A stretch of 62,426 bases of DNA, counting the filler, from Dugesia japonica (Eukaryota): the NCBI GenBank assembly GCA_001938525.1. It is 6 parts of 6 records of this genome, joined end to end, with 100 filler letters (N's around TTAATTAATTAA, not from the genome) between each part and the next. Parts side by side here need not be neighbours in the genome. Positions count along the whole stretch, not along the records: positions 20,031 to 31,010 come from MQRL01202033.1; 5 more parts are not named here. The stretch is one strand, 5' to 3'. The notes beneath the pieces were generated by a model. The model ran no database searches and was not told the origin of the DNA. It saw nothing but the letters and a program-made list of their open reading frames with translations. The translations under genes were made by a program, and so were the position numbers. This document shows, piece by piece, positions 1-62,426 of this stretch. How positions within the stretch are numbered: the stretch's first letter is position 1; each line of letters starts with the position of its first letter.

Positions 1-539
1 CTCGTAAAAAATAATCCCACACCGAATTTGATGAATTCTCTTTAGAGACATCTATAAAAATTTCGTCTTGCTTATCCGCCATCCCTGGGTTTAAAAATAT
101 GTATAAAAGAAATATATGAATTTTTGAAAACAGATAAAACCTACCTATGTCCAATACTACCGTGAAGAATTGAACTTAAATGNNNNNNNNNNNNNNNNNN
201 NNNNNNNNNNNATAATGATTTACTGTTTACCAAATTCGCTATTACACTTAAATATAACATAACCAAACACAGGAAAAACATTTATATTATGAATTCACAA
301 AAAATGTAAATGTTAAAACGAATAACATTATTTTTATATTTTTATTTCTCATAGCATATTGTTTGTACTTTTTAGAAAAAATAATTACTTATATCGTCAG
401 TTGCTTAAATTCCGTGTAATTTGTTAGAAAGAAAAAAATATTAAATCCGAATAATCCATAATTCGATTTATTTCAATTTCGGATTTTAAAAAAAAAGCAA
501 GGCGGAATTTCGGAATTCCAGATTTAGATTCCCCACCTA
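1..539 (-). mobile_element. 5' end of a hAT-family DNA transposon (TIR, subterminal repeats, start of a BED-finger transposase)
   Basis: Minus strand starts TAGGTGGGGAATC at 539 (TAGG-type hAT terminus), with CCGAA/TTCGG-like subterminal repeats at 440-530. After a short GT..CCAG intron, the ATG at 82 reads MADKQDEIFIDVSKENSSNSVWDYFLR (SxVWxYF begins a BED zinc finger) and runs off the window edge. Confidence 0.5.
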
Positions 540-1606
540 TATGTGATAATTGTCTAGTACATTAATTGTTAATATAAATTAATCAATTTGTAAATACAGA
601 AACACTTTGGTATTCATTCATAGTTGATGAGTATGGTAGTTTAATTAGAAAATAGGAAATATAATGAATGCAGATAGTTTATTATTATATAAATTTCATT
701 TCGCGATAATTTTCGGTTGCTCATTAAACTTTTGAGACGTGAAATAAATATTTGAAAAATATCTGTTATATGACATTTTTGTTAGTACAAATTTTAACAT
801 CTTTGAAATGTTACCTGGACTGTTTGACTATTGAGTCTATTTTTAACATTTATGAGACATTTTTTAAGTGGGATCTCTTTATTCATCTATTCTTTGCTTG
901 TCTTATTGTTTGACTTGTAACTGCTCTTATAAATTTCACATTTAGAGCTTAAAAATACCTTAAATTGCTGAAAGCAATATAACATTGTCAATAAAATTGT
1001 TAAATAAATACATTGCTAAAAGGAAATTATACCCTAATTTAGCTGTCTTTTGAAGAATATTTTGCTCATCTCATTTAAATAATCAAAATAAGATTTAAGA
1101 ATTATTTACAGTAGTTGTTATTATTAATTATATTTTATTAAATGACATGTAAAAGTTTGTAATAATTAAGGATTCTGACATTTTTTGTATAGATTTCTTT
1201 TTAAAAGACTGATGTTCCTCGACGAACATTTAATTAGACTAGATATATATAAAAAATATTTTTTTCTGTATTATGCCAAATATTTTTATTTGTACTTTAG
1301 ATAAATACACGTACATCAACATTTGAGAAAATAAAATTAATTTTCAATGGTGTTGGTAATGATAAATAAATTATCATACATTACTGCAATTCCGTGATTG
1401 ATAATAAAAAAAATTTATGAATTCATTACTAATTAAGTTTTCATAAACCATTTCATCAAATTATTAGTTGGTAAAATATAAAATAAAACGTTAGGCTTGG
1501 ATAGATAAACACATAATATGAGGCATTTATTTTAAACGATTAAATTCAATTTATTAATATAATAACAATTAAATTGTAACGCGAAAGTTCTAAACAATCT
1601 AATAAT

Positions 1607-2442
1607 TTATTGAGCCTTGGCTCGAATTGCGGCTCTTTTCGTTGTAAGAGCTTTGTAACCTGCTGATTGTTGATCAACACTGTAACGTGATCCACATGCT
1701 TTACAATCAAGAAACAATAATCGATTATCTTTTTCGAGATTAGTAGTACTAGAATGGCATGTTTTGCATAGTACGTAGCTCCCTAAATTAATTTAATAAA
1801 AAATTAGAAAAAATCAACTAAAATTAAATTACTGCAATAATTTTTTAAAACACTTTCAATTTGTTTATTTAGAAATCTTCCTCTCAGAAGTAATGAATTA
1901 TTTTGATCCACACTGCTGGTAGTACCCAATTCATTTTCTAAAAATTGTTTCAAATTAGTGGAATCTCGATTAATGCATTTGCAAATTATTGAAAAATTCA
2001 CAAAAGATGTTTTCTTGCTTCCAACTTTTGCTAATGATGGTGGAACCATTTTCAGTTTTCTTGAGCTCTCATCCATTAATTTGGGATTACTTGCGTAAAG
2101 TTTATCAAATACACGCCTTAAATACTTTTGTAGGAAATAAATTTATATATTTTAGGTAAAATAATTTTACTTCCTCATAAATGTGTTCGTCGATTACTTC
2201 GTCTTTAATAGCTGATTGATCATCGTATATTATACACTCCCTGATAAAAGCATTTAACCTTTTTTTTCTCAATCCATCAAAAACTAAGGGATGATAAAAG
2301 TTTTTATCAATGTCATGATCTGCAATATCATTTTTCTTTTCAACTTCAAATTTAGTCTTCTTCTTTTTCTTTGTTTTTGAAAAATCTATGTCCGCCTTTA
2401 TTAAATTTAAGAAATATCTAATTAAAATATTAATCTAACCAT
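1607..2442 (-). CDS. EIF2S2: Eukaryotic translation initiation factor 2 subunit beta; exons 2442-2440, 2395-2171, 2124-1833, 1782-1607; 231 aa
   Basis: Three GT-AG introns (44, 46, 50 bp) give an intact frame: MADIDFSKTKKKKKT...IYEEYLRRVFDKL...MVPPSLAKVGSKKTSFVNF...FLENELGTTSSVD...LRGRF...YVLCKTCHS...LFLDCKACGSR...GYKALTTKRAAIRAKAQ*. Contains the Lys box, eIF2B/eIF5 core and C2-C2 zinc finger. Confidence 0.95.
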
Positions 2443-2749
2443 TTCTACTTAATAAATATGATGACATTATTTATTATTTAAACAAATTTACGTTAAATAA
2501 ACTTGAAACTATAACAATAAGTCTTTTAAAATTTTTAAAATACACAAAACATTAAATTCATATTAAATAAAATATTTTAAACTTTATTAAACTTTTAAAC
2601 TTTTTACATGGAAATAAATCAAAGTGAAGGGTATTTCTTCAATAGCTATTATTAAATTGAATTTTATAATTTCTGATTATTTCAACGTTTAATTTTAAAA
2701 TTATAATTATAAGTGGAAAAAGAGAATTTAAAATATAGGATATATATAT

Positions 2750-3945
2750 GCGCTCTTTGAAAAATATTTTTAAAATACCTTAGAATTTCTTGGATAATCT
2801 GCTGACGGGTATAACTCACAATCTTTTGTACTCAACGTAATGAAAGAGATTATTCAAACATGTATCTGTACGAATTTTCTATATTTTCATTAGACTTATC
2901 AAAAGGAAAGATATTCATTATAAATGACAATAAATAATGAAATAATTATAATTTATATTTTTAAATACAATTATATCTAGAATAATTGTTCGACTTAATA
3001 ATTGGTCGCATTTTGGAATTTTCAATAAATTAAAAAGTGTAGATTAAAAATAGAATTTTTTAACATTTCTTGAAACATTATTTATTTTTATAATTTAATT
3101 AATTATTACTAATAATTTTTAAGCAATATAATTTCAAATCAAATAGGTTATTCAAATAATTATTGTATTTATATTTATTTATTTATCATTTATTTTTTGA
3201 AAATCCTCATGAAAAATTTAAATTAAAAAATATTTTTTTAAATTTATATATACATATGAACTTTTATAGTAATTGAAATTTTTAAATAAATTAAACATTT
3301 CTTGGATTATTATTATTGTGACTTATCAATAAAATTGAAATGCGTAATTCAAAAAGAGTTTCTTCAATTTCATGCTAAATATTCGATTTTTCAACGAGTA
3401 TTCTTTACTCCACACCCTCACCAGGAGTGTAAAACGTGTGTTAACACATGTACCTATGCCGAAAATACGGTAATTTCAAAAAATCAATTTTCATATAATT
3501 TTTTTTATTTTTTATAATTAACTATTTTATTAAAAATTTTTAAAAAAATTTCTAATATTGAAATTAATTTATTTTAATCGTTGGAATTTTTATGATTTAT
3601 AAAATTTTATTTCTTCAGAATTTCGAAATATTTAAATTAAAATTATTTATTTATAAGAAATAATTTTAAAAGCTTTGTAACAAAGCTTATCAATTAAATA
3701 ATTTTTAGTTTTGTATTTCTGAATTTTATCTATTTTATTTTCTTCAAATCGATTGATATTTAAACCATTTTATTTCTAAAAAGATCATTAAACTATACAC
3801 TGTTTAATATAAAAAAAAACTTAATGTCACTTATTTAAATGCGTTCTTTGAAAGATATTTGAAAAATATCTTATAAATTCCCGTCTATCCTCTGACGGGT
3901 ATAATCTTCAAAGTTATGTATTCAATTTAATGAAACAGATAATTT
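2750..3945 (+). repeat. Two diverged direct copies (about 105 bp) of a dispersed repeat at about 2750-2855 and 3841-3945
   Basis: Both read TCTTTGAAA.ATATTT..AAAATA.CTTA.A..TT...CTGACGGGTATAA...TGTA.TCAA..TAATGAAA.AGAT.ATT. Confidence 0.55.
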
Positions 3946-5072
3946 TCTATGAATTTTTGATATTTCAACTACATAAGGGTTTCCAAACTTTTTCATTTAC
4001 GTACAACTCTTCCTTCTCCATCTTAATTGGAGTAGCACCAATAACCTCTGATACTACTTTAAGTCAGGTTTCGCGTTTATGTTACTAATTCCGAAATTCT
4101 ATAGTATTCGTTTTATCTTATTTTCTATTGTTTTTTTTATATCTTATTATTAAATTTCGCAATTTGCATTAGTTTATTTTAATTATAATTTTGCTTGATA
4201 GAAAATGGTGTAGAAGCCGTCAAAGTCTCCTGTTGGGACAGTTGGGATACTTGTTGATGTGTATATAGTTGCGGAGGGAAAACTTTATGCTTTTTACTTT
4301 ATCAATATAAATAAAAATTTCAAAATTAAAAACTCATTAAATAAAATTTAACGAGTTTTATTAACTAACTAGTATAGACAAAAATAGGCTATTAGTTCTT
4401 TGGAATTTTGTAATTATAAATTCTGTAATTCTCTTACCAAGTACTCGCTACTTTTTTCTACTCAACTTTAGATTTTAAATTGTTTTCGAGAGTTTCTTTA
4501 TTTTTCCGTTTGAGGTAATTTCCTTGAGTTCGTTTCTAAGTGTATATATGTTTCTGTTGTCGGTCTTGTTCATCTTTGAATAATTTTGCCTTGATTTACT
4601 TTCTTTAAGTTGGCGGTTGCAAGTAGACATAATTCTACTTCAAATTAAATATTTTAAATTGTGTGATCTATATAGATTATTGATTAACATTTTTAATAAA
4701 ATGGTAACATGCAGAGTTAAAAAAACATTATTTTTAAAAATAATTATTTACGTTCAATGAAATGAAATAATAACAACACGAAACTCACTTTAATAATTAA
4801 AATAAAATTCAATATCTTAACTTCCTTCTACAAACATTAAAACACACACATGAAGAAAAAAGCATTTTTAAAACGGTTTTCATTAAAATTTTTATAAATG
4901 GTTGAAGTTTTAGTAAATGAAGCAATTTTATAAATATAAATTTAAAATTTTATTAAATAAAAAGTGCACTGTGTAGCATGTAAGAATGTAAAAATAAAAC
5001 AATATTTTTACTAGTTTCAGATATTATTGTTGTTGGGGTTTTGGAAAGTTGTTGGGTATTATGTTTTTTTTT

Positions 5073-5172
5073 GGTGACCAGACAATTCGACACATGACAA
5101 ATCGACACCCGCCAAATCGACACACGGATAAATCGACACACGGATAAATCGACACAAAGACAAATCGACACA
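5073..5172 (+). repeat. About 15-bp tandem repeat (AAATCGACACACGGA-like, 6 units) after a GGTGACC terminus; probable subterminal array of a MULE/foldback transposon
   Basis: The TCGACAC core recurs six times. It lies directly before a long minisatellite and a MULE transposase remnant. Confidence 0.6.
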
Positions 5173-6160
5173 TATTTTTTTATAATTTTTTAATATTTTT
5201 TATTATTTTTAATAATTTTTTGGTATAATTTTTAATAATGAATTTTTTTGGTATAATTTTTAATAATAAATTTTTTTGGTATCATTTTAATAAATTTTTT
5301 TGGTATAATTTTTAATACTGAATTTTTTAGGTATAATTTTTAATAATGAAATTTTTTGGTATAATTTTTAATAATTGTTTTTGGTATAATTTTTAATACT
5401 GAATTTTTTAGGTATAATTTTTAATAATGAATTTTTTTGGTATAATTTTTAATAATGAATTTNNNNNNNNNNNNNNNNNNNNNNNNNNNNNNNNNNNNNN
5501 NNNNNNNNNNNNNNNNNNNNNNNNNNNNNNNNNNNNNNNNNNNNNNNNNNNNNNNNNNNNNNNNNNNNNNNNNNNNNNNNNNNNNNNNNNNNNNNNNNNN
5601 NNNNNNNNNNNNNNNNNNNNNNNNNNNNNNNNNNNNNNNNNNNNNNNNNNNNNNNNNNNNNNNNNNNNNNNNNNNNNNNNNNNNNNNNNNNNNNNNNNNN
5701 NNNNNNNNNNNNNNNNNNNNNNNNNNNNNNNNNNNNNNNNNNNNNNNNNNNNNNNNNNNNNNNNNNNNNNNNNNNNNNNNNNNNNNNNNNNNNNNNNNNN
5801 NNNNNNNNNNNNNNNNNNNNNNNNNNNNNNNNNNNNNNNNNNNNNNNNNNNNNNNNNNNNNNNNNNNNNNNNNNNNNNNNNNNNNNNNNNNNNNNNNNNN
5901 NNNNNNNNNNNNNNNNNNNNNNNNNNNNNNNNNNNNNNNNNNNAATTTTTAATAATAAATTTTTTTGGTATCATTTTAATAAATTTTTTTGGTATAATTT
6001 TTAATACTGAATTTTTTGGTATAATTTTTAATACTGAATTTTTTTGGTATAATTTTTAATACTGAATTTTCTTGGTATAATTTTTAATAATGAATTTTTT
6101 TGGTATAATTTTTAATACTGAATTTTTTTGGTATAATTTTTAATAATGAATTTTTTGTTA
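5173..6160. repeat. Minisatellite, unit about 27-30 bp (TTTTTTGGTATAATTTTTAATAATGAA), collapsed across an N gap
   Basis: More than 15 visible units on both sides of the 5463-5943 gap. Confidence 0.9.
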
Positions 6161-6289
6161 TAAATAATAATAACGCTAAAATATAATATTTGAGTGGCTG
6201 CCAGCTTAGTAACAAGTGATCAACTGCTTTACATAAAGATAGTCATCTAGTATGTTTATGTCGAACCACTTCACGAAATTGTGATTCGT

Positions 6290-6475
6290 AAAAATAATAA
6301 CATTTTTCAAATTTTCTCGTGTTTTGGCTNNNNNNNNNNNNNNNNNNNNNNCTTTCAATATAACGTTTTCAATGTCGAAAGACAATAATTTCAAAGCATT
6401 TTTATCATAATTATGAATTATAATATTATTGCAATAAGCTGCAATAATGGTTTTATTTTCTTCCTTCACTACAAG
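6290..6475 (-). pseudogene. hAT transposase fragment, inverted copy of 7255-7440
   Basis: VVKEENKTIIAAYCNN..NALKLLSFDIENVILK..AKTRENLK is nearly identical to the plus-strand copy. Confidence 0.75.
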
Positions 6476-6522
6476 AAAAAAGTTTGAAACTATCTCTTTC
6501 AGATATTGATATTTCTGTCTTT

Positions 6523-6846
6523 TTACGACCTTTGCGCATTGGCTAGAGTAAGCCTGTAGCAAGCAATGACTTTTTGAAGACCATCAAACAAATACCAAAT
6601 ACCGAAATGACTGCAGTTTAAAAAATAATTGAGCACATTATGGAAGCCCTCGCAACAGTTTGTAGTCTTAGGTGACATTTCTGCTGCTGTCTCGTGATGA
6701 TTCCAAACTCTTATTGGAAACTGAGGATCTCTGCATGCTGCACATTCAATGTATGTTGAGAAAAAGTAGGTCAGTACATTATTATAATAATTTTCATCTG
6801 GAAAGGTAGTTACCAGCTGATCAAAAATCTTTTTAAGTAAGGACAT
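6523..6846 (-). pseudogene. Mutator (MULE) transposase C-terminal remnant
   Basis: YFFSTYI...FPIRVWNHH...KTTNCCEGFHNVL matches the MULE F..WN...RTNNxxEGWH motif that carries the catalytic Glu. Confidence 0.75.
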
Positions 6847-6931
6847 TGTGCCCGTGCCCTACTATCCCACTACTATTTATAATTTGAATTAATAAGTGAA
6901 TGCGGAATTAAAATTATAAAACAGGCATTTT

Positions 6932-7444
6932 TTGATTCTGAAATCGCTAAAACTTTCAATTGAATTTGTGATAGAAGATTTGAAAAATATCGTAGCATTT
7001 TCTATTTCTACCGACGCGTCAAATAAAGGTAATCGTAAGCTATTTCTTGTAGCCATTCAATTTTATTCTCGACTGAATGGTTTGAGTTTTAAAATATTGG
7101 ATTTCTATGAAGATGCTTTCGAAGATTCAAGATCGATTAAAAATCAACTATGTCGAGTATTAAATGATTATTGATTAATTTGGAACAATATAACTGCATA
7201 TGGAACTGATTATGCTAGCGTGAATTACGAAGTAAACAATTCGGTTGTTCAAAGATTAGTGAATGAAGAAAATAAAGCCATTATTGCAGCTTATTGCAAT
7301 AATCATATAATTGATAATTGTGCTAAAAATGCTTTGAAATTATTGTCCTTCGATATTGAAAACGTTATATTGAAAGTGTTTACTGAGTTTTCTAATTCAG
7401 CCAAAAGACGAGAAAATTTGAAAGAATGTTATTATTTTTACTAA
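6932..7444 (+). pseudogene. hAT transposase catalytic-domain remnant
   Basis: SISTDASN (first D), AYGTDYASVN (second D) and CxxH (CNNH); one in-frame stop at 7172-7174. Confidence 0.75.
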
Positions 7445-8269
7445 TCAGAATTATCTAAATTGGCCTAAAAATTCGTTCTGAAATTTTATCAATTGTCCAA
7501 CTTTTGATTTTAGTAATAGAGTTGTTGATCTTCCTCTGATTGTTAAAATATATGCAGGATATGGGCCAACACCAAAATTTTAACAAATTGAAGTCCCAAA
7601 ATCTGCTTAATTTAGTTAAATAACGGAAAAATACTCGGTAGTACTTACTGTTTTCAAAATTTAAGTATTCAATATTAAATATTATTAAACTCGCTCGTCA
7701 CCGGATGGTATTTTTATTTCAAATAAATTTTAGAGTATTTTGGATGTTTTTATCAAAAAGAAAACTAAAGAGAAAACAAATTTGTAAATCTAAAGACATA
7801 TAATAAGTATTTTAAAATGCGCAATAAAGAACATCCGATCAAATTTTAAGTTAAATTCATTAATTATTTCCATTATTAATAATTTTGTTAAATCAAATTT
7901 ATTTTAAAAATTATTAATTTACTTTAATTAATATCATATTTTTATATTTTAATCATTATGTATTCATAACTATTTTTTAAATTTAGTATTTTTAATAATT
8001 TTAAATTGTTTATGAAAATTATTTAAAATGTTCATTAATTTTAATTAAATAATTATATAAATAATTATTTTAAATATTTGTAAAAATAATTTAACAATTT
8101 ATCCTTATCAATGCTATAACTACATTATAATTTTACTTATGGAAAATCCAATTTATTTCATTTAATTAAATTTGCAAATTAGTGAAAGTAGTATTTAATT
8201 ATTAATGCACTACTTTATTTATTTTCATCTAGACATATAAGATAATTCTTACATATAATAAATATTCTA

Positions 8270-8560
8270 CTTTACTTTCGTTCATCACACTTTCTTTCTC
8301 GGGCTGATAAGTTCTCCATAGGGTACGGAGGGTGGCAAAATTTGCAGCTTACCTCTCAGCGTACTCTGTAATCAGATTTTCCATGAGCTGGTTTGCCTGC
8401 TGCAATGCTAGTTCTTGCTCCTTTTATCAGAGGTGTTGCGTAGTCGACTTAGTGAGCATTTGTTTAAGGCGTACGATCTCCAATTTTAGCTCACGTCGTT
8501 CCTACTATCACTTTGTGATCACGGCCAACACATCTTTCGGTTAAACTGATCCATCTTTTT
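8270..8560 (-). pseudogene. Degenerate coiled-coil ORF B, homologous to 12753-13103
   Basis: Minus frame ERRELKLEIVRLKQMLTKSTTQHL**KEQELALQQANQLMENLITEYAER*AANFATLRTL aligns with KRRELKYEDLRLKGQVMKATTKYNQIKEKELSLQPPNWLMADVIKTYADRESSMFVT*QTL. Confidence 0.7.
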
Positions 8561-8863
8561 GGTTAGACACTAAAATATCGATATTAAAACATTATCGTTT
8601 TATCATCACTTTTAATATTTTAATAAAGTAGTAGGAGACTATTTATTTTATTCATTTCGTATTTAAATTATCAACAACTTGAAACCTTAAGGGTTGTCTT
8701 ATTATTTACTTTTCACGTTTAAATATATATCGGAGTTTCATTATTATTCACTTCTGCTTCTGCAGATTAAATGATAGTCAAATAACCGAACTGCAACTGT
8801 GACATACATATCACATTAAAATAACCAAAAATACGAAAATTATCTAATGAACAACAATGATAT

Positions 8864-9314
8864 TTATTCGAAGCTAATTTGCTGAATCGAGATGCTCAAG
8901 GCCATCAGCTCAGAGACGATCTTCTGTTCTTCCTCCTGTTCTATATGATTCAGCAGCTCCTGTTTTAGATTCCGTAATACAGGTGATTCAGAACTTTCGA
9001 TAGGATAGAACTTCCTCAATAAACGCCTCGCACACTTCGTATGCACGGTCAAGTTGTAATTTCATCGCTTGGCGCTCTCTTTCCTTCGTGACTACTTGAA
9101 ATTTCAGTATTTCCTTGTCTGCCTTCAGATCCAACATAACTATTTCAAACTTCCTTCTTGCATCCGCCAACAACCAGCATTGAACTTTATCCCACTCCAC
9201 GTAGTATACGCATTCTTTATCGATTCAAAGCCAATTGTAATCATCAGGTTTTAGTGATCCAAAAAATCTCTTTAATCCGAAAATCTACGAGTAACCAACA
9301 AAATTATTTATCAT
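8864..9314 (-). pseudogene. Frameshifted coiled-coil ORF A of unknown function (probably a TE accessory gene)
   Basis: Overlapping ORFs 8988-9200 and 8864-9052 are heptad-rich (E/K/L/Q). Same position in the module as 13395-13863. Confidence 0.5.
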
Positions 9315-9359
9315 GAAAAGAAAATTTTTTAGTGTATTACACAAATTATAATAATCCAT

Positions 9360-9475
9360 TCTTCGGCCTGCGGCCTTTCAGGTCTTCTTCCTGACTCCTG
9401 GAGTAAGAACGAGAGAAGATATTGCTATCTTTTCTCGTTCGAAATCCTTCGGAGTCCTGTCAAGATTTCCTTACT
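9360..9475. ncRNA. Candidate structured RNA, copy 1 (pseudoknot)
   Basis: GGCC-NNN-GGCC hairpin; 15-bp hairpin 9407-9440; long-range pairs GACTCC/GGAGTC (9393/9451), AGTAAG/CTTACT (9402/9470) and TCTT/AAGA (9360/9462). Same topology as 13921-14043. Confidence 0.55.
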
Positions 9476-10120
9476 TGCGAAGTTATAAACATATTTCAGG
9501 TTCTCGTTTAAGTTAAGCTGATTTTTAGTGCTTTAAATATGATTGACATTCGCTTAGTATTATTCGTTTAACAAATGTTACGATTATTTTATTTAACTAT
9601 TATAAAATTATTTTAACCAAGCCAAGTATTGAGCAACTGAAAATTAAATTATTTAATTTAGATGAAAATCATTATTAGTCCTATTCAATTACCAAAATGA
9701 GAAATTTTAATTAAGCAAAACAACATTATTTAGTTTAAGAAATTTGAAAATTATATTTAAATCCATAAATTTATCATTACCATTAACCAAAGACAATAAA
9801 CAAATAAAATTAAACAAAGCTTATACAGCTTACAAAACCTTACGCATGATTGAGCTCCCTTAAGTCTATGTATCAATGCCAATATTTTCATTCCATTAAT
9901 TCCTTTTCTTTTGCATCCATGCCCAATTTTTTTTATCACTTTATACAATAATAATAAATATATTAATAATAATCATATTTCTTCCAATAATTCAACATTC
10001 CCTTTTCCTCAAACTCATTCATTCATTGTTCTCCTTAACATTCATTCTCAAAAAAATTCTTCAATTCTTATCACACCAAATTAATTTATCAACATACGCA
10101 TATATAAATAAATATATATA

Positions 10121-10220
10121 NNNNNNNNNNNNNNNNNNNNNNNNNNNNNNNNNNNNNNNNNNNNTTAATTAATTAANNNNNNNNNNNNNNNNNNNNNNNN
10201 NNNNNNNNNNNNNNNNNNNN
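10121..10220. other. Artificial contig linker N44-TTAATTAATTAA-N44 (also at 19931-20030, 31011-31110, 41087-41186 and 50942-51041)
   Basis: An identical 100-nt block with a six-frame stop 12-mer occurs five times. Confidence 0.97.
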
Positions 10221-10271
<51 letters not shown>

Positions 10272-10277
10272 TAATAA

Positions 10278-12394
10278 TGTTGGGGTGAAACACTCAATGT
10301 GGGGAGAGAATTGAGGCCAAGGGCCCAATTTATAAACTAATAAAGAGGGGTGGATCAAAAAGAAGGCCCATTAAGAACAAATGGTGATAGAAAGAGTACA
10401 ATAAATTTTCGGGCAACAGGTGATCGAAATAACGAATAATATATACCGAAATCGAAAGAAAATGAGTATGAAGATCCTCAATGGGGAAATGCAACCCCCA
10501 TCAAAACAATAATTAGAAAAAATTATTAAATAATATTAAATACAAGAAAATTAATTTTGGAAGAAGAATTAATTAATGAAGAATTTTTAATTAAATTTTA
10601 ACGGAAAATAAATCTAAATTATGTAAAAATCCGTTTTTTATGAATAACTTTATCCGGAAAAATCGTAGAAGCTAGCGCTAAGAAAAATTGAACGGAAAAC
10701 GTATCAGAGCATCGGGATTTTGTATCCAGAAAATTGTAGCACCATCGGGAGGATTTTTTCGAAAGGTCAAATATTGGACCAATGAGTGTTCCAGAAAAAA
10801 AAATAAAACAAAGCAATAACAATCACATGCCACTCCAAAAATAGACACCAATAAGATATCAAAAAACTCTACAAAAATTCTAAAAATTGGCACCAACACC
10901 AATAAGAAACAGGAATCCGAAAGTAAAAATAACCGACCAATACAGAACGAGTCAGGGTTCAGCCAAAAATGGTATATAAACCCTCACAATTTTAGAAAAC
11001 AAAAGCTTTAAAAAACGAAATTTTCTAATTTATTTACATCATTTGGATTGTTGTAATTTCACTGAAAAATTCATTGCTGTTTGGAAAATTGTTAGAAGTA
11101 ACCACAAATCGTGAATTAATTTGTTAATTATCTTTGAAATTTTAAGGATGGAAAGTTATCGGTAAATTCAGGTCACGACGAGAAAATAATCAAACCACAA
11201 GTAGATAACCCGTTGCAGAATTAACAGTTATTATCCAAAACCGGATTTGAAAGTAATATTTAATTCTATATTAGATATGCTGTAATGAAAGTAATAATAA
11301 ATTTTCTTTATAAAATTGTTAAAATAATTATTTGATTAACTAAGAAAACAGAAAATTTTTGATTATCACAAAATGCATTTATTTACAATTAGGATTTCCC
11401 TATCCAACGCGTAGTTGCTAAAAATAGATTTCCAGTAATAGATATCATCACCACTCGTACTGATAACCATTTTGGTGATAGATATTGTAATTCCCTTATA
11501 ATAATTTCATCATGCAGTTTGACTGAGTCAATGACGACAGCATAAGAAATAGAATACTTGTGTATATCTTGTTGCATAACTGTTTTCAACGCAGGCAATA
11601 AATATTCTTTTATAAACATACAACTGTTTGTCTCAAATATTGCTGTCAATCTGGCATAATTAAGGTGTATGTTCACATCTATATACTTGTGGTTGTGTCT
11701 TTAAAAAAAATATAACTTATATGAATCATGATTCTTTATCCAAATAGATACTTAACTCTCTCTAACGTACAATCCAATAATCAGTTTCGATCAATGGTAC
11801 TCGTCCAAAGTATGGATTTAAAAAGTGGATTACAGACAATGCAAGTATGAAAGTCTTGTGTAAAGTATATCTGGATTAAATTTTCGCGTACAAAATATTA
11901 CTATATACTAATGCAGGATGAATATTTTATAGCATGTTATCATTTGATCAGATCTATAAGAAATGAATTTGTTTAGCGTTTCATTTTGCTTTCGTGGATA
12001 AATTATTTCATTAGTAAGAATTGTTCATGCAGTACGAAACTCTGAGATGGCCTTCTAAATGAATTTCAATTAATAAGGAAAGAGTATTTTGCACTGATTT
12101 ATCTAATAAGGATGTTAAACCAACGTAAAACCAATTTGAACAGAATGAGGTCAATTCTGTTGCTCACCAGTATTTTTAACTTTATCAACCAGTATTTCAG
12201 AATAAAGTTTTATGCCGATATTTAAACTCACTTTTCACACCGATAATCAATGGGGATTGACGAAACCTATCCTTCAAAGGTGAATGGCACTAGATAATAA
12301 AAAAATATTTTTTATGAGTATGGTCGTTTAGTGTTCGTTTGACGTTAGGGGGTTGCTTTTTCGTTTCATTAACGACTCAGGGAGAACCTCAACA
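10278..12394. mobile_element. 2.1-kb TGTTG...CAACA element (solo LTR or Ginger-like non-autonomous element) inserted in an (AAT)n tract
   Basis: Starts TGTTGGGG and ends CCTCAACA, flanked by ATAA on both sides within AAT repeats. A degraded minus-strand ORF lies inside (11389-11676). Confidence 0.5.
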
Positions 12395-12752
12395 ATAATA
12401 ATAATAATAATAGTAATAATAATAATAATAGTTATGTTGGGTTTTTAGGATTTGATGTTCTAAAATTCTATCTTTGAACTCGTTGATCTCGCTTCTAATA
12501 ATAAAAACCACAAGTATTTATGTCACCTCTGTGACATGCCCATTTTTCCGCGGGTTCAGCGCGACTTCGTGTCTTATTCATAAATCGGTGAACTCTGACA
12601 GCATCAATTTAATATGCTCAGTAAGAAAATAACTTATTATTACCATTCTACTTATAAAAATTTTTTTGTTTATTCACTACAAATTTGTATCAACAAAATA
12701 ATAATACTTCATTTACAATTTATAACATTTATTTTAACACAATAAAACCCCT

Positions 12753-13103
12753 TCAATCAGCGTCCAAATCTACGGTTGGTTCTGGCAGATCATTTGGTTG
12801 CTCGGGTGCTCGGTAGTTCAACCTGAGAGTTTGCTAGGTCACAAACATCGAACTCTCCCTATCGGCGTACGTTTTAATGACATCGGCCATTAACCAGTTT
12901 GGGGGCTGAAGGGACAGTTCCTTTTCCTTGATTTGATTGTATTTAGTGGTAGCTTTCATTACTTGTCCCTTCAGCCGCAGATCTTCATATTTTAATTCTC
13001 TCCGTTTCTCAGCCAATCGTTGATGCATTTCAGTCATCTCCCTTCTCGTTATCTTTTCTTCGTTAGCTTTGTTCACTATAAAAAACAACAAAATTAATAT
13101 CAT
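12753..13103 (-). pseudogene. Coiled-coil ORF B, copy 2 (one internal stop)
   Basis: ORF 12834-13103 reads through TAG into QTLRLNYRAPEQPNDLPEPTVDLDAD*; homologous to 8270-8560. Confidence 0.65.
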
Positions 13104-13394
13104 CAGTCATAATTTACTTATCNNAAATTGAACTATAATGAATTTATAATCAGAAACATAATTAAAATTTAGTCGTCGTCCATGGAAAATTTCTTCGAAC
13201 GCTAACTATTTACTTTGAATTTTGTTGTACATCTGTAAACTAAAGTTATTTTAATACTTTTATTTTTATTATTGCCTATGCAGATATCGGAATTAACAAC
13301 CGTAACGTGACATATAAAATCATTACTACAATCATTACAATCATTTCTTTTATCAACTCAAAGAAAGTAAAACAAATTCTGACACATGGAACAT

Positions 13395-13863
13395 TTATTG
13401 ATAATTTACTGACATGGATTCCCCCTTCACAATCAGGGGAAGTTGCACATTCTCCGGTTCGATAACCATCTTAGGTGTCATTAACAGAAGCTGATTTTCG
13501 AGTTGCTCCAGAGTCTCTCTGCTCTCCATCTGTTGTACGATCAACTTATTGGTGTTCTCTTTCATCTCAGTCAGTCCTATCCTAAGTCGTTCATTTTCCT
13601 GGCAGCTGAGCTGCAGAGCGGCCTGAGTATGCAACAATTGCTGTTCCACGATCCTGAACTTCTCGACCAGCTTCCCTCCTTTACTGAGCAGATCGGTTTT
13701 CTCCTTTTCGTATTTTGTCCGCTGCGCTGTTAACAGCTCTACCGTATTTTTTCAGGGAACCCAGAACGTTTCTTCCTCTCCATAATTTGTGAGCACCAAC
13801 GGTATGTGCGGCTGATAGTATTCCATCATTCTTTCTGGCAAATAAATTTATCAAATTTTGCAT
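13395..13863 (-). pseudogene. Coiled-coil ORF A, copy 2 (frameshifted)
   Basis: ORFs 13681-13899 and 13395-13649; heptad-rich; weak similarity to copy 1 (EKFRIV vs RKFEIV). Confidence 0.5.
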
Positions 13864-13920
13864 TTCAACATCAAATACAATAAACAAAAAATAGAACAAG
13901 ATTTTAATGAATAAAGCGTA

Positions 13921-14043
13921 TCTTCGGCCTTTGGCCTATCTGCTCTAGTAACCCGCTCCTAGCATGCAAACCGGAGAAGGTGACGATCTGAAATCATCAC
14001 CTTTTCTCGTTTTCATAATTTCAGAGCTCTCAGAAGACATGCT
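13921..14043. ncRNA. Candidate structured RNA, copy 2 (pseudoknot)
   Basis: GGCC-TTT-GGCC hairpin; long hairpin 13968-14012; pairs GCTC/GAGC (13955/14024), AGCATG/CATGCT (13961/14038) and TCTTC/GAAGA (13921/14033). Confidence 0.55.
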
Positions 14044-15891
14044 TAAGAAAAAATCCAACCCTATGATCACCTTTATCCCACCGCATTAGATGAGGCCTTC
14101 AGTAAACTACATCAATTTTCATAAATATAAAGAGTTTAGATTTCTCGAGAAAACTTCCCGGGTAACAATACTGCTCGTTAAACATTAATCGACGCAATTC
14201 GATTATTTCTGATAGACAGATCATTGCAATTCTCTCAGTTGTTCTTTATTGAACCTTAATAACAGCATCTTGGCATTCACTGGTGGATTCGCTTTCCTCC
14301 GATCACTCTCATCGAACACGAATCAAAGAATTTCAGTTTTGTTTTGTGGATTTGCTTCTCTCCAATTATTCTCATTACCTCCATTAAAGTATCTCGGTAC
14401 CTCAGTCATCTCATACAAAGGGAGCACGATTCATCCCAGTCGGGGCACTCAACATCATTGGATTTTATATAATAAAATTTAAAAATTATGGCATTTGAAG
14501 ATGTACATATTTAAAATTTACTTTCGGGGTTTGTGTAGATAGCCTTGGATCGTTTCCACAATATTTTTGCTTGCTCCGATATAGGGTAATTCAATTAACT
14601 ATTTATTATCTTAACCAAGTTGAAGTAGGAAAAACTTTATTCAAATTTAATTTTCGCAAAAATAATAAAAATTAAGCAGATACAAAAGTGTTGTTTTCTC
14701 TTCGGGTAGCTGGTTTTAATTGAGAATGTTGAGACGACAAAACCGGCTCCCGATTAGCCAACTAATGATACATAACTTTGTGGGAATCCGATTTCCCGAT
14801 TGGTGAAGTTGGTGTGCATTCCTCTCTTCCTAATTTTTAACAATTTTGGTGCACACCAAATTTTTGGACTAAACTTTATTTTTCAGTCACCTCGCGTGAC
14901 CTCTGAATCCTTTCAGTTATCTCCATGCGACTTCCTTGTCTGGTTTAAGGTGAATCACGGATGCTGTTATTAAATTTGAACTTAATTCACCCTAACCAGA
15001 CAATGAATGGACCAAATTATATCTCTAATTAAGAGATAATTAAATAATATTAAACGCTGAAAAACGTTATTATAGTAATGAAATTGGGTCGCAGAGACCC
15101 TTTTAATAACTTATTGTATATTATTTTTATTATTTAATTTTTATTGTCTTTCTTTGCATCTACTTTTCATTTTTTACCACCGAAATTGGGTCTTCTACGC
15201 CCGATTTTCATTTTCTCGATAGTTTCAAAATCCGTCATAATGATTATAATAATAATAATTACATAATAATANNNNNNNNNNNNNNNNNNNNNNNNNNNNN
15301 NNNNNTGATAATATTTTCGGGTCCAGCTCATCAATTTTGTGTCTACTCTTCATTATTTTACACATTTTACTATTCTTTATTCCTTCGACAAAATTTGTGT
15401 TCTAGCCAAACAATTATAATTAAAATTATTATTCTTATTATTGTNNNNNNNNNNNNNNNNNNNNNNNNNNNNNNNNNNNNNNNNNNNNNNNNNNNNNNNN
15501 NNNNNNNNNNNNNNNNNNNNNNNNNNNNNNNNNNNNNNNNNNNNNNNNNNNNNNNNNNNNNNNNNNNNNNNNNNNNNNNNNNNNNNNNNNNNNNNNNNNN
15601 NNNNNNNNNNNNCTATAGTTAATTGAATTATTTTACCAATCCCTCTGATTTTTTTATTACTCGAATAATTTCTTAAATCGTGAATGTCTTCATATTTGAT
15701 TGAAATATCATTTAATCAATTCAAAATTCCTCAATTATACTAAAGTGTAAATTTCAGGAAGCATTGCATTAAATAAAATTATTATAAGCATAATTCATGA
15801 AAAGAGGACCACTAGAAATCAATATCAAATCCTTCAATTTACGAAAATTTCAGTATAAAACTAACTGTAAATTCACAACATTTAATAAATA

Positions 15892-17415
15892 ATGCATATC
15901 TTTTTATTGACAGTTTTACTGGTAATATATCAGTTAAATGAAATACAAACAATTGTGATGACAAACCAAATCAATGACGTTTTGAAATCCACCGTCAATA
16001 ACATTTACCAAAATAAAGATGTGAATAACATTGACAACTATAGAAATAATAATTCCAGCCTGAATAGTAATTCCGAAAATTTCAATTCCACAAACAATAA
16101 TAATTTCAAAAGTTCCAATTCAACAAACAATATTAATTCCAGAATGGTCAATTCAACAGACAATAATTATTCCAAAAATATAAATTCAACAGATAATCTT
16201 AATTCTAAAATAGTCAATCCAATTGACAATAATAATTCCAAAAGTGTAAATTTAACAGACAATATTAATTCCAAAATAGTCAATTCAAGAAGCAATATTG
16301 ATTTCAAAAGTTCCAATTCAACAGATAATCTTAATTCTAAAATAGTTAATTCAATTGATAATAATAATTCCAAAAGTTTAAATTTAACCAACAATATTAA
16401 TTCCAAAATTTACAATTCAACAGATAATATTAATTCCATAATGTTCAATTCAACAGACAATATATATTCCAAAAATATAAATTCAACAGGTAATAATAAT
16501 TCTAAAATAGTCAATTCAATTGAAAATAATAATTCAAAAAGTGTAAATTTAACAAACAATATTGATTCCAAAAGTTCTAATACAACAGATAATATTAAAT
16601 CTAAAATAGTCAATCCAATTGACAATAATAATTCCAAAAGTGTAAATTTAACAAACAATAATTATTCCAAAATAGTCAATTCAACAGATAATATTAATTC
16701 TAAAAAAGTCAATTCAATTGACAATAATAATTCCAAAAGTTCCAATTCAACAAACAATATTAATTCCAAAATTTACAATTCGACAGATAATATTAATTCC
16801 AGAATGGTCAATTCAACAGACAAGAATTATTCCAAAAATATAAATTCAACAGATAATCTTAATTCTAAAATAGTTAATTCAATTGATAATAATAATTCCA
16901 AAAGTGTAAATTTAACAAACAATATTGATTCCAAAAGTTCTAATACAACAGATAATATTAATTCTAATTCCAAAAATCCTTATTCCATGGACAATAATAA
17001 TACTAAAAACTTAAATTCTAAAGTCAAAGTTAATTGCACAAATTTCAATTTCAAAGACAATAAAACTTCTATTTCAAAACACGACGATAATTCTAAAAAT
17101 TTGAATTCGAAACACAAAAATAATTTCTTAAATAGCACTTCTAAGGATAAAGATAATTCCAAAGACAAAAATACCTCAAAAATCCTTAATTCTATCAACA
17201 ATATTATGACTAAAAATATCAAGTCTTTAAGCAATTATAATTCCAAAAATCTTAAATCCAAAGATAAAAAGAATTCCAAAAACCTAAATTCCAAGGGCAT
17301 TAATAATACTAAAATTTTCAAGTCTATAGTTAAAAATAGGTGTTTCAATTTCAAACACGACAATAATTACAAGTTCCTGTATTTGGCAATCAAATTGAAA
17401 TTAAACCAAAAATAA
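15892..17415 (+). CDS. Secreted Asn/Ser-rich tandem-repeat (mucin-like) glycoprotein, 507 aa, intronless
   Basis: Hydrophobic signal peptide (MHIFLLTVLLVIYQL); roughly 27 copies of an 11-aa unit (NSKIVNSTDNI-like) with many NxS/T sequons; basic C-terminus; TATAAAA about 37 nt upstream and AATAAA at the stop. The frame stays open for 1.5 kb in very AT-rich DNA. Confidence 0.75.
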   Translation: MHIFLLTVLLVIYQLNEIQTIVMTNQINDVLKSTVNNIYQNKDVNNIDNYRNNNSSLNSNSENFNSTNNNNFKSSNSTNNINSRMVNSTDNNYSKNINSTDNLNSKIVNPIDNNNSKSVNLTDNINSKIVNSRSNIDFKSSNSTDNLNSKIVNSIDNNNSKSLNLTNNINSKIYNSTDNINSIMFNSTDNIYSKNINSTGNNNSKIVNSIENNNSKSVNLTNNIDSKSSNTTDNIKSKIVNPIDNNNSKSVNLTNNNYSKIVNSTDNINSKKVNSIDNNNSKSSNSTNNINSKIYNSTDNINSRMVNSTDKNYSKNINSTDNLNSKIVNSIDNNNSKSVNLTNNIDSKSSNTTDNINSNSKNPYSMDNNNTKNLNSKVKVNCTNFNFKDNKTSISKHDDNSKNLNSKHKNNFLNSTSKDKDNSKDKNTSKILNSINNIMTKNIKSLSNYNSKNLKSKDKKNSKNLNSKGINNTKIFKSIVKNRCFNFKHDNNYKFLYLAIKLKLNQK

Positions 17416-19197
17416 TAAATACATTTAAATCTACAGTCTGAAATCAAGCTTCAAAGTAATATACCTACAAAAAAACAATCAATCATTTTATTTATCATTC
17501 TATTCGAAACGAATGTTTTAGTAAAATAATTATATTTTAACGAAATTTTATATTTGTTGTATTAATAGTATAAAAACTTTGGAATTCATACATTTTGTGA
17601 AATAAAATGTTTCTTTTCAAAATTCAAGAATCAAAATATTCCTATATTGTTATATATTACGACACAGTCTTCGTTAAAAACGATTGTTCAATTTATTCTA
17701 GAAATGTAAAATATTAATTAATCGACAAATTCGATTGGAATCAATTCTTATTGGTTAAGAATTTACAATAATTAGCAAATAAATTGAAATGGTTTACAGT
17801 TAAATTGTACAAATATTAAAATAATTGTTTTTTTCATTTATCTAAATTTTTTATCAAATCAATTATCTTCATTTTCAATCGAAATATTTTACTATGACTT
17901 TTTATTTCGAAATTAATCAGTAATATGATGAATATATACCTCCGGATCATCTAAACCTTCCTAAAATAAATAAGGAAATTATTTATTAAGCCAAAATTTA
18001 TTATCAAGCGTTATAAGTAAAAATTTACAGTGGAAATAAATATTACATTTAAGTACAATTTATCTATCCAAAAATTTACAAACACGATATAAGTAAATTT
18101 CAAATTCACTTACAATATGAATTTTCGATTATGCTACAAAAATTACTGTTGAAATCTATATTAATTATTTTTAATCTATTGCTTTAAAAATTCGCCTATC
18201 TTAAAAAAATTTCGCAATATTAAAGCAACTAAAATTTTCTTTTTCCTGATATTATATTTATAAGTAATATGAAATTTTATTTACTGTGAAAAATTGTCAA
18301 AAGTAACTCACAATTATGTTGCAAGCTTCAATTACATACGAATTTGGTTTTAATTTTCATGTGTAAAATTAAAAAGATTTTTTTAAATTTTAATAGTTAA
18401 ACGAATTTACAAGGATTGTCTTTTTTTAACGGAATAATTCAGAGCTTTAAAAATGAGAAAATTTATTGAATAATTAATTAAGTCAATGATTGAATTTTTA
18501 GCATAGATTATTTTAATAAGAAAATAAAGTAACTACTCTCTTATCCACCAAGCTCCAATAACTGTCAATTTTAATGAAGAAATTAATAAAGAAATAAATT
18601 TTTTACTGGATTTTTAAAAAAAAATTTCATTATTTTTTACTCTAAAAGCCGCCAATTTCTAGAAACCGCTACCTTTTTTCACAGTCTAGTTTTTGGCGGA
18701 TAATAAAGTAGTTACTGTATTATAAATAATTTTTATAAGATGCATTCAATGGAAACAATTTCAACAATTTCAAACAATATTTTATTATTTTCATTCATAA
18801 CGATTCATAATAATGATATTTTAATTATAAAATAACATTACCTTTTCATTTCAAATGAGCAGGAATAAGTAATTCCTAATTAGTAACTTTTGATTTATTA
18901 AAGACATAATGGTGGTAGTAATATTATTGATCTAAATTAATGATGATAACAATTAATAATGATAACAATTACCGATGATAATAATTTATTGGGCGACAGA
19001 GTTAAACATTAATAATCATAAGATTTTTTGTTTGATAGCGGATAAATATTGGAAATAATAATCTTTTTAATGAACTCCAGTTATTCAATAAGTAATCAGT
19101 AATGATTGAATTAATGACAATTCGTAATGATATAAGTGGATAATGATTAATAATAAATCATGGTAGTAATGTCTAATTAATTACAATAAAGTATATT

Positions 19198-19930
19198 AGT
19201 AGTGAGACATGTCCGCACTGAACCTCCACTTTTTCGAACCCCCCTCCCCCCCTGTTACTAAAAATAGATTTTTATCTTTTTTTTTAATCTTTTTTTTAAT
19301 NNNNNNNNNNNNNNNNNNNNNNNNNNNNNNNNNNNNNNNNNNNNNNNNNNNNNNNNNNNNNNNNNNNNNNNNNNNNNNNNNNNNNNNNNNNNNNNNNNNN
19401 NNNNNNNNNNNNNNNNNNNNNNNNNNNNNNNNNNNNNNNNNNNCGTCCTAAAATAAAAAAGTAAGATAGGAATGTCTCATGAACGTGTATCCTAAAATGC
19501 TTCCTTCTGGTTGAAAATTAGTAACAAAGTTTTTTTTACCGTAAAGTTTGTTTTTAACAAAAATTTTTAAAAAAAATTTTTTAGCGTATATTTTTACGAA
19601 AGTTTTTTTTATGTGTAGATGTAAAATTAAAAAGTAAGATAGGAATGTCTCATGAACTTGTATCCTAAAATGCTTCCTTCTGGTTGAAAATTAGTAACAA
19701 AGTTTTTTTTTTACCGTAAAGTTTATTTTTAACAAAAATTTTTTAGCGTATATTTTTTTTAACAAGAAAAATTTTTTAACAAGAAAATTTTATTTTTTTT
19801 TACTTGAAAATTTTTTAACAAGAAAATTGTTTTTTTAACAAGAAAATTTTTAAACAAATTTTTTTTTTCATTTATAATTTAATCAATATGTCTGCATCAA
19901 TAATTTATTTCCACATTTGACTGTGAATCA
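19198..19930 (+). mobile_element. Probable Polinton/Maverick terminal inverted repeat, with an internal duplication (period about 173 bp)
   Basis: Starts AGTAGTGAGAC (AGT-repeat terminus typical of Polintons), then a C-rich tract. The block AAAAAGTAAGATAGGAATGTCTCATGAAC... occurs at about 19456 and about 19629. Confidence 0.4.
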
Positions 19931-20030
19931 NNNNNNNNNNNNNNNNNNNNNNNNNNNNNNNNNNNNNNNNNNNNTTAATTAATTAANNNNNNNNNNNNNN
20001 NNNNNNNNNNNNNNNNNNNNNNNNNNNNNN

Positions 20031-20639
20031 ATATATATATATATATATTTATAAACTATATAGTCGATCTATTTAAAAAAATCAAAGATTTACTTTTACA
20101 AAATATGTAATTCAATACTAGATTTCTTTACAAAACTTTATTTTATACACGTCAAGATTTTTAACATTTTTGTTGTGGATTTCAGAAGGTCCAAACAATT
20201 TTCGGTTTTAAAAGAAAAGGTGATCAACTAAAATTTTGATCACTATTTATACAATTACGACATGTATGATTTTAATACAAAATTTTACAAGATAAATAAA
20301 TTTACATAAATATTTCCGTTGGTTACATAAAATATCATAAAAATTCCATTATTACAGATAAATTATATATAAAAATTTTCCATTAGTTATTTATTAATCG
20401 ATAATTTCAGTAATTTACAAATTATATATAATTGTTTGTTGATTATTCATGACTTCAATAAATAATTGAGTTGATTGATTGCTTGAATTGATTGATTGAC
20501 TGAGTTGGTTGATTGGGATGCTGGACGTTCTGATTGTTATTTGCTCATACTTGTTTTGTATATTACTTGTGTATATTGTGTATGTATGTGAATGTCAAAT
20601 AGCTTTAACTTTGTTAATTGATTTTAATTTTTTTCAACA
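20031..20639 (-). repeat. LTR-like repeat in minus orientation (inverted copy of 30244-31010), truncated at an (AT)n tract at the contig end
   Basis: 20031-20370 is the exact reverse complement of 30671-31010. 20467-20636 matches 30246-30416 with few substitutions. The minus strand begins TGTTGA at 20639. Confidence 0.85.
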
Positions 20640-20641
20640 TA

Positions 20642-20734
20642 ATGAAGAAAATATTATACAAACAGCATGGTGGCTTCCTCGCTGCATTACTACCTATTGC
20701 ATTGGCTGCATTAGGTCTAACAAATTTTGCATAG
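20642..20734 (+). pseudogene. C-terminal part of a Polinton/adintovirus pX-like virion peptide
   Basis: MKKILYKQHGGFLAALLPIALAALGLTNFA*: basic stretch, then a GG|F adenain-type cleavage site and a hydrophobic tail. Lies directly upstream of a Polinton integrase. Confidence 0.6.
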
Positions 20735-20821
20735 GCATTATATATATAATTTGATATAAGCAATGGAAAATTTAGAATAATTAACCTATAATTAATCTAC
20801 AATTTGCATCAAATTGTTGTA

Positions 20822-21618
20822 ATGGACAAAACCGAGATAATGTGGACAGATCCAAAAAATCCAGCAGGATTCAAAGGAGTGGGAAAGTTATGGAAAGCAA
20901 CACAAAATTCGAAAGAACAAGGCACAAAAGTGACTATTTGGTCAACTAGCGTATAGTCGAAACAAACCAATGTTCAAAAGATCTCCAACAAGAGCGTATA
21001 AAACATTTGGTATTGACGATTTATGACAAATAGATTTGATGGAAATGATACCTTATTAAAAAATTAATAGAGGTTACAAGTACATTTTAACATGTATCGA
21101 CGTGTTTAGCTGATTTTAATCGAATATTGAAAGATGCATTGAAAAAGTACTTTGTGCATACTGGAAATAAAACATGGATACATGTGTTACCAAAAATAAT
21201 TCATAGCTGTAATCATACAAGTCATAATGGATTAAATGGAGCCAGACCTGTAGATGTATCATCTGAAAATTCAAAGAAATTATGGTTATTGAAACAAAAA
21301 CCGAATGTAATTAAAAAACCAAAATATAAAGTTGGTGATCATTCACCATTCATCAAGAATTTTGATAGTAATTGGAGTGATGAAGTGTTTCAAATATCGA
21401 AAATCAATACCAAACAGAATCNNNNNATGTATGTGATTAAAGACTATGAAGATAATATCATTCAAGGAAAATTCTATGAACAAGAATTACAAGTAATTCC
21501 ACCACCAATAGTATTTAGAATAGAAAGGATTATAAAATCAAAGAAAACAAAAGATGATAAACAATTATATGTAAAATGGCATGGATACGAAAAACTTACT
21601 TGGATATCAACATCTTAA
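20822..21618 (+). pseudogene. Polinton/Maverick retroviral-like integrase with C-terminal chromodomain, internally deleted
   Basis: WTDPKNPAGFKGVGKLWK; DDL*QIDLMEM..NRGYKYILTCIDVFS joined directly to NRILKDAL..YF..TGNKTWIHVLPKII; KPKYKVGD; NWSDEVFQI; IQGKFYEQELQ; chromodomain FRIERIIK..LYVKWHGY..TWI. Confidence 0.85.
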
Positions 21619-21644
21619 ATAGTAAATTCAACAAAGAAGAAAAT

Positions 21645-21710
21645 ATGAGTAAAACGAATAATTTCTATACACTATTACCGAGTAATAGTTGTCCACTTAT
21701 TTATCCGGAG
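21645..21710 (+). pseudogene. N-terminal 22 codons of a Polinton minor capsid (penton) protein, fused in frame to the glycoprotein
   Basis: MSKTNNFYTLLPSNSCPLIYPE resembles the FYxTLPSNS..xxxPxN start of Polinton pentons and follows the integrase. Confidence 0.55.
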
Positions 21711-23365
21711 AGTATGCAGAGAGAATGTATTGTTAAATATTCGGAGGAAGTGTTCTATTGTGATAGTTCTCAGGTAGTACCGTTAGTACCAAGTTGGTCA
21801 CCAGAAGCAGTAAATATATCAGCTGAAGATATCGATAAAACGTTTGAAAACAAAGAAATAATAGTACGCGAAAAAGTTAAATTAGAAGCGAGAATTGGAG
21901 TGAAAGTAAGACAATCAAAAGATATAGTCGGATGGGAATCCGGAGGAGGATGGTGCAAATGAGGTAAATACTATCTATGGGGGAAAAAAGGAGTGATTTA
22001 GTAGTAAGACGGATGTATTATGTAGAATTGAGGAAATTTAAAGCTTCATTCGATTCAGTTACCGGAAAAATGATGACTCATCCTTTTTGCAATTTACAAA
22101 ATTTTAATTGTGATACCGGAAAATCTATGTTAACATACAAAGTAAACCCACATGAATGTGCCCTGACAAAACTGAAAACGTTAAAAATGTATTCCATCTC
22201 GGGAAAAAGATTCGCTGAGAACTTGGCAAAAGAAACAAGAGATCAAAAGAGAGAATTAACAGTAATCCAAGAGAAAGCAACTCCTACAATATTTGTAACG
22301 AATTCTTCTAAAGATCTTATGAGATTTATTGACAAAGGAGAAACAATCAAATGTGCAGTAGCAGTAAAGAAAACCAACTATAACGGATTATATATATCTA
22401 CTGAACTTATTAAAGCCTCTAAAGATCAAGTAGATAAATTAGACATCAAACTAGCTTCATATTTTAATAATAAACTTGATTTTGCATACCATAATTTAAT
22501 ATATCAAATGGAAAAATTATATGATGAAACAATATCAAGAGATTGTAAAGTGAATAGAGAATTACTGCGCACAAAAATGGCATTAGCTTCCACTAATCTA
22601 GATTTAATGACTCCACTATTGTTCGAGGAAACGGGAACTTTTAGGAGAATCATGGGTGAAGCATTATTAACCTTTAAATGTAAAATAGCAAAGGTTACGT
22701 TACCAGATCACCCAAAATGTACAAATGAATTGCCGGTAATACATAACAATAAAAAGGTTTTCTTATTACCTATGACACGAATTTTAACTGATGAAAATTA
22801 TAAACCAAAGGTAATCAACAAGTGTAGTAATGTTATAGATCCACTATACAAAATAAATGATGATATTTGGATCACAGCCTCAGATCGTAAAACAGCGAAA
22901 AAGCCTGCTATATTAGAAATGACGGAACTACAGAGAAAAATGATATTTGATAGACAAGACAATATGGAAAATGCTGGTATATATACTCAAGAAGATATAG
23001 AGAAAGCCAGAAAACATGTCTTGTTTCCTATAGAAAGAGAAAAGATAATATCAATTATGATTGACAGAATTAATAAAGGAAGCCAAGGAGATGATATTAA
23101 TTTTGAGTCGCTATTGCATGTAAATCACTACAAAAGAGCCATGCAAGGTTTTATTGATAAATTTTTAGGCAAAGCACAAGCAATCGGTGATATATTTTCG
23201 TTTTTTCTAATAATATACTATGTATCAATTTTATTAAAATTAGCCTGCCATCAATTAATATCATTAAAACAATTACATTCAGTATTTGGCGCTACACGAA
23301 AATTAGCAGCATGCATATGTACATTTATTGCAAAACATTTAATCATGCAAAAANNACCACGATAA
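21711..23365 (+). pseudogene. env: Class III (herpesvirus gB / chuvirus-like) envelope glycoprotein, N-terminally truncated
   Basis: Cys pattern and motifs recalled from chuvirus-type glycoproteins: YFNNKLDF, central helix LYDETISRDCKVNRELL, GEALLTFKC, KCTNELPV..LPMTRIL, CSNVIDPLYKI..W, GIYTQEDIE..HVLFPIER; C-terminal hydrophobic/TM segments. One stop and a frameshift near 21960. Confidence 0.8.
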
Positions 23366-23435
23366 AATCAGCAAACTAGAAAGACAAAATCAAACATACA
23401 CAATTGATCTATCGAACAGAGATGAGAATACATAA

Positions 23436-24257
23436 TTGAACAATTACAATAATAAACCTTATCAATCAGAAACCGATAAACTTAACGAATTAAAATCAAA
23501 CCTTGAAAATGAAAAAGTAATAAGATATCCTGCACCACAAAAATCACACAAGATATATGTAATAAATGGAGACACTCCTAGACCTACCATAATAATATCA
23601 ATACATGGATATAACATACCTTCATTAATAGACACTGAAGAAGCATGCTCAATAATTAAAGAGGTATTTCTCAACAAAAAACCACAAGAGAATCTCGATA
23701 CGAGACTGTCAGAGGAATTAAAATCATTCACGGGTCACAAATTACCTATAAAAGGGATAATAGACTGCAATATTACTATAGAAAATGAAAATATACAACA
23801 ATCATTCCGAGTTGTAGATCAAGGGGTACAAGATTGCATTTTGGGAATGGATTTATTATCAAAATTGACAGGATACGTTATAGATTTACAAAATAATAAA
23901 TTATCAAAATCAGCGCCCGTAAATAATGAAAAAGCAAATAACGATTTATATCTGAAGTCCAACGCAAAAATAGAATATTCATGCAAATGTATAATGCCTG
24001 TAAAATTAGGGTTCCGTAGTGAAAATATTTATTTTTTCGAACCAAATAATCAATTAGAGAAAAAATTCAATATATCAATAGTACCCAGATGTTTTGTACC
24101 AAATGAGGGAAACATGCCCATAAGAATTGCTAATTATAATAATCAAGACGTTAATCTTCTTCCAGGTATGAAATTAGGAAACCTTTATGTAAAAAACGAG
24201 GATTGTGAAATAAACAAAATTACAATTAATGATAGTAAAAGAAACACTAATCTATGA
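23436..24257 (+). pseudogene. Retroviral-type aspartic protease plus dUTPase-like linker domain
   Basis: SLIDTEEACSII (DTG decayed to DTE), LKSFTGHKLPIKG, DCILGMDLL; then IRIANYNNQDVNLLPGMKLG. Confidence 0.8.
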
Positions 24258-25760
24258 CAAAATCATACCTAAGTAAACAAAGTTTTACGATAAAACCAAA
24301 ATAACCAATAGTAATCTAACAGCGCGCCAACGACAAAAATTACAAGCAGTAATAGATAAATTTGAAGATGTTTAAGCAAAACATGAATTTCATATGGATG
24401 AAGCAGATTTTATACAACATGCTATTGACACAGGTAATGCTAAACCAATTAAACAAAGGCCATATGTGGTACCATATAAATTGAGAGAAGAAGTTGAGCG
24501 ACAAAGAAAAGAATTAAAAGACAATGGAATTATAGTACAAAGCTTCTCTCCATGGGCATCACCAGTAGTACCAGTAAAGAAAAAAGATGGAGAAATCAGA
24601 ATGTGTGTAGACTATAGAAAATTAAATGAAGTCACCAAGAAAGATACTCACCCTTTCCCGAAAATACAGGAGCAATTCAATAAATTAAGTAAAGCATTAT
24701 GGTTTGCAATATTCGATGTCAACATAGGCTTTTATGGTCTGAAAGTATTGTTACAAGATAGATAAAAAACTGCATTCGTAACAAAAGACGGTTTATACGA
24801 ATTTACAAGAATGCCATTTGGTTTAATGAACGCAACAGCTTCTTTCCAGAGATTAATGAACACAGTATTGATAGATGTGGAACATGTAATAGTGTATATG
24901 GACGATATTCTGATCGCATCAGAATCATTTGAGCAACATTTGATAAACAAAGAAAACATGATGTCCAGATTACAAAAGGCAATTATAAAACTGAAACCAA
25001 CAAAATGTAAATGGGCGGAGGAACAGGTATTATTTTTAGGTCATATTGTCTCATCAAAGGTTTTGCAACCAAATCCAGAGAAGAAAGACGCAGTAAAAAA
25101 ATTTCCAATACCAAAAGCAGTACAACAGCTACAAAGTTATAACGGATTAGTTGGTTACTATCGTCGATTTATAAAAGATTTTGCCAAAATATCTGCTCCA
25201 TTAGTAGAATTAACAAAAGGATTAAAAACAAAAGGAGAAAGTAAGAATGTGATGATCACCGAAAAAATTGATGAAAGCTCATCAAAATTATAAAAATTAT
25301 GGAGAAATAATCAACAGAAAGCCTTCGAAATGTTAAAAGAAAAATTAATAACCGCATCGTTATTGAGATATCCAGATTTTGGCAAACCATTTATAATCAT
25401 GACAGATGCAAGTGGATATGTCGTTGGAGCAGTTCTCGGACAAGAGGAAGAGAAAAATAAAGATTATGTAATCGCATACGCAAGTAAAATGTTAAAAGGA
25501 GCAGAAACTAGATACTCGACAATTGAAAAGGAGTGCTATGCAATAATATACGGATTGAAACAATTTCGACCATTCATTTATGGAACAGAAGTCCCTATAT
25601 GAACGGATAATAACCCACTTGAAGGCATATGGAAAAAGAAGGATACATCCAGCTGGATACTAAAATGAGCTATGAAAATCCAAGATATGAATATAAAAAT
25701 TAAATATAAACCTGGAAGAGCTAACATAATGCTGATGCATTATCGAGAATTCCTAATATA
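24258..25760 (+). pseudogene. pol: Ty3/gypsy reverse transcriptase and RNase H
   Basis: SPWASPVVPV, RMCVDYRKLN, MPFGLMNA, YMDDIL, FLGHIV, GYYRRFI; RH TDASGYVVGAVL, EKECYAI, ADALSR. Several stops and frameshifts. Confidence 0.95.
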
Positions 25761-25775
25761 AAAGAAGTAGAAACA

Positions 25776-27050
25776 ATGGAACTAATGGCTATAATAACCG
25801 AAGGTATAAACGATAAANCTTTCTCAGATGAACAAAGAAAGGATAAAATCATCAAATCAATACGAAATAATCTCAATGAAAATCCAAAATATAAAATATA
25901 CAAGGATCTACTTGTGTATGATAATATGGAAAACTATTTATGGGTTGTCCCTGATCCATTAAAGCAGAAGTTACTTCTCCAATATCACGATGGTGCTCTT
26001 GGTGGGCATTTGTCAAGTAGAAAAAAGCATCTAGAATTTTACAAAAATATTATTGGCAAAACTTAAAGTAAGATGTAAAACAGTGGTGTAAAACTTGTTC
26101 AATATGCGCAACCAGAAAGAACACTGGAACCAAAACAAAAGTACCACTTCATCCAATGCCAGTACCAAGTTCACCAATTCAAATATGTGCTATGGATTTC
26201 TTAAGCAAACTACTCACTACAATAAAAGGCAATAAACATATTTGGGTATTTAGCCATTACTTTACAAAATGGGCTGAAGCATTCCCCACCAAAGATGAAT
26301 TAGCCGAAACAGTTGCAAAACTATTAGTGGAAAAGATTGTTTTTAAATACGGAGCACCCAAAAAATTACTATCAGACAGAGATAAAAATTTCTTAAGTAA
26401 AAAAGTTAAGAGTCAACGAAATGTTTAATATTCAAAAAATAAATACTTCAGCGTATCACCCACAGACAGACGGTCTTGTGGAAAGATTTAATAGTATACT
26501 ATGCAACAGACTATCAGTATTTGTCAACAAAAATCAAAATGATTGGGATTTATTTATCAAACCAGCACTATTTGCTCACAATACAACAGAAAACGAAGCA
26601 ACCGGATATTCACCATTCTACTTAATGTACCTGAGAGAAAATCACAATTCGGTAGACATTACATTTGAGCCTATTGTATCACAATACATGGACAATCCGG
26701 ATTATGTCACGAAAATGCAGGAAGGATTACAGAAAGTGTATAAACAAGCTGGGTTGAGAGTAAAATTCAAACAAGAACAATACAAAGATTATTATGACAA
26801 AAATGCGAAACCACGCCAATTTAAAGTTGGAGATAAAGTGCGAATAAAGACTCCAAATTCTAAAAAGGTTCAACAAAAAAACTGGCCAGACCATTCAAAG
26901 GACCTTTTGAAGTAGTGAAAGTAATGGATACAAACCTACAAGTGATAAAGAACAAAAATGATGATCTTTCAGGAGTTGCAGTCAACAAGTGCAAATTAGC
27001 AGAAACAGAACCAATAACTTCAAAATCACACAAATATAATCTCAGATCAC
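25776..27050 (+). pseudogene. pol: Ty3/gypsy integrase
   Basis: HHCC (YHDGALGGHL..CKTCSIC), AMDF, LLSD, AYHPQTDGLVERFN, GPF motif and terminal YNLRS. Confidence 0.93.
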
Positions 27051-27061
27051 AATCACAAAAT

Positions 27062-28856
27062 TCATTACTGATCATGTCACTAATATTATTATCGATTATA
27101 ACAAGTTGTTCAGCAGATTTCACGTATTTATCACCTAGAAAAAACTCTTGGCCTACGGTAGAAATAGGTATATATTCACATAAATTTACATTCGAAATCC
27201 CTTCACATAAGACTTTCTATGGACCTACATTATCAGGAGAAAATAGAATTATTACAAAATAAAACCCTAATACTAACAGTTATATTGACAGACAGTGTTA
27301 ATGACATAAAAATAGAAATTCAAAATGTCCCAGATGTATTAGGAGTTGAGTTTATATATTACGACAGATTACCAATACCCTTTCTCGCATTTACAAAAAT
27401 AAGAGGTCACTCTAGAATAGACAATACCTCTTTGTTAAATAATATATCATTCTTGAAATATTCCATCTTGGCACCAGAAGATATAGACTCCATGTCAATG
27501 TTTGTAGATATTAAAACCTTACCAGATCACTACATGCTCACAGAAATAATCGAGATCAAAATTCAGAACTTCAGAGGGGAAACATTATTGAACAAAAGAG
27601 TATGCCCCAGAGAGCGAATCAAACACAACTATAAAGACACAATTGGATACGACGAGAAATTAATCCTCGGTAAGGAAGATGCATACCCAATTATCATACA
27701 AACCGGACATATGCTATATGGAAAAATATTGATTGGCTATGACTTGGGAAAGAAATTGGCCAGTCTTCATATGGATCAAAGACATATTATTGAATATAGA
27801 GATCTTGATGAAGAAAAATGGCATAAGAAACTAGTATCGAAACCTAATACAGCCAAACACCGGATAAGTACAATTTTCGAAGCAATATTGAAACCCATAA
27901 AATATTAACCTCGAATAAGGGATTTAATTTGGTCAATGAACCATACAATAACATTCACTACAAACAACAGAATTGAATGGATACGACAGGCGTATATCTA
28001 CCTTAAAGAAACGAATCAATGGGACGACACTATAAAACCAACTAAGGACTACAATTTAGATCCAAAAATGGATGTCTTAGAACCTATAACTTCTATACCA
28101 CCACGAGAAGAAATATTCCCTATGGCAGTCTATTGGCCCATAATATTAAAAGAAATTGACAAAAGTAAAATAGATATTGTCAAATCTGGGGAATCAACTC
28201 AAGCTAATATAAACCATCCAATTATAAATAAAAAGACTAAGCGATTAAATTATAATAGCGTTGATCTTGATGACGAATCTGAAACTGAAGACAATGTGTC
28301 ATCACCAAAAATATGGAAAGAGAATACTGAACCCAACACGCAGATAGAAGAAGCGGCACGCAATATCATACAAATAGATAGTGATTCTGATTTAGATGAT
28401 AGTGATGATGAATTAAATGAAAATAAAGATTCAAATTCAGACAATAATTATGAGAACCAAAGCGAAACTGAAGGACCAATATACAGAGAACAAACAAAAG
28501 AGCCACTACAGGAATTAACAACGGAGGAAGTCAGATTCTGTAAACAATATGTACCATATTATACAGATGATGAATCCAGTGAGGATGAACTTGGATTTGA
28601 CCCAGATATCGAAATACTAGATGTTAGAGAATCATCGATTGATATGTCAGACCTTGTGTACATTAACAAAAAAATGGATACCACTGTCACTATGAAAGAC
28701 ATGGCCAATGATGAGGCATATGTGACATTTGGTACTAAGAAAATAAAAATAAAACGAGTCAATGGACAATTTAAGTTTATAGTAGAAAATACCATGTATG
28801 ATAGCATGGCCTTAGAGGAAGAGGGACAAGAACTCTCGATATCAATTACAAAATGA
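27062..28856 (+). pseudogene. Post-integrase extension: signal peptide, unknown domain, DEDDh (REX4/ISG20-like) exonuclease-like domain, acidic tail
   Basis: LLIMSLILLSIITSCSA|DF is in frame with the IN end. From 27498: MFVDIK..IIEIKIQNFRGETLLNKRVCPRERI..GYDEKLI..LYGKILIGYDL..YRDL. ORFs 27219 and 27936 share a frame across one TAA. D/E-rich region at about 28260-28620. Confidence 0.6.
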
Positions 28857-28962
28857 AATTATAAAATACATAGTTGTATATTTGTGTATATATGTGTGTG
28901 TGTGTAAATGTATACAACTTTCATATCCTTTACTAGCTTCATTAATTATTTATTTTTAGAAA

Positions 28963-30200
28963 ATGGATCCCGAATCAACAGCTAGGAAAATTCATCTACA
29001 CAATAACTGTAAAATAATTTTACATGAAAAACACCGCGCCCTGAAATACCCATTAAATTACGGTTAAGATGACGTAGCCAAAATTATTTATTACCTATCC
29101 GAAGACGCTGAATGCCCATTTGTTACGAATACCCAGAACTGCCACGAATTTTGGAATGTGGCCATTATTTCTGTCTTTATTATATATTAAAAGTCTTTCT
29201 TCTTTTCAACTTACGTCTAGTCCCCTGCCCAATCTGTCGTTCCTGAAAAATAGATGCTTTTCATCCTAAACGAGTTTCTTTCCTAAACATGTCACCCTTT
29301 AAAGTTGGACAAAAACTCAATATGTTGTTAACCTTCAAAGACCCCTTCAACAACTGCACAAGAATTGCTCATCGCCTACCCTTATATTATCAAGAGGATA
29401 TTCCTGAATTTAGCGACTTAGTTGGTAAATAAAATAATGTTACCATTCAAAGAGATGTCATTTCCATCAGCCAGATACAGAATGACCTCTGTACAGCCAG
29501 AGTGACCAATTAAACGAAAAGAGACAAAGACAACATGCAGCTCCACTTAAATAGTGAATTAAGAAGATTCAATAACCTAGTCAAAATTCAAGATCGATTT
29601 GAGTTCGTCAGGAAATTCCTTAACAGTAAAAACGTTTCACAATTCAACCTGTTTCATCACCGAAATATATTGTCACCTCGGTTATACTAACAAACTGGTC
29701 GGTACCATAACCTTTTTATCAATAAGGAACAACAGGAAAAAATACTCCAATTACCAATATTAAAATTGCCCTATGAACTCATAGTAGAAGTAAAGTCCAT
29801 AGAAACAGATATTGTAAAAACTTGTCATGCAGTTTTTTACACTGGACAAAGAATTACCTCTATTACTATCGATATCATTAGTTCTAAGGTACTTGGAGGT
29901 CTACCTAAATACGTGCCCTTTTTCAAACATTATGGAGACATTTTAAAGAAAGAAAAAAGAGAAAAACAAGAATTGAAAAGAATAGCGGACAACTGTAAAA
30001 ATTTGATAGGATAGAACCAAAGATTTACAACCTCACCAGACAAAGACAACCACTTGAAATATTTTCAAAACCTACATTCCCATACCCTACATTACCAAAT
30101 ATTGAGGAAGAATTTAACCCGTGTATTTTCAACGAACCCTGTGCGAATACAATTCCTTCTGGCTTACATGATATGGAATGCTCATTCTTAACCTTGTTTC
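28963..30200 (+). pseudogene. RNF10/MAG2-like C3HC4 RING E3 ubiquitin ligase carried by the retroelement
   Basis: With a 1-nt deletion at about 29117: HLHNNCKIIL..EDAECPICYEYPELPRILECGHYFCLYYILK..VPCPICRS..KVGQKLNMLL..LY*QTGRYHNLFIN..LPYELIVEVKSIE..YGDILKKEKREKQE. Collinear with RNF10 blocks outside the RING. Confidence 0.7.
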
Positions 30201-30208
30201 TTAAACAA

Positions 30209-30239
30209 GCTGCGGGTGCATCTTTTTTCGAAGGGGGAA
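30209..30239 (+). promoter_or_regulatory. Polypurine tract with preceding GC hairpin and T-run
   Basis: GCTGCGGGTGCATC-TTTTTT-CGAAGGGGGAA lies immediately before the LTR-like repeat. Confidence 0.75.
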
Positions 30240-30243
30240 CATT

Positions 30244-31010
30244 TTTTGAGGAAAATTAAAATCAATTAACAAAATTAAAGCTATTTGACATTCACATACA
30301 TACACAATATACACAAGTAATATAAAAAACAAGTATGAGNAAATAACAATCAGAACGTCCAGCATCCCAATCAACCAACTCAATCAATCAATCAATTCAA
30401 GCAATCAATCAACTCAAAATCAATAAACTTTATCTGATCCAATTTTACCGATTGAAGCTCTATTTGATTTGATTTGATTTTAACCAAATTGACTTTGTTA
30501 AATTGATTTATCATAAAATATGTTATTTGTAAAAAAAATTTTTTATATTATTTCATTTGTAGAATTTTATATTTAATTAAGAATATTTTATTTATAAAAT
30601 TGCATATCGCATAAACAATTATTTATTGAAGTCATGAATAATTATTTACCTAAATTATCAACAAACAATTATATATAATTTATCTGTAATAATGGAATTT
30701 TTATGATATTTTATGTAACCAACGGAAATATTTATGTAAATTTATTTATCTTGTAAAATTTTGTATTAAAATCATACATGTCGTAATTGTATAAATAGTG
30801 ATCAAAATTTTAGTTGATCACCTTTTCTTTTAAAACCGAAAATTGTTTGGACCTTCTGAAATCCACAACAAAAATGTTAAAAATCTTGACGTGTATAAAA
30901 TAAAGTTTTGTAAAGAAATCTAGTATTGAATTACATATTTTGTAAAAGTAAATCTTTGATTTTTTTAAATAGATCGACTATATAGTTTATAAATATATAT
31001 ATATATATAT
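30244..31010 (+). repeat. 3' LTR (partial; the contig breaks at an (AT)n tract)
   Basis: Follows the PPT. Start TTTTGAGG aligns with TGTTGAAA of the second copy. Contains (TCAA)n and a GTGATCAA..TTGATCAC hairpin. Confidence 0.75.
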
Positions 31011-31110
31011 NNNNNNNNNNNNNNNNNNNNNNNNNNNNNNNNNNNNNNNNNNNNTTAATTAATTAANNNNNNNNNNNNNNNNNNNNNNNNNNNNNNNNNN
31101 NNNNNNNNNN

Positions 31111-31173
<63 letters not shown>
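31111..31173. repeat. (AAT)n microsatellite (others at 10221-10277, 12395-12430, 45336-45372 and 51042-51107)
   Basis: Direct inspection. Confidence 0.95.
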
Positions 31174-31175
<2 letters not shown>

Positions 31176-32479
31176 AAACAAAAATAAAATTGAATTAAAT
31201 AATTTCCATTCTCAGCAAAAAATCAATAAAAATATTTGTATAATACGGAAACTGATGAATGAATTTTATTTACAGTTTTTCTTATTAAAATGAAATTTAA
31301 TAAAATTATAATTTCTTGATTAAAATTTTTACATTTAGAAATTTTCTAAATCACTAAAATTTTGTTAAATNNNNNNNNNNNNNNNNNNNNNNNNNNNNNN
31401 NNNNNNNNNNNNNNNNNNNNNNNNNNNNNNNNNNNNNNNNNNNNNNNNNNNNNNATTCGTTTTAACGAAATTCCAGCTCATAATGCGTAGCTCGTTGTAA
31501 TTATATAATTTATTTATGGCAATTATAATTGCAAAAGACTTCAAAATTTTTCCTTAAAAGTTTGTTCTTCAATATAATTCTTATTAGTAATTTGCATCTG
31601 TAATTAGCTGTGAAGGTGCGATAAAAATTTACATTTGCAACAGAATAGTTAATTTGGTTTTCATGTAAACATCTAATGTCTACAATTTAATTAATTTTTT
31701 ATTAATTAATTATTCAGTGTTTTCTTCAATTAGAATACAATAAGAATAAAATTAAAAACAGTGTTGATTTATTTAAATCTTTCATTTTACTTGAATTCAG
31801 ACTTAACTTTTTCTATAGCATAACTTTTTTTCCAAAAATTATCTGTATTTATTAAATAAAATAATTAAATTAATAATAAATAATCAAAAAGTCAAAATTG
31901 ACCAATATAAATTTTGAATCTTAAATTTATATATTCATTATTTGTTGCAACTTTATGTTTTTATTAATTATTTATTGACTTTTTTATTTTGAATTTTTTG
32001 AAAAAAGTTTAAATATGTTCCCGTAATAAATTATGATTATATAATAGTTCAAAATGAGAATAACGAATTTTATGTCGTAAGTGTTTTTTACAAGAATTCA
32101 GGAACATAAGTAATTATTTATTTTAATTTGTTGATTTTTATCCATAATCAATAGCATTAATTTTTACAAATAATTGATTATATTGATAAATATTCTAATA
32201 TCTTTTGATAACATCTACAATTTTTCTAGTTACTGATTATTTAGAATTTTTCCTTGAAAATGTTTATTGATTTTATTAAAATTTAAAAATAAATACAAAA
32301 TAGGATCGTCCAAACTTTTGTGTACTTACTGGCCGCATTCGGCAAAGAAATTAGGTTGTGGGTCACAGTTCACATTTTACTGCTTTTACACTATCTTGTC
32401 CTATATCAGACATGACGTAAAACGCGTATATGTGTATTTATTTAATTATTATAAAAGCACATTGACATGAGATCTTAAT

Positions 32480-32990
32480 GCTCAAAACTAATAACAAATA
32501 TGGATAAGAATAGAGTAGACTAAAGGAAGAATGGAATCGAAAATTGCTTAACACAAAGGTGGGCGCTTTCAAGCATTGACAAGAAGTGCAATCTAAAGAC
32601 ACGTAAATTATGGGTAATGTTCTTCAGAAAGAAGACGCCAACATTGATTAATGGTCAGTGTAGCTTTATTTAATAAAATTTGGTCACTTTACAAATCACA
32701 AAATGCAAGCTGCAAGCTTTATCTGATTCTGATATAGTTACTGTCAACAGAGCATTGAATATATTGAAGCTTTTCTCAAATTGTTGAAAATACGGAAATC
32801 GCTTCCTGAAAACTTCAATCAAAGTATCAAATGTTTCAACAAAACAAGCAAAATCTTTGTCCTCTATTTCTTTAGAAATAGCGTCGCAACTAGCGAAGTG
32901 AATCAAATTGTTAATCTGCAAATGATGGTTGAAGAGAGATATTTTTGCGGAAGCCATTTGTTAGTTGAGTTTNGAAAACTCGTCGTATCA
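32480..32990 (-). pseudogene. Decayed hAT (SPIN/GTF2IRD2-like) transposase fragment
   Basis: AKISLFNHHL..HFASC..LIEVFRKRFPYF..FNIFNA matches the F..RF..F region of Buster/SPIN-type transposases. Confidence 0.45.
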
Positions 32991-33623
32991 TCAATATTAA
33001 AATTCGAATTCATTACAACAATTTATTAAAATCAAAACTATGACCAACATTATTTGTTAATCAAACAAATTAAAATCATGTGTTTTAATTGGTGATCTTT
33101 TTTCCAAAATTTAAAANNNNNNNNNNNNNNNNNNNNNNNNNNNNNNNNNNNNNNNNNNNNNNNNNNNNNNNNNNNNNNNNNNNNNNNNNNNNNNNNNNNN
33201 NNNNNNNNNNNNNNNNNNNNNNNNNNNNNNNNNNNNNNNNNNNNNNNNNNNNNNNNNNNNNNNNNNNNNNNNNNNNNNNNNNNNNNNNTCAGCTCACTTT
33301 CAAAATTTTATTTATTAAAAAGTTAAACTTTATTATTCAATAATTTTAATTTATCCTTAAACGAATATTTGTTATTTTAAATTTTTCATCAATAATTTAA
33401 ATCTNTCTTTTAAACAAAAGATTTTAAAAATAAGATTACCAATCACACAAAAATTTCAACTTGCTTTTCAAAACTGCTCACACCATTTATGAAATCATAC
33501 AATTGTTTTTATATTATAAGAGAAAAACGTTATTATTTTTAAATTTAAAATGAAAATTAAAATCTATTTCTTTGTTATTTTTATTATCAAAAAATAGAAA
33601 ATTTAAGGATTTATTTTTCTTAG

Positions 33624-36617
33624 ATTTGGTGGAAGTGTGGGAGAAGGATTAATTGTAGCCAAATTAGCATGGCCTAATGAATGGGTTATTCTGATTGGTT
33701 CGTTTCTCAGTACTGTAGGAGCAGGTTTACAATCTTTAACCGGTTTTATTTTTTCTATTTAACTATTTTTATTATTTTTAACAATTAATTAATAGGAGCT
33801 CCGAGATTATTACAAGCCATTGCACAAGACAATGTAATACCATTTTTAGAAATGTTTAAAGTTACTACTCAACGTGGTGAACCTTTAAGAGCACAAATTA
33901 TAACATTTTTTATTGCCTTTTTGGGTGTACTTATTGCCAGTATTGATTCTATTGCACCATTGATAACGATGTGAGACTTTTATAAATAACATTAATCATT
34001 TTATAAATTGCATAATATTTCGATTTACAAATGACATTATAAATTACATTTTTAAACATTGTTAAATATTTTTAAATAAATAATTTTTGCAAAATTTTAC
34101 AAAACTTTCATATACTCTCAAATTTTCTAGAAAAATAATTTTAATTTTAAATACTTTAAATTCCAATAGTTAATTTCATTNGGAAGAACATGCCCAGGAT
34201 AAATGGGGAGACAAATGTTACAGTTGCTTCTAGTAAATCATTTGAATGGATACCGGATTTGAAAGCTCTTTTGATTATAAATATTAATAAAAGGAAAAAT
34301 TAAAACTTTCCGAAAACTAGTATATTAACGATTGTTTAAGACATTTTTTGTTAAACACTCTTGTACTGTGTGAAACTTTTATTACATTTATATTTATCTT
34401 GCAAATTTTCGGAATATGCTGTGATTACTTGTGAAAGTATTTGTGCAAATTAAATCATAGCTTTTCGCACATCTCGTTGGGGATATTATATTCCCGTGCA
34501 AACTGAGTTGCGTTTTGTAAGTTTTCCAAGCCTTTGGATCGATTTAGTGAAATTCTTTATTTTAAAATTTTCCACAAATTTTCAATCTGATTGAAGTTTG
34601 AATTATTTACCAACAATTTTTGGATCCCCATTCTCTGACCTTAGAGCCGCTAAATGACCTGTTATTTTATATGTCCTATTTTTTGGTCATAATATTTAAA
34701 TAGTATGACTCATATCATTCGGTATTAGTATTAATATTCTCAATATTGGAATAATAAATTAGCAAATAAATAATTATTTGGCTTTCACTAAGCAATTTTA
34801 AAATGTAATCCGATAGAAGTATTGATATTCCCATTAAATTCTGACTTGTAAATAGATATCACTGTTTTTTACGTAAAATATAATTCGATTTGCAAATTGA
34901 TGAAAATTGCGGATTATACTTATTTTTATATGCAATATTTTTTTTACAATATTTTAAAATAAATACATAGAAAATTACATCAAATTTAAATTTTCACCAT
35001 TTTGTTTCTTTGTTATTCCCTAATTGCATAAAACCTACTATTACTTTGACTTTTAAAGTATTACGTCATAAATAATTTTTTAATGTATTTTTGTGGCATA
35101 GTTATGTTCTCTTCAGTTTTTCGCTTTTAAAACAAAATTAATTGTAATCATTATCTACAATTCTTAATTGATTTTAATCATAATTCTAGGTTTTTTTTGA
35201 TGTGTTATGGATTTGTGAATCTGGCTACTGCTTTGAATGGATTCCTTCAAGAACCGAGTTGGAGGCCTCGTTTTAAATATTATCATTGGTATGTGCAACA
35301 ATTATTTATTATTACAAATAATAAAATTTTCGAATTATCCACCTATTATCATTATATTATTTCTAGAATTCAATAGTTATTTTCAATTTTAAGCTATAAT
35401 AAATTTGACTAACACTTCAGAAAAAAATCCAAATCACTAATATACTTAATATTGCTGAATATTTAAAGCTAGTCAAAACAGGAATGTTTTAATTAATTTA
35501 AATTATGTTAGGTATTGCTTAATGGGTTGAAATTTATATAATGTTATTGGGCAGTGATTGTAATTTTGACAGTTGTTGACAAGTGGTTAAGTGTAAAAAG
35601 TGTTAAAATTGTTGACATAATTAATTGACGCCTCTAAATTTTATAAATTTAATATTATATACAAAAGCAATTCGGTACAGAAATACAAAGGGGAAAATTC
35701 TAAGGAATAAACTGAACTAATGTTATTGGAACCAGTAAAGTTGATTTCATCGAATCGTCGCCTACTCATCAGGTCAGTGAAAATTCTGCAATAAACGTGT
35801 TATGCGTATAAATTTTAATTTTGGTCAATAGTATTTCATTTTGATTTAAAAACAGTAAAAGTTTGAAAATAGTTGGATTTTGTATATTCAAACAATACAT
35901 TATGCATTCAGATATTGAAAGAGCAAAACCATTTTACTATAAACGTAAATAATGACAACTTTATTATTATTATCAATTTTATTACCTTTTTTTTAAATAT
36001 ATAGGTGTATACAAGTTTATTTGCAGATTTATATATATTTCTAAATTAATTGATTTTTAGACTAATCTTAGAAGTCCCAGAAATGGAACATTTATTACAG
36101 GCCTGTTTATAGGTTATCTTTTGATAAATCTGAAAATTATGTAAAAAAATAAGTTTTGTTATATCATTAATGGTAAATAGTGACATTCAAATGTATTTTC
36201 TATAGGAAATTTTATTTTAGATCATTAATGAGACATTCAAACTGTTATGTTAACAAAATTACACTTTGAAGGAAATGTAACATTTGAAATATTTTACATA
36301 TTATTTGCTTCATATCGCATCCTTCATTGTACTAATTTTATTCTGGATTTTTGCCAAGTACAAATAAAATTCCCATTCAAATTTGTAGAAATTTTAATTT
36401 TATTTTCGTCTATTTTTTATAGTTTTGTATTTAAACATAAATAAAAATTTTTATTGCTTTTAATGAACAAATAACTTTAATTAATTTATTTATTTAGGAC
36501 AACATCATTATTAGGTCTTATCTTATGTGTTGCTTTGATGTTCGTATCAAGCTGGTACTACGCGTTAGTAGCGATTGCTTTAGCTGGTGGTATTTACAAA
36601 TATATCGAGTATCGCGG
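33624..36617 (+). CDS. K-Cl cotransporter (KCC, SLC12A4-7 family), four internal exons: 33624-33742, 33796-33970, 35190-35288, 36498-36617
   Basis: Spliced translation [51 protein letters not shown]...[21 protein letters not shown]...[18 protein letters not shown]...[19 protein letters not shown]. All introns are GT-AG and phase-compatible. Missed by the ORF track; remaining exons not seen in this contig. Confidence 0.95.
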
Positions 36618-37387
36618 GTATGTGTATATTTAGATTTCATCACAACTACATGTGTAGGCTAGTTTGAGTGTACTGGCTTTGTGTGTGTCCATGTATGCAT
36701 GTAATGTTTGGATAGATCTACATTTCGATTGATAAAAATGTTTATTATGTTCTTTCTTTTTTAATCATTAGTAATTATTGTTGATTGCTTTCTTTTATGT
36801 TACGAGGTTTAAAGATAATTTTTCAATTTTTAACAAATACATTTTTTAAGCAATATATATTTTCAAGGTGTTGCTTTCAGGAAAAAAATCTCGTAAAACA
36901 TGATAAGGTAGAAATTCATTTATATTTAATTCATTTATAATTACCATTGTGAAATAGTGAAATTATGTAAACATCTGGAAACGTTTTCCGTTTTATGATT
37001 AAAATTAAATATCAGTTCCCGGATATTGTTGATTTGATTGGTTCATTAGCAAATAATGAAAAATATTAATATCTTTTTCACNNNNNNNNNNNNNNNNNNN
37101 NNNNNNNNNNNNNNNNNAAATAAATGAAGGGGATAACATATTTCATTAGATTTTATTATCTTTGAAGTAATTATATTACTAAAATAATTCTTGGTAAATT
37201 ATATACAATTAGATTTACTTTATTATTTTTAATATTCTATTTATAAGTTCATTTCGTTTTTATACAAATATTTTATTTAATTGAAATTATTAAAAGTTAG
37301 CATATGCTAAGTTTTAATGTTATTTAAATGAACAATCTATAACAAAAATATTTCAAAAAAATTGCATTTTGAAAATTTGCTAATATC

Positions 37388-38230
37388 TAAAATGGAAAGA
37401 ACATTACAAGCACATCATGCTTTATTATTTTGAGAAGCACTAAAATACTTCTCATACCAATAAAAATAAATGCTGTGTGTATGGTGAAAGTGCTGTTGAT
37501 AATTCCACGTGTCGTAAGTGGTTCAGAAATTTTCGCCAGAATTATTTTAATTTTACTGATGCAACACATTTCAGATGACAATTTGAAACCAAAAACGAAG
37601 AAGTATTGACACTTATTGGGAGTTATCGCCATAGAACAATTGAACTTGGTGTTAATCATTTTACAGTGTCCACGTCAACTTGGAATAAATCTTAAAGCAG
37701 ATGTATGGGTGCTGCATCAATTAACGGAGAAAAATTAAAGCATAATAAAAGTTGATTCATTTTTAAAACGAGTGATAACCGAAATGAAAAATAGATAGCA
37801 TATAATAATTTTAAGTCTACGAGATCATGGTGTGAGCCAGGAGATTTTCCNNNNNNNNNNNNNNNNNNNNNNNNNNNNNNNNNNNNNNNNNNNNNNNNNN
37901 NNNNNNNNNNNNNNNNNNNNNNNNNNNAAAGCGCTTGCCTCAAAAACAAAGTGTTAATTTTAACCAAATTATGTGTCTTTGACTACCCGACATAAACTTC
38001 TACAGCTAGACTAAAATATTTTAGACCATCCACCCCTGACTATCATTTATTTAGATCGCTTTAAAACAGTTTACATAATAAGAACTTTTCTTGCTATGAA
38101 GATTTCAAAAGTCACTTAAATCAGTTTCTCGGCGAGAAACATCAGTTTTTTATGAGTGCCGAATTACGCAGTTATCACACAATTGAAAAAAGGTCATACA
38201 AACAAAAAGACGAATATTGTATTGATGAAA
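37388..38230 (+). mobile_element. Decayed mariner transposon (probably within a KCC intron)
   Basis: HYKHIMLYYF..VYGESAVDNSTCRKWFRNF (HTH), a WV.HQL-like segment and PDYHLFRSL..KSHLNQF. Confidence 0.75.
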
Positions 38231-38617
38231 TGTAATTTATATTAAAAAAAATTGTTTCTTAAATTTTTGTAAAAAAAACGAGATAGACTTAGAATTATTT
38301 TTCTAATAAAATCAAAAAATAGAATCAGTAATTATTTATAAATTTCTAGTAGTTTTACACTTAAAATCATTTTGATATTTAATAAAGTTTAAAACAAGTA
38401 TTATACACGGAGAGAATGTGACCTTTAATAAATACAACTACGGCCATGCAAGAGTTTTTTGTTTCGATTATTTTCAACAATATGACATTATTTTTTATTT
38501 TCCAGGCAAATGAAGTTGGATTTATTAATAATTGTAACTATTGTAATTTCATGATTATTGAATCTTTATGGATGTTAGAATCAATGCATACTTGTTCATA
38601 AATTTTATTTCCCTTAT

Positions 38618-39745
38618 ACTATTTCGTTTTTAAAAATATCTTTAATCCACTGTATTGTGATCTATATTTAATATTAGGGGAAAAAATTCATAAATTTTAA
38701 ATTGAGTAAAATTTAAAACACTCTAGTAAAATATTGAAACAAATAAAAATTTTTAAAAATTATTTAAAAAATCATTAAAAAGTCTACTAAATTTTATAAA
38801 TATGAGAATGGTAATTTTTTATAATTTTGATTTCATTTTATGATAAGAAAAATTTGGTACTTTGCACGCTTCTACAAGGTTTAATTCGTTTAAAATTAAT
38901 TAGCAAAGAAACGGTCGGAAAATAAGATAACAAAAATCATTCGAATAATGAAAACAAAAATGCTAACGTTCTAGATTCGATATTATTTTGGAATCTCATT
39001 TCATTAGATAAATTCGATTAATATATAAATTTTAGCGGATGAAATAAAAATTACGAATAAGAGCACTTCACATTAAGTTGCTTAACAATCACGTATTAAG
39101 AATTTCAATCACATAGATAACATACCGATAATGAAATTCTAAAATTCAAATTAACAGCTATAAAATTTTTTAATAAAAATTTGTAAAAAGCAATAATAAA
39201 AAAGCAGTTTATAAATGTTACACTTTATTAAGACCATATGTAAATAGAGATAATTAAATTTGAAATTTACATATTTTCATAACCGAATTAAATTCAACTC
39301 TTATGAATAATGTCTAAATTAGGGTGTTTCATTATAACCTCATCATCCTCACAAAATTCCAAGACAAGACATTTATAGAAAGACCTGGGTTTTCTTTTCA
39401 AACTTAGGAATATTATACAACCTCATTTGTATGTCGGCATGGTCAAATATAAGTTCAGCAAGATATTTCTTATAATTTTCCTCTAAATTTCTGATTTTTG
39501 TAAACCTCATTTCTATATATTTTTTTTAATTTCTACATGATCTATATTTAATATTAGGGGAAAAAATTCATAAATTTTAAATTGAGTCAAATTTAAAACA
39601 CACTAGTAAAATATTTAAATGAATGAATATTTAAACCAATAAATATTTTTTAAAATTATTTAAAAAATCATTAAAAAGTCTACTAAATTTTGTAAATATG
39701 AGAATGGTAATTTTTTTATAATTTTGATTTAATTTTATGATAAAA
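38618..39745 (+). repeat. About 220-bp direct duplication (about 38618-38845 and 39538-39745)
   Basis: Both copies begin TGATCTATATTTAATATTAGGGGAAAAAATTCATAAATTTTAAATTGAGT. Confidence 0.8.
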
Positions 39746-41186
39746 CCAAATCGGGAATGTTTTAGAAGTAGAGTAATTTTNNNNNNNNNNNNNNNNNNNN
39801 NNNNNNNNNNNNNNNNNNNNNNNNNNNNNNNNNNNNNNNNNNNNNNNNNNNNNNNNNNNNNNNNNNNNNNNNNNNNNGAAATTCCCATAAATTACACGTT
39901 AACAATTTTAATTAGTAAAAAATATATTTTATTTCAATTATTATCTTTTGTCGAATAAATCAATAAAATATTTAAAAGGATTAAAAAGACGAAATTAAAT
40001 TATATCAACAAATATGATTTCTTTTTTTATTACTATTTTCTGCGATTAAAAAATTATTTTTGTTAGATTTGAATTGACCAATCAATTCATAGCAGACTCC
40101 AGTAAAAATTGTTCACTACTATGTATTTTGTACAAAAATTATTTTCAATTGTAAAATGACAGAAAAGTTTTCGTATCTTGTACTTTCATTGAGATCTTAT
40201 TCAACCAATAAACTGGCAATTTGATTTTAAAATCTGATTCTCCTAAGATAATTTTGTTGTTACTTGTTAACTGAAATTTTCATTAGGCTTCCTGTGATAA
40301 TCATTTTACACATGAACATATTGATAAATTGGTTTCTTTTTATATTCCATAAAATTTCATAGATTATTTTTTTCTATTCATTTTGAGCAATATTAAAATT
40401 TATTAACTATATTACTATATTTTTAACAAATAATTCATTTACTGGATTTCGTAACAAAATACATCTTAACAGTATTTATTTAAGCTGTTAATAAAATTTC
40501 ATAAATGTGTTTGTGTGTGGTTCCTCATTAAACACGCAAGTTGCATTTGAGGTTGTTTACATACAAGCTCGAGAAAGTTATAACAGTTGTTTAAATAGTT
40601 TTTTTTTAATACATCAATTTTCAAAAATTACCGCTTGTTTTTTGTCTTTTTGATTTTTGTTTTCAAACTGAGGTTTACTTTATCATTTCATAACCAGATA
40701 TTATTATTAATATTATTATTATTATTGGTTTAATTTCCATTTCCATGGTAACATTTAATTTTATTCTATTTTGTGATTGCCACTATAATTAATCGTCAAT
40801 TATAGTACTTTTATCAGTGAATGAAACTTATAAAGAATGTAGTCATCTGAAGAAAAATACTACACAGTATCTCATTGTAAATAATGTAATTTGGTTAAAA
40901 TGCATTTTAACAAACAATGAAAGTCAGACGGATTGATCTTTTGTATTGAATTTAACGAATATTAAAAATTCGTTTTTGAATTGAAATGAATTGAATATTT
41001 TGTGAAATTTAATATTTTTTTGTTAAATTTCATTTCAAATTTTGAAATTCTTTAATAAATAAATGCATTTACCAGCCCAAAGCTTTNNNNNNNNNNNNNN
41101 NNNNNNNNNNNNNNNNNNNNNNNNNNNNNNTTAATTAATTAANNNNNNNNNNNNNNNNNNNNNNNNNNNNNNNNNNNNNNNNNNNN

Positions 41187-41805
41187 ACTACCTTAGTGAA
41201 AGTCTTACTACACTTTAATTCGTATCTCTGGGGTAGGTAGTGATTTGACTACCTTAGTGAAAGTCTTATTCGCATCTCCGGGGTAGTGATCGTAATCGTG
41301 ATCGTAATCGTAGTCGTAATCGTAGTCGTAATCGTGATCGTGATCGTGATCGTAGTAATGGTTTTTTTTCATTTTTTACTACACTATATTACATTTTTAT
41401 ATTGAAATGGGGTGCCATTTTTGCGATTATGCTAATATGGTATTTTTTAAAAAAATGACATTTGACTACCTTAGTGAAATGCTTACTTCCCTCTGGGCGG
41501 GGTAGTGAAATTGGTAATATTACACTATTTACTGCATTATTTGACATTTTATTTATTTTTACTTTGAAATCTTGTAATGGGGTGCCATATTGCGATTCTG
41601 CTAATATGGCACTTTTATTACCATTATTAAGGGAATTATGGTATTTTAATGACATTTTACATTGAAATCTCGTCATATGTTGCCATATTGCGGCTTCGCA
41701 AAAATGGCACCTTTTTATAAATGTTAAATGATTACATTTGACTAACTTAGTGATTTACTGACTAACCTTATCTACTTATATATATATATGTGTGTGTGTG
41801 TGTAT
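41187..41805. repeat. Complex repeat array (TGACTACCTTAGTGAAA x4, (GTRATC)n, TGCCATWTTGCG x3) ending in (AT)n(GT)n; probable TE terminus
   Basis: Direct inspection. Confidence 0.6.
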
Positions 41806-44055
41806 GAATGTTTTAAATTACTTTTATTATGTAGCTGATTCTTGCTTTTTTTTAATTGATATTGTACATTATATCTACTTTAGTCTTATTCCTTTATTTG
41901 CTCCAGGCCTACAGAAACCGATTATAATTAAAACTATAATACGAAATTATTAAATTTCCAAATTTATATTAATTCATTTGTCTTTAATTTGATGATTACA
42001 AACAACAAAATTATTAATTCTAAATTAATTAATATAATTAAAAGATTAACTAATATTTCTTGTATTTCCTTATCATTTTCACTGACATTTAGACAAGCTC
42101 TCTCAATAAGATCCACTGTTGCAGTGAGTAAAAGAGAATAGTTCATTGATTTAATTGAATATTCATTACATTTTTATATGAAAATTTTAAAAGATAAAAT
42201 TTCTTTTATTTTTTTTTTTTGAGAAAATGAACAATTATCTAAATTTCAATTTAAATTGATTTAAAAAAAACAAACATAATTTTTAGTGAAAAATTATTTT
42301 TATTCTATAACTTATTTCAAATGAACAATAACAGAAATATAACTGAAAACTCTAAATAAATTCTCGATTTAAAAACCACTTTTCTTCAAAAATATATTTC
42401 ATTATATATTAAGAATAACTAATTAATAAATGGGTAACTCTCATTTGCGATATTATTATTTTTTTTTCTAGATCAATCGAAAAAGAAATTTTTTAGAAAT
42501 TTCTTTGAAAATGAACTCAATTGTGTTTAAATAAATTTAAAGTAATGTAGTAGTCTATTCTCATTAAATGAGCATATTTTATTTAAAATTATTTTAACAA
42601 TAAAAAGTCCCATTAAAAATGTGGATTTTTAGATTTAAGAATGAAAATGTATATTTTATTAATACACAGATGAGACAATGAAATCAGTTATACTTAATAT
42701 CAACAGCCGCTCACCTGGAAGCAATAATCTGGTTTATGAGAACATTTTCTTCTGGGGACAAGTCTGAAATGTTCGTTTGTAACAATTCTTCGGAATATTT
42801 AGCTCTTCTTAATTGTAGCGAATGCTGCTGGAGCTTACGAATGGCTTTGGATACTTTTGTCCGTCGCCCTTCATAATTATCGATATGAAGTATTATAGAG
42901 CCATGCCCCCGATCCAATGCACCACGTTCAAAGAATATATCAAGCAGATTTTTTGCACATTTTTTATTGAAACTAAATCATTACATAATTCGTTTGACCG
43001 TTCCGTAGTCTGGTTCGATCTTTTCCATTTTTACGAACAATCTCTTGTAATGGAATAAAAACAGTATTTTCCTTTGAAAGAGTATCCATTAAAAATTTGA
43101 AAAGTTTTAATAAAAATAAACTAAATAGCTCATTAAAAGAAAATTAATATTGAAATCTACAAATTCACTTTTTTATGGAACAAAGATAGTGAATAATTAT
43201 CCTTAATCATTTAATGATCATTTAAATTAATGGTATCAAATTCATCAGCAGCATGATTTGTTAAATTTTTCGGTAATAGAAAAAAAAAATATATATATAT
43301 ATATATATTTGATATCCATGATAATCAAAAAAAACCTTGGTAAGAAATGTGTAATACAGCAATTGTCCTCGTTATGATTCTAGATTAAATTCTTCGCGGG
43401 GTTTCACTGGGCTACGATACCCTAGATGAAATGTCAGAAACTGAGCTGCTTAGATGAAACCCCAACAAATAAAATTAATAAAATAAATCATAGCAAATAA
43501 TTGGTACTGAAAACGTTCTTATATGAGAAATGACATAGATNCCAAGAGAATGGAAAACTTAAGGAGAATTATATAAAATTATTCAAGTAGCTAGTACAAG
43601 AAAAATTATGATCAAAAGACGGATGTAACAATAAACACATGAAATTCGGTCGTAGATGAAAGAAATATCGGGCCAATACGCAGTGAAAAAGAGAAATTAA
43701 GCTGGGATTATACATAAATGAAAACTGAAAATTCATTATAACAGCACTTATAAAAAATGACAAATTACTGTGAGAAAATAAAAAGAAATAATAAAAAATG
43801 AAGTTTAAAGAAATTGATAAATGATTATTTGAATTATAAAATATATTACAGGGATTTTCCTCGGGTTTTGATAATTTTTCAATCAATTTTGACATTTTAG
43901 AAGTTTACAAACTCACTCGAAATCCTATTAAAACTAGAATTATAAGTTAAGCAGCATATAGTCTGATTAATCTTGTGTAAAATAAGTAAACAATGATACT
44001 CTTTTGCAATATAAATTACATCTAAACGTTTTTTTAATATTTCTATCTAAAGTAT

Positions 44056-45335
44056 TGTTGGGACAAAACCCAACTAACTATTATTAATTCTACAACCTAC
44101 TTGAGAAAAATCATAATAAATGTTATATAAAAATTAAACCATAATAATGAAAATATCTTACGAATTTGCAAGATATATCCGATAATATCTCAAAAATATC
44201 CAGAGAAAAATAGATAATGGAAGCATAGACTAAAAATAAAGAAAGTATTAGTGATAAAATTTACAGAAATAATTAAATAAACAAATAAAATACCTGTGAA
44301 ATGATCAATTTTCTGGCAAATACAAAATAATTTTACGCTAAATACTTCCAAAAGAGAAACAAAAGCATCCAATGATACACGAATCTGAATGAAAAATCAG
44401 TATAAAAAGGGCAAAGAATTAAACGAAACTTACCCTTAACAATCTCGTCATCTTGACAACAATCCACGTTTGTTAGCATCGATTGGGTTAAAAACGAGTT
44501 ACAGCGAATCTACGAAAATCCAAAATAATTCAAATTTCTAGAAAACNNNNNNGCAAGAAAATTTTCAATTCAATCCCGACCAATCAGATCGATAATTAAA
44601 ATTTGGAATTTCCTAAAGAACACATTTTAAAAGTTTAAAATTAAAAATTTCGTATTCTAACTTACATCCTGCTATTGACATTCAAAATAGACAACGATAT
44701 CCGTCGATCAAAAGACATCATCTAGCGGCTCAATTATTCAGATAATCTCGGATAAAAAAATCGTGATTGCCATACGACAACAAGTTGGAATCAGGAGATA
44801 ATTGTCAAATTTTCAAATTACCAATACCCGAGTGAAGCAGGAAATCAGCTGTCATTTCAATTAAATCTCTACTACTAGGCTACTATAAATAGTTTACTAT
44901 AAGGAAGCAGAAACACACATAAATAAGAAGAAATATTAACTTTCGATTATTTGTGCTCACATCAAATCAATTCAAGTTCTATGCTTCAATCGAGTTCTCT
45001 ATTCAGAACAGGAAAATAATAACAGCCATCAGTTATTTCATTATCGCCGCGAATGTCAATTATCCTACAACCACACAATTCAAGATCCAATTTTTTCAGT
45101 TCCAAAAGTATTCATCAATTAAGTATGTTAAATATTGTTGTTATGTAATTATATGCAATTATGTAACCTAATTTGATTTACTTGTTAGTTTTATTGTCAT
45201 TTCATAATTATATGATTTATCTAATCATTATTTTGAGTTTTAAATGTTTGACTTTATTATGATTAGGTTTTTAGTAAGACACTATAAGTTAGTAAGAGTA
45301 CGCACATTATGAGTTAATAAATTACTAAACCACCA
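44056..45335 (+). mobile_element. Possible solo LTR (TGTTGGG...CCACCA) next to an (ATT)n tract
   Basis: TG..CA ends, imperfect 5-bp flanks AGTAT/ATTAT, internal TATAAAT at about 44885. Confidence 0.3.
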
Positions 45336-45372
<37 letters not shown>

Positions 45373-45686
45373 GTTCTTTAGCAAACTAAACATTTTTAGC
45401 AAATTAATCAAAATATTAAAACAAAATTTACACAGTTAGTTTCACATTACTTTAAGTATAATTGTTAATAACAAAATGAAAATAAAACCAATAAAGTGAA
45501 AATTTATCAAAAATAGATTTTATTGAGAAACAGCATGAGAGTATTCAATGTGACTGAGTGATTATTTGTAATATTGGTCGTCCAGAGAAAAATTGTGTGG
45601 GTAATTTAAATAAGACATTTTATGAATTCAGTCATTTGATTTATAATAATTTTTTTAGAAATGAAATTTTTGATTATTTTTATGTA

Positions 45687-46193
45687 ATGCATTCTTCTGC
45701 TAATAATGCATCAATTTTTTTATTAGAACCCGCTTCGTTTCTTGTCTATACACTGATTCTGATATTGTCTGTGATTATCTTTTTCTGTAGTTGCAGTGGA
45801 ATATTTTATGTTTTATATTTATCTTATAAAAATTGGTGTCAAACAATGCATGGATATTGTGATGAGTTTATTCAATTCAATTACGTTTCAATAAACAATG
45901 GTGAACCCAAAGCAACGGCAGATGTAAAATTAATTGAGTTAAATGAAAATTTAAAAGAAAAGCCTATTATTAATGAACCTGAAATTCAAAACGAAAAGCC
46001 ACAACCAAAAACAATAACAGCGAGAATAACTAAAATGAAATTACCTGGAGATGAACAAGATAATAAAGAACCGGTAAAAGTAATTGAAATTCAGCCAAAT
46101 AAATTTGTACAAAAGTCTTGTAAAAAAGATAGAGAACTAAGAAATCCAGGTCCAGATAAGGAACTAGGTAATTATATGGTTTTGAAAAATTAA
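45687..46193 (+). CDS. Orphan single-pass membrane protein (168 aa from ATG 45687; may be a terminal exon)
   Basis: Long open frame: N-terminal sequon (NAS), hydrophobic FLVYTLILILSVIIFFCSCSGIFYVLYL, charged cytoplasmic tail ending GNYMVLKN; AATAAA about 70 nt downstream. Confidence 0.5.
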   Translation: MHSSANNASIFLLEPASFLVYTLILILSVIIFFCSCSGIFYVLYLSYKNWCQTMHGYCDEFIQFNYVSINNGEPKATADVKLIELNENLKEKPIINEPEIQNEKPQPKTITARITKMKLPGDEQDNKEPVKVIEIQPNKFVQKSCKKDRELRNPGPDKELGNYMVLKN

Positions 46194-49100
46194 ATTTCAT
46201 AAATTAATCCAAAAAATTTATTGGATTATTTTTAGACTTTTGGGAATTTCCATTAATTAAATCAATAAAATCAGAGTGAATGGGGTTTGAAGAAGTTAGA
46301 CAATTTTTAACAAAGAAGATAGTGCCCGAGATAATTTGACGTCAACAATTTTTTACGATAAATTAAAATCAAAAAAAAATTAGTTATAATATTGTTAATT
46401 TTCGGGAAGGATAAACATTTGTAGACATAATTTTATGTCATTGAAACTTATTGGCATAATTAACGGACGGTCCTTTTCTCAATGTCCCTTTTAACAAGGT
46501 TTACTTTAAATAATAGCGTTAAATAAATAAACCGAAATTTTAATAAATATTTTCTGATTTCATTTGAACATATTCAGACATATCGAACTTTAACTCGGCT
46601 TTAAATTTGCTTTTCTCTTGTTACTTTTGTTTCAAATCGAAGGATAAATGTTTTTACATTTTCAAACATTTGTGTAAAATCTACTATTAATAGCATAACC
46701 ATTTAAATCCAACGTGCTATCCTAATATATGTGAGGTTCAAAAGATGAATTTATATTTATTTAAATTTAAATGTCCTCACAATTTGTGTTCAATTTGACG
46801 AGACCAAAATCAGTTCATTTCCGTTTTCCGAAAAATTAAGAGAGTTTGGTAAGACAATAATTTATTTCGATCTGAGTTGTATAAGTTCAACTATAATATT
46901 TATAATTCTAGTTAATATAAATAACAAATTAATGTAAGAACAAACACAATAAAACTCAAAAATTTATTTTCATTTATGACAAATAACAGTAGAATTCTTA
47001 TGAAATTATTCGCAGTTTAATAATAATTTTGCACGTCTTTATTAGGCGTAGCTTTATGAAGCACAAAGTAATTTCAAGACACAATTGCTCAAAAAATATA
47101 CAAACGTTGTCCATTACCGTTTTGGATCAATGCCTTAATGAAAAAGATGGATATATTGGAAAAGTATTTATTAATTATTAACTTCAAATACAGCCCAGAT
47201 TATTAAAAAATCTGCGTATTTGTTATTTTGATTATAAGTCGATTGATTTTATTTTTTAATATCTTAACTTGATCGATTTTGATCAAGGTGATTATACTCT
47301 ACAATTTTATTTTAAAATTAGAGTATAATCTATAAAGTTAATTAATTTTATAATAATAAAATTTACCAATTTGCAATTGTAAAATTTTTAATTAAATCCA
47401 ATATCAACTGGTTTTCAAATAAATTCCAATGTAAGTGCAAATTAAATCGATAATTAATTTCAGTTTTACTTCTTTTTTTCTAATTTAAATAATTTCTTAT
47501 TTATATAAATTTATAACAAATAGAAATAATTACTTATTTTAGAACTAAATTTATTTTCAGTATTTTATTTTTTTTTTAAATAATTATTTCGAAATTACTA
47601 TTTTTAGTAATTGATTTTTAATTAATATTTAAAATCCTATTTTAAGTAATTAATTTTTAAATTTATTTATTTTTAGTAATTTAATACATTTTAGTTCTAT
47701 TTTTAGAATTTTCTTAATTTTTCTACTCAATGTATAATTAATTATTATTAATTATTATCAATTATTAATTATTATCAGAAATACTCTATGATTTTATAAT
47801 ATATGAAACTGGGGTAGGATTCACACGAACTCTCACATATATTTTGTAGAATATTTTTCTAAAAATTTTAAAGATTACGTGAGATAACCATTAAAATTTA
47901 TTTTGAAAATTTATGTGTTATACGACATTTAAATGAAATTCATTTATCATTCTATTATATGGGTGATCAGACGTTTTGCCAACAAGAGCTGAAAATTCTA
48001 AACACAGAATTTTGAGAGTCGCAATTAGAGAAACATTTTAATTGTTTATTATTTAAAAATCACTTTATCATTTATTTTAAAGAAATATTCATACATATTT
48101 AAATCCATTAAAAATATTCAGAAAATTTTTATTATTTACTTGTAGATTCAGTATATATTAAATGTTTTAAACTAAATTTTTGCCAGACTTATAATATTTT
48201 CCGGCTTTGTACAGAGCTGCATTTAAGACATAAAAGAGCCGCNNNNNNNNNNNNNNNNNNNNNNNNNNNNNNNNNNNNNNNNNNNNNNNNNNGTTTGGCC
48301 ACCTTGGTTCTATTATTTAAAATAAATTACAAAACCTTTTAAAAAATTTTAAATAACAAAATCGTTATAATCATACAACACAAAAATAATTACACAATAA
48401 ATTAATTTTAATATGTTTTAGTATCAAGATGATTTACAAAATAAAATGTTTTCCAAATGAATACTTTTCAAAAAATTCAACTCCCAAACCTTTAAACATC
48501 CTTTTGAAGTTGGAAAATTTACAGTAACTTATAAAATTTCAATACAACAAAAATTTGGTTTCTTTATAATTTTGTTTTAATAAATTATAAATTTTAATTA
48601 TAAAGTTTATAATATTATTATAATATTATTATATTATTATATATTATAATATTATAATATTATTATAAATTTAATTATAAACATTATAAATTTTGATTTA
48701 TGCTTAATATATTGTACCGCTTCGCTGTATGATATTATTTAGTATTCGGTAAAGCAGTAACTAGAGATTTAAAAATTTATTATGAATTTAATTTTTAAAT
48801 AAGTCGTTTTCTTCTGTAAATTTCAAAAAAAAAGTTAATATGGTACTTATGGAATTATAGGGAATATATTTAAAAATAAGAATTTAGATTTAATTATTGT
48901 AAATTTAAAAATTGACTGATTTACTTAACATAATTAAAACAAATATTCTTTTGGAAATAACATATTAAATTAACTTAAATAACACAAAATTTACAAAGAA
49001 AATCCAATTGACATTTTTATTGATGAAATAAAAAATTAAAATTGATAATATTTTCTAATTGCCGGTGAAATGAATCGATAAAAATTATAATAAAGAATAA

Positions 49101-49637
49101 AATAATTTTAGAAAATAATTACCAGTTATTTTGTTATTATACAGTAATTATTAAAAATTGAAAGATAAAACAAAGTTTGAAATATACAGTAAATATAAAA
49201 TGATTATTATCCGATATCAGTAGGATAAAGATGATTCTCAAATATTTACAACTGATAATTCGTTCAATTTGTTGCTTGAGTGTTGAGGACCTAAGGCTAT
49301 TGCAGCTTTTCTTATAGTTAGGATTGTATGAATTAATAAGGAATAAAGTAGCTAATTGTGACGATGATACATGGTTTCTGTTAGATGAGTTTTAAAGTAC
49401 TCAGGTAATTAATGTCATCACTCGTTTCCACAAAAAATTTATTAACAAAACAAAATTATATCCATCACTGTTTGTTTATTCAAACAAATTAAAACTCTAT
49501 TTTCTAATTAGAAATCATTTTTCAATTTATTAAAATTTTACATAAAATTTTTACTTTGTTATTAAAATTTCACTTAAATATATTTCCGAAATTTTAAATA
49601 AAATAATCATTTGTTATTAAAATATTTCCGAAATTTT

Positions 49638-50670
49638 AACGCTTTGTTGATAAGGGCATTAAATCCTAAAATTAATGTTCAATTGACGGATTCAACATCG
49701 CTCTTAAAACTATTTTATTGAATGTTTACATTGAGATTGCACAATTGAAATTATATAATCATTTAAACTTTGTAAAAAGTTTGTTTTAATATTCTTTAAT
49801 TGCCTGATGATGATGGTTATTACGTCGAAATTGATCGCAAATAAATATTTTAAAAAATGGTGTTCAATTATTTAATTAAAAAAATTACCATTATTTTTTG
49901 AGTTTTTAAACGAGGTTGTCATTTATTATTCAATTCCTAATTTAAATATTTCCAAAATTTTAAATAAAATAGTCATTTCTAAAAATCTACAATGTTTAAA
50001 AATATTTAAACTAATCCTTAAACTATTCGTAATTTTTGTACAAAAGTTATCTTTTCAAGTGAAGAAATGAGATTGACTTCCATCAGGTTGATAAAAAATA
50101 CGTTTCTGAATAATGGTTATCCAAATAGAATTGTATTTAAATATCCATCCTCGAATACAAAATTTAATAAAATCAAACAAAAGACAAACACAGTAATCAA
50201 ATTACCCTTGATTAATGAGAAATGTAGCCAAATCATGCAAAATATATTTTAAAAAATTGAAACTCAAACACAATCCAAGAATTATATTCAAAACAGAAGC
50301 ACCTTTGGGTATCCAATTACAGAAACCAAGACAAGGTTTTTGTGGTCCCAAAGGCATTTGTGATGGTAGAAATATATTCAATAAAAAATATATCACTTAC
50401 AAAATAACATGCACCTTATGTAAGGAAACATATATAGGAGAATCATGCAGAACCATCCGTACAAGAATTAAAGAACATCTCAAATAGAAAAAAGTGAGGT
50501 CTTCAAACACTTTCAAAACAAACATAATGTTTTACCAGAAAATCATCATATTACATGGAAAACATTAGGAACAGGCTACATTTCTACACTTCTCAGAAAG
50601 AAACATGAACAAATATTAATTAAAGAGGAGAAACCTGAGATTAACGTGATTTTTAACAATTACAATTTAT
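49638..50670 (+). mobile_element. Penelope-like element remnants: pLTR-like 3' end with hammerhead, then RT C-terminus and GIY-YIG endonuclease
   Basis: ALLIRALNPKINVQ (EN tail) at about 49640; FLNNGYP, IKLPLI, YKITCTLCKETYIGES.RTIRTRIKEH, SEVFKHF and EQILIKEEKPEIN. Confidence 0.85.
49797..49843 (+). ncRNA. Minimal type I hammerhead ribozyme
   Basis: Stem I TTGC/GCAA; CTGATGA (49804-49810); stem II GATG/CGTC; GAAA (49827-49830); short self-complementary stem III ATTGAT; predicted cleavage after AUC at 49836. Penelope context. Confidence 0.8.
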
Positions 50671-51041
50671 AAAAATGTTCAGAAAAATTTTCCCTAATTA
50701 CAATAATTATAAAAATTTTATAATTACAATTATTGTGAGAATAATTGTTGGACTTAGCCATTGATCGCATTTGAGATTTCATTAAAATAAAGAAAAAGCT
50801 TCGATCAAAATAATATGACTATGTAAAAAAAGTTCAAATTTTCGACAATAGTCTTATTCAGGAACATGTTGGCTTCTTGATATATTCAATACAATAGATC
50901 TTTTTTACTCAATTCTTTAAATTTTATCGAAATTTTATTGGNNNNNNNNNNNNNNNNNNNNNNNNNNNNNNNNNNNNNNNNNNNNTTAATTAATTAANNN
51001 NNNNNNNNNNNNNNNNNNNNNNNNNNNNNNNNNNNNNNNNN

Positions 51042-51110
<69 letters not shown>

Positions 51111-52170
51111 AAATTGATAATAATTATAATTATACAGATAATAAATCATTGTAATTAAAATTTAAATAACCGTTCTGTAATATATCAACACCAATCTAAA
51201 TACAAGATAGTTTAAATTTTATAAAAAAAAACTCCAAATTAGACGATAAAATAAATTGGTTCTAAATTATTGACCTATTTCAACTTTATAAATATGATTC
51301 GGATGATTTGATATTTCATTTGACAGAAATAGTTTTCCCATTTTATTAGTACATAAGAAATGTAATGAAAATTTATTTTCTATCAAACACGACAAAAAAA
51401 ATCAATTGAATTTACACCAAGTAATTATCGGCTGAAATTTTAATTTAATTTATCCAGTTTATCTTGGCAAATTTCTTGTTTTATTTCAGAATTGATTTCC
51501 CATTTTGAAAAATCTGTAGTGAAAAAATATCGGCCGACTGAGGTATTTCAATAAGAAATTCGAAAAATGGGGATCAATTAATTATTTAAATATGATGGAG
51601 ATTTGAGTCAGGTTTGGGAATGTTGACTTAATATCGATGGGTGTGAAACATACTGCAATGCGAAATAGTGAATTTAATTAATCTCTAACTTCTACCACTT
51701 TGACCTCTGGTTGTGTTTTAAATGTTTCAATTATGGATATTAGAATGTCGGGAATGATTTGATAAATTTTTCATATAATTTCAATGAATTTTTTTTTCGT
51801 TTTATTTTTCAAAAATTTTTATGTCAATTTTTCAATGATTTTTATAATTAATGCGACTTAATTAATTTATTAAGATTTTTTTTGCGTATTAGTTTATTTA
51901 ATTTATTAGTTAAAATATTTCCTTAACGTTTTTTTTGAAATTAATTTAATTAAAATTTATTATCGATTTTGTTTCTATATATATTAAAGTAGATTTAATT
52001 TACATCTAATAATCTTGAATTTGGATAATAATTCACATTTGATGTAAAATATTATTCGGTTGAAACTCAGTAAATTTGAATTTTTTAAAAATCGATTAAT
52101 TATTAAATTTTTAAAGAAAAAATTTATAAGTGTAAGAAAATTTTATTAAAATCATTAAAACATTTACAGA

Positions 52171-52282
52171 ATGACTAAATTCGTAGCTGACAATGAAGAT
52201 ATCCGGCACTGTATCCTATACGAATATGATTGTCGTTCTAATGCGACAGAAGTTGCCAAAATGATTTGTACAATTTATGAAA
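52171..52282 (+). pseudogene. Mariner transposase N-terminal fragment
   Basis: MTKFVADNEDIRHCILYEYD..NATEVAKMICTIY. Confidence 0.6.
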
Positions 52283-52337
52283 ATATGTGACTTTGTGTTA
52301 TTAATAAATACTTTATAATTAATTTGATTGCTTAATC

Positions 52338-54450
52338 CAGAGGTCGCCAAAGTAGTCTATATAGACCCCTCAGGGGTCTATTTAATAAAAGTAGGGATCG
52401 ATCTGAGCCAAGAGGTTGAATGGGGGTCGAAGAAAACCCATTTTTAATACGCAATTCAAACATACCTAACTGCATATGTAAAATTTGTGAATGCTTTTAT
52501 AATTGACTTAATATCAGTTTCTTGTGAGAAAATAAATTAATAAACGTATATTTATTCGAGTGAATAAAGTATTTACATACCAGCGCGCAGCGGTGCCAAC
52601 TCGGCACTTCTGTCTTATGAGTCATACACATATGCGCGTTGCTCCAAATGTCACGAGCGTTGATGTAAGAAGGTAAGCATTAAGAATATTGATTAGTATA
52701 GTATACAAACTTATTTTTTACTTATTTATAGAACCCTAATTAAAAAATGGCAGCTTCAGTTTCTAAAAAGAATTTCGGTAATATTCATTGGATTATTTGA
52801 AATTTGGATTTATTTGTTCATCGATAAATGAAACAGTTCTTATATGTCTTCTATGCGAAACAAAACATTTGGAAACGAGTATATGAAACCGTCAAAAATG
52901 AAAGATCATCTTAAAATGAAAGATCATCATCATCATTTTTATCATCACTCAGATAAAAATAAATATAGAACTTGAATTTTTCAAAAAACTTAAAGAACTA
53001 TAAAACGTTTTATGAAGCAGTCTACTGAAGGAGGATTAATAGATTCGTACAAGATTTCGCTTACGGTAGCAAAGAAAGGAAAACCACACACTCTCGCTGA
53101 AGAAATTGTTATACCTGCAATTTAAGACTACATTGAGGATGTAATGACAAAAGACTCCGTTAATGTTTTCAAGTCCTTGCCATTAAGCGCAAATTCTGTT
53201 AAACGGCGTATTGACGAAATCGCAGAAGAAATATAAAATACAGTAGTTTCCGAGCTAAAAAATTGAAAGTTCTCTATTCAACTTGATGAATCTGTTTTTG
53301 GCGTTTCAACTATTTTTATGGTGTACGTGAGATATTTCAGTAAAATAAAAAGACAAGTCATTGATGAACTTTTATTTGCTAAATATCTTGAAACTGATAG
53401 AAAAGGAGTAACCATTTTTAGATGTTTACAATAATATTTAAATAAATATGATATTCCGCTTCAAAATATAATAGCAGTAGCCACAGATGGCGCATCTGCT
53501 ATGGTAGGGCGTTACCGAGGTTTTGCTACATTTCTCAAAATAAAATTGCCCGGTATACGTACTATTTATTGTGTGTTGCATAGAAACAACTTAGTGGCAA
53601 AATATCTGAGTCCAGAGTTACATAAAGCTTGTATTAAGTGTATCAATCAAATTAAAGCCCAACCTCTTAAATCAAGATTGTTTTCCAAACTCTGTGAGGA
53701 AAACGACAAGGTATTTAACCAATTACTTCTGCACACCGAAGTTATATGGTTGTCTAGACGTGTATGCTTGCCATTGCTTGTTAAGTTATTTGACTTCACG
53801 ATAGAATTTCTCAGTGAAATAAATCCTGTTCTGTGTGATGAACTCCAAAACAATAAAAACCATATTTTATATTTAGCGGAATTATTTGAAAAATTAAATG
53901 CCGTCCAAACGAAGCTGTAAGAAAAAGATGTAACAATAATTCAAGCTTGGACAATACTGTTAGGATTCCAAGTAAAATTAAATTTATTTAGATCTTTATT
54001 GCTATGTAAGGATTATCAGTATTTTTCAAACCTGCGACATTTAGAAATAAAAGAAGAAGACTTAAATATATATACAAGTCATCTTGAAAAATTAAGAGAC
54101 CATTTTAAACTGCGATTTGTTGATTTGGAAAACATTTACATCCCTGAATGGATTATTGCATCATTTTCCGCTCAAATTGAAAACCTAGATACCAACCTGC
54201 AAGATGCGTTTGCTGATTTAATATAATGCAAAAATCTGTAAAACTTTTCGAAATACCTGAGCCATTTATGCTGGCATTTCCAAGTTCCTATACGGTTAAA
54301 GCCGGTTTCAGTCACGTAAATTCAATCTTAAATAAGTTCAGAAATAAATTAAATCTGGAGTTTCGAGGAGATTTAAGATTAAAATTGACAAATTTTGAAC
54401 CCAATATAGTGAACTTTGCAAAGAAACACCAGCCACACCCATCTCATTGA
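52338..54450 (+). mobile_element. hAT Buster/Charlie-type transposon, decayed; transposase about 52747-54450
   Basis: TIR CAGAGGTCGCCAAAGT; ATAGACCCC..GGGGTCTAT palindrome; KPHTLAEE, LPLSANSVKRRI, SIQLDES, ATDGASAMVG, CVLH, LLHTEVIWLSR, FPSSY, RGDLRLKL and HPSH*. Right TIR not seen. Confidence 0.9.
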
Positions 54451-54649
54451 TTAAGAAGCAATAAATCTGTAGTTACTTTACTTATTATTTTTACTTGTTT
54501 ATAATTACTTATTATTTAATAAATATTAAGTTATTTAAATTTCACCATTAGGATATTTTTCATAAAACTTTAGTTACACAATCTGAAATTTCTTTAATAA
54601 ATGCTAAAAATCATAAAATAAATGAACAGTATTCGTAAAAAGTCTGTTC

Positions 54650-55996
54650 ACCCCCTATAAAGAGCAAGAGATAATAAAAGATTTACAGAATCTTGTAAGC
54701 TATCAATGTGGGGATGAAGAACTTGAGGTNNNNNNNNNNNNNNNNNNNNNNNNNNNNNNNNNNNNNNNNNNNNNNNNNNTTTACAGAATCTTGTAAGCTA
54801 TCAATGTGGGGATGAAGAACTTGAGGTTTTTTTTAAAGAGTGGAAGATTTGGTCGATAAAAAATATTTAGCAAATGAAGAACTGGCGAAAGAAAAACTCT
54901 TATCAAAAAAGTTAATAATTTGTGCAAATAGTAAAAAAGCAGAAGAAGAGATTATCATGCGAAAATTGGAGAAAGTAGAAGATTTAAAATAAACTTTATC
55001 ATTATTTGAAAAAATAGAAAATAGAGAACCTATTAATGTAGTAAAGAGTTGCGTTGGTGTAACATGTGGAGAATGTTTCGGAGAAATGAGACAAAATATT
55101 GAAAGAGTTATAAAAAGAACAGAACCACAGTGTTGGATTAGCCAGAGTTATGGGCATACGAAAAGAGAGTGTCCAAAAAATTCTCATGTTGAATGTTGAA
55201 CTTGTTACAANAAAGGNCATTTAAGTAGAAATTGTCCAGACAAGAAACCACCAAAATATTTTGGGTGTGGTAAGATTGGTCATATCAGAAGGATGTGCAC
55301 AGAAATTGTATGCGGTAGATGTAAAAGACCGGGTCACAGAGTAGAAGAATTTTATTCGAACATTAATAAACCTAGACTAGAAGAGAGAAGATACAATTTT
55401 CAAAGCGGATAACAAACAAAAGATTGGAGTCGAACAAAACCAATTCATGCCATTCAAAAAGAAGATGATGAAGAGAATGAAGATATATTTTCTGGGAGCA
55501 TAATAGAAAATNAAGATCCAAGAAGAGAATACCCAAAAGGCAGGGCTCCATCAGAAGAGGAGTTGGTCGGAGCCATTCATTAAACAAGTTAACATTTGAA
55601 TATTCTCAAGAGGCCGAGAAATGGGATGAGATGAGTAAAGTGAGAGAAAAGGTTTACAAATTTCTAAAAAGAGAACGTTCCAATGACTCGGAAGTTAACA
55701 AAGCAGAAGTGATATAAATAATTGAAGAGAAACAGAATGTAGAAATTCCGTATGGTAAAATGCAAGGAAGACCTAGCATTTCAGTGATGATCAAGGGTGA
55801 ACATTTTGATTGTTTGTTGGATACTGGAGCAAGAATAAATGTGATGAGCATGAAAGGATTTAATAGACTCGGAGAAACAATGTTAGAGAAAAGCGGCGAA
55901 CGATTGCATTGCGCGAATAAAGGCTCTTGGTGAAACAATTGGAAAGATACTAGTCGAAGTTGTAGTTTCAGAGGTGTGCAAAGAAGTAACATTTAT
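54650..55996 (+). mobile_element. Decayed Ty3/gypsy gag-protease fragment
   Basis: Tandem zinc knuckles (GHLSRNC, GCGKIGHIRRMC, CGRCKRPGH) and protease CLLDTGARINVMS. Confidence 0.8.
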
Positions 55997-56974
55997 NNNN
56001 NNNNNNNNNNNNNNNNNNNNNNNNNNNNNNNNNNNNNNNNNNNNNNNNNNNNNNNNNNNNNNNNNNNNNNNNNNNNNNNNNNNNNNNNNNNNNNNNNNNN
56101 NNNNNNNNNNNNNNNNNNNNNNNNNNNNNNNNNNNNNNNNNNNNNNNNNNNNNNNNNNNNNNNNNNNNNNTTAGTGAAACTAATGAGATTTTCTCATTTT
56201 GACGAAATAGGAGATTTAAAATAAAACAAAATAAATTTTTATTATTGAAGCTCGAGTAAAAATATAATTAGCTCTATAAGACAGTTTTTTTAAAAGAACA
56301 GATTTAAAACTTTTTATCTTTGAAAACAAAATTTAATAAAATCAAAAGTATATTTAAAATTATATCAANAAAATAAACTATAAAATAAATTACTAAAATT
56401 AAAGGATTTTTTAAAATATAAAATAAAATGAATAAGATTTTTATTATAATATATTTTTTTAAATAAAATATATTTTAAAAAGAATAAAATATAAAATTAA
56501 ATTTTTATTGTATTTAATCAAGCTTGCCCGAGAGGCATGATATATCTTACAATATGAACATGTTCCTTTTCGAAGCTCTGCAATTAACACTGACAAAAAA
56601 ACGTCAAATAGAAAATCCATCGGCAACTGTGATTGCACAAATTATATTCCTTGCGCAAGCATAGTAAAAAATCGTTGTAATTGTGGATGCCTTATTGATG
56701 TCTGAATTACATGTGATAACACAACCATCGTGTTAAATATGCATTCCATGAACAGCGGTAGTGACTCAATCACAATGATAAAGAAAACTGAATGATGTTG
56801 CATATAAATTTTAAAACAATATCAATCCCATCTTTAATAAAATCGAAGTTTAATTAACTCGTACCCCTTATTATNNNNNNNNNNNNNNNNNNNNNNNNNN
56901 NNNNNNNNNNNNNNNNNNNNNNNNNNNNNNNNNNNNNNNNNNNNNNNNNNNNNNNNNNNNNNAATGTTTGATGA

Positions 56975-58156
56975 TCATAAACAATTTGAAGTATTATTCT
57001 GTAAGTTGCCTTGAATGAATTCTTGTAAGGAGATATCATATAATAATGCATTTCTTTGTAAAACTTCAACACAAGGTCCTAATAAACGCTCAAAACTAGA
57101 TCTCTCCAATATCCCAATCACAGATTTTTCCAAACAGACGACAGTTGCAGCTCGTGGTCGATTTGTCATCAATGAAAGCTCGCCAAAATATTGACCCTTT
57201 TCTAAAATAACTATTTGTTTTCTTGTATTTCCACTATCCACATATACTCCAACTTTCCCTCTTTCAATGAAATACATATGCTTTCCAACATCTCCTTGAT
57301 GGATAATGATAGAATCTTTTTCATATGTTTTCATATGAATAGCATCTGCAATATTTATCTTTTCATCATTAGTTAATGAATCAAAAAGAGGTACTGATGA
57401 TATAAAATTGACATATGTTAATCTTTTTTCATGTGCCTTTAGTATCACAATACTTTTAAACGTTTTCCTATTCATATACCAAAGGATTCCAGCAGTTCTT
57501 GCAATAACTGTTGCTGATCTTGGTGAATTATATAATAAAGAAAGTTCACCGAAAGATCCTTGATTGTTATACGTATTGATATGTTCTAAAGCATTGTATT
57601 TATTTTTAATGTAAACATCAAATATTCCCGATTGAATTACATAGAAATGATCACCAGGATCTCCTTGTTGAATAATAATATCATCAGCTTTCACTATTAA
57701 GATATTCATAGCGATAATTACATCATGAATTTCGTCATCAGCAAGTGTTTTGAAAATCGTTATTTTTGAAATAAGCCGTTTTAAGGTCTCTATTTCTGAT
57801 GACGTTTTAACATTTGTTTGGACAATTTCTCCGGAATTGTATATCTGGAAATCGTACGGATTCCAGCTTTCTGAAGAGATAGCGAATCGGCGTCTATTTG
57901 TTTTTGGCTCAAATTCAATTTCTTCTGAACTATCAATGCTCGATCTATTTTTCGAAATTGAAGTGTCCAGTTTTCTATCAAAAGCCACTGATTTTGAATT
58001 ATCTGTATTTCGATTTTCAAATAAATTATGGAAATAATTTGCCGAAAATTCTAATAGATTTGTCGGTTTGTTTTTTAATGCGTCCAATGTAAAATCTATT
58101 AATAATTCTCTAATTTCTAAATTTAATGGAAGATTTTTACAGTCCACAAATGACAT
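56975..58156 (-). CDS. PRKAR2: cAMP-dependent protein kinase regulatory subunit (RII-like), intronless, 393 aa from ATG 58156
   Basis: RIIa-type D/D domain (ELLIDFTLDALKNKPTNLLEFSANYF), inhibitor site RRFAISSE, two CNB domains (QGDPGDHFYVI..FGELSLLYNSPRSATV; YFGELSLMTNRPRAATV) and FERLLGPC. Confidence 0.92.
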   Translation of the reverse strand: MSFVDCKNLPLNLEIRELLIDFTLDALKNKPTNLLEFSANYFHNLFENRNTDNSKSVAFDRKLDTSISKNRSSIDSSEEIEFEPKTNRRRFAISSESWNPYDFQIYNSGEIVQTNVKTSSEIETLKRLISKITIFKTLADDEIHDVIIAMNILIVKADDIIIQQGDPGDHFYVIQSGIFDVYIKNKYNALEHINTYNNQGSFGELSLLYNSPRSATVIARTAGILWYMNRKTFKSIVILKAHEKRLTYVNFISSVPLFDSLTNDEKINIADAIHMKTYEKDSIIIHQGDVGKHMYFIERGKVGVYVDSGNTRKQIVILEKGQYFGELSLMTNRPRAATVVCLEKSVIGILERSSFERLLGPCVEVLQRNALLYDISLQEFIQGNLQNNTSNCL

Positions 58157-58930
58157 TAAACTATCGATTTTCAAATTGATTTCCAAAAATTTTATTTAAA
58201 AAATCAAATAATTGAAAAACAGTTATTATTCATTATATTCCCATTGATAACGTTTGGGTTATCTATACAAATTAATGCATTAAAAATAAATATTCCGCGA
58301 AAACATTGATTTATTGCATAAGAAACGCAACATATACTAGATGTGCATTTTCTAAACATTTTCATATAAAAACAATAGGTACAAGGAATATATAAGATGC
58401 GCATTAACGATTGGAAAATACGATATTTGCTTCAATAGTTTCATTAAAGATCAGATGAAATGTAAAAATTTGTTTTAACAACCAAATTAGTTAGAAAAGC
58501 ATAATTTCGATTTGGAAATTGAAATTATTTTGATGATAATCATTAAAATTAACATTTGAACTTAATTATTTTACGAAAAGGAGAATTATTATCGAATTTA
58601 TTAGTTCAATATTTTCAACACAATTTTCCATAAAACTTATTTATCACAATAATTTCAATTCTTGAGAATAGTTTTCAAACTTTTTATCTACTTTCTGCTT
58701 GAAATTTTCCACCATTTCCTATCATTCAATGAATATTTAAACAAATTTGTCTTAAAATTAAGTTAAATTAAAAAGCAATTTGTTAAAATAAACTACTTAA
58801 TTAAAAAATCACCAAACTCACAATTTTACACTAATATTAAAAGCATCATTCAAAGAAATAATGGTTTTTTTTAATTATTTATGCTTAAAAAGTTTCATAC
58901 AAATAATTTACTATCCAAANNNTTTCAAAA

Positions 58931-59500
58931 TATTGGGTCGTCCGAAAAGTAAATGCTGATTTTTAAAAAAAATTCAAAAGTAATTAATTTAGACTTCTAA
59001 ATACATTTATTAAATTACATTTTGTAACACATTCTTTCTCCGTCTTTCACGCAATTTAAAGATTCCATCCTTTAAGAACTTATGAAGTTTTCCGGCGAAA
59101 AAAATTATCAAGATGATTTTTTATATCAAAGTTTTTGCCAATTAGCAAAGACCTAAATAAGTTGAAATCTGTTGGTGCCATTTCTGGTGAATAAGGTAGT
59201 GTGGTAGCACTTCCTAACCGATCTTCAAACACTTGTTTTCTAGTAGCCAAATACACATCAGAGCTCACATTGTCCTGATGAAATACTAATCCCTTTCAAT
59301 TGCCTAGTGCTAGACATTATATTTAATTTCTTTGTTTAATTCATAAAATTGAAAACCATACCTTTCGGAATTTATCGTTCAATTAGTTAGTAAAAGTTCA
59401 AAAAACAATTTCTTGTCAATCTCATCAGATATAGTGCATAACATTTTTTGAATGAAGACCGCCTTTCAGGGTGCTTAATGGTGATAATATTCGATTTATT
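58931..59500 (-). mobile_element. Decayed mariner transposon 3' half with TIR
   Basis: FHQDN and LPYSPEMAPTDFNLFRSL; TA-TTGGGTCGTCCGAAAAGT terminus at 58931. Confidence 0.75.
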
Positions 59501-60149
59501 CTTTGTTTTGTGATTTTAACGTCAAGCATGCATTTTTCGATATTGGTTCTTTATACAACGTATAGACAGTTTTTAACTGTCAATTAAATGGTATAAAAGT
59601 CAAGCTCAAATGATACAAAATTGGAAACTAGACAAAGCTTTTAAACTTTAAAATTTTAAATCTTTAATAACTCATTTCTAATATGTTGGATTGAGAATCT
59701 GACATAGCAGTAATCTTCTTTAATGTCTTATGAGTCCAACGATATTTTAAGAGTGATTCATAGATTTTAAAATATCTGGGAAATGTTTTAATTTGGTATA
59801 TATTATATTATATTACATGAAAAATTTTTTTTNNNNNNNNNNNNNNNNNNNNNTAAAAAAGCAAAAACAGATTTTTAAAATATAAAACATTTTTTAAATA
59901 CTAAGTATTTAAATAATTTCTATATATTATATTAGATAAAATTATAAAAGTATAAAAATTATTTTAAAAAATTATGTTGAAAAATAATTAAAAATATATG
60001 TAAAGAAAATTTTTTTGTAAAATTAAAATCGATATTTTTTAAATATTTTATTGCAAATTGAAATTAAATTTCTCAAAATATTCGTTTGAATAATATGGAT
60101 TATTCTTCATCTTTTTTCACTTTAATCAAAAACTTTGTGATAAGAAATA

Positions 60150-62366
60150 AAAACTTATGGAGAGTTGTGAGATTTTGAATTTAACTAACATGGCGATAAA
60201 CGCATCATTGGATTTGCTAAAAGAATTTTCCAAATTGGGGATGATGTCAAAATTTTATCATGAAGACAACAAAATTTTGTGATCTATACAAAATAAAGAA
60301 ATGCTTTAGAAATTTGGTTGCAAAGAGCTAATAATGAATAGTTTCAATGACATAAAGATTAAACATAAGATAAAATCCAGAAAAATAGAAAAAGTAGAAG
60401 ACGCATTTGAAGCAATAAAAGAGTGGGAATACATAAAAGACNAAGTAAAAACTGAAGAAATAAATGTAGTTCGTAACTACAGAGATGCAGTTTGCAGAAG
60501 TCCAGAACAAAGAAATTTCAACACGAGTCGTAATGAAGGAATACAACAGAACAGAAAAAATGAAAGACGAGAAATCTCGTGTTGGACCTGTAACAAAATA
60601 AGTCGTGTAAGCAGAAATTGTCAAGAACAACACTTAAGAAGAGACTGTATCAAAGTTAGTTGCTCAAGATGCAACAAGAAAGGTCACCACACATAGAACT
60701 GTTACACAAATATGAACAGACAGCATCTGATGAATGGATTCAAACGACAAACAAATTTGCTGCGTTTAATCAAATGAAGCTATCGTTTGCGTTTGATATG
60801 TTAATGAGACGAGATGCGAAAGAATTATGGGTGGAGAAAAAATGGAAAATGCAAAGAAGGTATTATTTTGACGAACGAGGTCTGCGAAAAATGGTTTTGT
60901 GAATCCTTTGTAATTTCAGAGACACTGGTAGATAAAATAACACTTTTGTCAAAGATCAAACAAAACCCAACTGAAAGTATCGTAATTTTGAGTTAAGAGT
61001 AAGAAAAATAGTAAACAAATTTCTTGCGAGTTAATAAACTCTAGATGAAATTGCAACAATATTTCTAATTAATGGTGTAAAAAGCGAAAAATTAAAAGAA
61101 TCCTTTGTTCTTCAACCAGAACTTACTGATATTCAAAGACGAGAATTAGCTTACATATATTCTGTTAATGTGGTAAAGTGACGAAAGATGATTATCAGTC
61201 AAAGTTTTCAAAAATGCATCCACGAATGAATACTCTTAACGATCCAAGTCAAGAAATTGGCTAATTGTTTTCAAAGAGAATCAGTATTATGAAAGTGAAA
61301 TTCAGACCCAAAGACGCGTCCAAAACAATAGTTTTTTTCAATACTCTATGAACAATATATATAGCCAATAAGCTTTATTGTAAAGCCAAAGGAAAGAATC
61401 CTCCGTGCGAAGAAGTTTTTGCACAGGGAGTATATTTCTGCTGTGGAGATACAAGACATAGAAGAATGAATTGTTCATTAAAAGATAAATGTTTAATATG
61501 TGGAAAAGAAGGTCATAATTTTCGAGATTGCGCATTAATTCGAATAAGAAATTCTTCATTTCCAGATATTATGTATTGCAGAAAAATATGTTATCTTACA
61601 ATGGTGAACAAATTGAGTATATACACGATGTTTCTTTTGACGATGATGATAAAAAAACGATAAATAACAGAGAAAATACTCCATGATGAAAGATTAATGT
61701 TTGATGGTAAGATGTTTTTAGAAGAGATATGGGAAAGAATGGAGTTTAATGCGTTACAATGAATATGATATTGAAATGTTGTGGGATTCAGGAGCAGCAA
61801 TATTAGTCATAAGTGCGGATGTGTTGAGAAGAATTGGATAACTTAATCTATCGACGTCACACATGGTTCTAGCAGGAGTGTTTTCAAAAAAAGGAGAAAA
61901 ATATATCGGAAAAACTAAACTGAAGTTACAATGGTATTGAAAGCTAAAAGATAAAGAATTAGTAATTGTTAAAAATATTTTTTCAAAGTTTATCAGAGGT
62001 ATTGATATGAAAATCACTGAAGTTGATTTTATTAACTCAAACGATAGAAAGTTATTTACCGATAATACAGAAAAAGGGAAAAATGACTTTAATACTTCAT
62101 ATAATGTAAGTGACGAAGTAATAGAAATGATAGAAACTTACAAAGATATATTCATGACATCAAAATTTGATCTTGGATATACAAAACTGATGCAACATCA
62201 TATTGAAACGACAGGACCTCCAATAATGATAAACTCGAGAAGACAGACAATGCACTTGGAAAATAAAATAGATGAATTGTTAGACAATCTTAGAAAATCA
62301 AATATTACAAGAAGTTGCAGAAGTCCGTGGAATTCCCCATTGGTAATTGTACCAGTTAGAAAATAG
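60150..62366 (+). mobile_element. Nested or decayed Ty3/gypsy fragments: two gag remnants, protease and RT start
   Basis: CWTCNK..C and CSRCNKKGH; CGDTRHRRMNC and CLICGKEGHNFRDC; LWDSGAA protease at about 61780; HHIETTGPPI..SPWNSPLVIV. Confidence 0.8.
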
Positions 62367-62426
62367 TGATTATTTAAACATTCAATTTTGTTTGAATAAT
62401 ACAAAATATTTATTCTTAAATAAATA

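Follow-up and report, generated by a model that had tools for sequence, protein, structure and literature searches.

Inverted end repeats that appear to be LTRs bound a probable dead composite of a Ty3/gypsy retrotransposon and a Polinton in Dugesia japonica

The GAG-ENV-POL gene order is known in flatworm retroelements (PMC13524379, PMC6431247), of which Smed_errantivirus_3 (PMC13524379) is the gB-type errantivirus closest to the element described here, sharing with it an env placed before pol, a gB-type env and a Ty3/gypsy pol. In dugesiid planarians, the giant gypsy elements Burro and GYPSM1 likewise carry env in frame between gag and pol, and the very large ORF1 of Burro encodes BIR, MATH and BCL2 motifs (PMC6431247). 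Polintons, Mavericks and adintoviruses share a pX gene, a chromo-integrase and a minor capsid gene in a native order (PMC8097293, PMC8502044). Nematode Mavericks with MFUS-1 combine a gB-like fusogen and Polinton genes inside inverted repeats (10.1101/2022.07.12.499685; 10.1101/2023.08.22.554363), and mavirus-like EMALEs host nested Ngaro retroelements, sometimes as two adjacent insertions (PMC8547959). Ginger1 transposons are recognized by TIRs of 40-270 bp, a 4-bp CCGG/CCGT target site duplication (TSD) and an integrase without reverse transcriptase (RT); PMC2836005 suggests that their TIRs arose from a 3' LTR and an opposed upstream LTR flanking an integrase. In the literature, covered mostly at the level of titles and the openings of abstracts, we found neither a TIR-bounded Polinton/LTR chimera nor planarian Polintons.

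The window, that is the whole stretch of 62,426 nucleotides analysed (assembly GCA_001938525.1), contains at 20031-31010 a single contig flanked by N44-TTAATTAATTAA-N44 spacers. Alignment confirmed the inverted repeats of the first-pass annotation, described as about 340 bp identical, then indels, then about 170 bp near-identical. The outer block (20031-20372 against 31010-30669, inverted) is identical at 342/342 bases; three indels follow inward, the first of 59 bp in the left copy only, flanked by 12-bp direct repeats, the other two of 16 bp and 201 bp in the right copy only; the inner block (20466-20637 / 30417-30246) holds 5 mismatches in 171 scorable bases. The (AT)n tracts annotated at both contig ends measure exactly 18 nt each, and all recognizable genes indeed lie on the plus strand. 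Between the repeats, a 1.07-kb Polinton piece is joined to env-pol, as follows.

20031..20639, minus: left LTR copy (putative), inverted, aligned to the right copy; TG 5' end at 20639 reading leftwards; truncated inside the LTR by the contig end
20031..20372, no strand: outer block, equal to 30669-31010, which ends in (AT)9; probably a single assembly node, collapsed and placed at both ends
20642..20734, plus: 3' tail of a pX-domain gene, 30 codons, cut at the LTR boundary; matches residues 77-104 of the 106-aa ORF of L002
20822..21630, plus: dead chromodomain-bearing integrase of Polinton type; one frameshift, 5 premature stops
21645..21713, plus: Polinton minor-capsid (penton)-like gene, first ~22 codons; matches the N-terminus of the L001 ORF downstream of the integrase
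21714..23365, plus: gB-type (class III) env; stop at 21960, frameshift near 21980; PF24664, E 1.3e-60
23436..24257, plus: retropepsin protease with altered catalytic motif, then dUTPase-like spacer; Pfam E 0.002-0.003, tblastn to P0005 and P0009
24301..25725, plus: Ty3/gypsy reverse transcriptase and RNase H; RVT_1, RT_RNaseH_2; 5 premature stops
25728..27052, plus: gypsy integrase (H2C2, DDE, GPF) with frameshifts and one stop; Pfam H2C2, rve
27065..28856, plus: post-integrase extension opening with a hydrophobic signal-like segment, followed by an unassigned domain and an acidic region; broken
28963..29246, plus: broken C3HC4 RING-finger ORF; zf-C3HC4 E 7e-4, below the curated cut-off
29289..30014, plus: accessory ORF of no assigned family, 3 premature stops
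30230..30239, plus: polypurine tract (PPT), 4 nt ahead of the right repeat
30244..31010, plus: right (3') LTR copy (putative); begins with TT against TG in the left copy; terminal CA absent; truncated at (AT)9

The locus is most likely a dead nested composite, in which a retrotransposon entered an older, dead Polinton and the whole was then rearranged, rather than a mobile element of a new kind. The retroelement is the decayed remains of a planarian gag-env-pol Ty3/gypsy with gB-type env (Burro/errantivirus kind), now without gag and the start of env. Its domains run PR-RT-RH-INT with the gB-type env upstream of pol; the best PDB matches of its RT are to Ty3 RT (4OL8 and 7Q5B, E 5e-35), its integrase core is 46-52% identical to P0005 and P0009, and its env is 36-40% identical to the top gag-env-pol relatives. 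Among the 16 longest relatives scanned, the protease follows env in 11, env-PR-RT-RH-INT occupies one ORF in 4, and a gag or knuckle match lies upstream in 3. Compared by eye in supplement file 3, the env of Smed_errantivirus_3 matches that of the contig at 18 of 19 residues in one stretch, and the resemblance continues across domains I-II; clearly greater distances separate the contig env from the other five Schmidtea rows and from the nematode and bryozoan rows shown. Unlike Smed_errantivirus_3, the contig copy is decayed, lacks gag and the env start and has one LTR inverted. Judged from the review description (PMC6431247), the likeness to Burro and GYPSM1 extends to a dUTPase-like PR-RT region (a label assigned by eye and from that review), RING and accessory ORFs, long LTRs and decayed fragments, but the visible part of the contig element is much smaller than Burro, with no BIR, MATH or ankyrin domain seen. 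No match to gag was found in the contig; taking gag to have been lost or displaced, we class the copy as a defective remnant rather than an intact member. Of the seven frame changes, some could be native features or errors of the assembly.

Pol and cargo lie on the plus strand as first annotated, and the cargo looks native to this gypsy clade and not captured from the Polinton. Considered as Polinton genes, these ORFs match nothing in L001-L003. The post-integrase extension belongs to no Pfam family and bears no real resemblance to those of P0005, P0009 and P0017; a hydrophobic segment follows the integrase here and in all three relatives examined. Its search for homologs returned none among proteins of 432-2000 aa, which is weak evidence as near-length proteins fell outside the search. 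An atlas search offered an exonuclease lead for the same ORF, at 0.86 only. Rfam gave no match.

The Polinton piece keeps the native order pX tail-integrase-penton start, established by homology and synteny with L001 and L002. What had been called a pX-like peptide does show pX homology (score 79, not attained in any of 5000 shuffles, against the 106-aa ORF that precedes the L002 Polinton integrase), yet it is the last 30 residues of a Polinton protein of about 106 aa. The name pX is adopted from PMC8502044. The chromo-integrase is recognizable as such (74% identity to P0152; Chromo E 8e-5), but its catalytic core is incomplete: by tblastn, residues 1-95 and 164-343 of P0152 map and 96-163 are absent, and this 68-residue gap, at ~21114/21115, removes the second D and the E of the DDE triad, two of three catalytic residues; a separate gap spans 8 residues. 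The short third ORF matches the L001 ORF downstream of the integrase (score 59, 0/5000 shuffles, against 32 and 184/5000 for the other L001 paralog), which we take to be the penton on the strength of gene order. The order in question is INT-mCP-PW-MCP (PMC8097293). Capsid identity is without fold confirmation, the prediction for the L001 ORF being unusable (pLDDT 36); the atlas returned only unnamed viral clusters for it, and Pfam matched none of the six locus ORFs. Compared with complete Polintons, the contig holds only 1.07 kb, with the integrase core deleted, no protein-primed PolB, ATPase, protease or major capsid gene among ORFs that are all otherwise accounted for, and no visible end motif or 6-bp TSD. 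The Maverick end motifs (AGT)2, (AG)3 and (AC)3A are absent from the left repeat; they are vertebrate-derived, and the true ends may be off the contig.

The two modules have decayed unequally. Premature stops number 4/263 codons in the Polinton part vs 7/1738 in the gypsy part (p=0.045; 5/268 and p=0.015 with a near-terminal stop included), implying decay of ~9% vs 2.6%, i.e. 3-4 times more in the Polinton. As its integrase is both more decayed and short of two catalytic residues, the notion of an element with two integrases fails.

The penton start was said to be fused in frame to env; the frame is indeed maintained, but the fused ORF, which lacks a signal peptide, runs for 105 codons before a stop at 21960. 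Env lacks its signal peptide and ~45 first mature residues, its profile match beginning at residue 23 of the fused ORF, and the junction falls within ~21700-21720, with an uncertainty of ~20 nt. The penton start motif occurs in none of 151 relatives. The N-terminus of env itself was rejected as the source of this start, which scores 0.9 bits against the env profile and 59 against the L001 penton-like ORF. The Y-x-L-L...C-P and I-Y-x-E-S spacing in the penton start does resemble env. A Maverick-owned fusogen of the MFUS-1 type was ruled out because the closest env relatives are gag-env-pol polyproteins: MFUS-1 is an intact standalone gene in complete Mavericks, whereas the contig env belongs to a retroelement polyprotein lineage and has lost its signal peptide. 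The Ngaro insertions also differ, being tyrosine-recombinase retroelements in a protist, within intact EMALEs.

The end repeats appear to be LTRs, not TIRs, two copies from one flatworm-type retrotransposon that has since decayed. Both copies stop inward at the same base (±5 nt); there the right copy is preceded by a PPT, as expected for the 3' LTR first proposed, and the left copy begins with TG and cuts the Polinton pX gene mid-frame. A repeat base shared by pX codons on one side and a PPT on the other argues for a real element end over two chance deletions. The PPT holds one of only two G5 runs on the plus strand of the contig, and the chance of a G5/purine tract within 10 nt of the boundary is ~0.2-0.4%, a post hoc figure. 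The left copy starts with TGTTG, in agreement with the TGTNR pattern given for gypsy LTRs in PMC2836005. CATT just outside the boundary also matches between the copies, with a one-base offset, so the element end may sit 4-5 nt further out or the boundary could be a microhomology junction. The two copies are inverted, not direct, and TG is present on the left copy only, the right one starting with TT; a CA end, a primer-binding site (PBS) and a TSD would fall beyond the contig ends. LTR coordinates are given for none of the six Schmidtea elements in the table of PMC13524379, where the method used would miss long LTRs.

Mismatches are absent from 376 outer bases and number 5 in 171 inner bases (Fisher p=0.003). 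The inner divergence of 2.9% fits the decay of the gypsy genes (3.9 stops expected; P of >=7 = 0.10), the perfect outer identity does not (P=0.0003). An identity of 342 bp being too young for the decay of the interior, assembly collapse is suspected and is probably its cause. Of the ten contig-join ends in the window, five fall on AT or AAT microsatellites, and (AT)n at both ends of this contig supports the earlier proposal that the assembly broke at a microsatellite inside the LTRs.

We slightly prefer a route with one insertion and one inversion, at a little under an even chance, because it takes one event fewer than two insertions and a deletion. A gag-env-pol Ty3/gypsy provirus would have inserted in pX of an oppositely oriented Polinton that had decayed beforehand. 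A single later inversion, breaking close to penton codon 22 on one side and close to the start of env on the other, would have turned around the segment made up of the Polinton fragment, the 5' LTR, gag and the beginning of env. The 5' LTR would thereby have become inverted, its TG end remaining at the target site in pX, and penton would have been joined to env. Short-read assembly would then have merged the outer parts of both long LTRs and stopped at the (AT)n within. Retrotransposon-associated inversions are frequent in Schmidtea, as documented for large-scale synteny breakpoints only (PMC11410931). Against this route, no direct LTRs were seen for this exact family, nor CA, PBS, gag or TSD within the contig. 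Deletions are also generally commoner than inversions.

In the scheme originally proposed, the left repeat is an independent opposed LTR in pX and a deletion fused penton to env. The opposed LTR with its TG end interrupting pX stands; an independent insertion and a deletion are possible but not needed, one inversion yielding the same layout. This is a serious if somewhat less probable contender: pX would have received, in opposite orientation, another LTR of this family, either a solo LTR or one from the 5' end of a different copy, and a deletion would then have removed what remained of the Polinton and, from the right-hand element, gag, the beginning of env and the 5' LTR. The LTR and decay evidence applies to it equally, opposite-orientation nested insertions of one family are known (PMC5932611), and Schmidtea families reach 45-215 intact copies. 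It requires, however, two 97%-identical LTR insertions within deletion range and the loss of several kb by deletion, the nearest named family numbers 3 intact copies, and the other 51 kb of the window hold no further copy of the repeat, one weak 44-bp AT-rich match (E 2.6e-4) apart. The contig alone does not separate these two routes; taken together, the LTR identity and order of events that they represent are, in our estimate, highly probable.

An assembly or library chimera, in which the junction at 21710, that at 20640 or both would be absent from the genome, is unlikely. The assembly is fragmented and N-rich, the outer 342 bp of the repeats look collapsed, and the integrase stops cluster on one side of the core gap (4/68 vs 0/195 codons, p=0.004), which could mean a mosaic of copies; yet both junctions are free of N and of repeats, the genes that contain the small internal gaps at 21422 and 23354 are colinear with their homologs and the gaps stay in register, and the left junction falls exactly on the TG end that matches the PPT boundary.

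Maverick ends consist of short microsatellites, and outermost identity is typical of TIRs. The repeats could be the TIRs of an internally deleted Polinton that engulfed a gypsy internal region, with the INT-penton module pointing inward from the terminus as in vertebrate Mavericks (PMC8097293) and a repeat length within the 100-1500 bp TIR range (10.1101/2023.08.22.554363). We hold this very improbable: the gypsy 3' LTR would have to be lost exactly at the PPT and a pX deletion to stop at the corresponding base of the other repeat copy, the left repeat contains none of the three reported end motifs, no Polinton gene lies near the right one, and microsatellites mark half of the contig-join ends regardless.

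The geometry of the contig matches the Ginger1 precursor as proposed in PMC2836005. It differs in that its repeats exceed 600 bp and RT is kept, two features that also place the unit outside Ginger1, in that env is kept as well, in its broken integrase and in the absence of any sign of mobility. That opposed LTRs, U5 ends outward, acted as TIRs and that the gypsy integrase moved the unit in trans with its Polinton fragment is more doubtful still. The mobilized TIR-bounded Polinton/retroelement chimera with two integrases offered as the second original reading is the least credible of all and finds no support, for although perfect outer identity over decayed contents is the look of a trans-mobilized non-autonomous element, and the genes are co-oriented with an in-frame fusion (1 in 3 by chance), the Polinton integrase lacks two catalytic residues and the gypsy one is frameshifted, pPolB, major capsid, gag, PBS, Maverick end motif and TSD are not visible, the modules decayed unequally, and the early-terminated fusion recurs in none of the relatives.

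Were the trans-moved unit real, it would exemplify in nature the LTR-to-TIR transition from which Ginger1 has been proposed to originate, and the perfect outer identity would be genuine; the genome would then be predicted to hold several copies that have both junctions in common but separate TSDs. A multicopy unit with TSDs would put the origin of Ginger1 TIRs from opposed LTRs within reach of a direct test. The signal-peptide protein that follows the integrase is a side lead; three relatives likewise carry a hydrophobic post-integrase extension. As read here, the finding matters little, adding one more decayed gag-env-pol gypsy copy in a dead Polinton; its lesson is that short-read contigs with collapsed LTR ends can look like a TIR element.

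The window comprises six contigs of about 10 kb each, joined through N44-TTAATTAATTAA-N44 spacers, with a GC content of about 20-35% per kb and numerous small N gaps. The finding takes in all of the third contig (window 20031-31010), which ends in inverted repeats (left copy 20031..20639, right copy 30244..31010). The first-pass annotation had described these as a long identical stretch followed by indels and a near-identical block, terminated by (AT)n on both sides, and the description holds: the two copies agree at every one of the outer 342 bp, three indels separate this stretch from an inner block of 172 bp that shows 5 mismatches over 171 scorable bases, and the AT tract at each contig end measures exactly 18 nt. 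Outer and inner parts differ in divergence (0/376 vs 5/171, p=0.003, or p=0.009 with an adjacent mismatch pair counted once). Since a clear AT or AAT microsatellite marks 5 of the 10 contig ends that face a join (the two of the third contig and three AAT starts), such termini are normal for this assembly; a sixth join end finishes in a short AT run.

The inner boundary is the informative part of the repeat, a single position being met by foreign sequence on both sides, as expected of the 5' end of an LTR. The polypurine tract (PPT) previously noted before the right repeat was located at 30230-30239, 4 nt short of the boundary; the plus strand of the contig has just one other G5 run, and the chance of such proximity is about 0.2-0.4% (post hoc). 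The left copy, said to interrupt the Polinton gene pX with a TGTTGA start, indeed opens TGTTG at the same boundary base on the minus strand and adjoins Polinton coding sequence. Against an LTR boundary stand the TT at the start of the right copy, a further match, offset by one base, at four bases beyond the boundary, and the lack of a terminal CA within the contig, which stops inside the repeat. The full LTR is probably longer than the visible 0.77 kb, judging from the large Burro elements (>30 kb, internal part up to 25 kb; PMC6431247) and from six Schmidtea elements listed without LTR call in PMC13524379, whose method would miss long LTRs.

In comparison contig L002 a 106-aa ORF lies upstream of the integrase, and its tail is matched by the segment 20642-20734; likewise, 21645-21713 matches the start of an ORF downstream of the integrase in L001. 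Each score is reached by 0 of 5000 shuffles. L001 (1-4976), L002 and L003 are Polinton contigs filed within bacterial MAG records, where they are probably contamination of eukaryotic or viral origin; L001 carries two penton-like (minor capsid, mCP) genes in tandem after the integrase. Its further ORFs after the penton-like one we take, by position, to be PW and the major capsid gene (MCP). So labelled, the ORF order agrees with the INT-mCP-PW-MCP module of PMC8097293. As the pX tail, integrase and penton-like start are placed as in L002 and L001, they form an internal Polinton fragment in native order, cut within a gene at each end. The integrase is 74% identical to the related integrase P0152; the stretch equivalent to P0152 residues 96-163, with the second D and the E in it, is gone, and there are a further 8-residue gap, one frameshift and five premature stops. 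There is a loose likeness between the penton-like start (window 21660-21720) and the env N-terminus in whose place it stands, and short homology may have guided the penton-env junction there.

The fused penton-env ORF stops at 21960 after 105 codons. The env matches PF24664 (E 1.3e-60) and is followed, in gypsy order, by protease, RT, RNase H and integrase (Pfam); the closest solved structure to the RT is Ty3. Gag, the env signal peptide and about 45 mature env residues are missing from the contig. A search for env homologs gave 742 representatives with E no higher than 0.001; 150 of them, together with P0001, form the set considered here. The penton start motif was found in 0 of these 151; among the 16 longest scanned, protease follows env in 11, env-PR-RT-RH-INT share one ORF in 4 and a gag or knuckle match lies upstream of env in 3. 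A GAG-ENV-POL order is on record both for Burro (PMC6431247) and for flatworms, nematodes and bryozoans (PMC13524379). Compared by eye, the env of Smed_errantivirus_3 (PMC13524379, supplement file 3) shares 18 of 19 residues with ours in one stretch and resembles it more loosely across domains I-II. A planarian is the probable host. In the relative P0003, residues 9-70, just upstream of env, give a weak Bcl-2 match (E 1e-3), as described for Burro.

A hydrophobic signal-like segment directly follows the gypsy integrase, as in all three relatives with a post-integrase extension (P0005, P0009, P0017), two of which show fibronectin-III-like motifs by eye. It opens the first of two cargo features, and the protein it leads could serve this gypsy clade as a second surface protein:

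27065-28856, plus strand: signal-peptide-led protein after the gypsy integrase, no family; atlas lead, DEDD-type exonuclease (0.86)
28963-30014, plus strand: broken RING-finger ORF and 240-codon ORF of no known family, between pol and PPT

Because RING motifs are reported in Burro (PMC6431247), we take the cargo to be the retroelement's own.

Two events would explain this layout. One provirus would have inserted into pX of a Polinton on the minus strand, giving penton-INT-pX tail (reversed), 5' LTR, gag, env, pol, 3' LTR and pX head (reversed); an inversion with breakpoints inside penton and inside env would then have produced inverted 5' LTR, pX tail, INT, penton start, rest of env, pol, PPT and 3' LTR. 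We favour this account tentatively, at slightly less than an even chance. The first-pass annotation had preferred an opposed LTR inserted independently into pX, with a deletion fusing penton to env. Its opposed-LTR core is supported and its route fits the contig equally well, but its two insertions and a deletion are three events where two suffice; we hold it to be a serious though lesser possibility, the division between the two being judged, not computed. That the contig is an assembly chimera seems unlikely, and that the repeats are Polinton TIRs very improbable, as a single repeat position meeting foreign sequence on both sides would demand two coincident deletions. The least credible proposal is a mobile TIR-bounded chimera: the present unit has neither PBS nor gag, nor does it hold an intact integrase or polymerase, and therefore it cannot move on its own.

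Decay is unequal between the two modules. In the gypsy frames, 7 stops in 1738 codons imply a decay of 2.6% per site (95% range 1.0-5.4%); there are also 7 frame changes, some of which may be native or stem from assembly errors. The Polinton integrase, with 4 stops in 263 codons, has an implied decay of about 9% (p=0.045 vs gypsy; 5/268 and p=0.015 counting a near-terminal stop). It is more decayed, and the Polinton was therefore probably dead already when the gypsy element arrived. Its stops are concentrated upstream of the core gap (20913-21116 vs 21115-21615: 4/68 vs 0/195 codons, p=0.004), an oddity that could point to a mosaic of two copies. Inner repeat divergence (2.9%, range 1.0-6.7%) is consistent with gypsy decay (P=0.10); the outer identity, if real, predicts 1.2 stops against the 7 observed (P=0.0003). 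Assembly collapse is the simple reading of that identity, gene conversion or trans-mobilisation being the alternatives.

Elsewhere, the window holds the following features; the inverted pair could represent the termini of a small DNA element:

1804-2434, minus strand: exons of an eIF2-beta/eIF5-domain host gene (domain match)
5174-6173: short-period satellite spanning an N gap
6277-6471 and 7257-7452: 195-bp inverted pair, 82% identical
15889-17415, plus strand: 508-codon Asn/Ser-rich ORF with short tandem repeats and hydrophobic N-terminus
53435-54226, plus strand: broken ORF, no Pfam match, resembling a hAT transposase
56975-58156, minus strand: intronless PKA regulatory subunit gene (RIIa and cNMP domains)
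60310-62366, plus strand: another decayed gypsy-like remnant, with a zinc knuckle and the first part of RT (Pfam)

The literature searches listed no description of a Polinton/LTR chimera bounded by TIRs. Retroelements within Polinton-like elements are already known (PMC8547959), as are nematode Mavericks with a gB-like fusogen (10.1101/2022.07.12.499685), which differ from the third contig in the origin of the fusogen; the opposed-LTR geometry proposed for a Ginger1 precursor (PMC2836005) is the same as here. Each module is a new but defective copy of a known kind.

Follow-up and report, generated by a model that had tools for sequence, protein, structure and literature searches.

A locus in Dugesia japonica is very probably a defunct copy, truncated at its 5' end, of a Ty3/gypsy LTR retrotransposon in which a class III envelope gene (env) lies directly before protease (PR), reverse transcriptase (RT), RNase H (RH) and integrase (IN); intact members of the family likely encode one Gag-Env-Pol polyprotein. 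The layout is already known for planarian and nematode elements, and the broken copy in the window (the whole stretch of 62,426 nucleotides analysed here) adds one more family to the described group. Features are listed in Table 1.

Table 1. Features of the env-first element and its flanks; positions count along the window
Position	Strand	Feature	Basis
20031..20644	-	Inverted copy of right-end repeat; likely second LTR-like copy of the same family	Match to 30240-31010
20840..21709	+	Decayed integrase and chromodomain fragment of another, far more abundant, Maverick/Polinton-like element; adjoins truncated env	Chromo match, depth, loose ends
21711..21989	+	5' env piece, truncated, without signal peptide and N-terminus; one stop; frame differs from main ORF	P0002 match, tblastn with relatives, loose ends
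21968..23365	+	Main ORF of env, encoding a class III fusogen (gB/chuvirus G type)	PF24664, AF2 model, PDB and BFVD matches
23192..23248	+	Predicted env transmembrane (TM) anchor	Kyte-Doolittle 2.21; helix in model
23356..23435	+	env-PR linker; frame break at NN pair (23354-5), stop at 23433	Sequence; spanned by contig of another copy
23436..24257	+	Aspartic protease, degenerate active-site motif at 23625, then spacer	Weak Pfam matches; P0001 match
24301..25725	+	RT and RNase H, Ty3/gypsy type, several stops	Pfam, relatives, PDB
25716..27055	+	Integrase (H2C2, core, C-terminal part), frameshifted	Pfam, relatives
27065..27121	+	Signal-peptide-like hydrophobic stretch, in frame with IN end	Kyte-Doolittle 2.03; position as post-IN signal in relatives
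27168..28856	+	Accessory ORF of low copy number with one stop; C-terminal half acidic	ORF scan
29115..29246	+	Decayed C3HC4 RING-finger remnant	E 0.002-0.004, under curated cut-offs
30230..30239	+	Polypurine-tract-like run	Sequence
30240..31010	+	Likely 3' LTR, cut by contig end	Follows purine run; inverted copy at other contig end

State and boundaries of the copy

The element is decayed. Frame analysis and comparison with relatives give seven frame changes between 21711 and 27262, and the pol region has in-frame stops at 24373, 24763, 25291, 25600 and 25666. The copy is truncated 5' at about 21710-21720, where it meets the Maverick-like integrase fragment. Gag is absent because of this truncation, as the original prediction had proposed: loose read ends lie at the cut, and relatives carry gag and CCHC motifs upstream of env. 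About 9 kb is retained; any accessory domains before env have been lost together with gag. The end of the element had been placed at 27050, and it runs about 4 kb farther. LTR signs are confined to the 3' end (a polypurine-tract-like run and an LTR-like repeat), the 5' end being lost.

The upstream fragment has a Chromo match at 3.6e-5, short of the Pfam cut-off, and is named Maverick/Polinton-like from motifs that we take to be characteristic. Mavericks of nematodes carry gB-like fusogens. It is conceivable, but very improbable, that env and pol are adjacent through nesting or misassembly, with env belonging for instance to the upstream element; env does adjoin the integrase fragment near 21710, and the contig ends, which form inverted repeats (100% identity over 342 nt and 95.5% over 179 nt), can be read as Maverick terminal inverted repeats (TIRs). 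Read depth speaks against this. The integrase fragment is roughly ten times as deep as env (summed contig depth in run X1 147k-383k vs 12-49k for env-pol), and in the DNA runs the summed depth over env is close to that over pol. Copies of the upstream element continue into other sequence at 21706-21709; contig ends are loose behind 21706/21709 in the DNA runs, and seven reads have loose ends before 21720. The TIR reading was set aside because the depth of the arms is low (362-2702), in contrast to that of the Maverick-like part, and a purine run precedes the right arm. The best env relatives are gypsy polyproteins, and colinear single-ORF relatives largely refute nesting or misassembly. Pattern scans gave 11 matches to the upstream integrase in viral contigs, none confirmed, and 25 matches to env in metagenome contigs, with no confirmed locus.

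Depth falls about 30-fold or more past about 27250-27350. The accessory ORF (27168-28856) has neither a Pfam nor a PDB match. Its first Atlas match (0.86, below 0.9) is of the RNase_T family, a lead towards a possible DEDD-exonuclease fold; the single-sequence fold (pLDDT 38) is too low for use.

The envelope glycoprotein

The main env ORF encodes 465 aa and belongs to the class III fusogens, as predicted. It matches PF24664 (E 1.3e-60) and was modelled by AF2 with a pLDDT of 87.4. All 39 PDB matches listed for the model are herpesvirus gB; in BFVD the best matches are glycoproteins of chu-like viruses (6e-20). The ORF thus models as a class III fusogen. Upstream, an 83-codon piece (21711-21959) is 39% identical to residues 131-209 of the P0002 env. 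The glycoprotein had been described as a Cys-rich sequence of some 550 codons; the total length and the cysteines (11 in the main ORF, 3 in the 5' piece) agree, but it is split over two frames with a stop at 21960 and is no single ORF. Eight of the 11 main-ORF cysteines are kept in at least 91% of aligned relatives. Several C-terminal TM segments had been expected, and the hydropathy scan gave one clear TM.

Glycoproteins G of chuviruses (Jingchuvirales) and herpesvirus gB share the ectodomain fold and the Pfam family with this env. They differ in being free-standing genes of about 650 aa, with some 20-29% identity at best.

Pol and the env-PR junction

Gypsy-type PR, RT, RH and IN follow env in the predicted order. 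The protease region has weak Pfam matches (E 0.002-0.06) and is 34% identical to the PR of P0001 (2e-13). The spacer between PR and RT, which has no Pfam match, is conserved and occupies the same position as the dUTPase-like domain of Burro elements. The best PDB match of the RT is the Ty3 RT 4ol8 (1e-70), with retroviral RTs at 1e-29 or weaker, and a search with the RT brought back Ty3/gypsy-type proteins. BEL/Pao elements with a chuvirus glycoprotein differ in having another RT; that of the window is Ty3-like. In a tree from a quick search it groups with the env-first elements at an SH-aLRT of only 81, on a long branch.

From the end of the env match to the PR active-site motif there are about 91 codons (~270 nt), compared with 67-330 codons in relatives. 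No CCHC, gag, LTR or repeat was found between env and PR in the window, in agreement with the original prediction. The further claim that env runs straight into the protease holds for the order and the short gap; it fails on the frame break and stop of this copy. The env frame stops at 23363. The peptide quoted as its continuation (HDKISK...) sits in a different frame, so env joins PR only through the NN frame break and the TAA at 23433. A contig of another copy (run X3, record 19) covers 23253-23473, across the junction, and in the DNA runs, contigs from other copies carry an indel relative to the window at the NN pair.

That this break and TAA sit exactly in the linker could mean that gag-env and pol are separate units of the same element, with a programmed break and Pol made by readthrough, frameshifting or splicing. 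In some relatives a break does lie between PR and RT: P0001 and P0007 terminate beyond the protease and have no RT, and P0241 and P0252, whose longest contigs have the same lengths as theirs, start near PR, which suggests split ORFs. We regard such an arrangement as unlikely. The break coincides with an ambiguous site of the assembly at which other copies have an indel, the window copy has many other random breaks, and for 13 of the 18 closest RTs the frame is open from env onwards. No joint that skips env was seen in the raw RNA reads, which are of low depth. One contig (X9) skips 22851-24926; its ends are not GT..AG, and it was rejected as a splice and read as a deletion variant. RNA reads at a threshold of at least 85% numbered 12, 356 and 28 in three raw runs and were mostly less than 90% alike. 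First mates, from libraries of unspecified strandedness, lie mostly on the + strand.

Single-ORF relatives

Natural relatives carry gag-env-PR-RT-RH-IN in one ORF, and the reading of the element as a single polyprotein thus holds for the family, though not for the broken frame of the window copy. P0010, P0006, P0153 and P0018 are single ORFs colinear over 21650-27055. Among 15 longer env matches, drawn from the best 150 of 740, a protease is present in the same ORF in 11, RT in five and IN in four. The test was also made from RT alone: when 125 long proteins were ranked by RT-RH match, 13 of the best 18 were preceded by env within one ORF (10 of these 13 came from the RT-only search), and the remaining five begin at or after PR and have no CCHC. 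CCHC or gag domains precede env in P0001, P0014, P0019, P0242, P0245 and P0250, and a signal-like hydrophobic stretch lies before the N-terminal env motif in all 14 relatives checked. Accessory domains also occur: ankyrin (P0153, P0241), UBX (P0250, weak), a Bcl-2-like segment upstream of env (P0004, E 1e-3) and a BH2-like motif (P0002 and P0003). The nematode elements called NERV reportedly have a continuous gag-env-pro-pol ORF and are said to be restricted to nematodes.

Comparison with described elements

The lineage had been thought possibly undescribed, but the env-before-pol layout is published (PMC6431247, PMC13524379). According to PMC6431247, planarian Burro elements (Burro/GYPSM1) have the order gag-env-pol, with env placed in frame after gag and before PR, all in a single polyprotein; this env is related to mononegavirus-type fusion glycoproteins. 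Burro elements also carry accessory domains (MATH, BIR, BCL2 or ankyrin) and the dUTPase-like domain between PR and RT (PMC6431247). Compared by description, they differ in size: more than 30 kb with an ORF of about 4,900 aa (PMC6431247), as against the ~9 kb kept in the window. The in-frame position of env is broken in the window copy, while env and pol form one ORF in 13 of the 18 closest RT relatives.

The 'ancient errantiviruses' of HSV/gB type (PMC13524379) are likewise characterised by a Ty3/gypsy pol and a gB-type env placed before it. That paper catalogues GAG-ENV-POL elements with gB-type env in Nematoda, Bryozoa and Platyhelminthes; the nematode cases are credited to Sacco et al. 2022 (J Gen Virol 103:1739), whose NERV is cited there for its flipped env-pol order. 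The window element has the PR-RT-RH-IN order and HSV/gB-type env of this group, and env lies upstream of pol well inside the 2 kb that the group allows. Among the published envs compared, the closest is that of Smed_errantivirus_3 (Platyhelminthes C1a), with 80 of 136 ungapped residues identical, counted by eye; an exact 14-residue peptide of the window env occurs once in supplementary file 2 of PMC13524379, in the same element. At 59% identity the window element represents a sister family and not the same one. As far as its available text goes, PMC13524379 covers intact elements only and treats their parts as ORFs, with no occurrence of 'polyprotein', 'fused' or 'single ORF'; the window copy is broken.

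A membrane module after integrase

A signal-ectodomain-TM module ends 15 of the 17 clade relatives that have a post-IN tail of at least 200 aa, and none of 40 other gypsy proteins. In the window the signal-like stretch alone remains. A profile of the relatives' post-IN ectodomains scored at best 2.4 bits against the 3' region of the window, no better than shuffles (maximum 6.8), and homology between them is not supported. The post-IN ectodomain of P0249 is Ig-like. Five of the 15 ectodomains contain the motif LxPxTxY, which we take to be a sign of fibronectin-III; that reading found no support from Pfam (two tested) or Atlas (one tested).

As a tentative idea, the gypsy elements with env in the polyprotein may be enveloped viruses that use two glycoproteins for entry, both released from one polyprotein in flavivirus style: the internal class III fusogen, and a fast-evolving type I membrane protein located after IN that would serve for attachment or receptor binding. 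No mention of the post-IN module was found in the available parts of PMC6431247 and PMC13524379 or in literature searches.

Proposed topology and implications

Synthesis would begin with Gag in the cytosol. An internal signal ahead of the env ectodomain, of the kind present in relatives, would then direct Env into the ER and be removed by signal peptidase. With transfer halted at the env TM, Pol would be made as the cytoplasmic tail of Env, and the element's own protease would later free it. For such a topology the chain would have to cross the membrane an odd number of times beyond the ectodomain; going by hydropathy, one strong TM is present here, but at least one relative (P0014) has a weaker hydrophobic helix after the env TM. 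Gag, Env and Pol might thereby be brought to one membrane, from which an enveloped particle could bud. In most of the long relatives the module after integrase would supply a second surface protein.

For the whole group, the layout raises the question of how the synthesis of Gag and Pol in the cytosol is combined with that of a lumenal fusogen within a single chain, and of a possible spread of the elements between cells. The second membrane module of the relatives, not discussed in the available parts of PMC6431247 and PMC13524379, offers a testable handle on entry.

Structure and decay of the env-pol copy

The window DNA is ~25% GC and consists of contigs strung together with N-linkers; the env-pol copy lies in the one at 20031-31010. 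A PKA type II regulatory subunit gene elsewhere in the window marks the host as a eukaryote, and the nearest env among the published ones compared points to an animal, probably a planarian. The original prediction that an envelope gene (env) precedes pol describes a real feature and is correct in outline: env is followed by protease (PR), reverse transcriptase (RT), RNase H (RH) and integrase (IN), in that order. The main env ORF encodes 465 aa and matches PF24664 (Monjiviricetes_fusion; 1.3e-60); the 5' env piece has 39% identity to a relative, P0002. The best frame switches 7 times over 21711-27262 and there are five in-frame stops in RT-RH alone; the copy is dead. Gag is missing because the element was cut at the junction with the upstream element, where loose ends lie behind 21706-21709 and before 21720.

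The env frame terminates at 23363. The linker to PR, originally thought to continue this frame, lies in another one, past the assembly ambiguity (NN pair) at 23354-5, and contains a further TAA, at 23433. At the NN pair, an indel separates the window from contigs of other copies. A programmed break at the env-PR junction is unlikely. One contig, across 23253-23473, bridges the junction. Depth, which is not copy number, was summed from four contig runs (three guessed to be DNA and one of unknown kind) and is alike over env, PR, RT and IN (12.6k-28k per bin in one run, X1; 49k over RNase H). The upstream integrase fragment has about tenfold the depth of env-pol; after 27350 depth falls to 0.25k-1.6k. 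It is very improbable that nesting or misassembly made env and pol adjacent.

Features of the env-pol copy and of the rest of the window
Feature	Position	Strand	Description
Integrase-chromodomain fragment	20840-21709		Joined directly to truncated env; the source is a Maverick-like element of very high abundance
Env-like coding sequence	~21711 to 23365		Two frames; stop at 21960
PR	23625		Degenerate motif, 3' of env
Signal-like stretch	27065-27121		Continues in frame from IN
Low-copy accessory ORF	27168-28856		Candidate families only: DEDD exonuclease and arenavirus NP, each an Atlas lead at 0.82-0.86
RING remnant, purine run, LTR-like repeat			3' of the low-copy region, in this order
Asn/Ser-rich ORF	15889-17415	+	508 aa, hydrophobic at the N-terminus; a 33-nt (11-aa) unit is repeated ~30 times; a Pfam search gave no match
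ORF	53435-53920	+	Presumably resembles a hAT/ZBED transposase fragment; no match in a Pfam search at 0.01
PKA type II regulatory subunit gene	56975-58195	-	Single ORF; RIIa and cNMP-binding domains
Gypsy-like pre-RT fragment	61941-62366	+	Further fragment; 27% to the env-first polyprotein P0010

Env fold

An AlphaFold model of env built from a 106-sequence alignment has a mean pLDDT of 87.4, a pTM of 0.65 and a central helix of 48 residues. Each of the 39 rows listed in a PDB comparison is a herpesvirus gB, the best with an E of 4.7e-4. TM-scores against gB reach only 0.2-0.3, partly since the model is without the N-terminus. The top BFVD matches are chu-like virus glycoproteins (6e-20). Eight ectodomain cysteines are kept in 91-100% of aligned relatives. 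The proposed gB/chuvirus-like character of env is borne out by the Pfam, PDB and BFVD matches alike, and by its modelled fold env is a class III fusogen.

Env and pol in relatives

At an E cut-off of 1e-3, a search of representative proteins with env yielded 740. Fifteen longer matches were scanned among the best 150 of 740; env runs in the same ORF into protease in 11, into RT in 5 and into IN in 4. No protease match was found in the other 4 of the 15, three of which end no more than ~25 residues past the env match. P0001 (2099 aa) reads gag-CCHC-env-PR-PR, and P0153 (4844 aa) reads env-PR-RT-RH-IN with extra domains; these proteins are colinear with the window.

The reverse search, run with only the window RT-RH and with stops replaced by X, yielded 2757 matches; the best 120 of these by summed score are mostly gene models with several RTs. 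Re-ranking by single alignment covered 125 long RT-bearing proteins. Env lies upstream in the same ORF in 13 of the top 18 (10 of the 13 came from the RT-only search); the other five start at or after PR and have no CCHC. The first env-less gag-pol protein is at rank 19. In a quick-search RT-RH tree of 49 rows the window, on a long branch, groups with env-first proteins at an SH-aLRT of only 81, and all 27 env-less rows fall outside this group. The window env and pol belong together.

Several relatives (P0001, P0003, P0006, P0007, P0153, P0240 and P0245) have several aspartic-protease domains per ORF, some after integrase; P0153 has up to 7 Pfam protease stretches. Additional domains in P0002, P0003, P0004, P0153, P0241 and P0250 include a pre-env Bcl-2-like piece, ankyrin repeats, C2H2 fingers and a weak UBX match, and echo the accessory domains of Burro, the planarian giant gypsy elements (PMC6431247). 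P0010, a full env-first gypsy polyprotein, is labelled at NCBI as a Flavobacteriaceae MAG hypothetical protein; eukaryotic contamination in the bin likely explains this label.

Place among known elements

In planarian Burro elements env sits in frame between gag and pol (PMC6431247). According to PMC13524379, gB-type GAG-ENV-POL elements occur in Nematoda, Bryozoa and Platyhelminthes, and six are from Schmidtea mediterranea. A 14-residue peptide of the window env occurs once in the env table of that paper, in Smed_errantivirus_3. The two env sequences are identical at 80/136 positions, counted by eye. A continuous gag-env-pro-pol ORF was reportedly described by Sacco et al. in 2022. The window element is a decayed addition to an already published group.

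Proposed biogenesis

All 14/14 relatives checked have a hydrophobic stretch N-terminal to the first conserved motif of env, and one strong transmembrane segment (TM) ends the env ectodomain in most of them. In membrane-protein biogenesis, internal signal sequences target proteins to the ER and TMs stop transfer. We infer from these sequence features that an internal signal would direct Env into the ER; the env TM would then halt transfer, Pol would be made in the cytosol as Env's tail, and the protease would release Pol from Env. In PMC13524379 certain gB-type ectodomains are described with a TM on either side, which is consistent with an internal signal.

A second membrane module after integrase in relatives

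Twenty clade proteins have an IN core; 17 were kept after three with tails <200 aa were dropped. The controls are 40 of 91 other gypsy proteins, 51 being short-tailed; many of the 40 are concatenated gene models. A predicted signal-ectodomain-TM ending is found in 15/17 clade proteins, which are related and not independent cases, versus 0/40 controls. It forms the C-termini of P0232, P0235-P0237, P0239, P0241, P0242, P0245, P0250, P0252, P0253, P0006, P0010, P0018 and P0153. Most of the links among the ectodomains (124-388 aa) are weak matches between subgroups; in P0249 an Ig domain lies 3' of the post-IN signal (1.5e-5). The predicted module is seen in the relatives but was not found in the window copy, because the low-copy region after the window's signal has no TM and no detectable likeness to their ectodomains. 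Rotifer LTR elements carry DEDDy-exonuclease and TM ORF3s downstream of pol (PMC5408684). No description of the post-integrase module was found in the accessible text of PMC6431247 and PMC13524379 or in a wider literature search, with most subscription journals outside its range. The post-integrase membrane module is a lead worth keeping.

Follow-up and report, generated by a model that had tools for sequence, protein, structure and literature searches.

The window analysed here is a stretch of Dugesia japonica DNA of 62,426 nucleotides (filler included), in which scaffolds of about 10 kb each are joined by artificial linkers (N44-TTAATTAATTAA-N44) at 10121, 19931, 31011, 41087, and 50942. Scaffolds on the two sides of a linker are unrelated, and adjacency across it is not biological. 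The retroelement described below lies inside a single 11-kb scaffold (20031-31010), which carries long inverted repeats at both edges, and comprises the following features:

20031..20637, no strand: left terminal inverted repeat, ending in (TA)n; against the right arm, the outer 342 nt are identical and the inner 172 nt are 97% alike, with one indel
20642..21709, + strand: Maverick/Polinton-like left end (presumed), with a short hydrophobic peptide, a broken integrase with chromodomain, and the first codons of the next ORF
21710..23365, + strand: 5'-truncated env of mononegavirus/gB type with a membrane anchor, upstream of the protease (PF24664, E 1.3e-60)
23436..27061, + strand: broken pol, with protease, spacer, RT, RNase H, and integrase with a GPF tail ending in YNLRS (Pfam RVP-type, RVT_1, RT_RNaseH_2, Integrase_H2C2, and rve)
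27062..27115, + strand: internal signal-peptide-like segment in the integrase-tail frame (from hydropathy), with putative cleavage after 27115
27116..27230, + strand: first 38 codons of a putative signal-peptide-led protein (high sibling depth to about 27214; analogy with metagenome loci L002, L008, and L011)
27226..27231, no strand: break, where left-hand sibling contigs stop matching (27228-27230) and right-hand ones begin (27226-27231)
27231..27500, + strand: remainder of the family's N-terminal domain (from alignment to relatives)
27501..28025, + strand: predicted ISG20/REX4-like DEDDh fold (from family, profile, and model), with a private stop at 27906
28026..28856, + strand: linker, acidic low-complexity tail, and short C-terminal segment, closed by the stop at 28854-28856
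29112..30014, + strand: further broken ORFs, likely cargo, the first being a C3HC4 RING finger (PF00097, E 1.5e-4, above cut-off)
30246..31010, no strand: right terminal inverted repeat (from comparison with the left arm)

Other scaffolds of the window carry unrelated features. A host gene without introns, encoding a regulatory subunit of type II PKA (PF02197, PF00027), lies on the minus strand at 56975-58156, and a broken ORF at 53435-54226, which had no match in the Pfam scan, resembles hAT/ZBED-type transposases. Two tandem arrays are present, one of 33-bp units (15889-17415, open for 508 codons) and one of 28-bp units (5180-6181). Finally, the zinc-knuckle match of the ORF at 60310-60696 is very weak (E 4.2), and this ORF may be a piece of gag from another retroelement.

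The env gene and the pol gene are both broken by many stops and frameshifts. Pfam places the pol domains in the order PR-RT-RH-IN, as in GAG-ENV-POL gB-type Ty3/gypsy elements, with a spacer of about 120 residues between PR and RT (in which Pfam detects no dUTPase), and the integrase tail is frameshifted relative to the integrase core near 26864. The element begins inside env at about 21710, and gag and LTRs are absent from this copy: no flanking direct repeat was found among the 20 of 26 repeat families listed, the copy being truncated at both ends. Over 22001-22213, 47 of 71 env residues are identical to the ENV of Smed_errantivirus_3 and 33 of 71 to that of Smed_errantivirus_1 (counted by eye against supplement 2 of PMC13524379, for these two rows and leaving out the other four). 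We thus likely deal with a decayed and truncated copy of an enveloped planarian Ty3/gypsy element. An env located before the protease has been published for the planarian Burro/GYPSM1 elements (PMC6431247), as well as for nematode, bryozoan, and flatworm errantiviruses with the GAG-ENV-POL order, which do not form one clade (PMC13524379). Downstream of the exonuclease gene, the RING finger ORF and two or three more broken ORFs (29112-30014) show a contig depth resembling that of the exonuclease region, and are likely to be additional accessory cargo.

This 8.3-kb retroelement piece sits between terminal inverted repeats of Maverick-like appearance. We tentatively take the segment 20642-21709 to be a Maverick/Polinton end on the basis of its motifs. 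Its chromodomain match in Pfam is sub-threshold (PF00385, E 8e-5), with no rve match in the same segment; contig depth is very high there, and loose contig ends occur at 21706-21709. Long terminal inverted repeats, by which Mavericks/Polintons are recognised, are present on the scaffold flanks, and Pfam matched neither protein-primed polymerase B nor capsid genes among the 18 ORFs scanned, the interior being taken up by the retroelement. The piece between the repeats is therefore either a non-autonomous DNA element with retroviral cargo, or a misassembly. If both the junction at 27230 and the Maverick-like ends had arisen by misassembly of repeats, the observed gene order would never have existed as one molecule. 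In keeping with this, the repeats form the very ends of the scaffold, their outer 342 nt are identical in spite of a badly decayed interior, and no contig among those listed spans the stretch. However, the inner repeat arms have diverged from each other, and the order env, pol, membrane protein, exonuclease agrees with independent loci (see below), so that we find this scenario rather improbable.

At the end of pol, YNLRS (27035) runs in frame into the segment SLLIMSLILLSIITSCSA|D (27062-27118). Its best 11-residue hydropathy is 3.05 and small residues occupy positions -3 and -1, making for a plausible cleavage site; the signal peptide that the first-pass annotation had placed immediately after YNLRS is retained as a signal-peptide-like segment. 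Differences between this copy and its siblings at 27070, 27106, and 27169 all fall on third codon positions of the signal-peptide frame and are silent. By analogy with the metagenome loci, the codons that follow (27116-27230) are likely to be the stub of a second surface protein whose remainder has been lost. The stub shows no similarity to the membrane protein of L011.

Farther on, the same annotation had read a REX4/ISG20 motif pattern about 145 residues after the start of the signal peptide, and FVDIK (27501), IQNFRGETLLNKRVCP, LYGKILIGYDL, YRDL (27795), and AYIYLKETNQW (27990) are all present, the first of them 146 codons past 27062. Taken alone, the domain of this copy matches nothing in Pfam or NCBIfam, and word-seeded homologue searches, scans of viral contigs, and a first metagenome scan also returned no match. 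A full phmmer scan, on the other hand, retrieved 23 unnamed proteins (E 5e-10 to 4e-4), 14 of which match PF00929. In full-length relatives, about 170-240 residues of N-terminal domain (313 in one of them) are followed by the nuclease fold and a long low-complexity tail; relative to most of them, this copy lacks about 80-150 N-terminal residues. Its own tail contains 26% Asp+Glu between 28251 and 28853, and so deserves the name of acidic tail it had been given. Ubiquitin matches were rejected, being sums of 3-bit matches over tandem copies in a segment that can be aligned with the N-terminal domain of the family.

Against a profile of 19 relatives from which it was left out, this copy scores 73.4 bits, whereas the best of 500 shuffled sequences reaches 7.5 bits; the resemblance to the family exceeds chance. 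The profile of the family alignment in turn matches ISG20L2 (3e-26), ISG20 (2e-15), and SDN1 (2e-12). An alignment-based model (pLDDT 77.8) submitted to Foldseek returned ISG20L2 (1e-6, TM 0.73 by target), ISG20 (0.77), and SDN1 as its first three matches; as the alignment guides the model, profile and Foldseek results are not independent. Folding from the single sequence gave a pLDDT of 32, and a search of viral folds gave generic DEDDh matches alone. Profile, model, and Foldseek thus agree in predicting a DnaQ-like fold, as is characteristic of the REX4/ISG20 group, and the DEDDh assignment proposed earlier stands. The domain belongs to an accessory gene family of ISG20-like type, itself probably unreported.

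The genomic context of relatives is informative about how this gene is organized. Twelve metagenome loci carry the exonuclease gene, and in all 12 of them an in-frame stop lies 0-24 codons ahead of its first Met; two assemblies and a single subgroup (alignment A3) account for the whole set. A Met start is found in 22 of the 23 relatives and none of the 23 has a hydrophobic N-terminus (maximum hydropathy 1.87, versus 3.05 in the signal-peptide segment). Upstream DNA is available for three distinct elements only (L001/L002, L008, and L011), none of which includes RT or integrase. In L002, a retropepsin (E 6e-5) is followed by two hydrophobic segments and a stop, with the exonuclease gene about 260 nt further; in L008 and L011, an upstream ORF with signal-like and membrane-anchor-like segments also ends in a stop. 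Taken together, the stand-alone loci, the absence of hydrophobic starts, and the upstream membrane proteins suggest that the signal peptide most likely leads a surface protein, the nuclease being encoded by a gene of its own. A point against this reading is that the membrane protein of L002 comes after the protease, not after an integrase.

The first-pass annotation had also seen the nuclease as occupying an env slot vacated after the integrase. Env is indeed not at the 3' end, as it was found upstream of the protease, but the slot behind the integrase is more likely that of a membrane protein, as in L002, L008, and L011. The upstream ORFs of these loci (L002 3-1679, L008 1-1245, and L011 1-1512) show a signal peptide, a Cys-rich ectodomain, a Thr-rich stalk, and a membrane anchor. 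The membrane protein of L011 has no sequence match in the PDB. A retroviral protease directly before a membrane protein, as seen in these metagenome relatives, is an unusual gene order. Small related ORFs starting with MSPIMPD are located just before the exonuclease gene (L010 588-1166; L011 1773-2204 and 2669-3058); they look coiled-coil-like by eye and are duplicated in L011.

Integrase and nuclease had initially been read as one continuous frame. The signal-peptide frame (26864-27262) is in fact closed by a stop at 27260-27262, and the exonuclease part occupies another frame, from 27168 to 27908 and, after one more stop, from 27909 to 28856. Where the frame changes, comparison with sibling copies, i.e. 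contigs from two DNA runs, also reveals a break, at 27230|27231. Past 27230, 12 and 6 contigs (in the two runs) continue in other sequence; one sibling record extends 631 letters beyond this point and does not return among the matches listed. Right-hand contigs join at 27226-27231 after 125, 229, or 281 unmatched letters (record positions 126, 230, and 282), and none of the contig joints listed for the two runs crosses 27230|27231. As a point against a simple deletion, depth drops 20- to 40-fold after the break, so that its two sides could derive from different subfamilies. As sibling contigs leave and join at this very point, a deletion most likely brought the two genes together, and the apparent integrase-nuclease fusion is most likely a deletion scar of this one copy.

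In a true fusion, POL would continue through the signal peptide, and perhaps through an ectodomain and a membrane anchor, as far as the nuclease fold, making the latter a membrane-tethered RNA-binding domain. The signal peptide does lie in the integrase frame, and Burro elements are described as shifting domains between polyprotein and accessory ORFs (PMC6431247). Furthermore, the 21 codons of the exonuclease frame that precede the break can be aligned with the YIH motif of the family in a near-right register (+3.6 bits), which is a weak hint against a break located exactly at 27230|27231. Against these points stand the different frames and the stop at 27260, the interruption of sibling contigs at the junction, the stand-alone organization of the gene in 12 of 12 loci, and the Met start of nearly all relatives. 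We consequently abandon both the read-through of the integrase into the nuclease domain and the view of the nuclease fold as a continuation of the signal peptide, and consider a true fusion very unlikely.

The suspicion that most acidic catalytic residues are replaced proved correct: the five catalytic positions of this copy read D (27504), K (27510), K (27753), F (27954), and R (27969), so that four of the five are lost. Exo I (D-x-E) keeps its Asp and has Lys at the second position, the acidic residue of Exo II is replaced by Lys, and Exo III (H-x4-D) shows Phe and Arg (alignment A1). Non-catalytic motifs of the family (G, PR, D, G, and RD) are kept. Checked against the family, as had been suggested, the full set D-E-[D/E]-H-D is conserved in 17 of the 23 relatives, two others being truncated after the first three residues, which they keep, and four being degenerate (P0003, P0018, P0020, and P0024, each with different replacements). 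In a tree of 24 rows, degenerate members need two changes, but support is poor and long branches meet, which is compatible with one or several losses; this copy itself sits on a long branch (4.0) and has no supported place.

Two levels of decay can be told apart in the sibling copies. Of the sibling depth, 822 of 831 and 295 of 295 units lack the stop at 27906, which hence represents private decay. At the position of His, this copy and nearly all its siblings disagree, but the siblings do not encode His either; at Exo II a diverged sibling (one contig in X1, two in X4) carries the same non-acidic residue, Lys, amid silent changes. Siblings thus lack at least two catalytic residues, and the loss likely predates this copy. 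For the Glu of Exo I and the Asp of Exo III, no sibling difference was found among the 40 of 145 rows listed. The 35 differences listed past the break are distributed 12:11:12 over codon positions, and this copy decays neutrally.

This neutral decay, along with the intact catalytic set of most relatives (and its first three residues in the two truncated ones), would fit an exonuclease which is active in live copies and whose residues were lost only as this copy and its closest siblings decayed. Such an explanation is difficult to reconcile with siblings devoid of His, at least one of which has the same Exo II substitution surrounded by silent changes, or with the replacement of four catalytic positions in a domain that kept its non-catalytic motifs, and we give it a low probability. 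RNA data comprise 19 and 1 reads in about a quarter of two runs, mostly from the signal-peptide part and none of them 95% alike, and show neither expression of this copy nor its silence. Judging from the sequence, the gene product is likely a pseudo-nuclease accessory protein.

Among known systems, Smed_errantivirus_3 and other GAG-ENV-POL errantiviruses of Platyhelminthes with HSV/gB-type env (PMC13524379) share a gB/mononegavirus-type env before pol, whereas the present copy is broken and has neither gag nor LTRs; the main text of that paper mentions no exonuclease, accessory, or fibronectin. Nematode NERV elements, as cited therein, have the same gene order (gag-env-pro-pol), but the host here is a planarian. 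The giant planarian Burro/GYPSM1 elements have env in frame between gag and pol with homology to mononegaviral glycoproteins, and an extra, dUTPase-like domain between PR and RT, where our element has its spacer. They resemble it in RING and other cargo, but neither an exonuclease nor a post-integrase signal peptide is described in section 7 of PMC6431247. Their BIR, BCL2, MATH, and ankyrin cargo would fall outside the part preserved in this copy.

The closest precedent for the nuclease is found in bdelloid rotifers, where ORF3 of Juno and Vesta LTR elements and of Terminons encodes an accessory protein of 3'-exonuclease fold downstream of pol (PMC5408684). A DEED-like acidic motif is shared with most of the present family. 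Rotifer ORF3 is nevertheless an RNase D-like DEDDy protein with intact residues, while the present family is of ISG20/REX4-like DEDDh (His) type, with an extra N-terminal domain and an acidic tail, and the present lineage is degenerate. The first-pass annotation had cited DEDDy ORFs in LTR elements of both bdelloid rotifers and nematodes; the rotifer half holds, but the available part of PMC5408684 has no nematode case, none was found elsewhere, and the domain here is DEDDh-like. ISG20, ISG20L2, and SDN1 (PDB 1wlj, 7yw5, and 5z9x) are alike in fold and motif spacing, but identity is only 12-14%, four of five catalytic residues are replaced, a 12-residue insertion precedes Exo III, and the context is that of a mobile element. 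Literature searches, including the available parts of PMC13524379 and PMC8532177, returned no description of an ISG20-like or disarmed exonuclease in LTR elements, although Grohme 2018, Sacco 2022, or Repbase may describe the gene. Exonuclease cargo in LTR elements is thus already known (intact and DEDDy, in rotifers), and the disarmed ISG20-like branch of planarians is probably new.

Overall, we consider it probable that the locus is a decayed copy of an enveloped Ty3/gypsy element in which a likely deletion at 27230|27231 put the signal-peptide stub ending POL beside what is likely a separate gene, with a predicted ISG20-like fold and four of five catalytic residues lost. In intact copies, the internal signal peptide in the tail of gag-env-pol would send a second surface protein into the ER, and the protease would free the integrase from the polyprotein. 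The downstream gene would be translated alone into a cytosolic or nuclear protein made of the N-terminal domain, the nuclease fold, and the acidic disordered tail. In most relatives this accessory protein may act as a 3'-5' exoribonuclease trimming RNA 3' ends, and in the present lineage it may bind such ends without cutting them.

What such binding would serve can be approached by analogy. Arenaviruses dampen innate sensing by means of a DEDD nuclease, their nucleoprotein (PMC7968707), and Maelstrom is an inactive DEDD fold that binds RNA (PMC5408684); the likeness to both is a functional analogy, with an Atlas feature match of 0.92 for the arenavirus nucleoprotein. On these grounds we prefer, tentatively, a role in which the pseudo-nuclease would shield the RNA of the element from host decay or from piRNA/dsRNA surveillance. 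LTR elements of planarians are strong piRNA targets (PMC8532177).

More speculatively still, an undescribed ISG20-like family might be carried by enveloped retroelements in flatworms and in other small invertebrates, and several lineages would have turned it into a dead, RNA-binding decoy against host defence, encoded behind a second surface protein that is cleaved out of POL. Silencing suppressors encoded by retrotransposons are hardly known in animals. As its members include active-looking as well as disarmed proteins, such a family would offer a natural pair for asking whether RNA is trimmed or shielded, and these elements would appear to be organized like complex viruses, with a fusogen, a second surface protein, and accessory genes.

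Follow-up and report, generated by a model that had tools for sequence, protein, structure and literature searches.

A gypsy-type retroelement with a gB-type env carries a broken RNF10-like RING gene downstream of pol, and an intact homologue occurs in a diverged element

The window, by which we mean the whole stretch of DNA that was analysed (62,426 nucleotides, filler included), contains a broken gypsy-type retroelement in which the remains of a gene for a RING protein lie downstream of pol, and the nearest cellular proteins of this RING ORF are RNF10 rather than other RINGs, as judged by phmmer, by Atlas assignment, by control scores, and by a tree. The gene is neither a generic RING nor a one-off, the latter because a diverged second element, on a contig here called L001, carries an intact homologue behind its integrase. 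The reading that we favor, with a probability of about 0.72, is that a gene derived from RNF10 was captured from a host mRNA, came to lie behind pol, is expressed from a spliced RNA of its own, and would encode a compact ubiquitin ligase predicted to act on the 40S ribosomal subunit. Taken separately, the capture of an RNF10-derived accessory gene is very probable, expression by splicing is fairly probable on sequence grounds, and continued action of the element protein on ribosomes is a model-based prediction to which we give somewhat less than even odds.

The ORF starts with an ATG at 28963, 3 nt behind a T-rich run that ends in AG (28959). Codons 1 to 51 share one frame, which switches just past the first RING Cys (29113), and the second frame continues to a stop at 30012 to 30014. 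Five of the 350 codons are in-frame stops, compared with about 24 expected in a random frame of equal composition, and the window copy is dead, being unable to make the protein. The sequence-only reading had placed a disrupted RING ORF between pol and the polypurine tract, from 28963 to 30200. Such an ORF exists, with that ATG, the change of frame, and the five stops; its start was placed correctly, but the matched ORF stops at 30014, from where the frame is open for about 58 codons further, and the tract does lie downstream, but an ORF of 1.8 kb separates the gene from pol. The four sequence blocks that had been quoted from the ORF are all present, in the order stated. Because the density of stops exceeds that in the rest of the element (8 in 2331 codons; P = 0.02, or 0.058 when frameshifts are counted), the sub-lineage of the window element may have lost the gene early, and the ORF looks like a dispensable accessory gene.

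The ligand positions of the RING are C 29113, C 29121, C 29157, H 29163, C 29172, Tyr 29181, C 29226, and C 29235. In a six-frame reading of the window, a RING-like pattern turns up a single time, and none of 1000 shuffles of the 9.6-kb element contains it; Pfam C3HC4 matches the RING at E = 0.004, under the curated cut-off. Measured against an eight-ligand C3HC4 RING, the window copy falls short, with seven ligands and a frameshift after the first, whereas the best homologue, P0004, has all eight. The change of one ligand from Cys to Tyr, proposed earlier, was borne out at 29181, where all three compared homologs have Cys; of the two spacings proposed with it, that of 11 residues is correct and that of 13 was measured as 14. 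Structure predictions for the RING ORF were of low confidence (pLDDT 34 from a single sequence and 31 from two sequences).

When the RING ORF was compared with 1.84 billion protein representatives by phmmer, three matches were obtained at E ≤ 0.001 (P0004, P0005, and P0006); word-indexed protein searches with the ORF gave no match (0 of 1379 candidates and 0 of 14), and a scan for it in metagenome contigs gave none in 52 stretches. P0004 is the best match (E = 2e-8) and is aligned over nearly its full length, and P0005 and P0006 match the RING and about 40 residues. P0006 is assigned to RNF10 both by Atlas features (0.97, 228/256) and by structure, P0005 shares two blocks with P0006 (76 bits), and both look like cellular RNF10 types. 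The feature matches shown for P0004 contain no RNF10 name; of its five top rows, however, four are clusters that P0006 has as well, and the model that the Atlas gives for P0004 agrees with RNF10 clusters over residues 1 to 325, at TM values of 0.59 to 0.61. P0004 and the window ORF are co-linear over residues 13 to 341 of 350 (60 bits), a match that persists without the RING and the post-RING block (3 of 2000 shuffles). In shuffle tests of single blocks, the post-RING block gave 5 of 1000 against P0006 and 564 of 1000 against P0005. The block before the RING gave 39 of 1000 against P0004 and, against cellular RNF10, 527 of 1000 (P0006) and 971 of 1000, with hhalign E = 0.74. The C block of the window was not significant against cellular RNF10 directly (730 and 160 of 1000 shuffles) or, when taken alone, against P0004 (204 of 2000); the C block of P0004 matches the two cellular RNF10 types with z = 6.3 and 4.6 (0 and 1 of 1000 shuffles). 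Judged by these alignments, the link of the window ORF to RNF10 appears to run only through P0004 beyond the RING and about 40 residues. The RNF10 similarity that had been claimed past the RING therefore stands for the post-RING block and by way of P0004, and not for the N and C blocks in direct comparison with cellular RNF10.

The notion that this is a generic RING resembling RNF10 by chance draws on the Pfam and PDB matches, which are of generic RING type only, and on the outer blocks, which are not significant directly. It is highly improbable and already largely refuted, given the phmmer matches, the Atlas assignment, the alignment with P0004, and the controls and tree that follow; similarity was not restricted to a generic RING, since it takes in the post-RING block and the P0004 alignment. 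A RING-motif scan of viral contigs supplied a control set of 44 loci, corresponding to 40 distinct proteins, which by motif we take to be mostly of large SNF2 type; no RNF10-like protein was among the 44 loci. None of the 40 proteins exceeds 19 bits when compared with the window ORF, as against 44 bits for the two RNF10 types and 60 for P0004. In a tree of 18 rows and 109 columns, which 14 of the 40 entered, the two element proteins and the two RNF10 types group with support of 89/88, and the element proteins are weakly sister to each other (80/69), with long branches that make the grouping unsure. The RNF10 affinity of the RING ORF thus appears well supported, in part transitively via P0004.

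The element proteins are 20 to 28% identical to the cellular RNF10 types, and their lengths, 350 aa in the window and 445 aa in the homologue, compare with 576 to 611 aa for the cellular matches and 661 to 781 aa for Atlas RNF10 clusters. By sequence, the element protein would be a compact RNF10 derivative that does not reach the full RNF10 length of about 600 to 800 aa. The residue following the last RING Cys is Arg or Lys in both element proteins and Phe or Leu in both cellular ones; a basic residue at this position favors ubiquitin transfer.

The cluster of P0004 has three members, which differ at one or two residues and may not be independent. One of them is encoded on L001 by an open ORF of 445 codons with all eight ligands, separated by 250 nt from a gypsy integrase ORF upstream of it, and this integrase is 52% identical to that of the window. 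The proposal that the RING ORF is an accessory gene of the family is upheld by this diverged element, which is the sole independent second element found and whose contig lacks RT and env; scans of viral contigs with env, the left integrase, RT, P0004, and the L001 integrase gave no loci. An open frame at 28% identity would imply purifying selection, at least in the L001 lineage. The gene could also be a passenger, a retrocopy of RNF10 acquired by accident, once or twice, and without a role for the element. In favor of this are the window copy, which is dead and more decayed than pol, and the gene order, which differs between the elements: two accessory genes are common to both, with the RING after the exonuclease-like ORF in the window and before it in L001. 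A passenger is nevertheless very unlikely, because the L001 frame is fully open and its ligands are intact despite deep divergence from cellular RNF10 and from the window copy, and because both copies have the compact layout and the acceptor-like start. Elsewhere on L001 (14-1804), the integrase reads on through a stretch resembling a signal peptide and then a possible ectodomain to a hydrophobic segment; the lead-in is the same in the window integrase, and the sequence after it is different.

The contig that bears the window element spans 20031-31010 (Table 1). Spacers of 100 N with a central palindrome are placed at 10121-10220, 19931-20030, 31011-31110, 41087-41186, and 50942-51041, so the window consists of several contigs placed in a row, and neighbors across the spacers are not genomic neighbors. 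The element has the order protease, RT, RNase H, integrase, with a gB-type env upstream of pol. Its env is 39% identical to P0003, a gag-env-protease protein of 2099 aa with env ahead of the protease domains and an N-terminus that is gag-like by eye. The region after the protease is presumably dUTPase-like; Pfam gave no dUTPase match there. At about 21706 the env breaks off against the foreign fragment, which by its motifs we take to be Maverick-like, and gag is absent from the contig; in three of four runs, RNA reads from related copies depart from the window sequence at 21706-21709. No direct LTR pair was found in the contig, and the sequence past the purine tract recurs, inverted, at the left end. 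Because of where the right arm begins relative to the tract, and because the left arm begins with TG, the two arms can be read as two LTR starts, one of them inverted. Over their first 174 nt they show 6 mismatches and 1 N (6/173 sites), and they are identical over the outer 342 nt, which suggests a collapsed assembly there; the layout of the contig would be accounted for by a single inversion broken within env, or by a mis-join. Maverick terminal repeats were considered for the arms and dropped on the same two observations, and the whole contig was also considered as a Maverick/Polinton, for which no Pfam match to a protein-primed DNA polymerase, ATPase, or capsid was found in 14 ORFs and of which the interior is a retroelement. 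The ORF behind the integrase shares a block with the third ORF of L001 (window 27585-27806 and L001 4428-4649; 34% identity, tblastn E = 4e-4). The top two of the four PDB matches of this block are ISG20L2 (E = 0.17) and ISG20 (E = 0.22), and it weakly resembles ISG20-type exonucleases; by eye, the acidic catalytic motif looks lost. On other contigs of the window, an open frame of 406 codons with an RIIa and two cNMP domains (56975-58195, minus strand) constitutes an intronless gene resembling a PKA regulatory subunit, and an Asn/Ser-rich ORF of 508 codons (15889-17415, plus strand) consists of 33-nt repeats and has a hydrophobic N-terminus. Two plus-strand regions without a significant Pfam match are, by motifs, presumably a hAT-type transposase-like sequence (53435-54226) and another gypsy gag/pol-like sequence (60310-62366).

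Table 1. Positions, in window coordinates, of the features of the element-bearing contig.
Feature	Position	Strand	Remark
Inverted copy of repeat arm	20031..20639	-	Minus strand begins with TG; probably the 5' LTR start, inverted
Foreign fragment, integrase with chromodomain	20640..21706	+	Pfam Chromo E = 8e-5; outside the retroelement
3' part of HSV-gB-type env (Monjiviricetes fusion glycoprotein), broken	21707..23365	+	PF24664 E = 1e-60
pol (protease, RT, RNase H, integrase; gypsy order), broken	23436..27030	+	
Post-integrase ORF	27031..28856	+	Signal-peptide-like stretch (by eye), block common to the third ORF of L001, acidic tail
Acceptor-like site, AG 3 nt before ATG	28940..28959	+	Putative
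RNF10-like ORF, broken	28963..30014	+	About 350 codons, 5 stops, 1 frameshift
C3HC4 RING, 7/8 zinc ligands	29113..29237	+	Frame change after first Cys; sixth ligand Tyr
Post-RING block common to RNF10-type proteins	29238..29350	+	hhalign E = 2e-4; SW z = 3.6 vs P0006, none vs P0005
C-terminal region ending Lys/Glu-rich	29679..30011	+	Co-linear with the C-terminal domain of P0004
Polypurine tract	30230..30239	+	
Repeat arm, 4 nt past the purine tract	30244..31010	+	Likely 3' LTR start, cut by the contig end

The acceptor-like site that had been claimed before the ATG, in which a run rich in T leads up to the AG at 28959, is present, and in L001 an AG directly precedes the ATG of the RING ORF. 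Under a rule set post hoc, which asks for a pyrimidine-rich, 20-nt AG-free zone and an acceptor at most 6 nt from the ATG, the window element has 1 qualifying ATG of 229 and L001 has 2 of 95, both RING ATGs included; with an AG-free zone of 22 nt, the window RING ATG fails. A second acceptor-like site on L001 (3740-3760), at the start of a 714-aa ORF, suggests several subgenomic RNAs. A word search of sequencing runs found seven that share 0.11 to 0.22 of words (six guessed to be DNA and one of unknown kind) and no RNA run. In RNA mapping of four of seven raw-read runs, a single joint was seen, inside env, and none at 28959/28960, where a depth below 1x is too low for a joint to be expected. 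The best RNA run has a depth of 0 to 1.5x over the RING ORF compared with about 1 to 9x over env-pol, so most of the transcribed relatives would lack the ORF or be less than 85% alike there; because none of its 737 reads is 99% alike to the window, the reads would come from other copies or strains. In run X9 (21864-27079), most first mates lie on the plus strand over env-pol, which would mean antisense RNA if the library is of a common stranded type. Genes of the ORF3 type in LTR elements are typically spliced, according to the sections of PMC5408684 that deal with them. Both RING acceptors keep to the reading frame of the ORF (offsets 3 and 0; 1 in 9 by chance), and flatworm spliced leaders end in AUG, as stated in the relevant part of PMC12582326; spliced-leader trans-splicing of the RING ORF may for both reasons be regarded as a live option.

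Accessory-gene capture by LTR elements is already known, ubiquitin-related domains in Burro included. Among cellular proteins, RNF10 and yeast Mag2 (parts of PMC11604940 and PMC12008924) have in common with the element gene the C3HC4 RING spacing and the post-RING block, and with P0004 also the C-terminal domain, and the P0004 model predicts a common core fold over about 300 residues. The element gene differs from them in being intronless, in lying inside a retroelement, and in being shorter, and the window copy is broken. Among mobile elements, the GAG-ENV-POL errantiviruses of Platyhelminthes with an HSV/gB-type env (Chary and Hayashi, sections of PMC13524379) have that env upstream of a gypsy pol, as here, and the main text of that paper has no occurrence of RING, RNF10, or accessory. 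In the nine flatworm rows of its supplement, no LTR is given for six Schmidtea elements, and extra 3' genes like the present ones could push the LTR past the 3-kb search used there. Burro (GYPSM1), a giant planarian gypsy element, has, in the account contained in excerpts of PMC6431247, an env between gag and protease that is kin to mononegavirus fusion proteins, together with accessory ORFs, and resembles the present element in having captured domains related to ubiquitin, apoptosis, and the ribosome (midasin). The domains given in those excerpts (AIR1, Smc, MATH, BIR, ankyrin, BCL2, SUMO-like, midasin, and dUTPase) are located in or before the polyprotein, and RNF10 is not named among them. 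The contig lacks the 5' half of the present element, where a giant ORF1 with MATH, BIR, BCL2, or ankyrin domains, as in Burro proper, would be sought. Since an env that precedes pol has been reported from Burro of planarians and from flatworm errantiviruses, we infer a planarian host for the window element. Bdelloid LTR retrotransposons likewise have host-like enzymes downstream of pol, in a non-env ORF3 that is typically spliced, DEDD exonucleases among them; in the portions of PMC5408684 concerned, these differ from the present gene in being a GDSL esterase and a DEDDy exonuclease, and neither RING nor ubiquitin, and hence no ubiquitin ligase, appears in those portions. No RNF10 or ribosome quality-control ligase in a retroelement was found among the papers that our literature searches listed, as judged mainly from titles and the opening of abstracts; the original Burro paper, its supplements, and Repbase entries could annotate the ORF.

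In the proposed course of events, reverse transcription of a host RNF10 mRNA would have brought the gene into the element, the long N-terminal, middle, and tail regions of RNF10 would have been lost, and selection would have maintained the gene while the two elements diverged. The RING would recruit a host E2, and the retained core would steer the protein to stalled 40S (uS3/uS5, as in RNF10), with the result that stalled subunits might be cleared from the very long polyprotein mRNA of the element or host translation might be tilted. RNF10 monoubiquitinates uS3, for which it needs its RING, and helps to free stalled 40S, as reported in a section of PMC11604940, and sustained RNF10 activity destroys 40S subunits, as reported in one of PMC12008924. 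A benefit of RNF10 to a virus is without precedent in the case of Sindbis virus, because its replication is unchanged by RNF10 loss in the part of bioRxiv 10.64898/2026.01.29.701737 that concerns it. One other possibility is that the protein, though of RNF10 descent, has been retargeted and acts as an E3 that marks or degrades a host defence protein, for example of a piRNA or RNA-decay pathway, and not the ribosome. We consider this rather unlikely, although the low identity to cellular RNF10, the reduced length, the change to a basic residue behind the last RING Cys, and the other ubiquitin and apoptosis domains of Burro elements (excerpts of PMC6431247) would all agree with it, because the whole RNF10 folded core, beyond the RING, is kept in the models and retargeting would not need it. 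A decoy, which would bind stalled 40S or an E2, block host RNF10, and shield ribosomes on element RNA from decay, is a further possibility, and truncated viral copies of host regulators are often dominant negatives, which counts in its favor. The element might by this means avoid the destruction of 40S that sustained RNF10 activity causes (a section of PMC12008924), but the intact homologue keeps all eight zinc ligands, which is partly against a decoy only, because one that sequesters E2 would keep them as well, and we regard a decoy as quite unlikely. An active, compact, 40S-directed ligase is favored because the ligands and the whole predicted core were kept and the long flanks dropped.

How RNF10 recognizes stalled 40S is stated as open in a section of PMC11604940, and no RNF10 chain was found among the 60 of 62 PDB matches shown; for these reasons the intact homologue, as a naturally trimmed RNF10 core, would be useful for structure and domain mapping. 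In a wider form of which we are more doubtful than of the ribosomal role itself, a retrovirus-like lineage of flatworms would have turned RNF10 into an accessory protein made from its own spliced, possibly trans-spliced, RNA, rewiring 40S quality control and traveling with an ISG20-like exonuclease fold as a surveillance cassette. If the protein is active, 40S surveillance would be a point of conflict between transposons and their hosts, and if the reading as a whole is true, a mobile element would encode a ribosome quality-control E3 of its own, a natural minimal RNF10.
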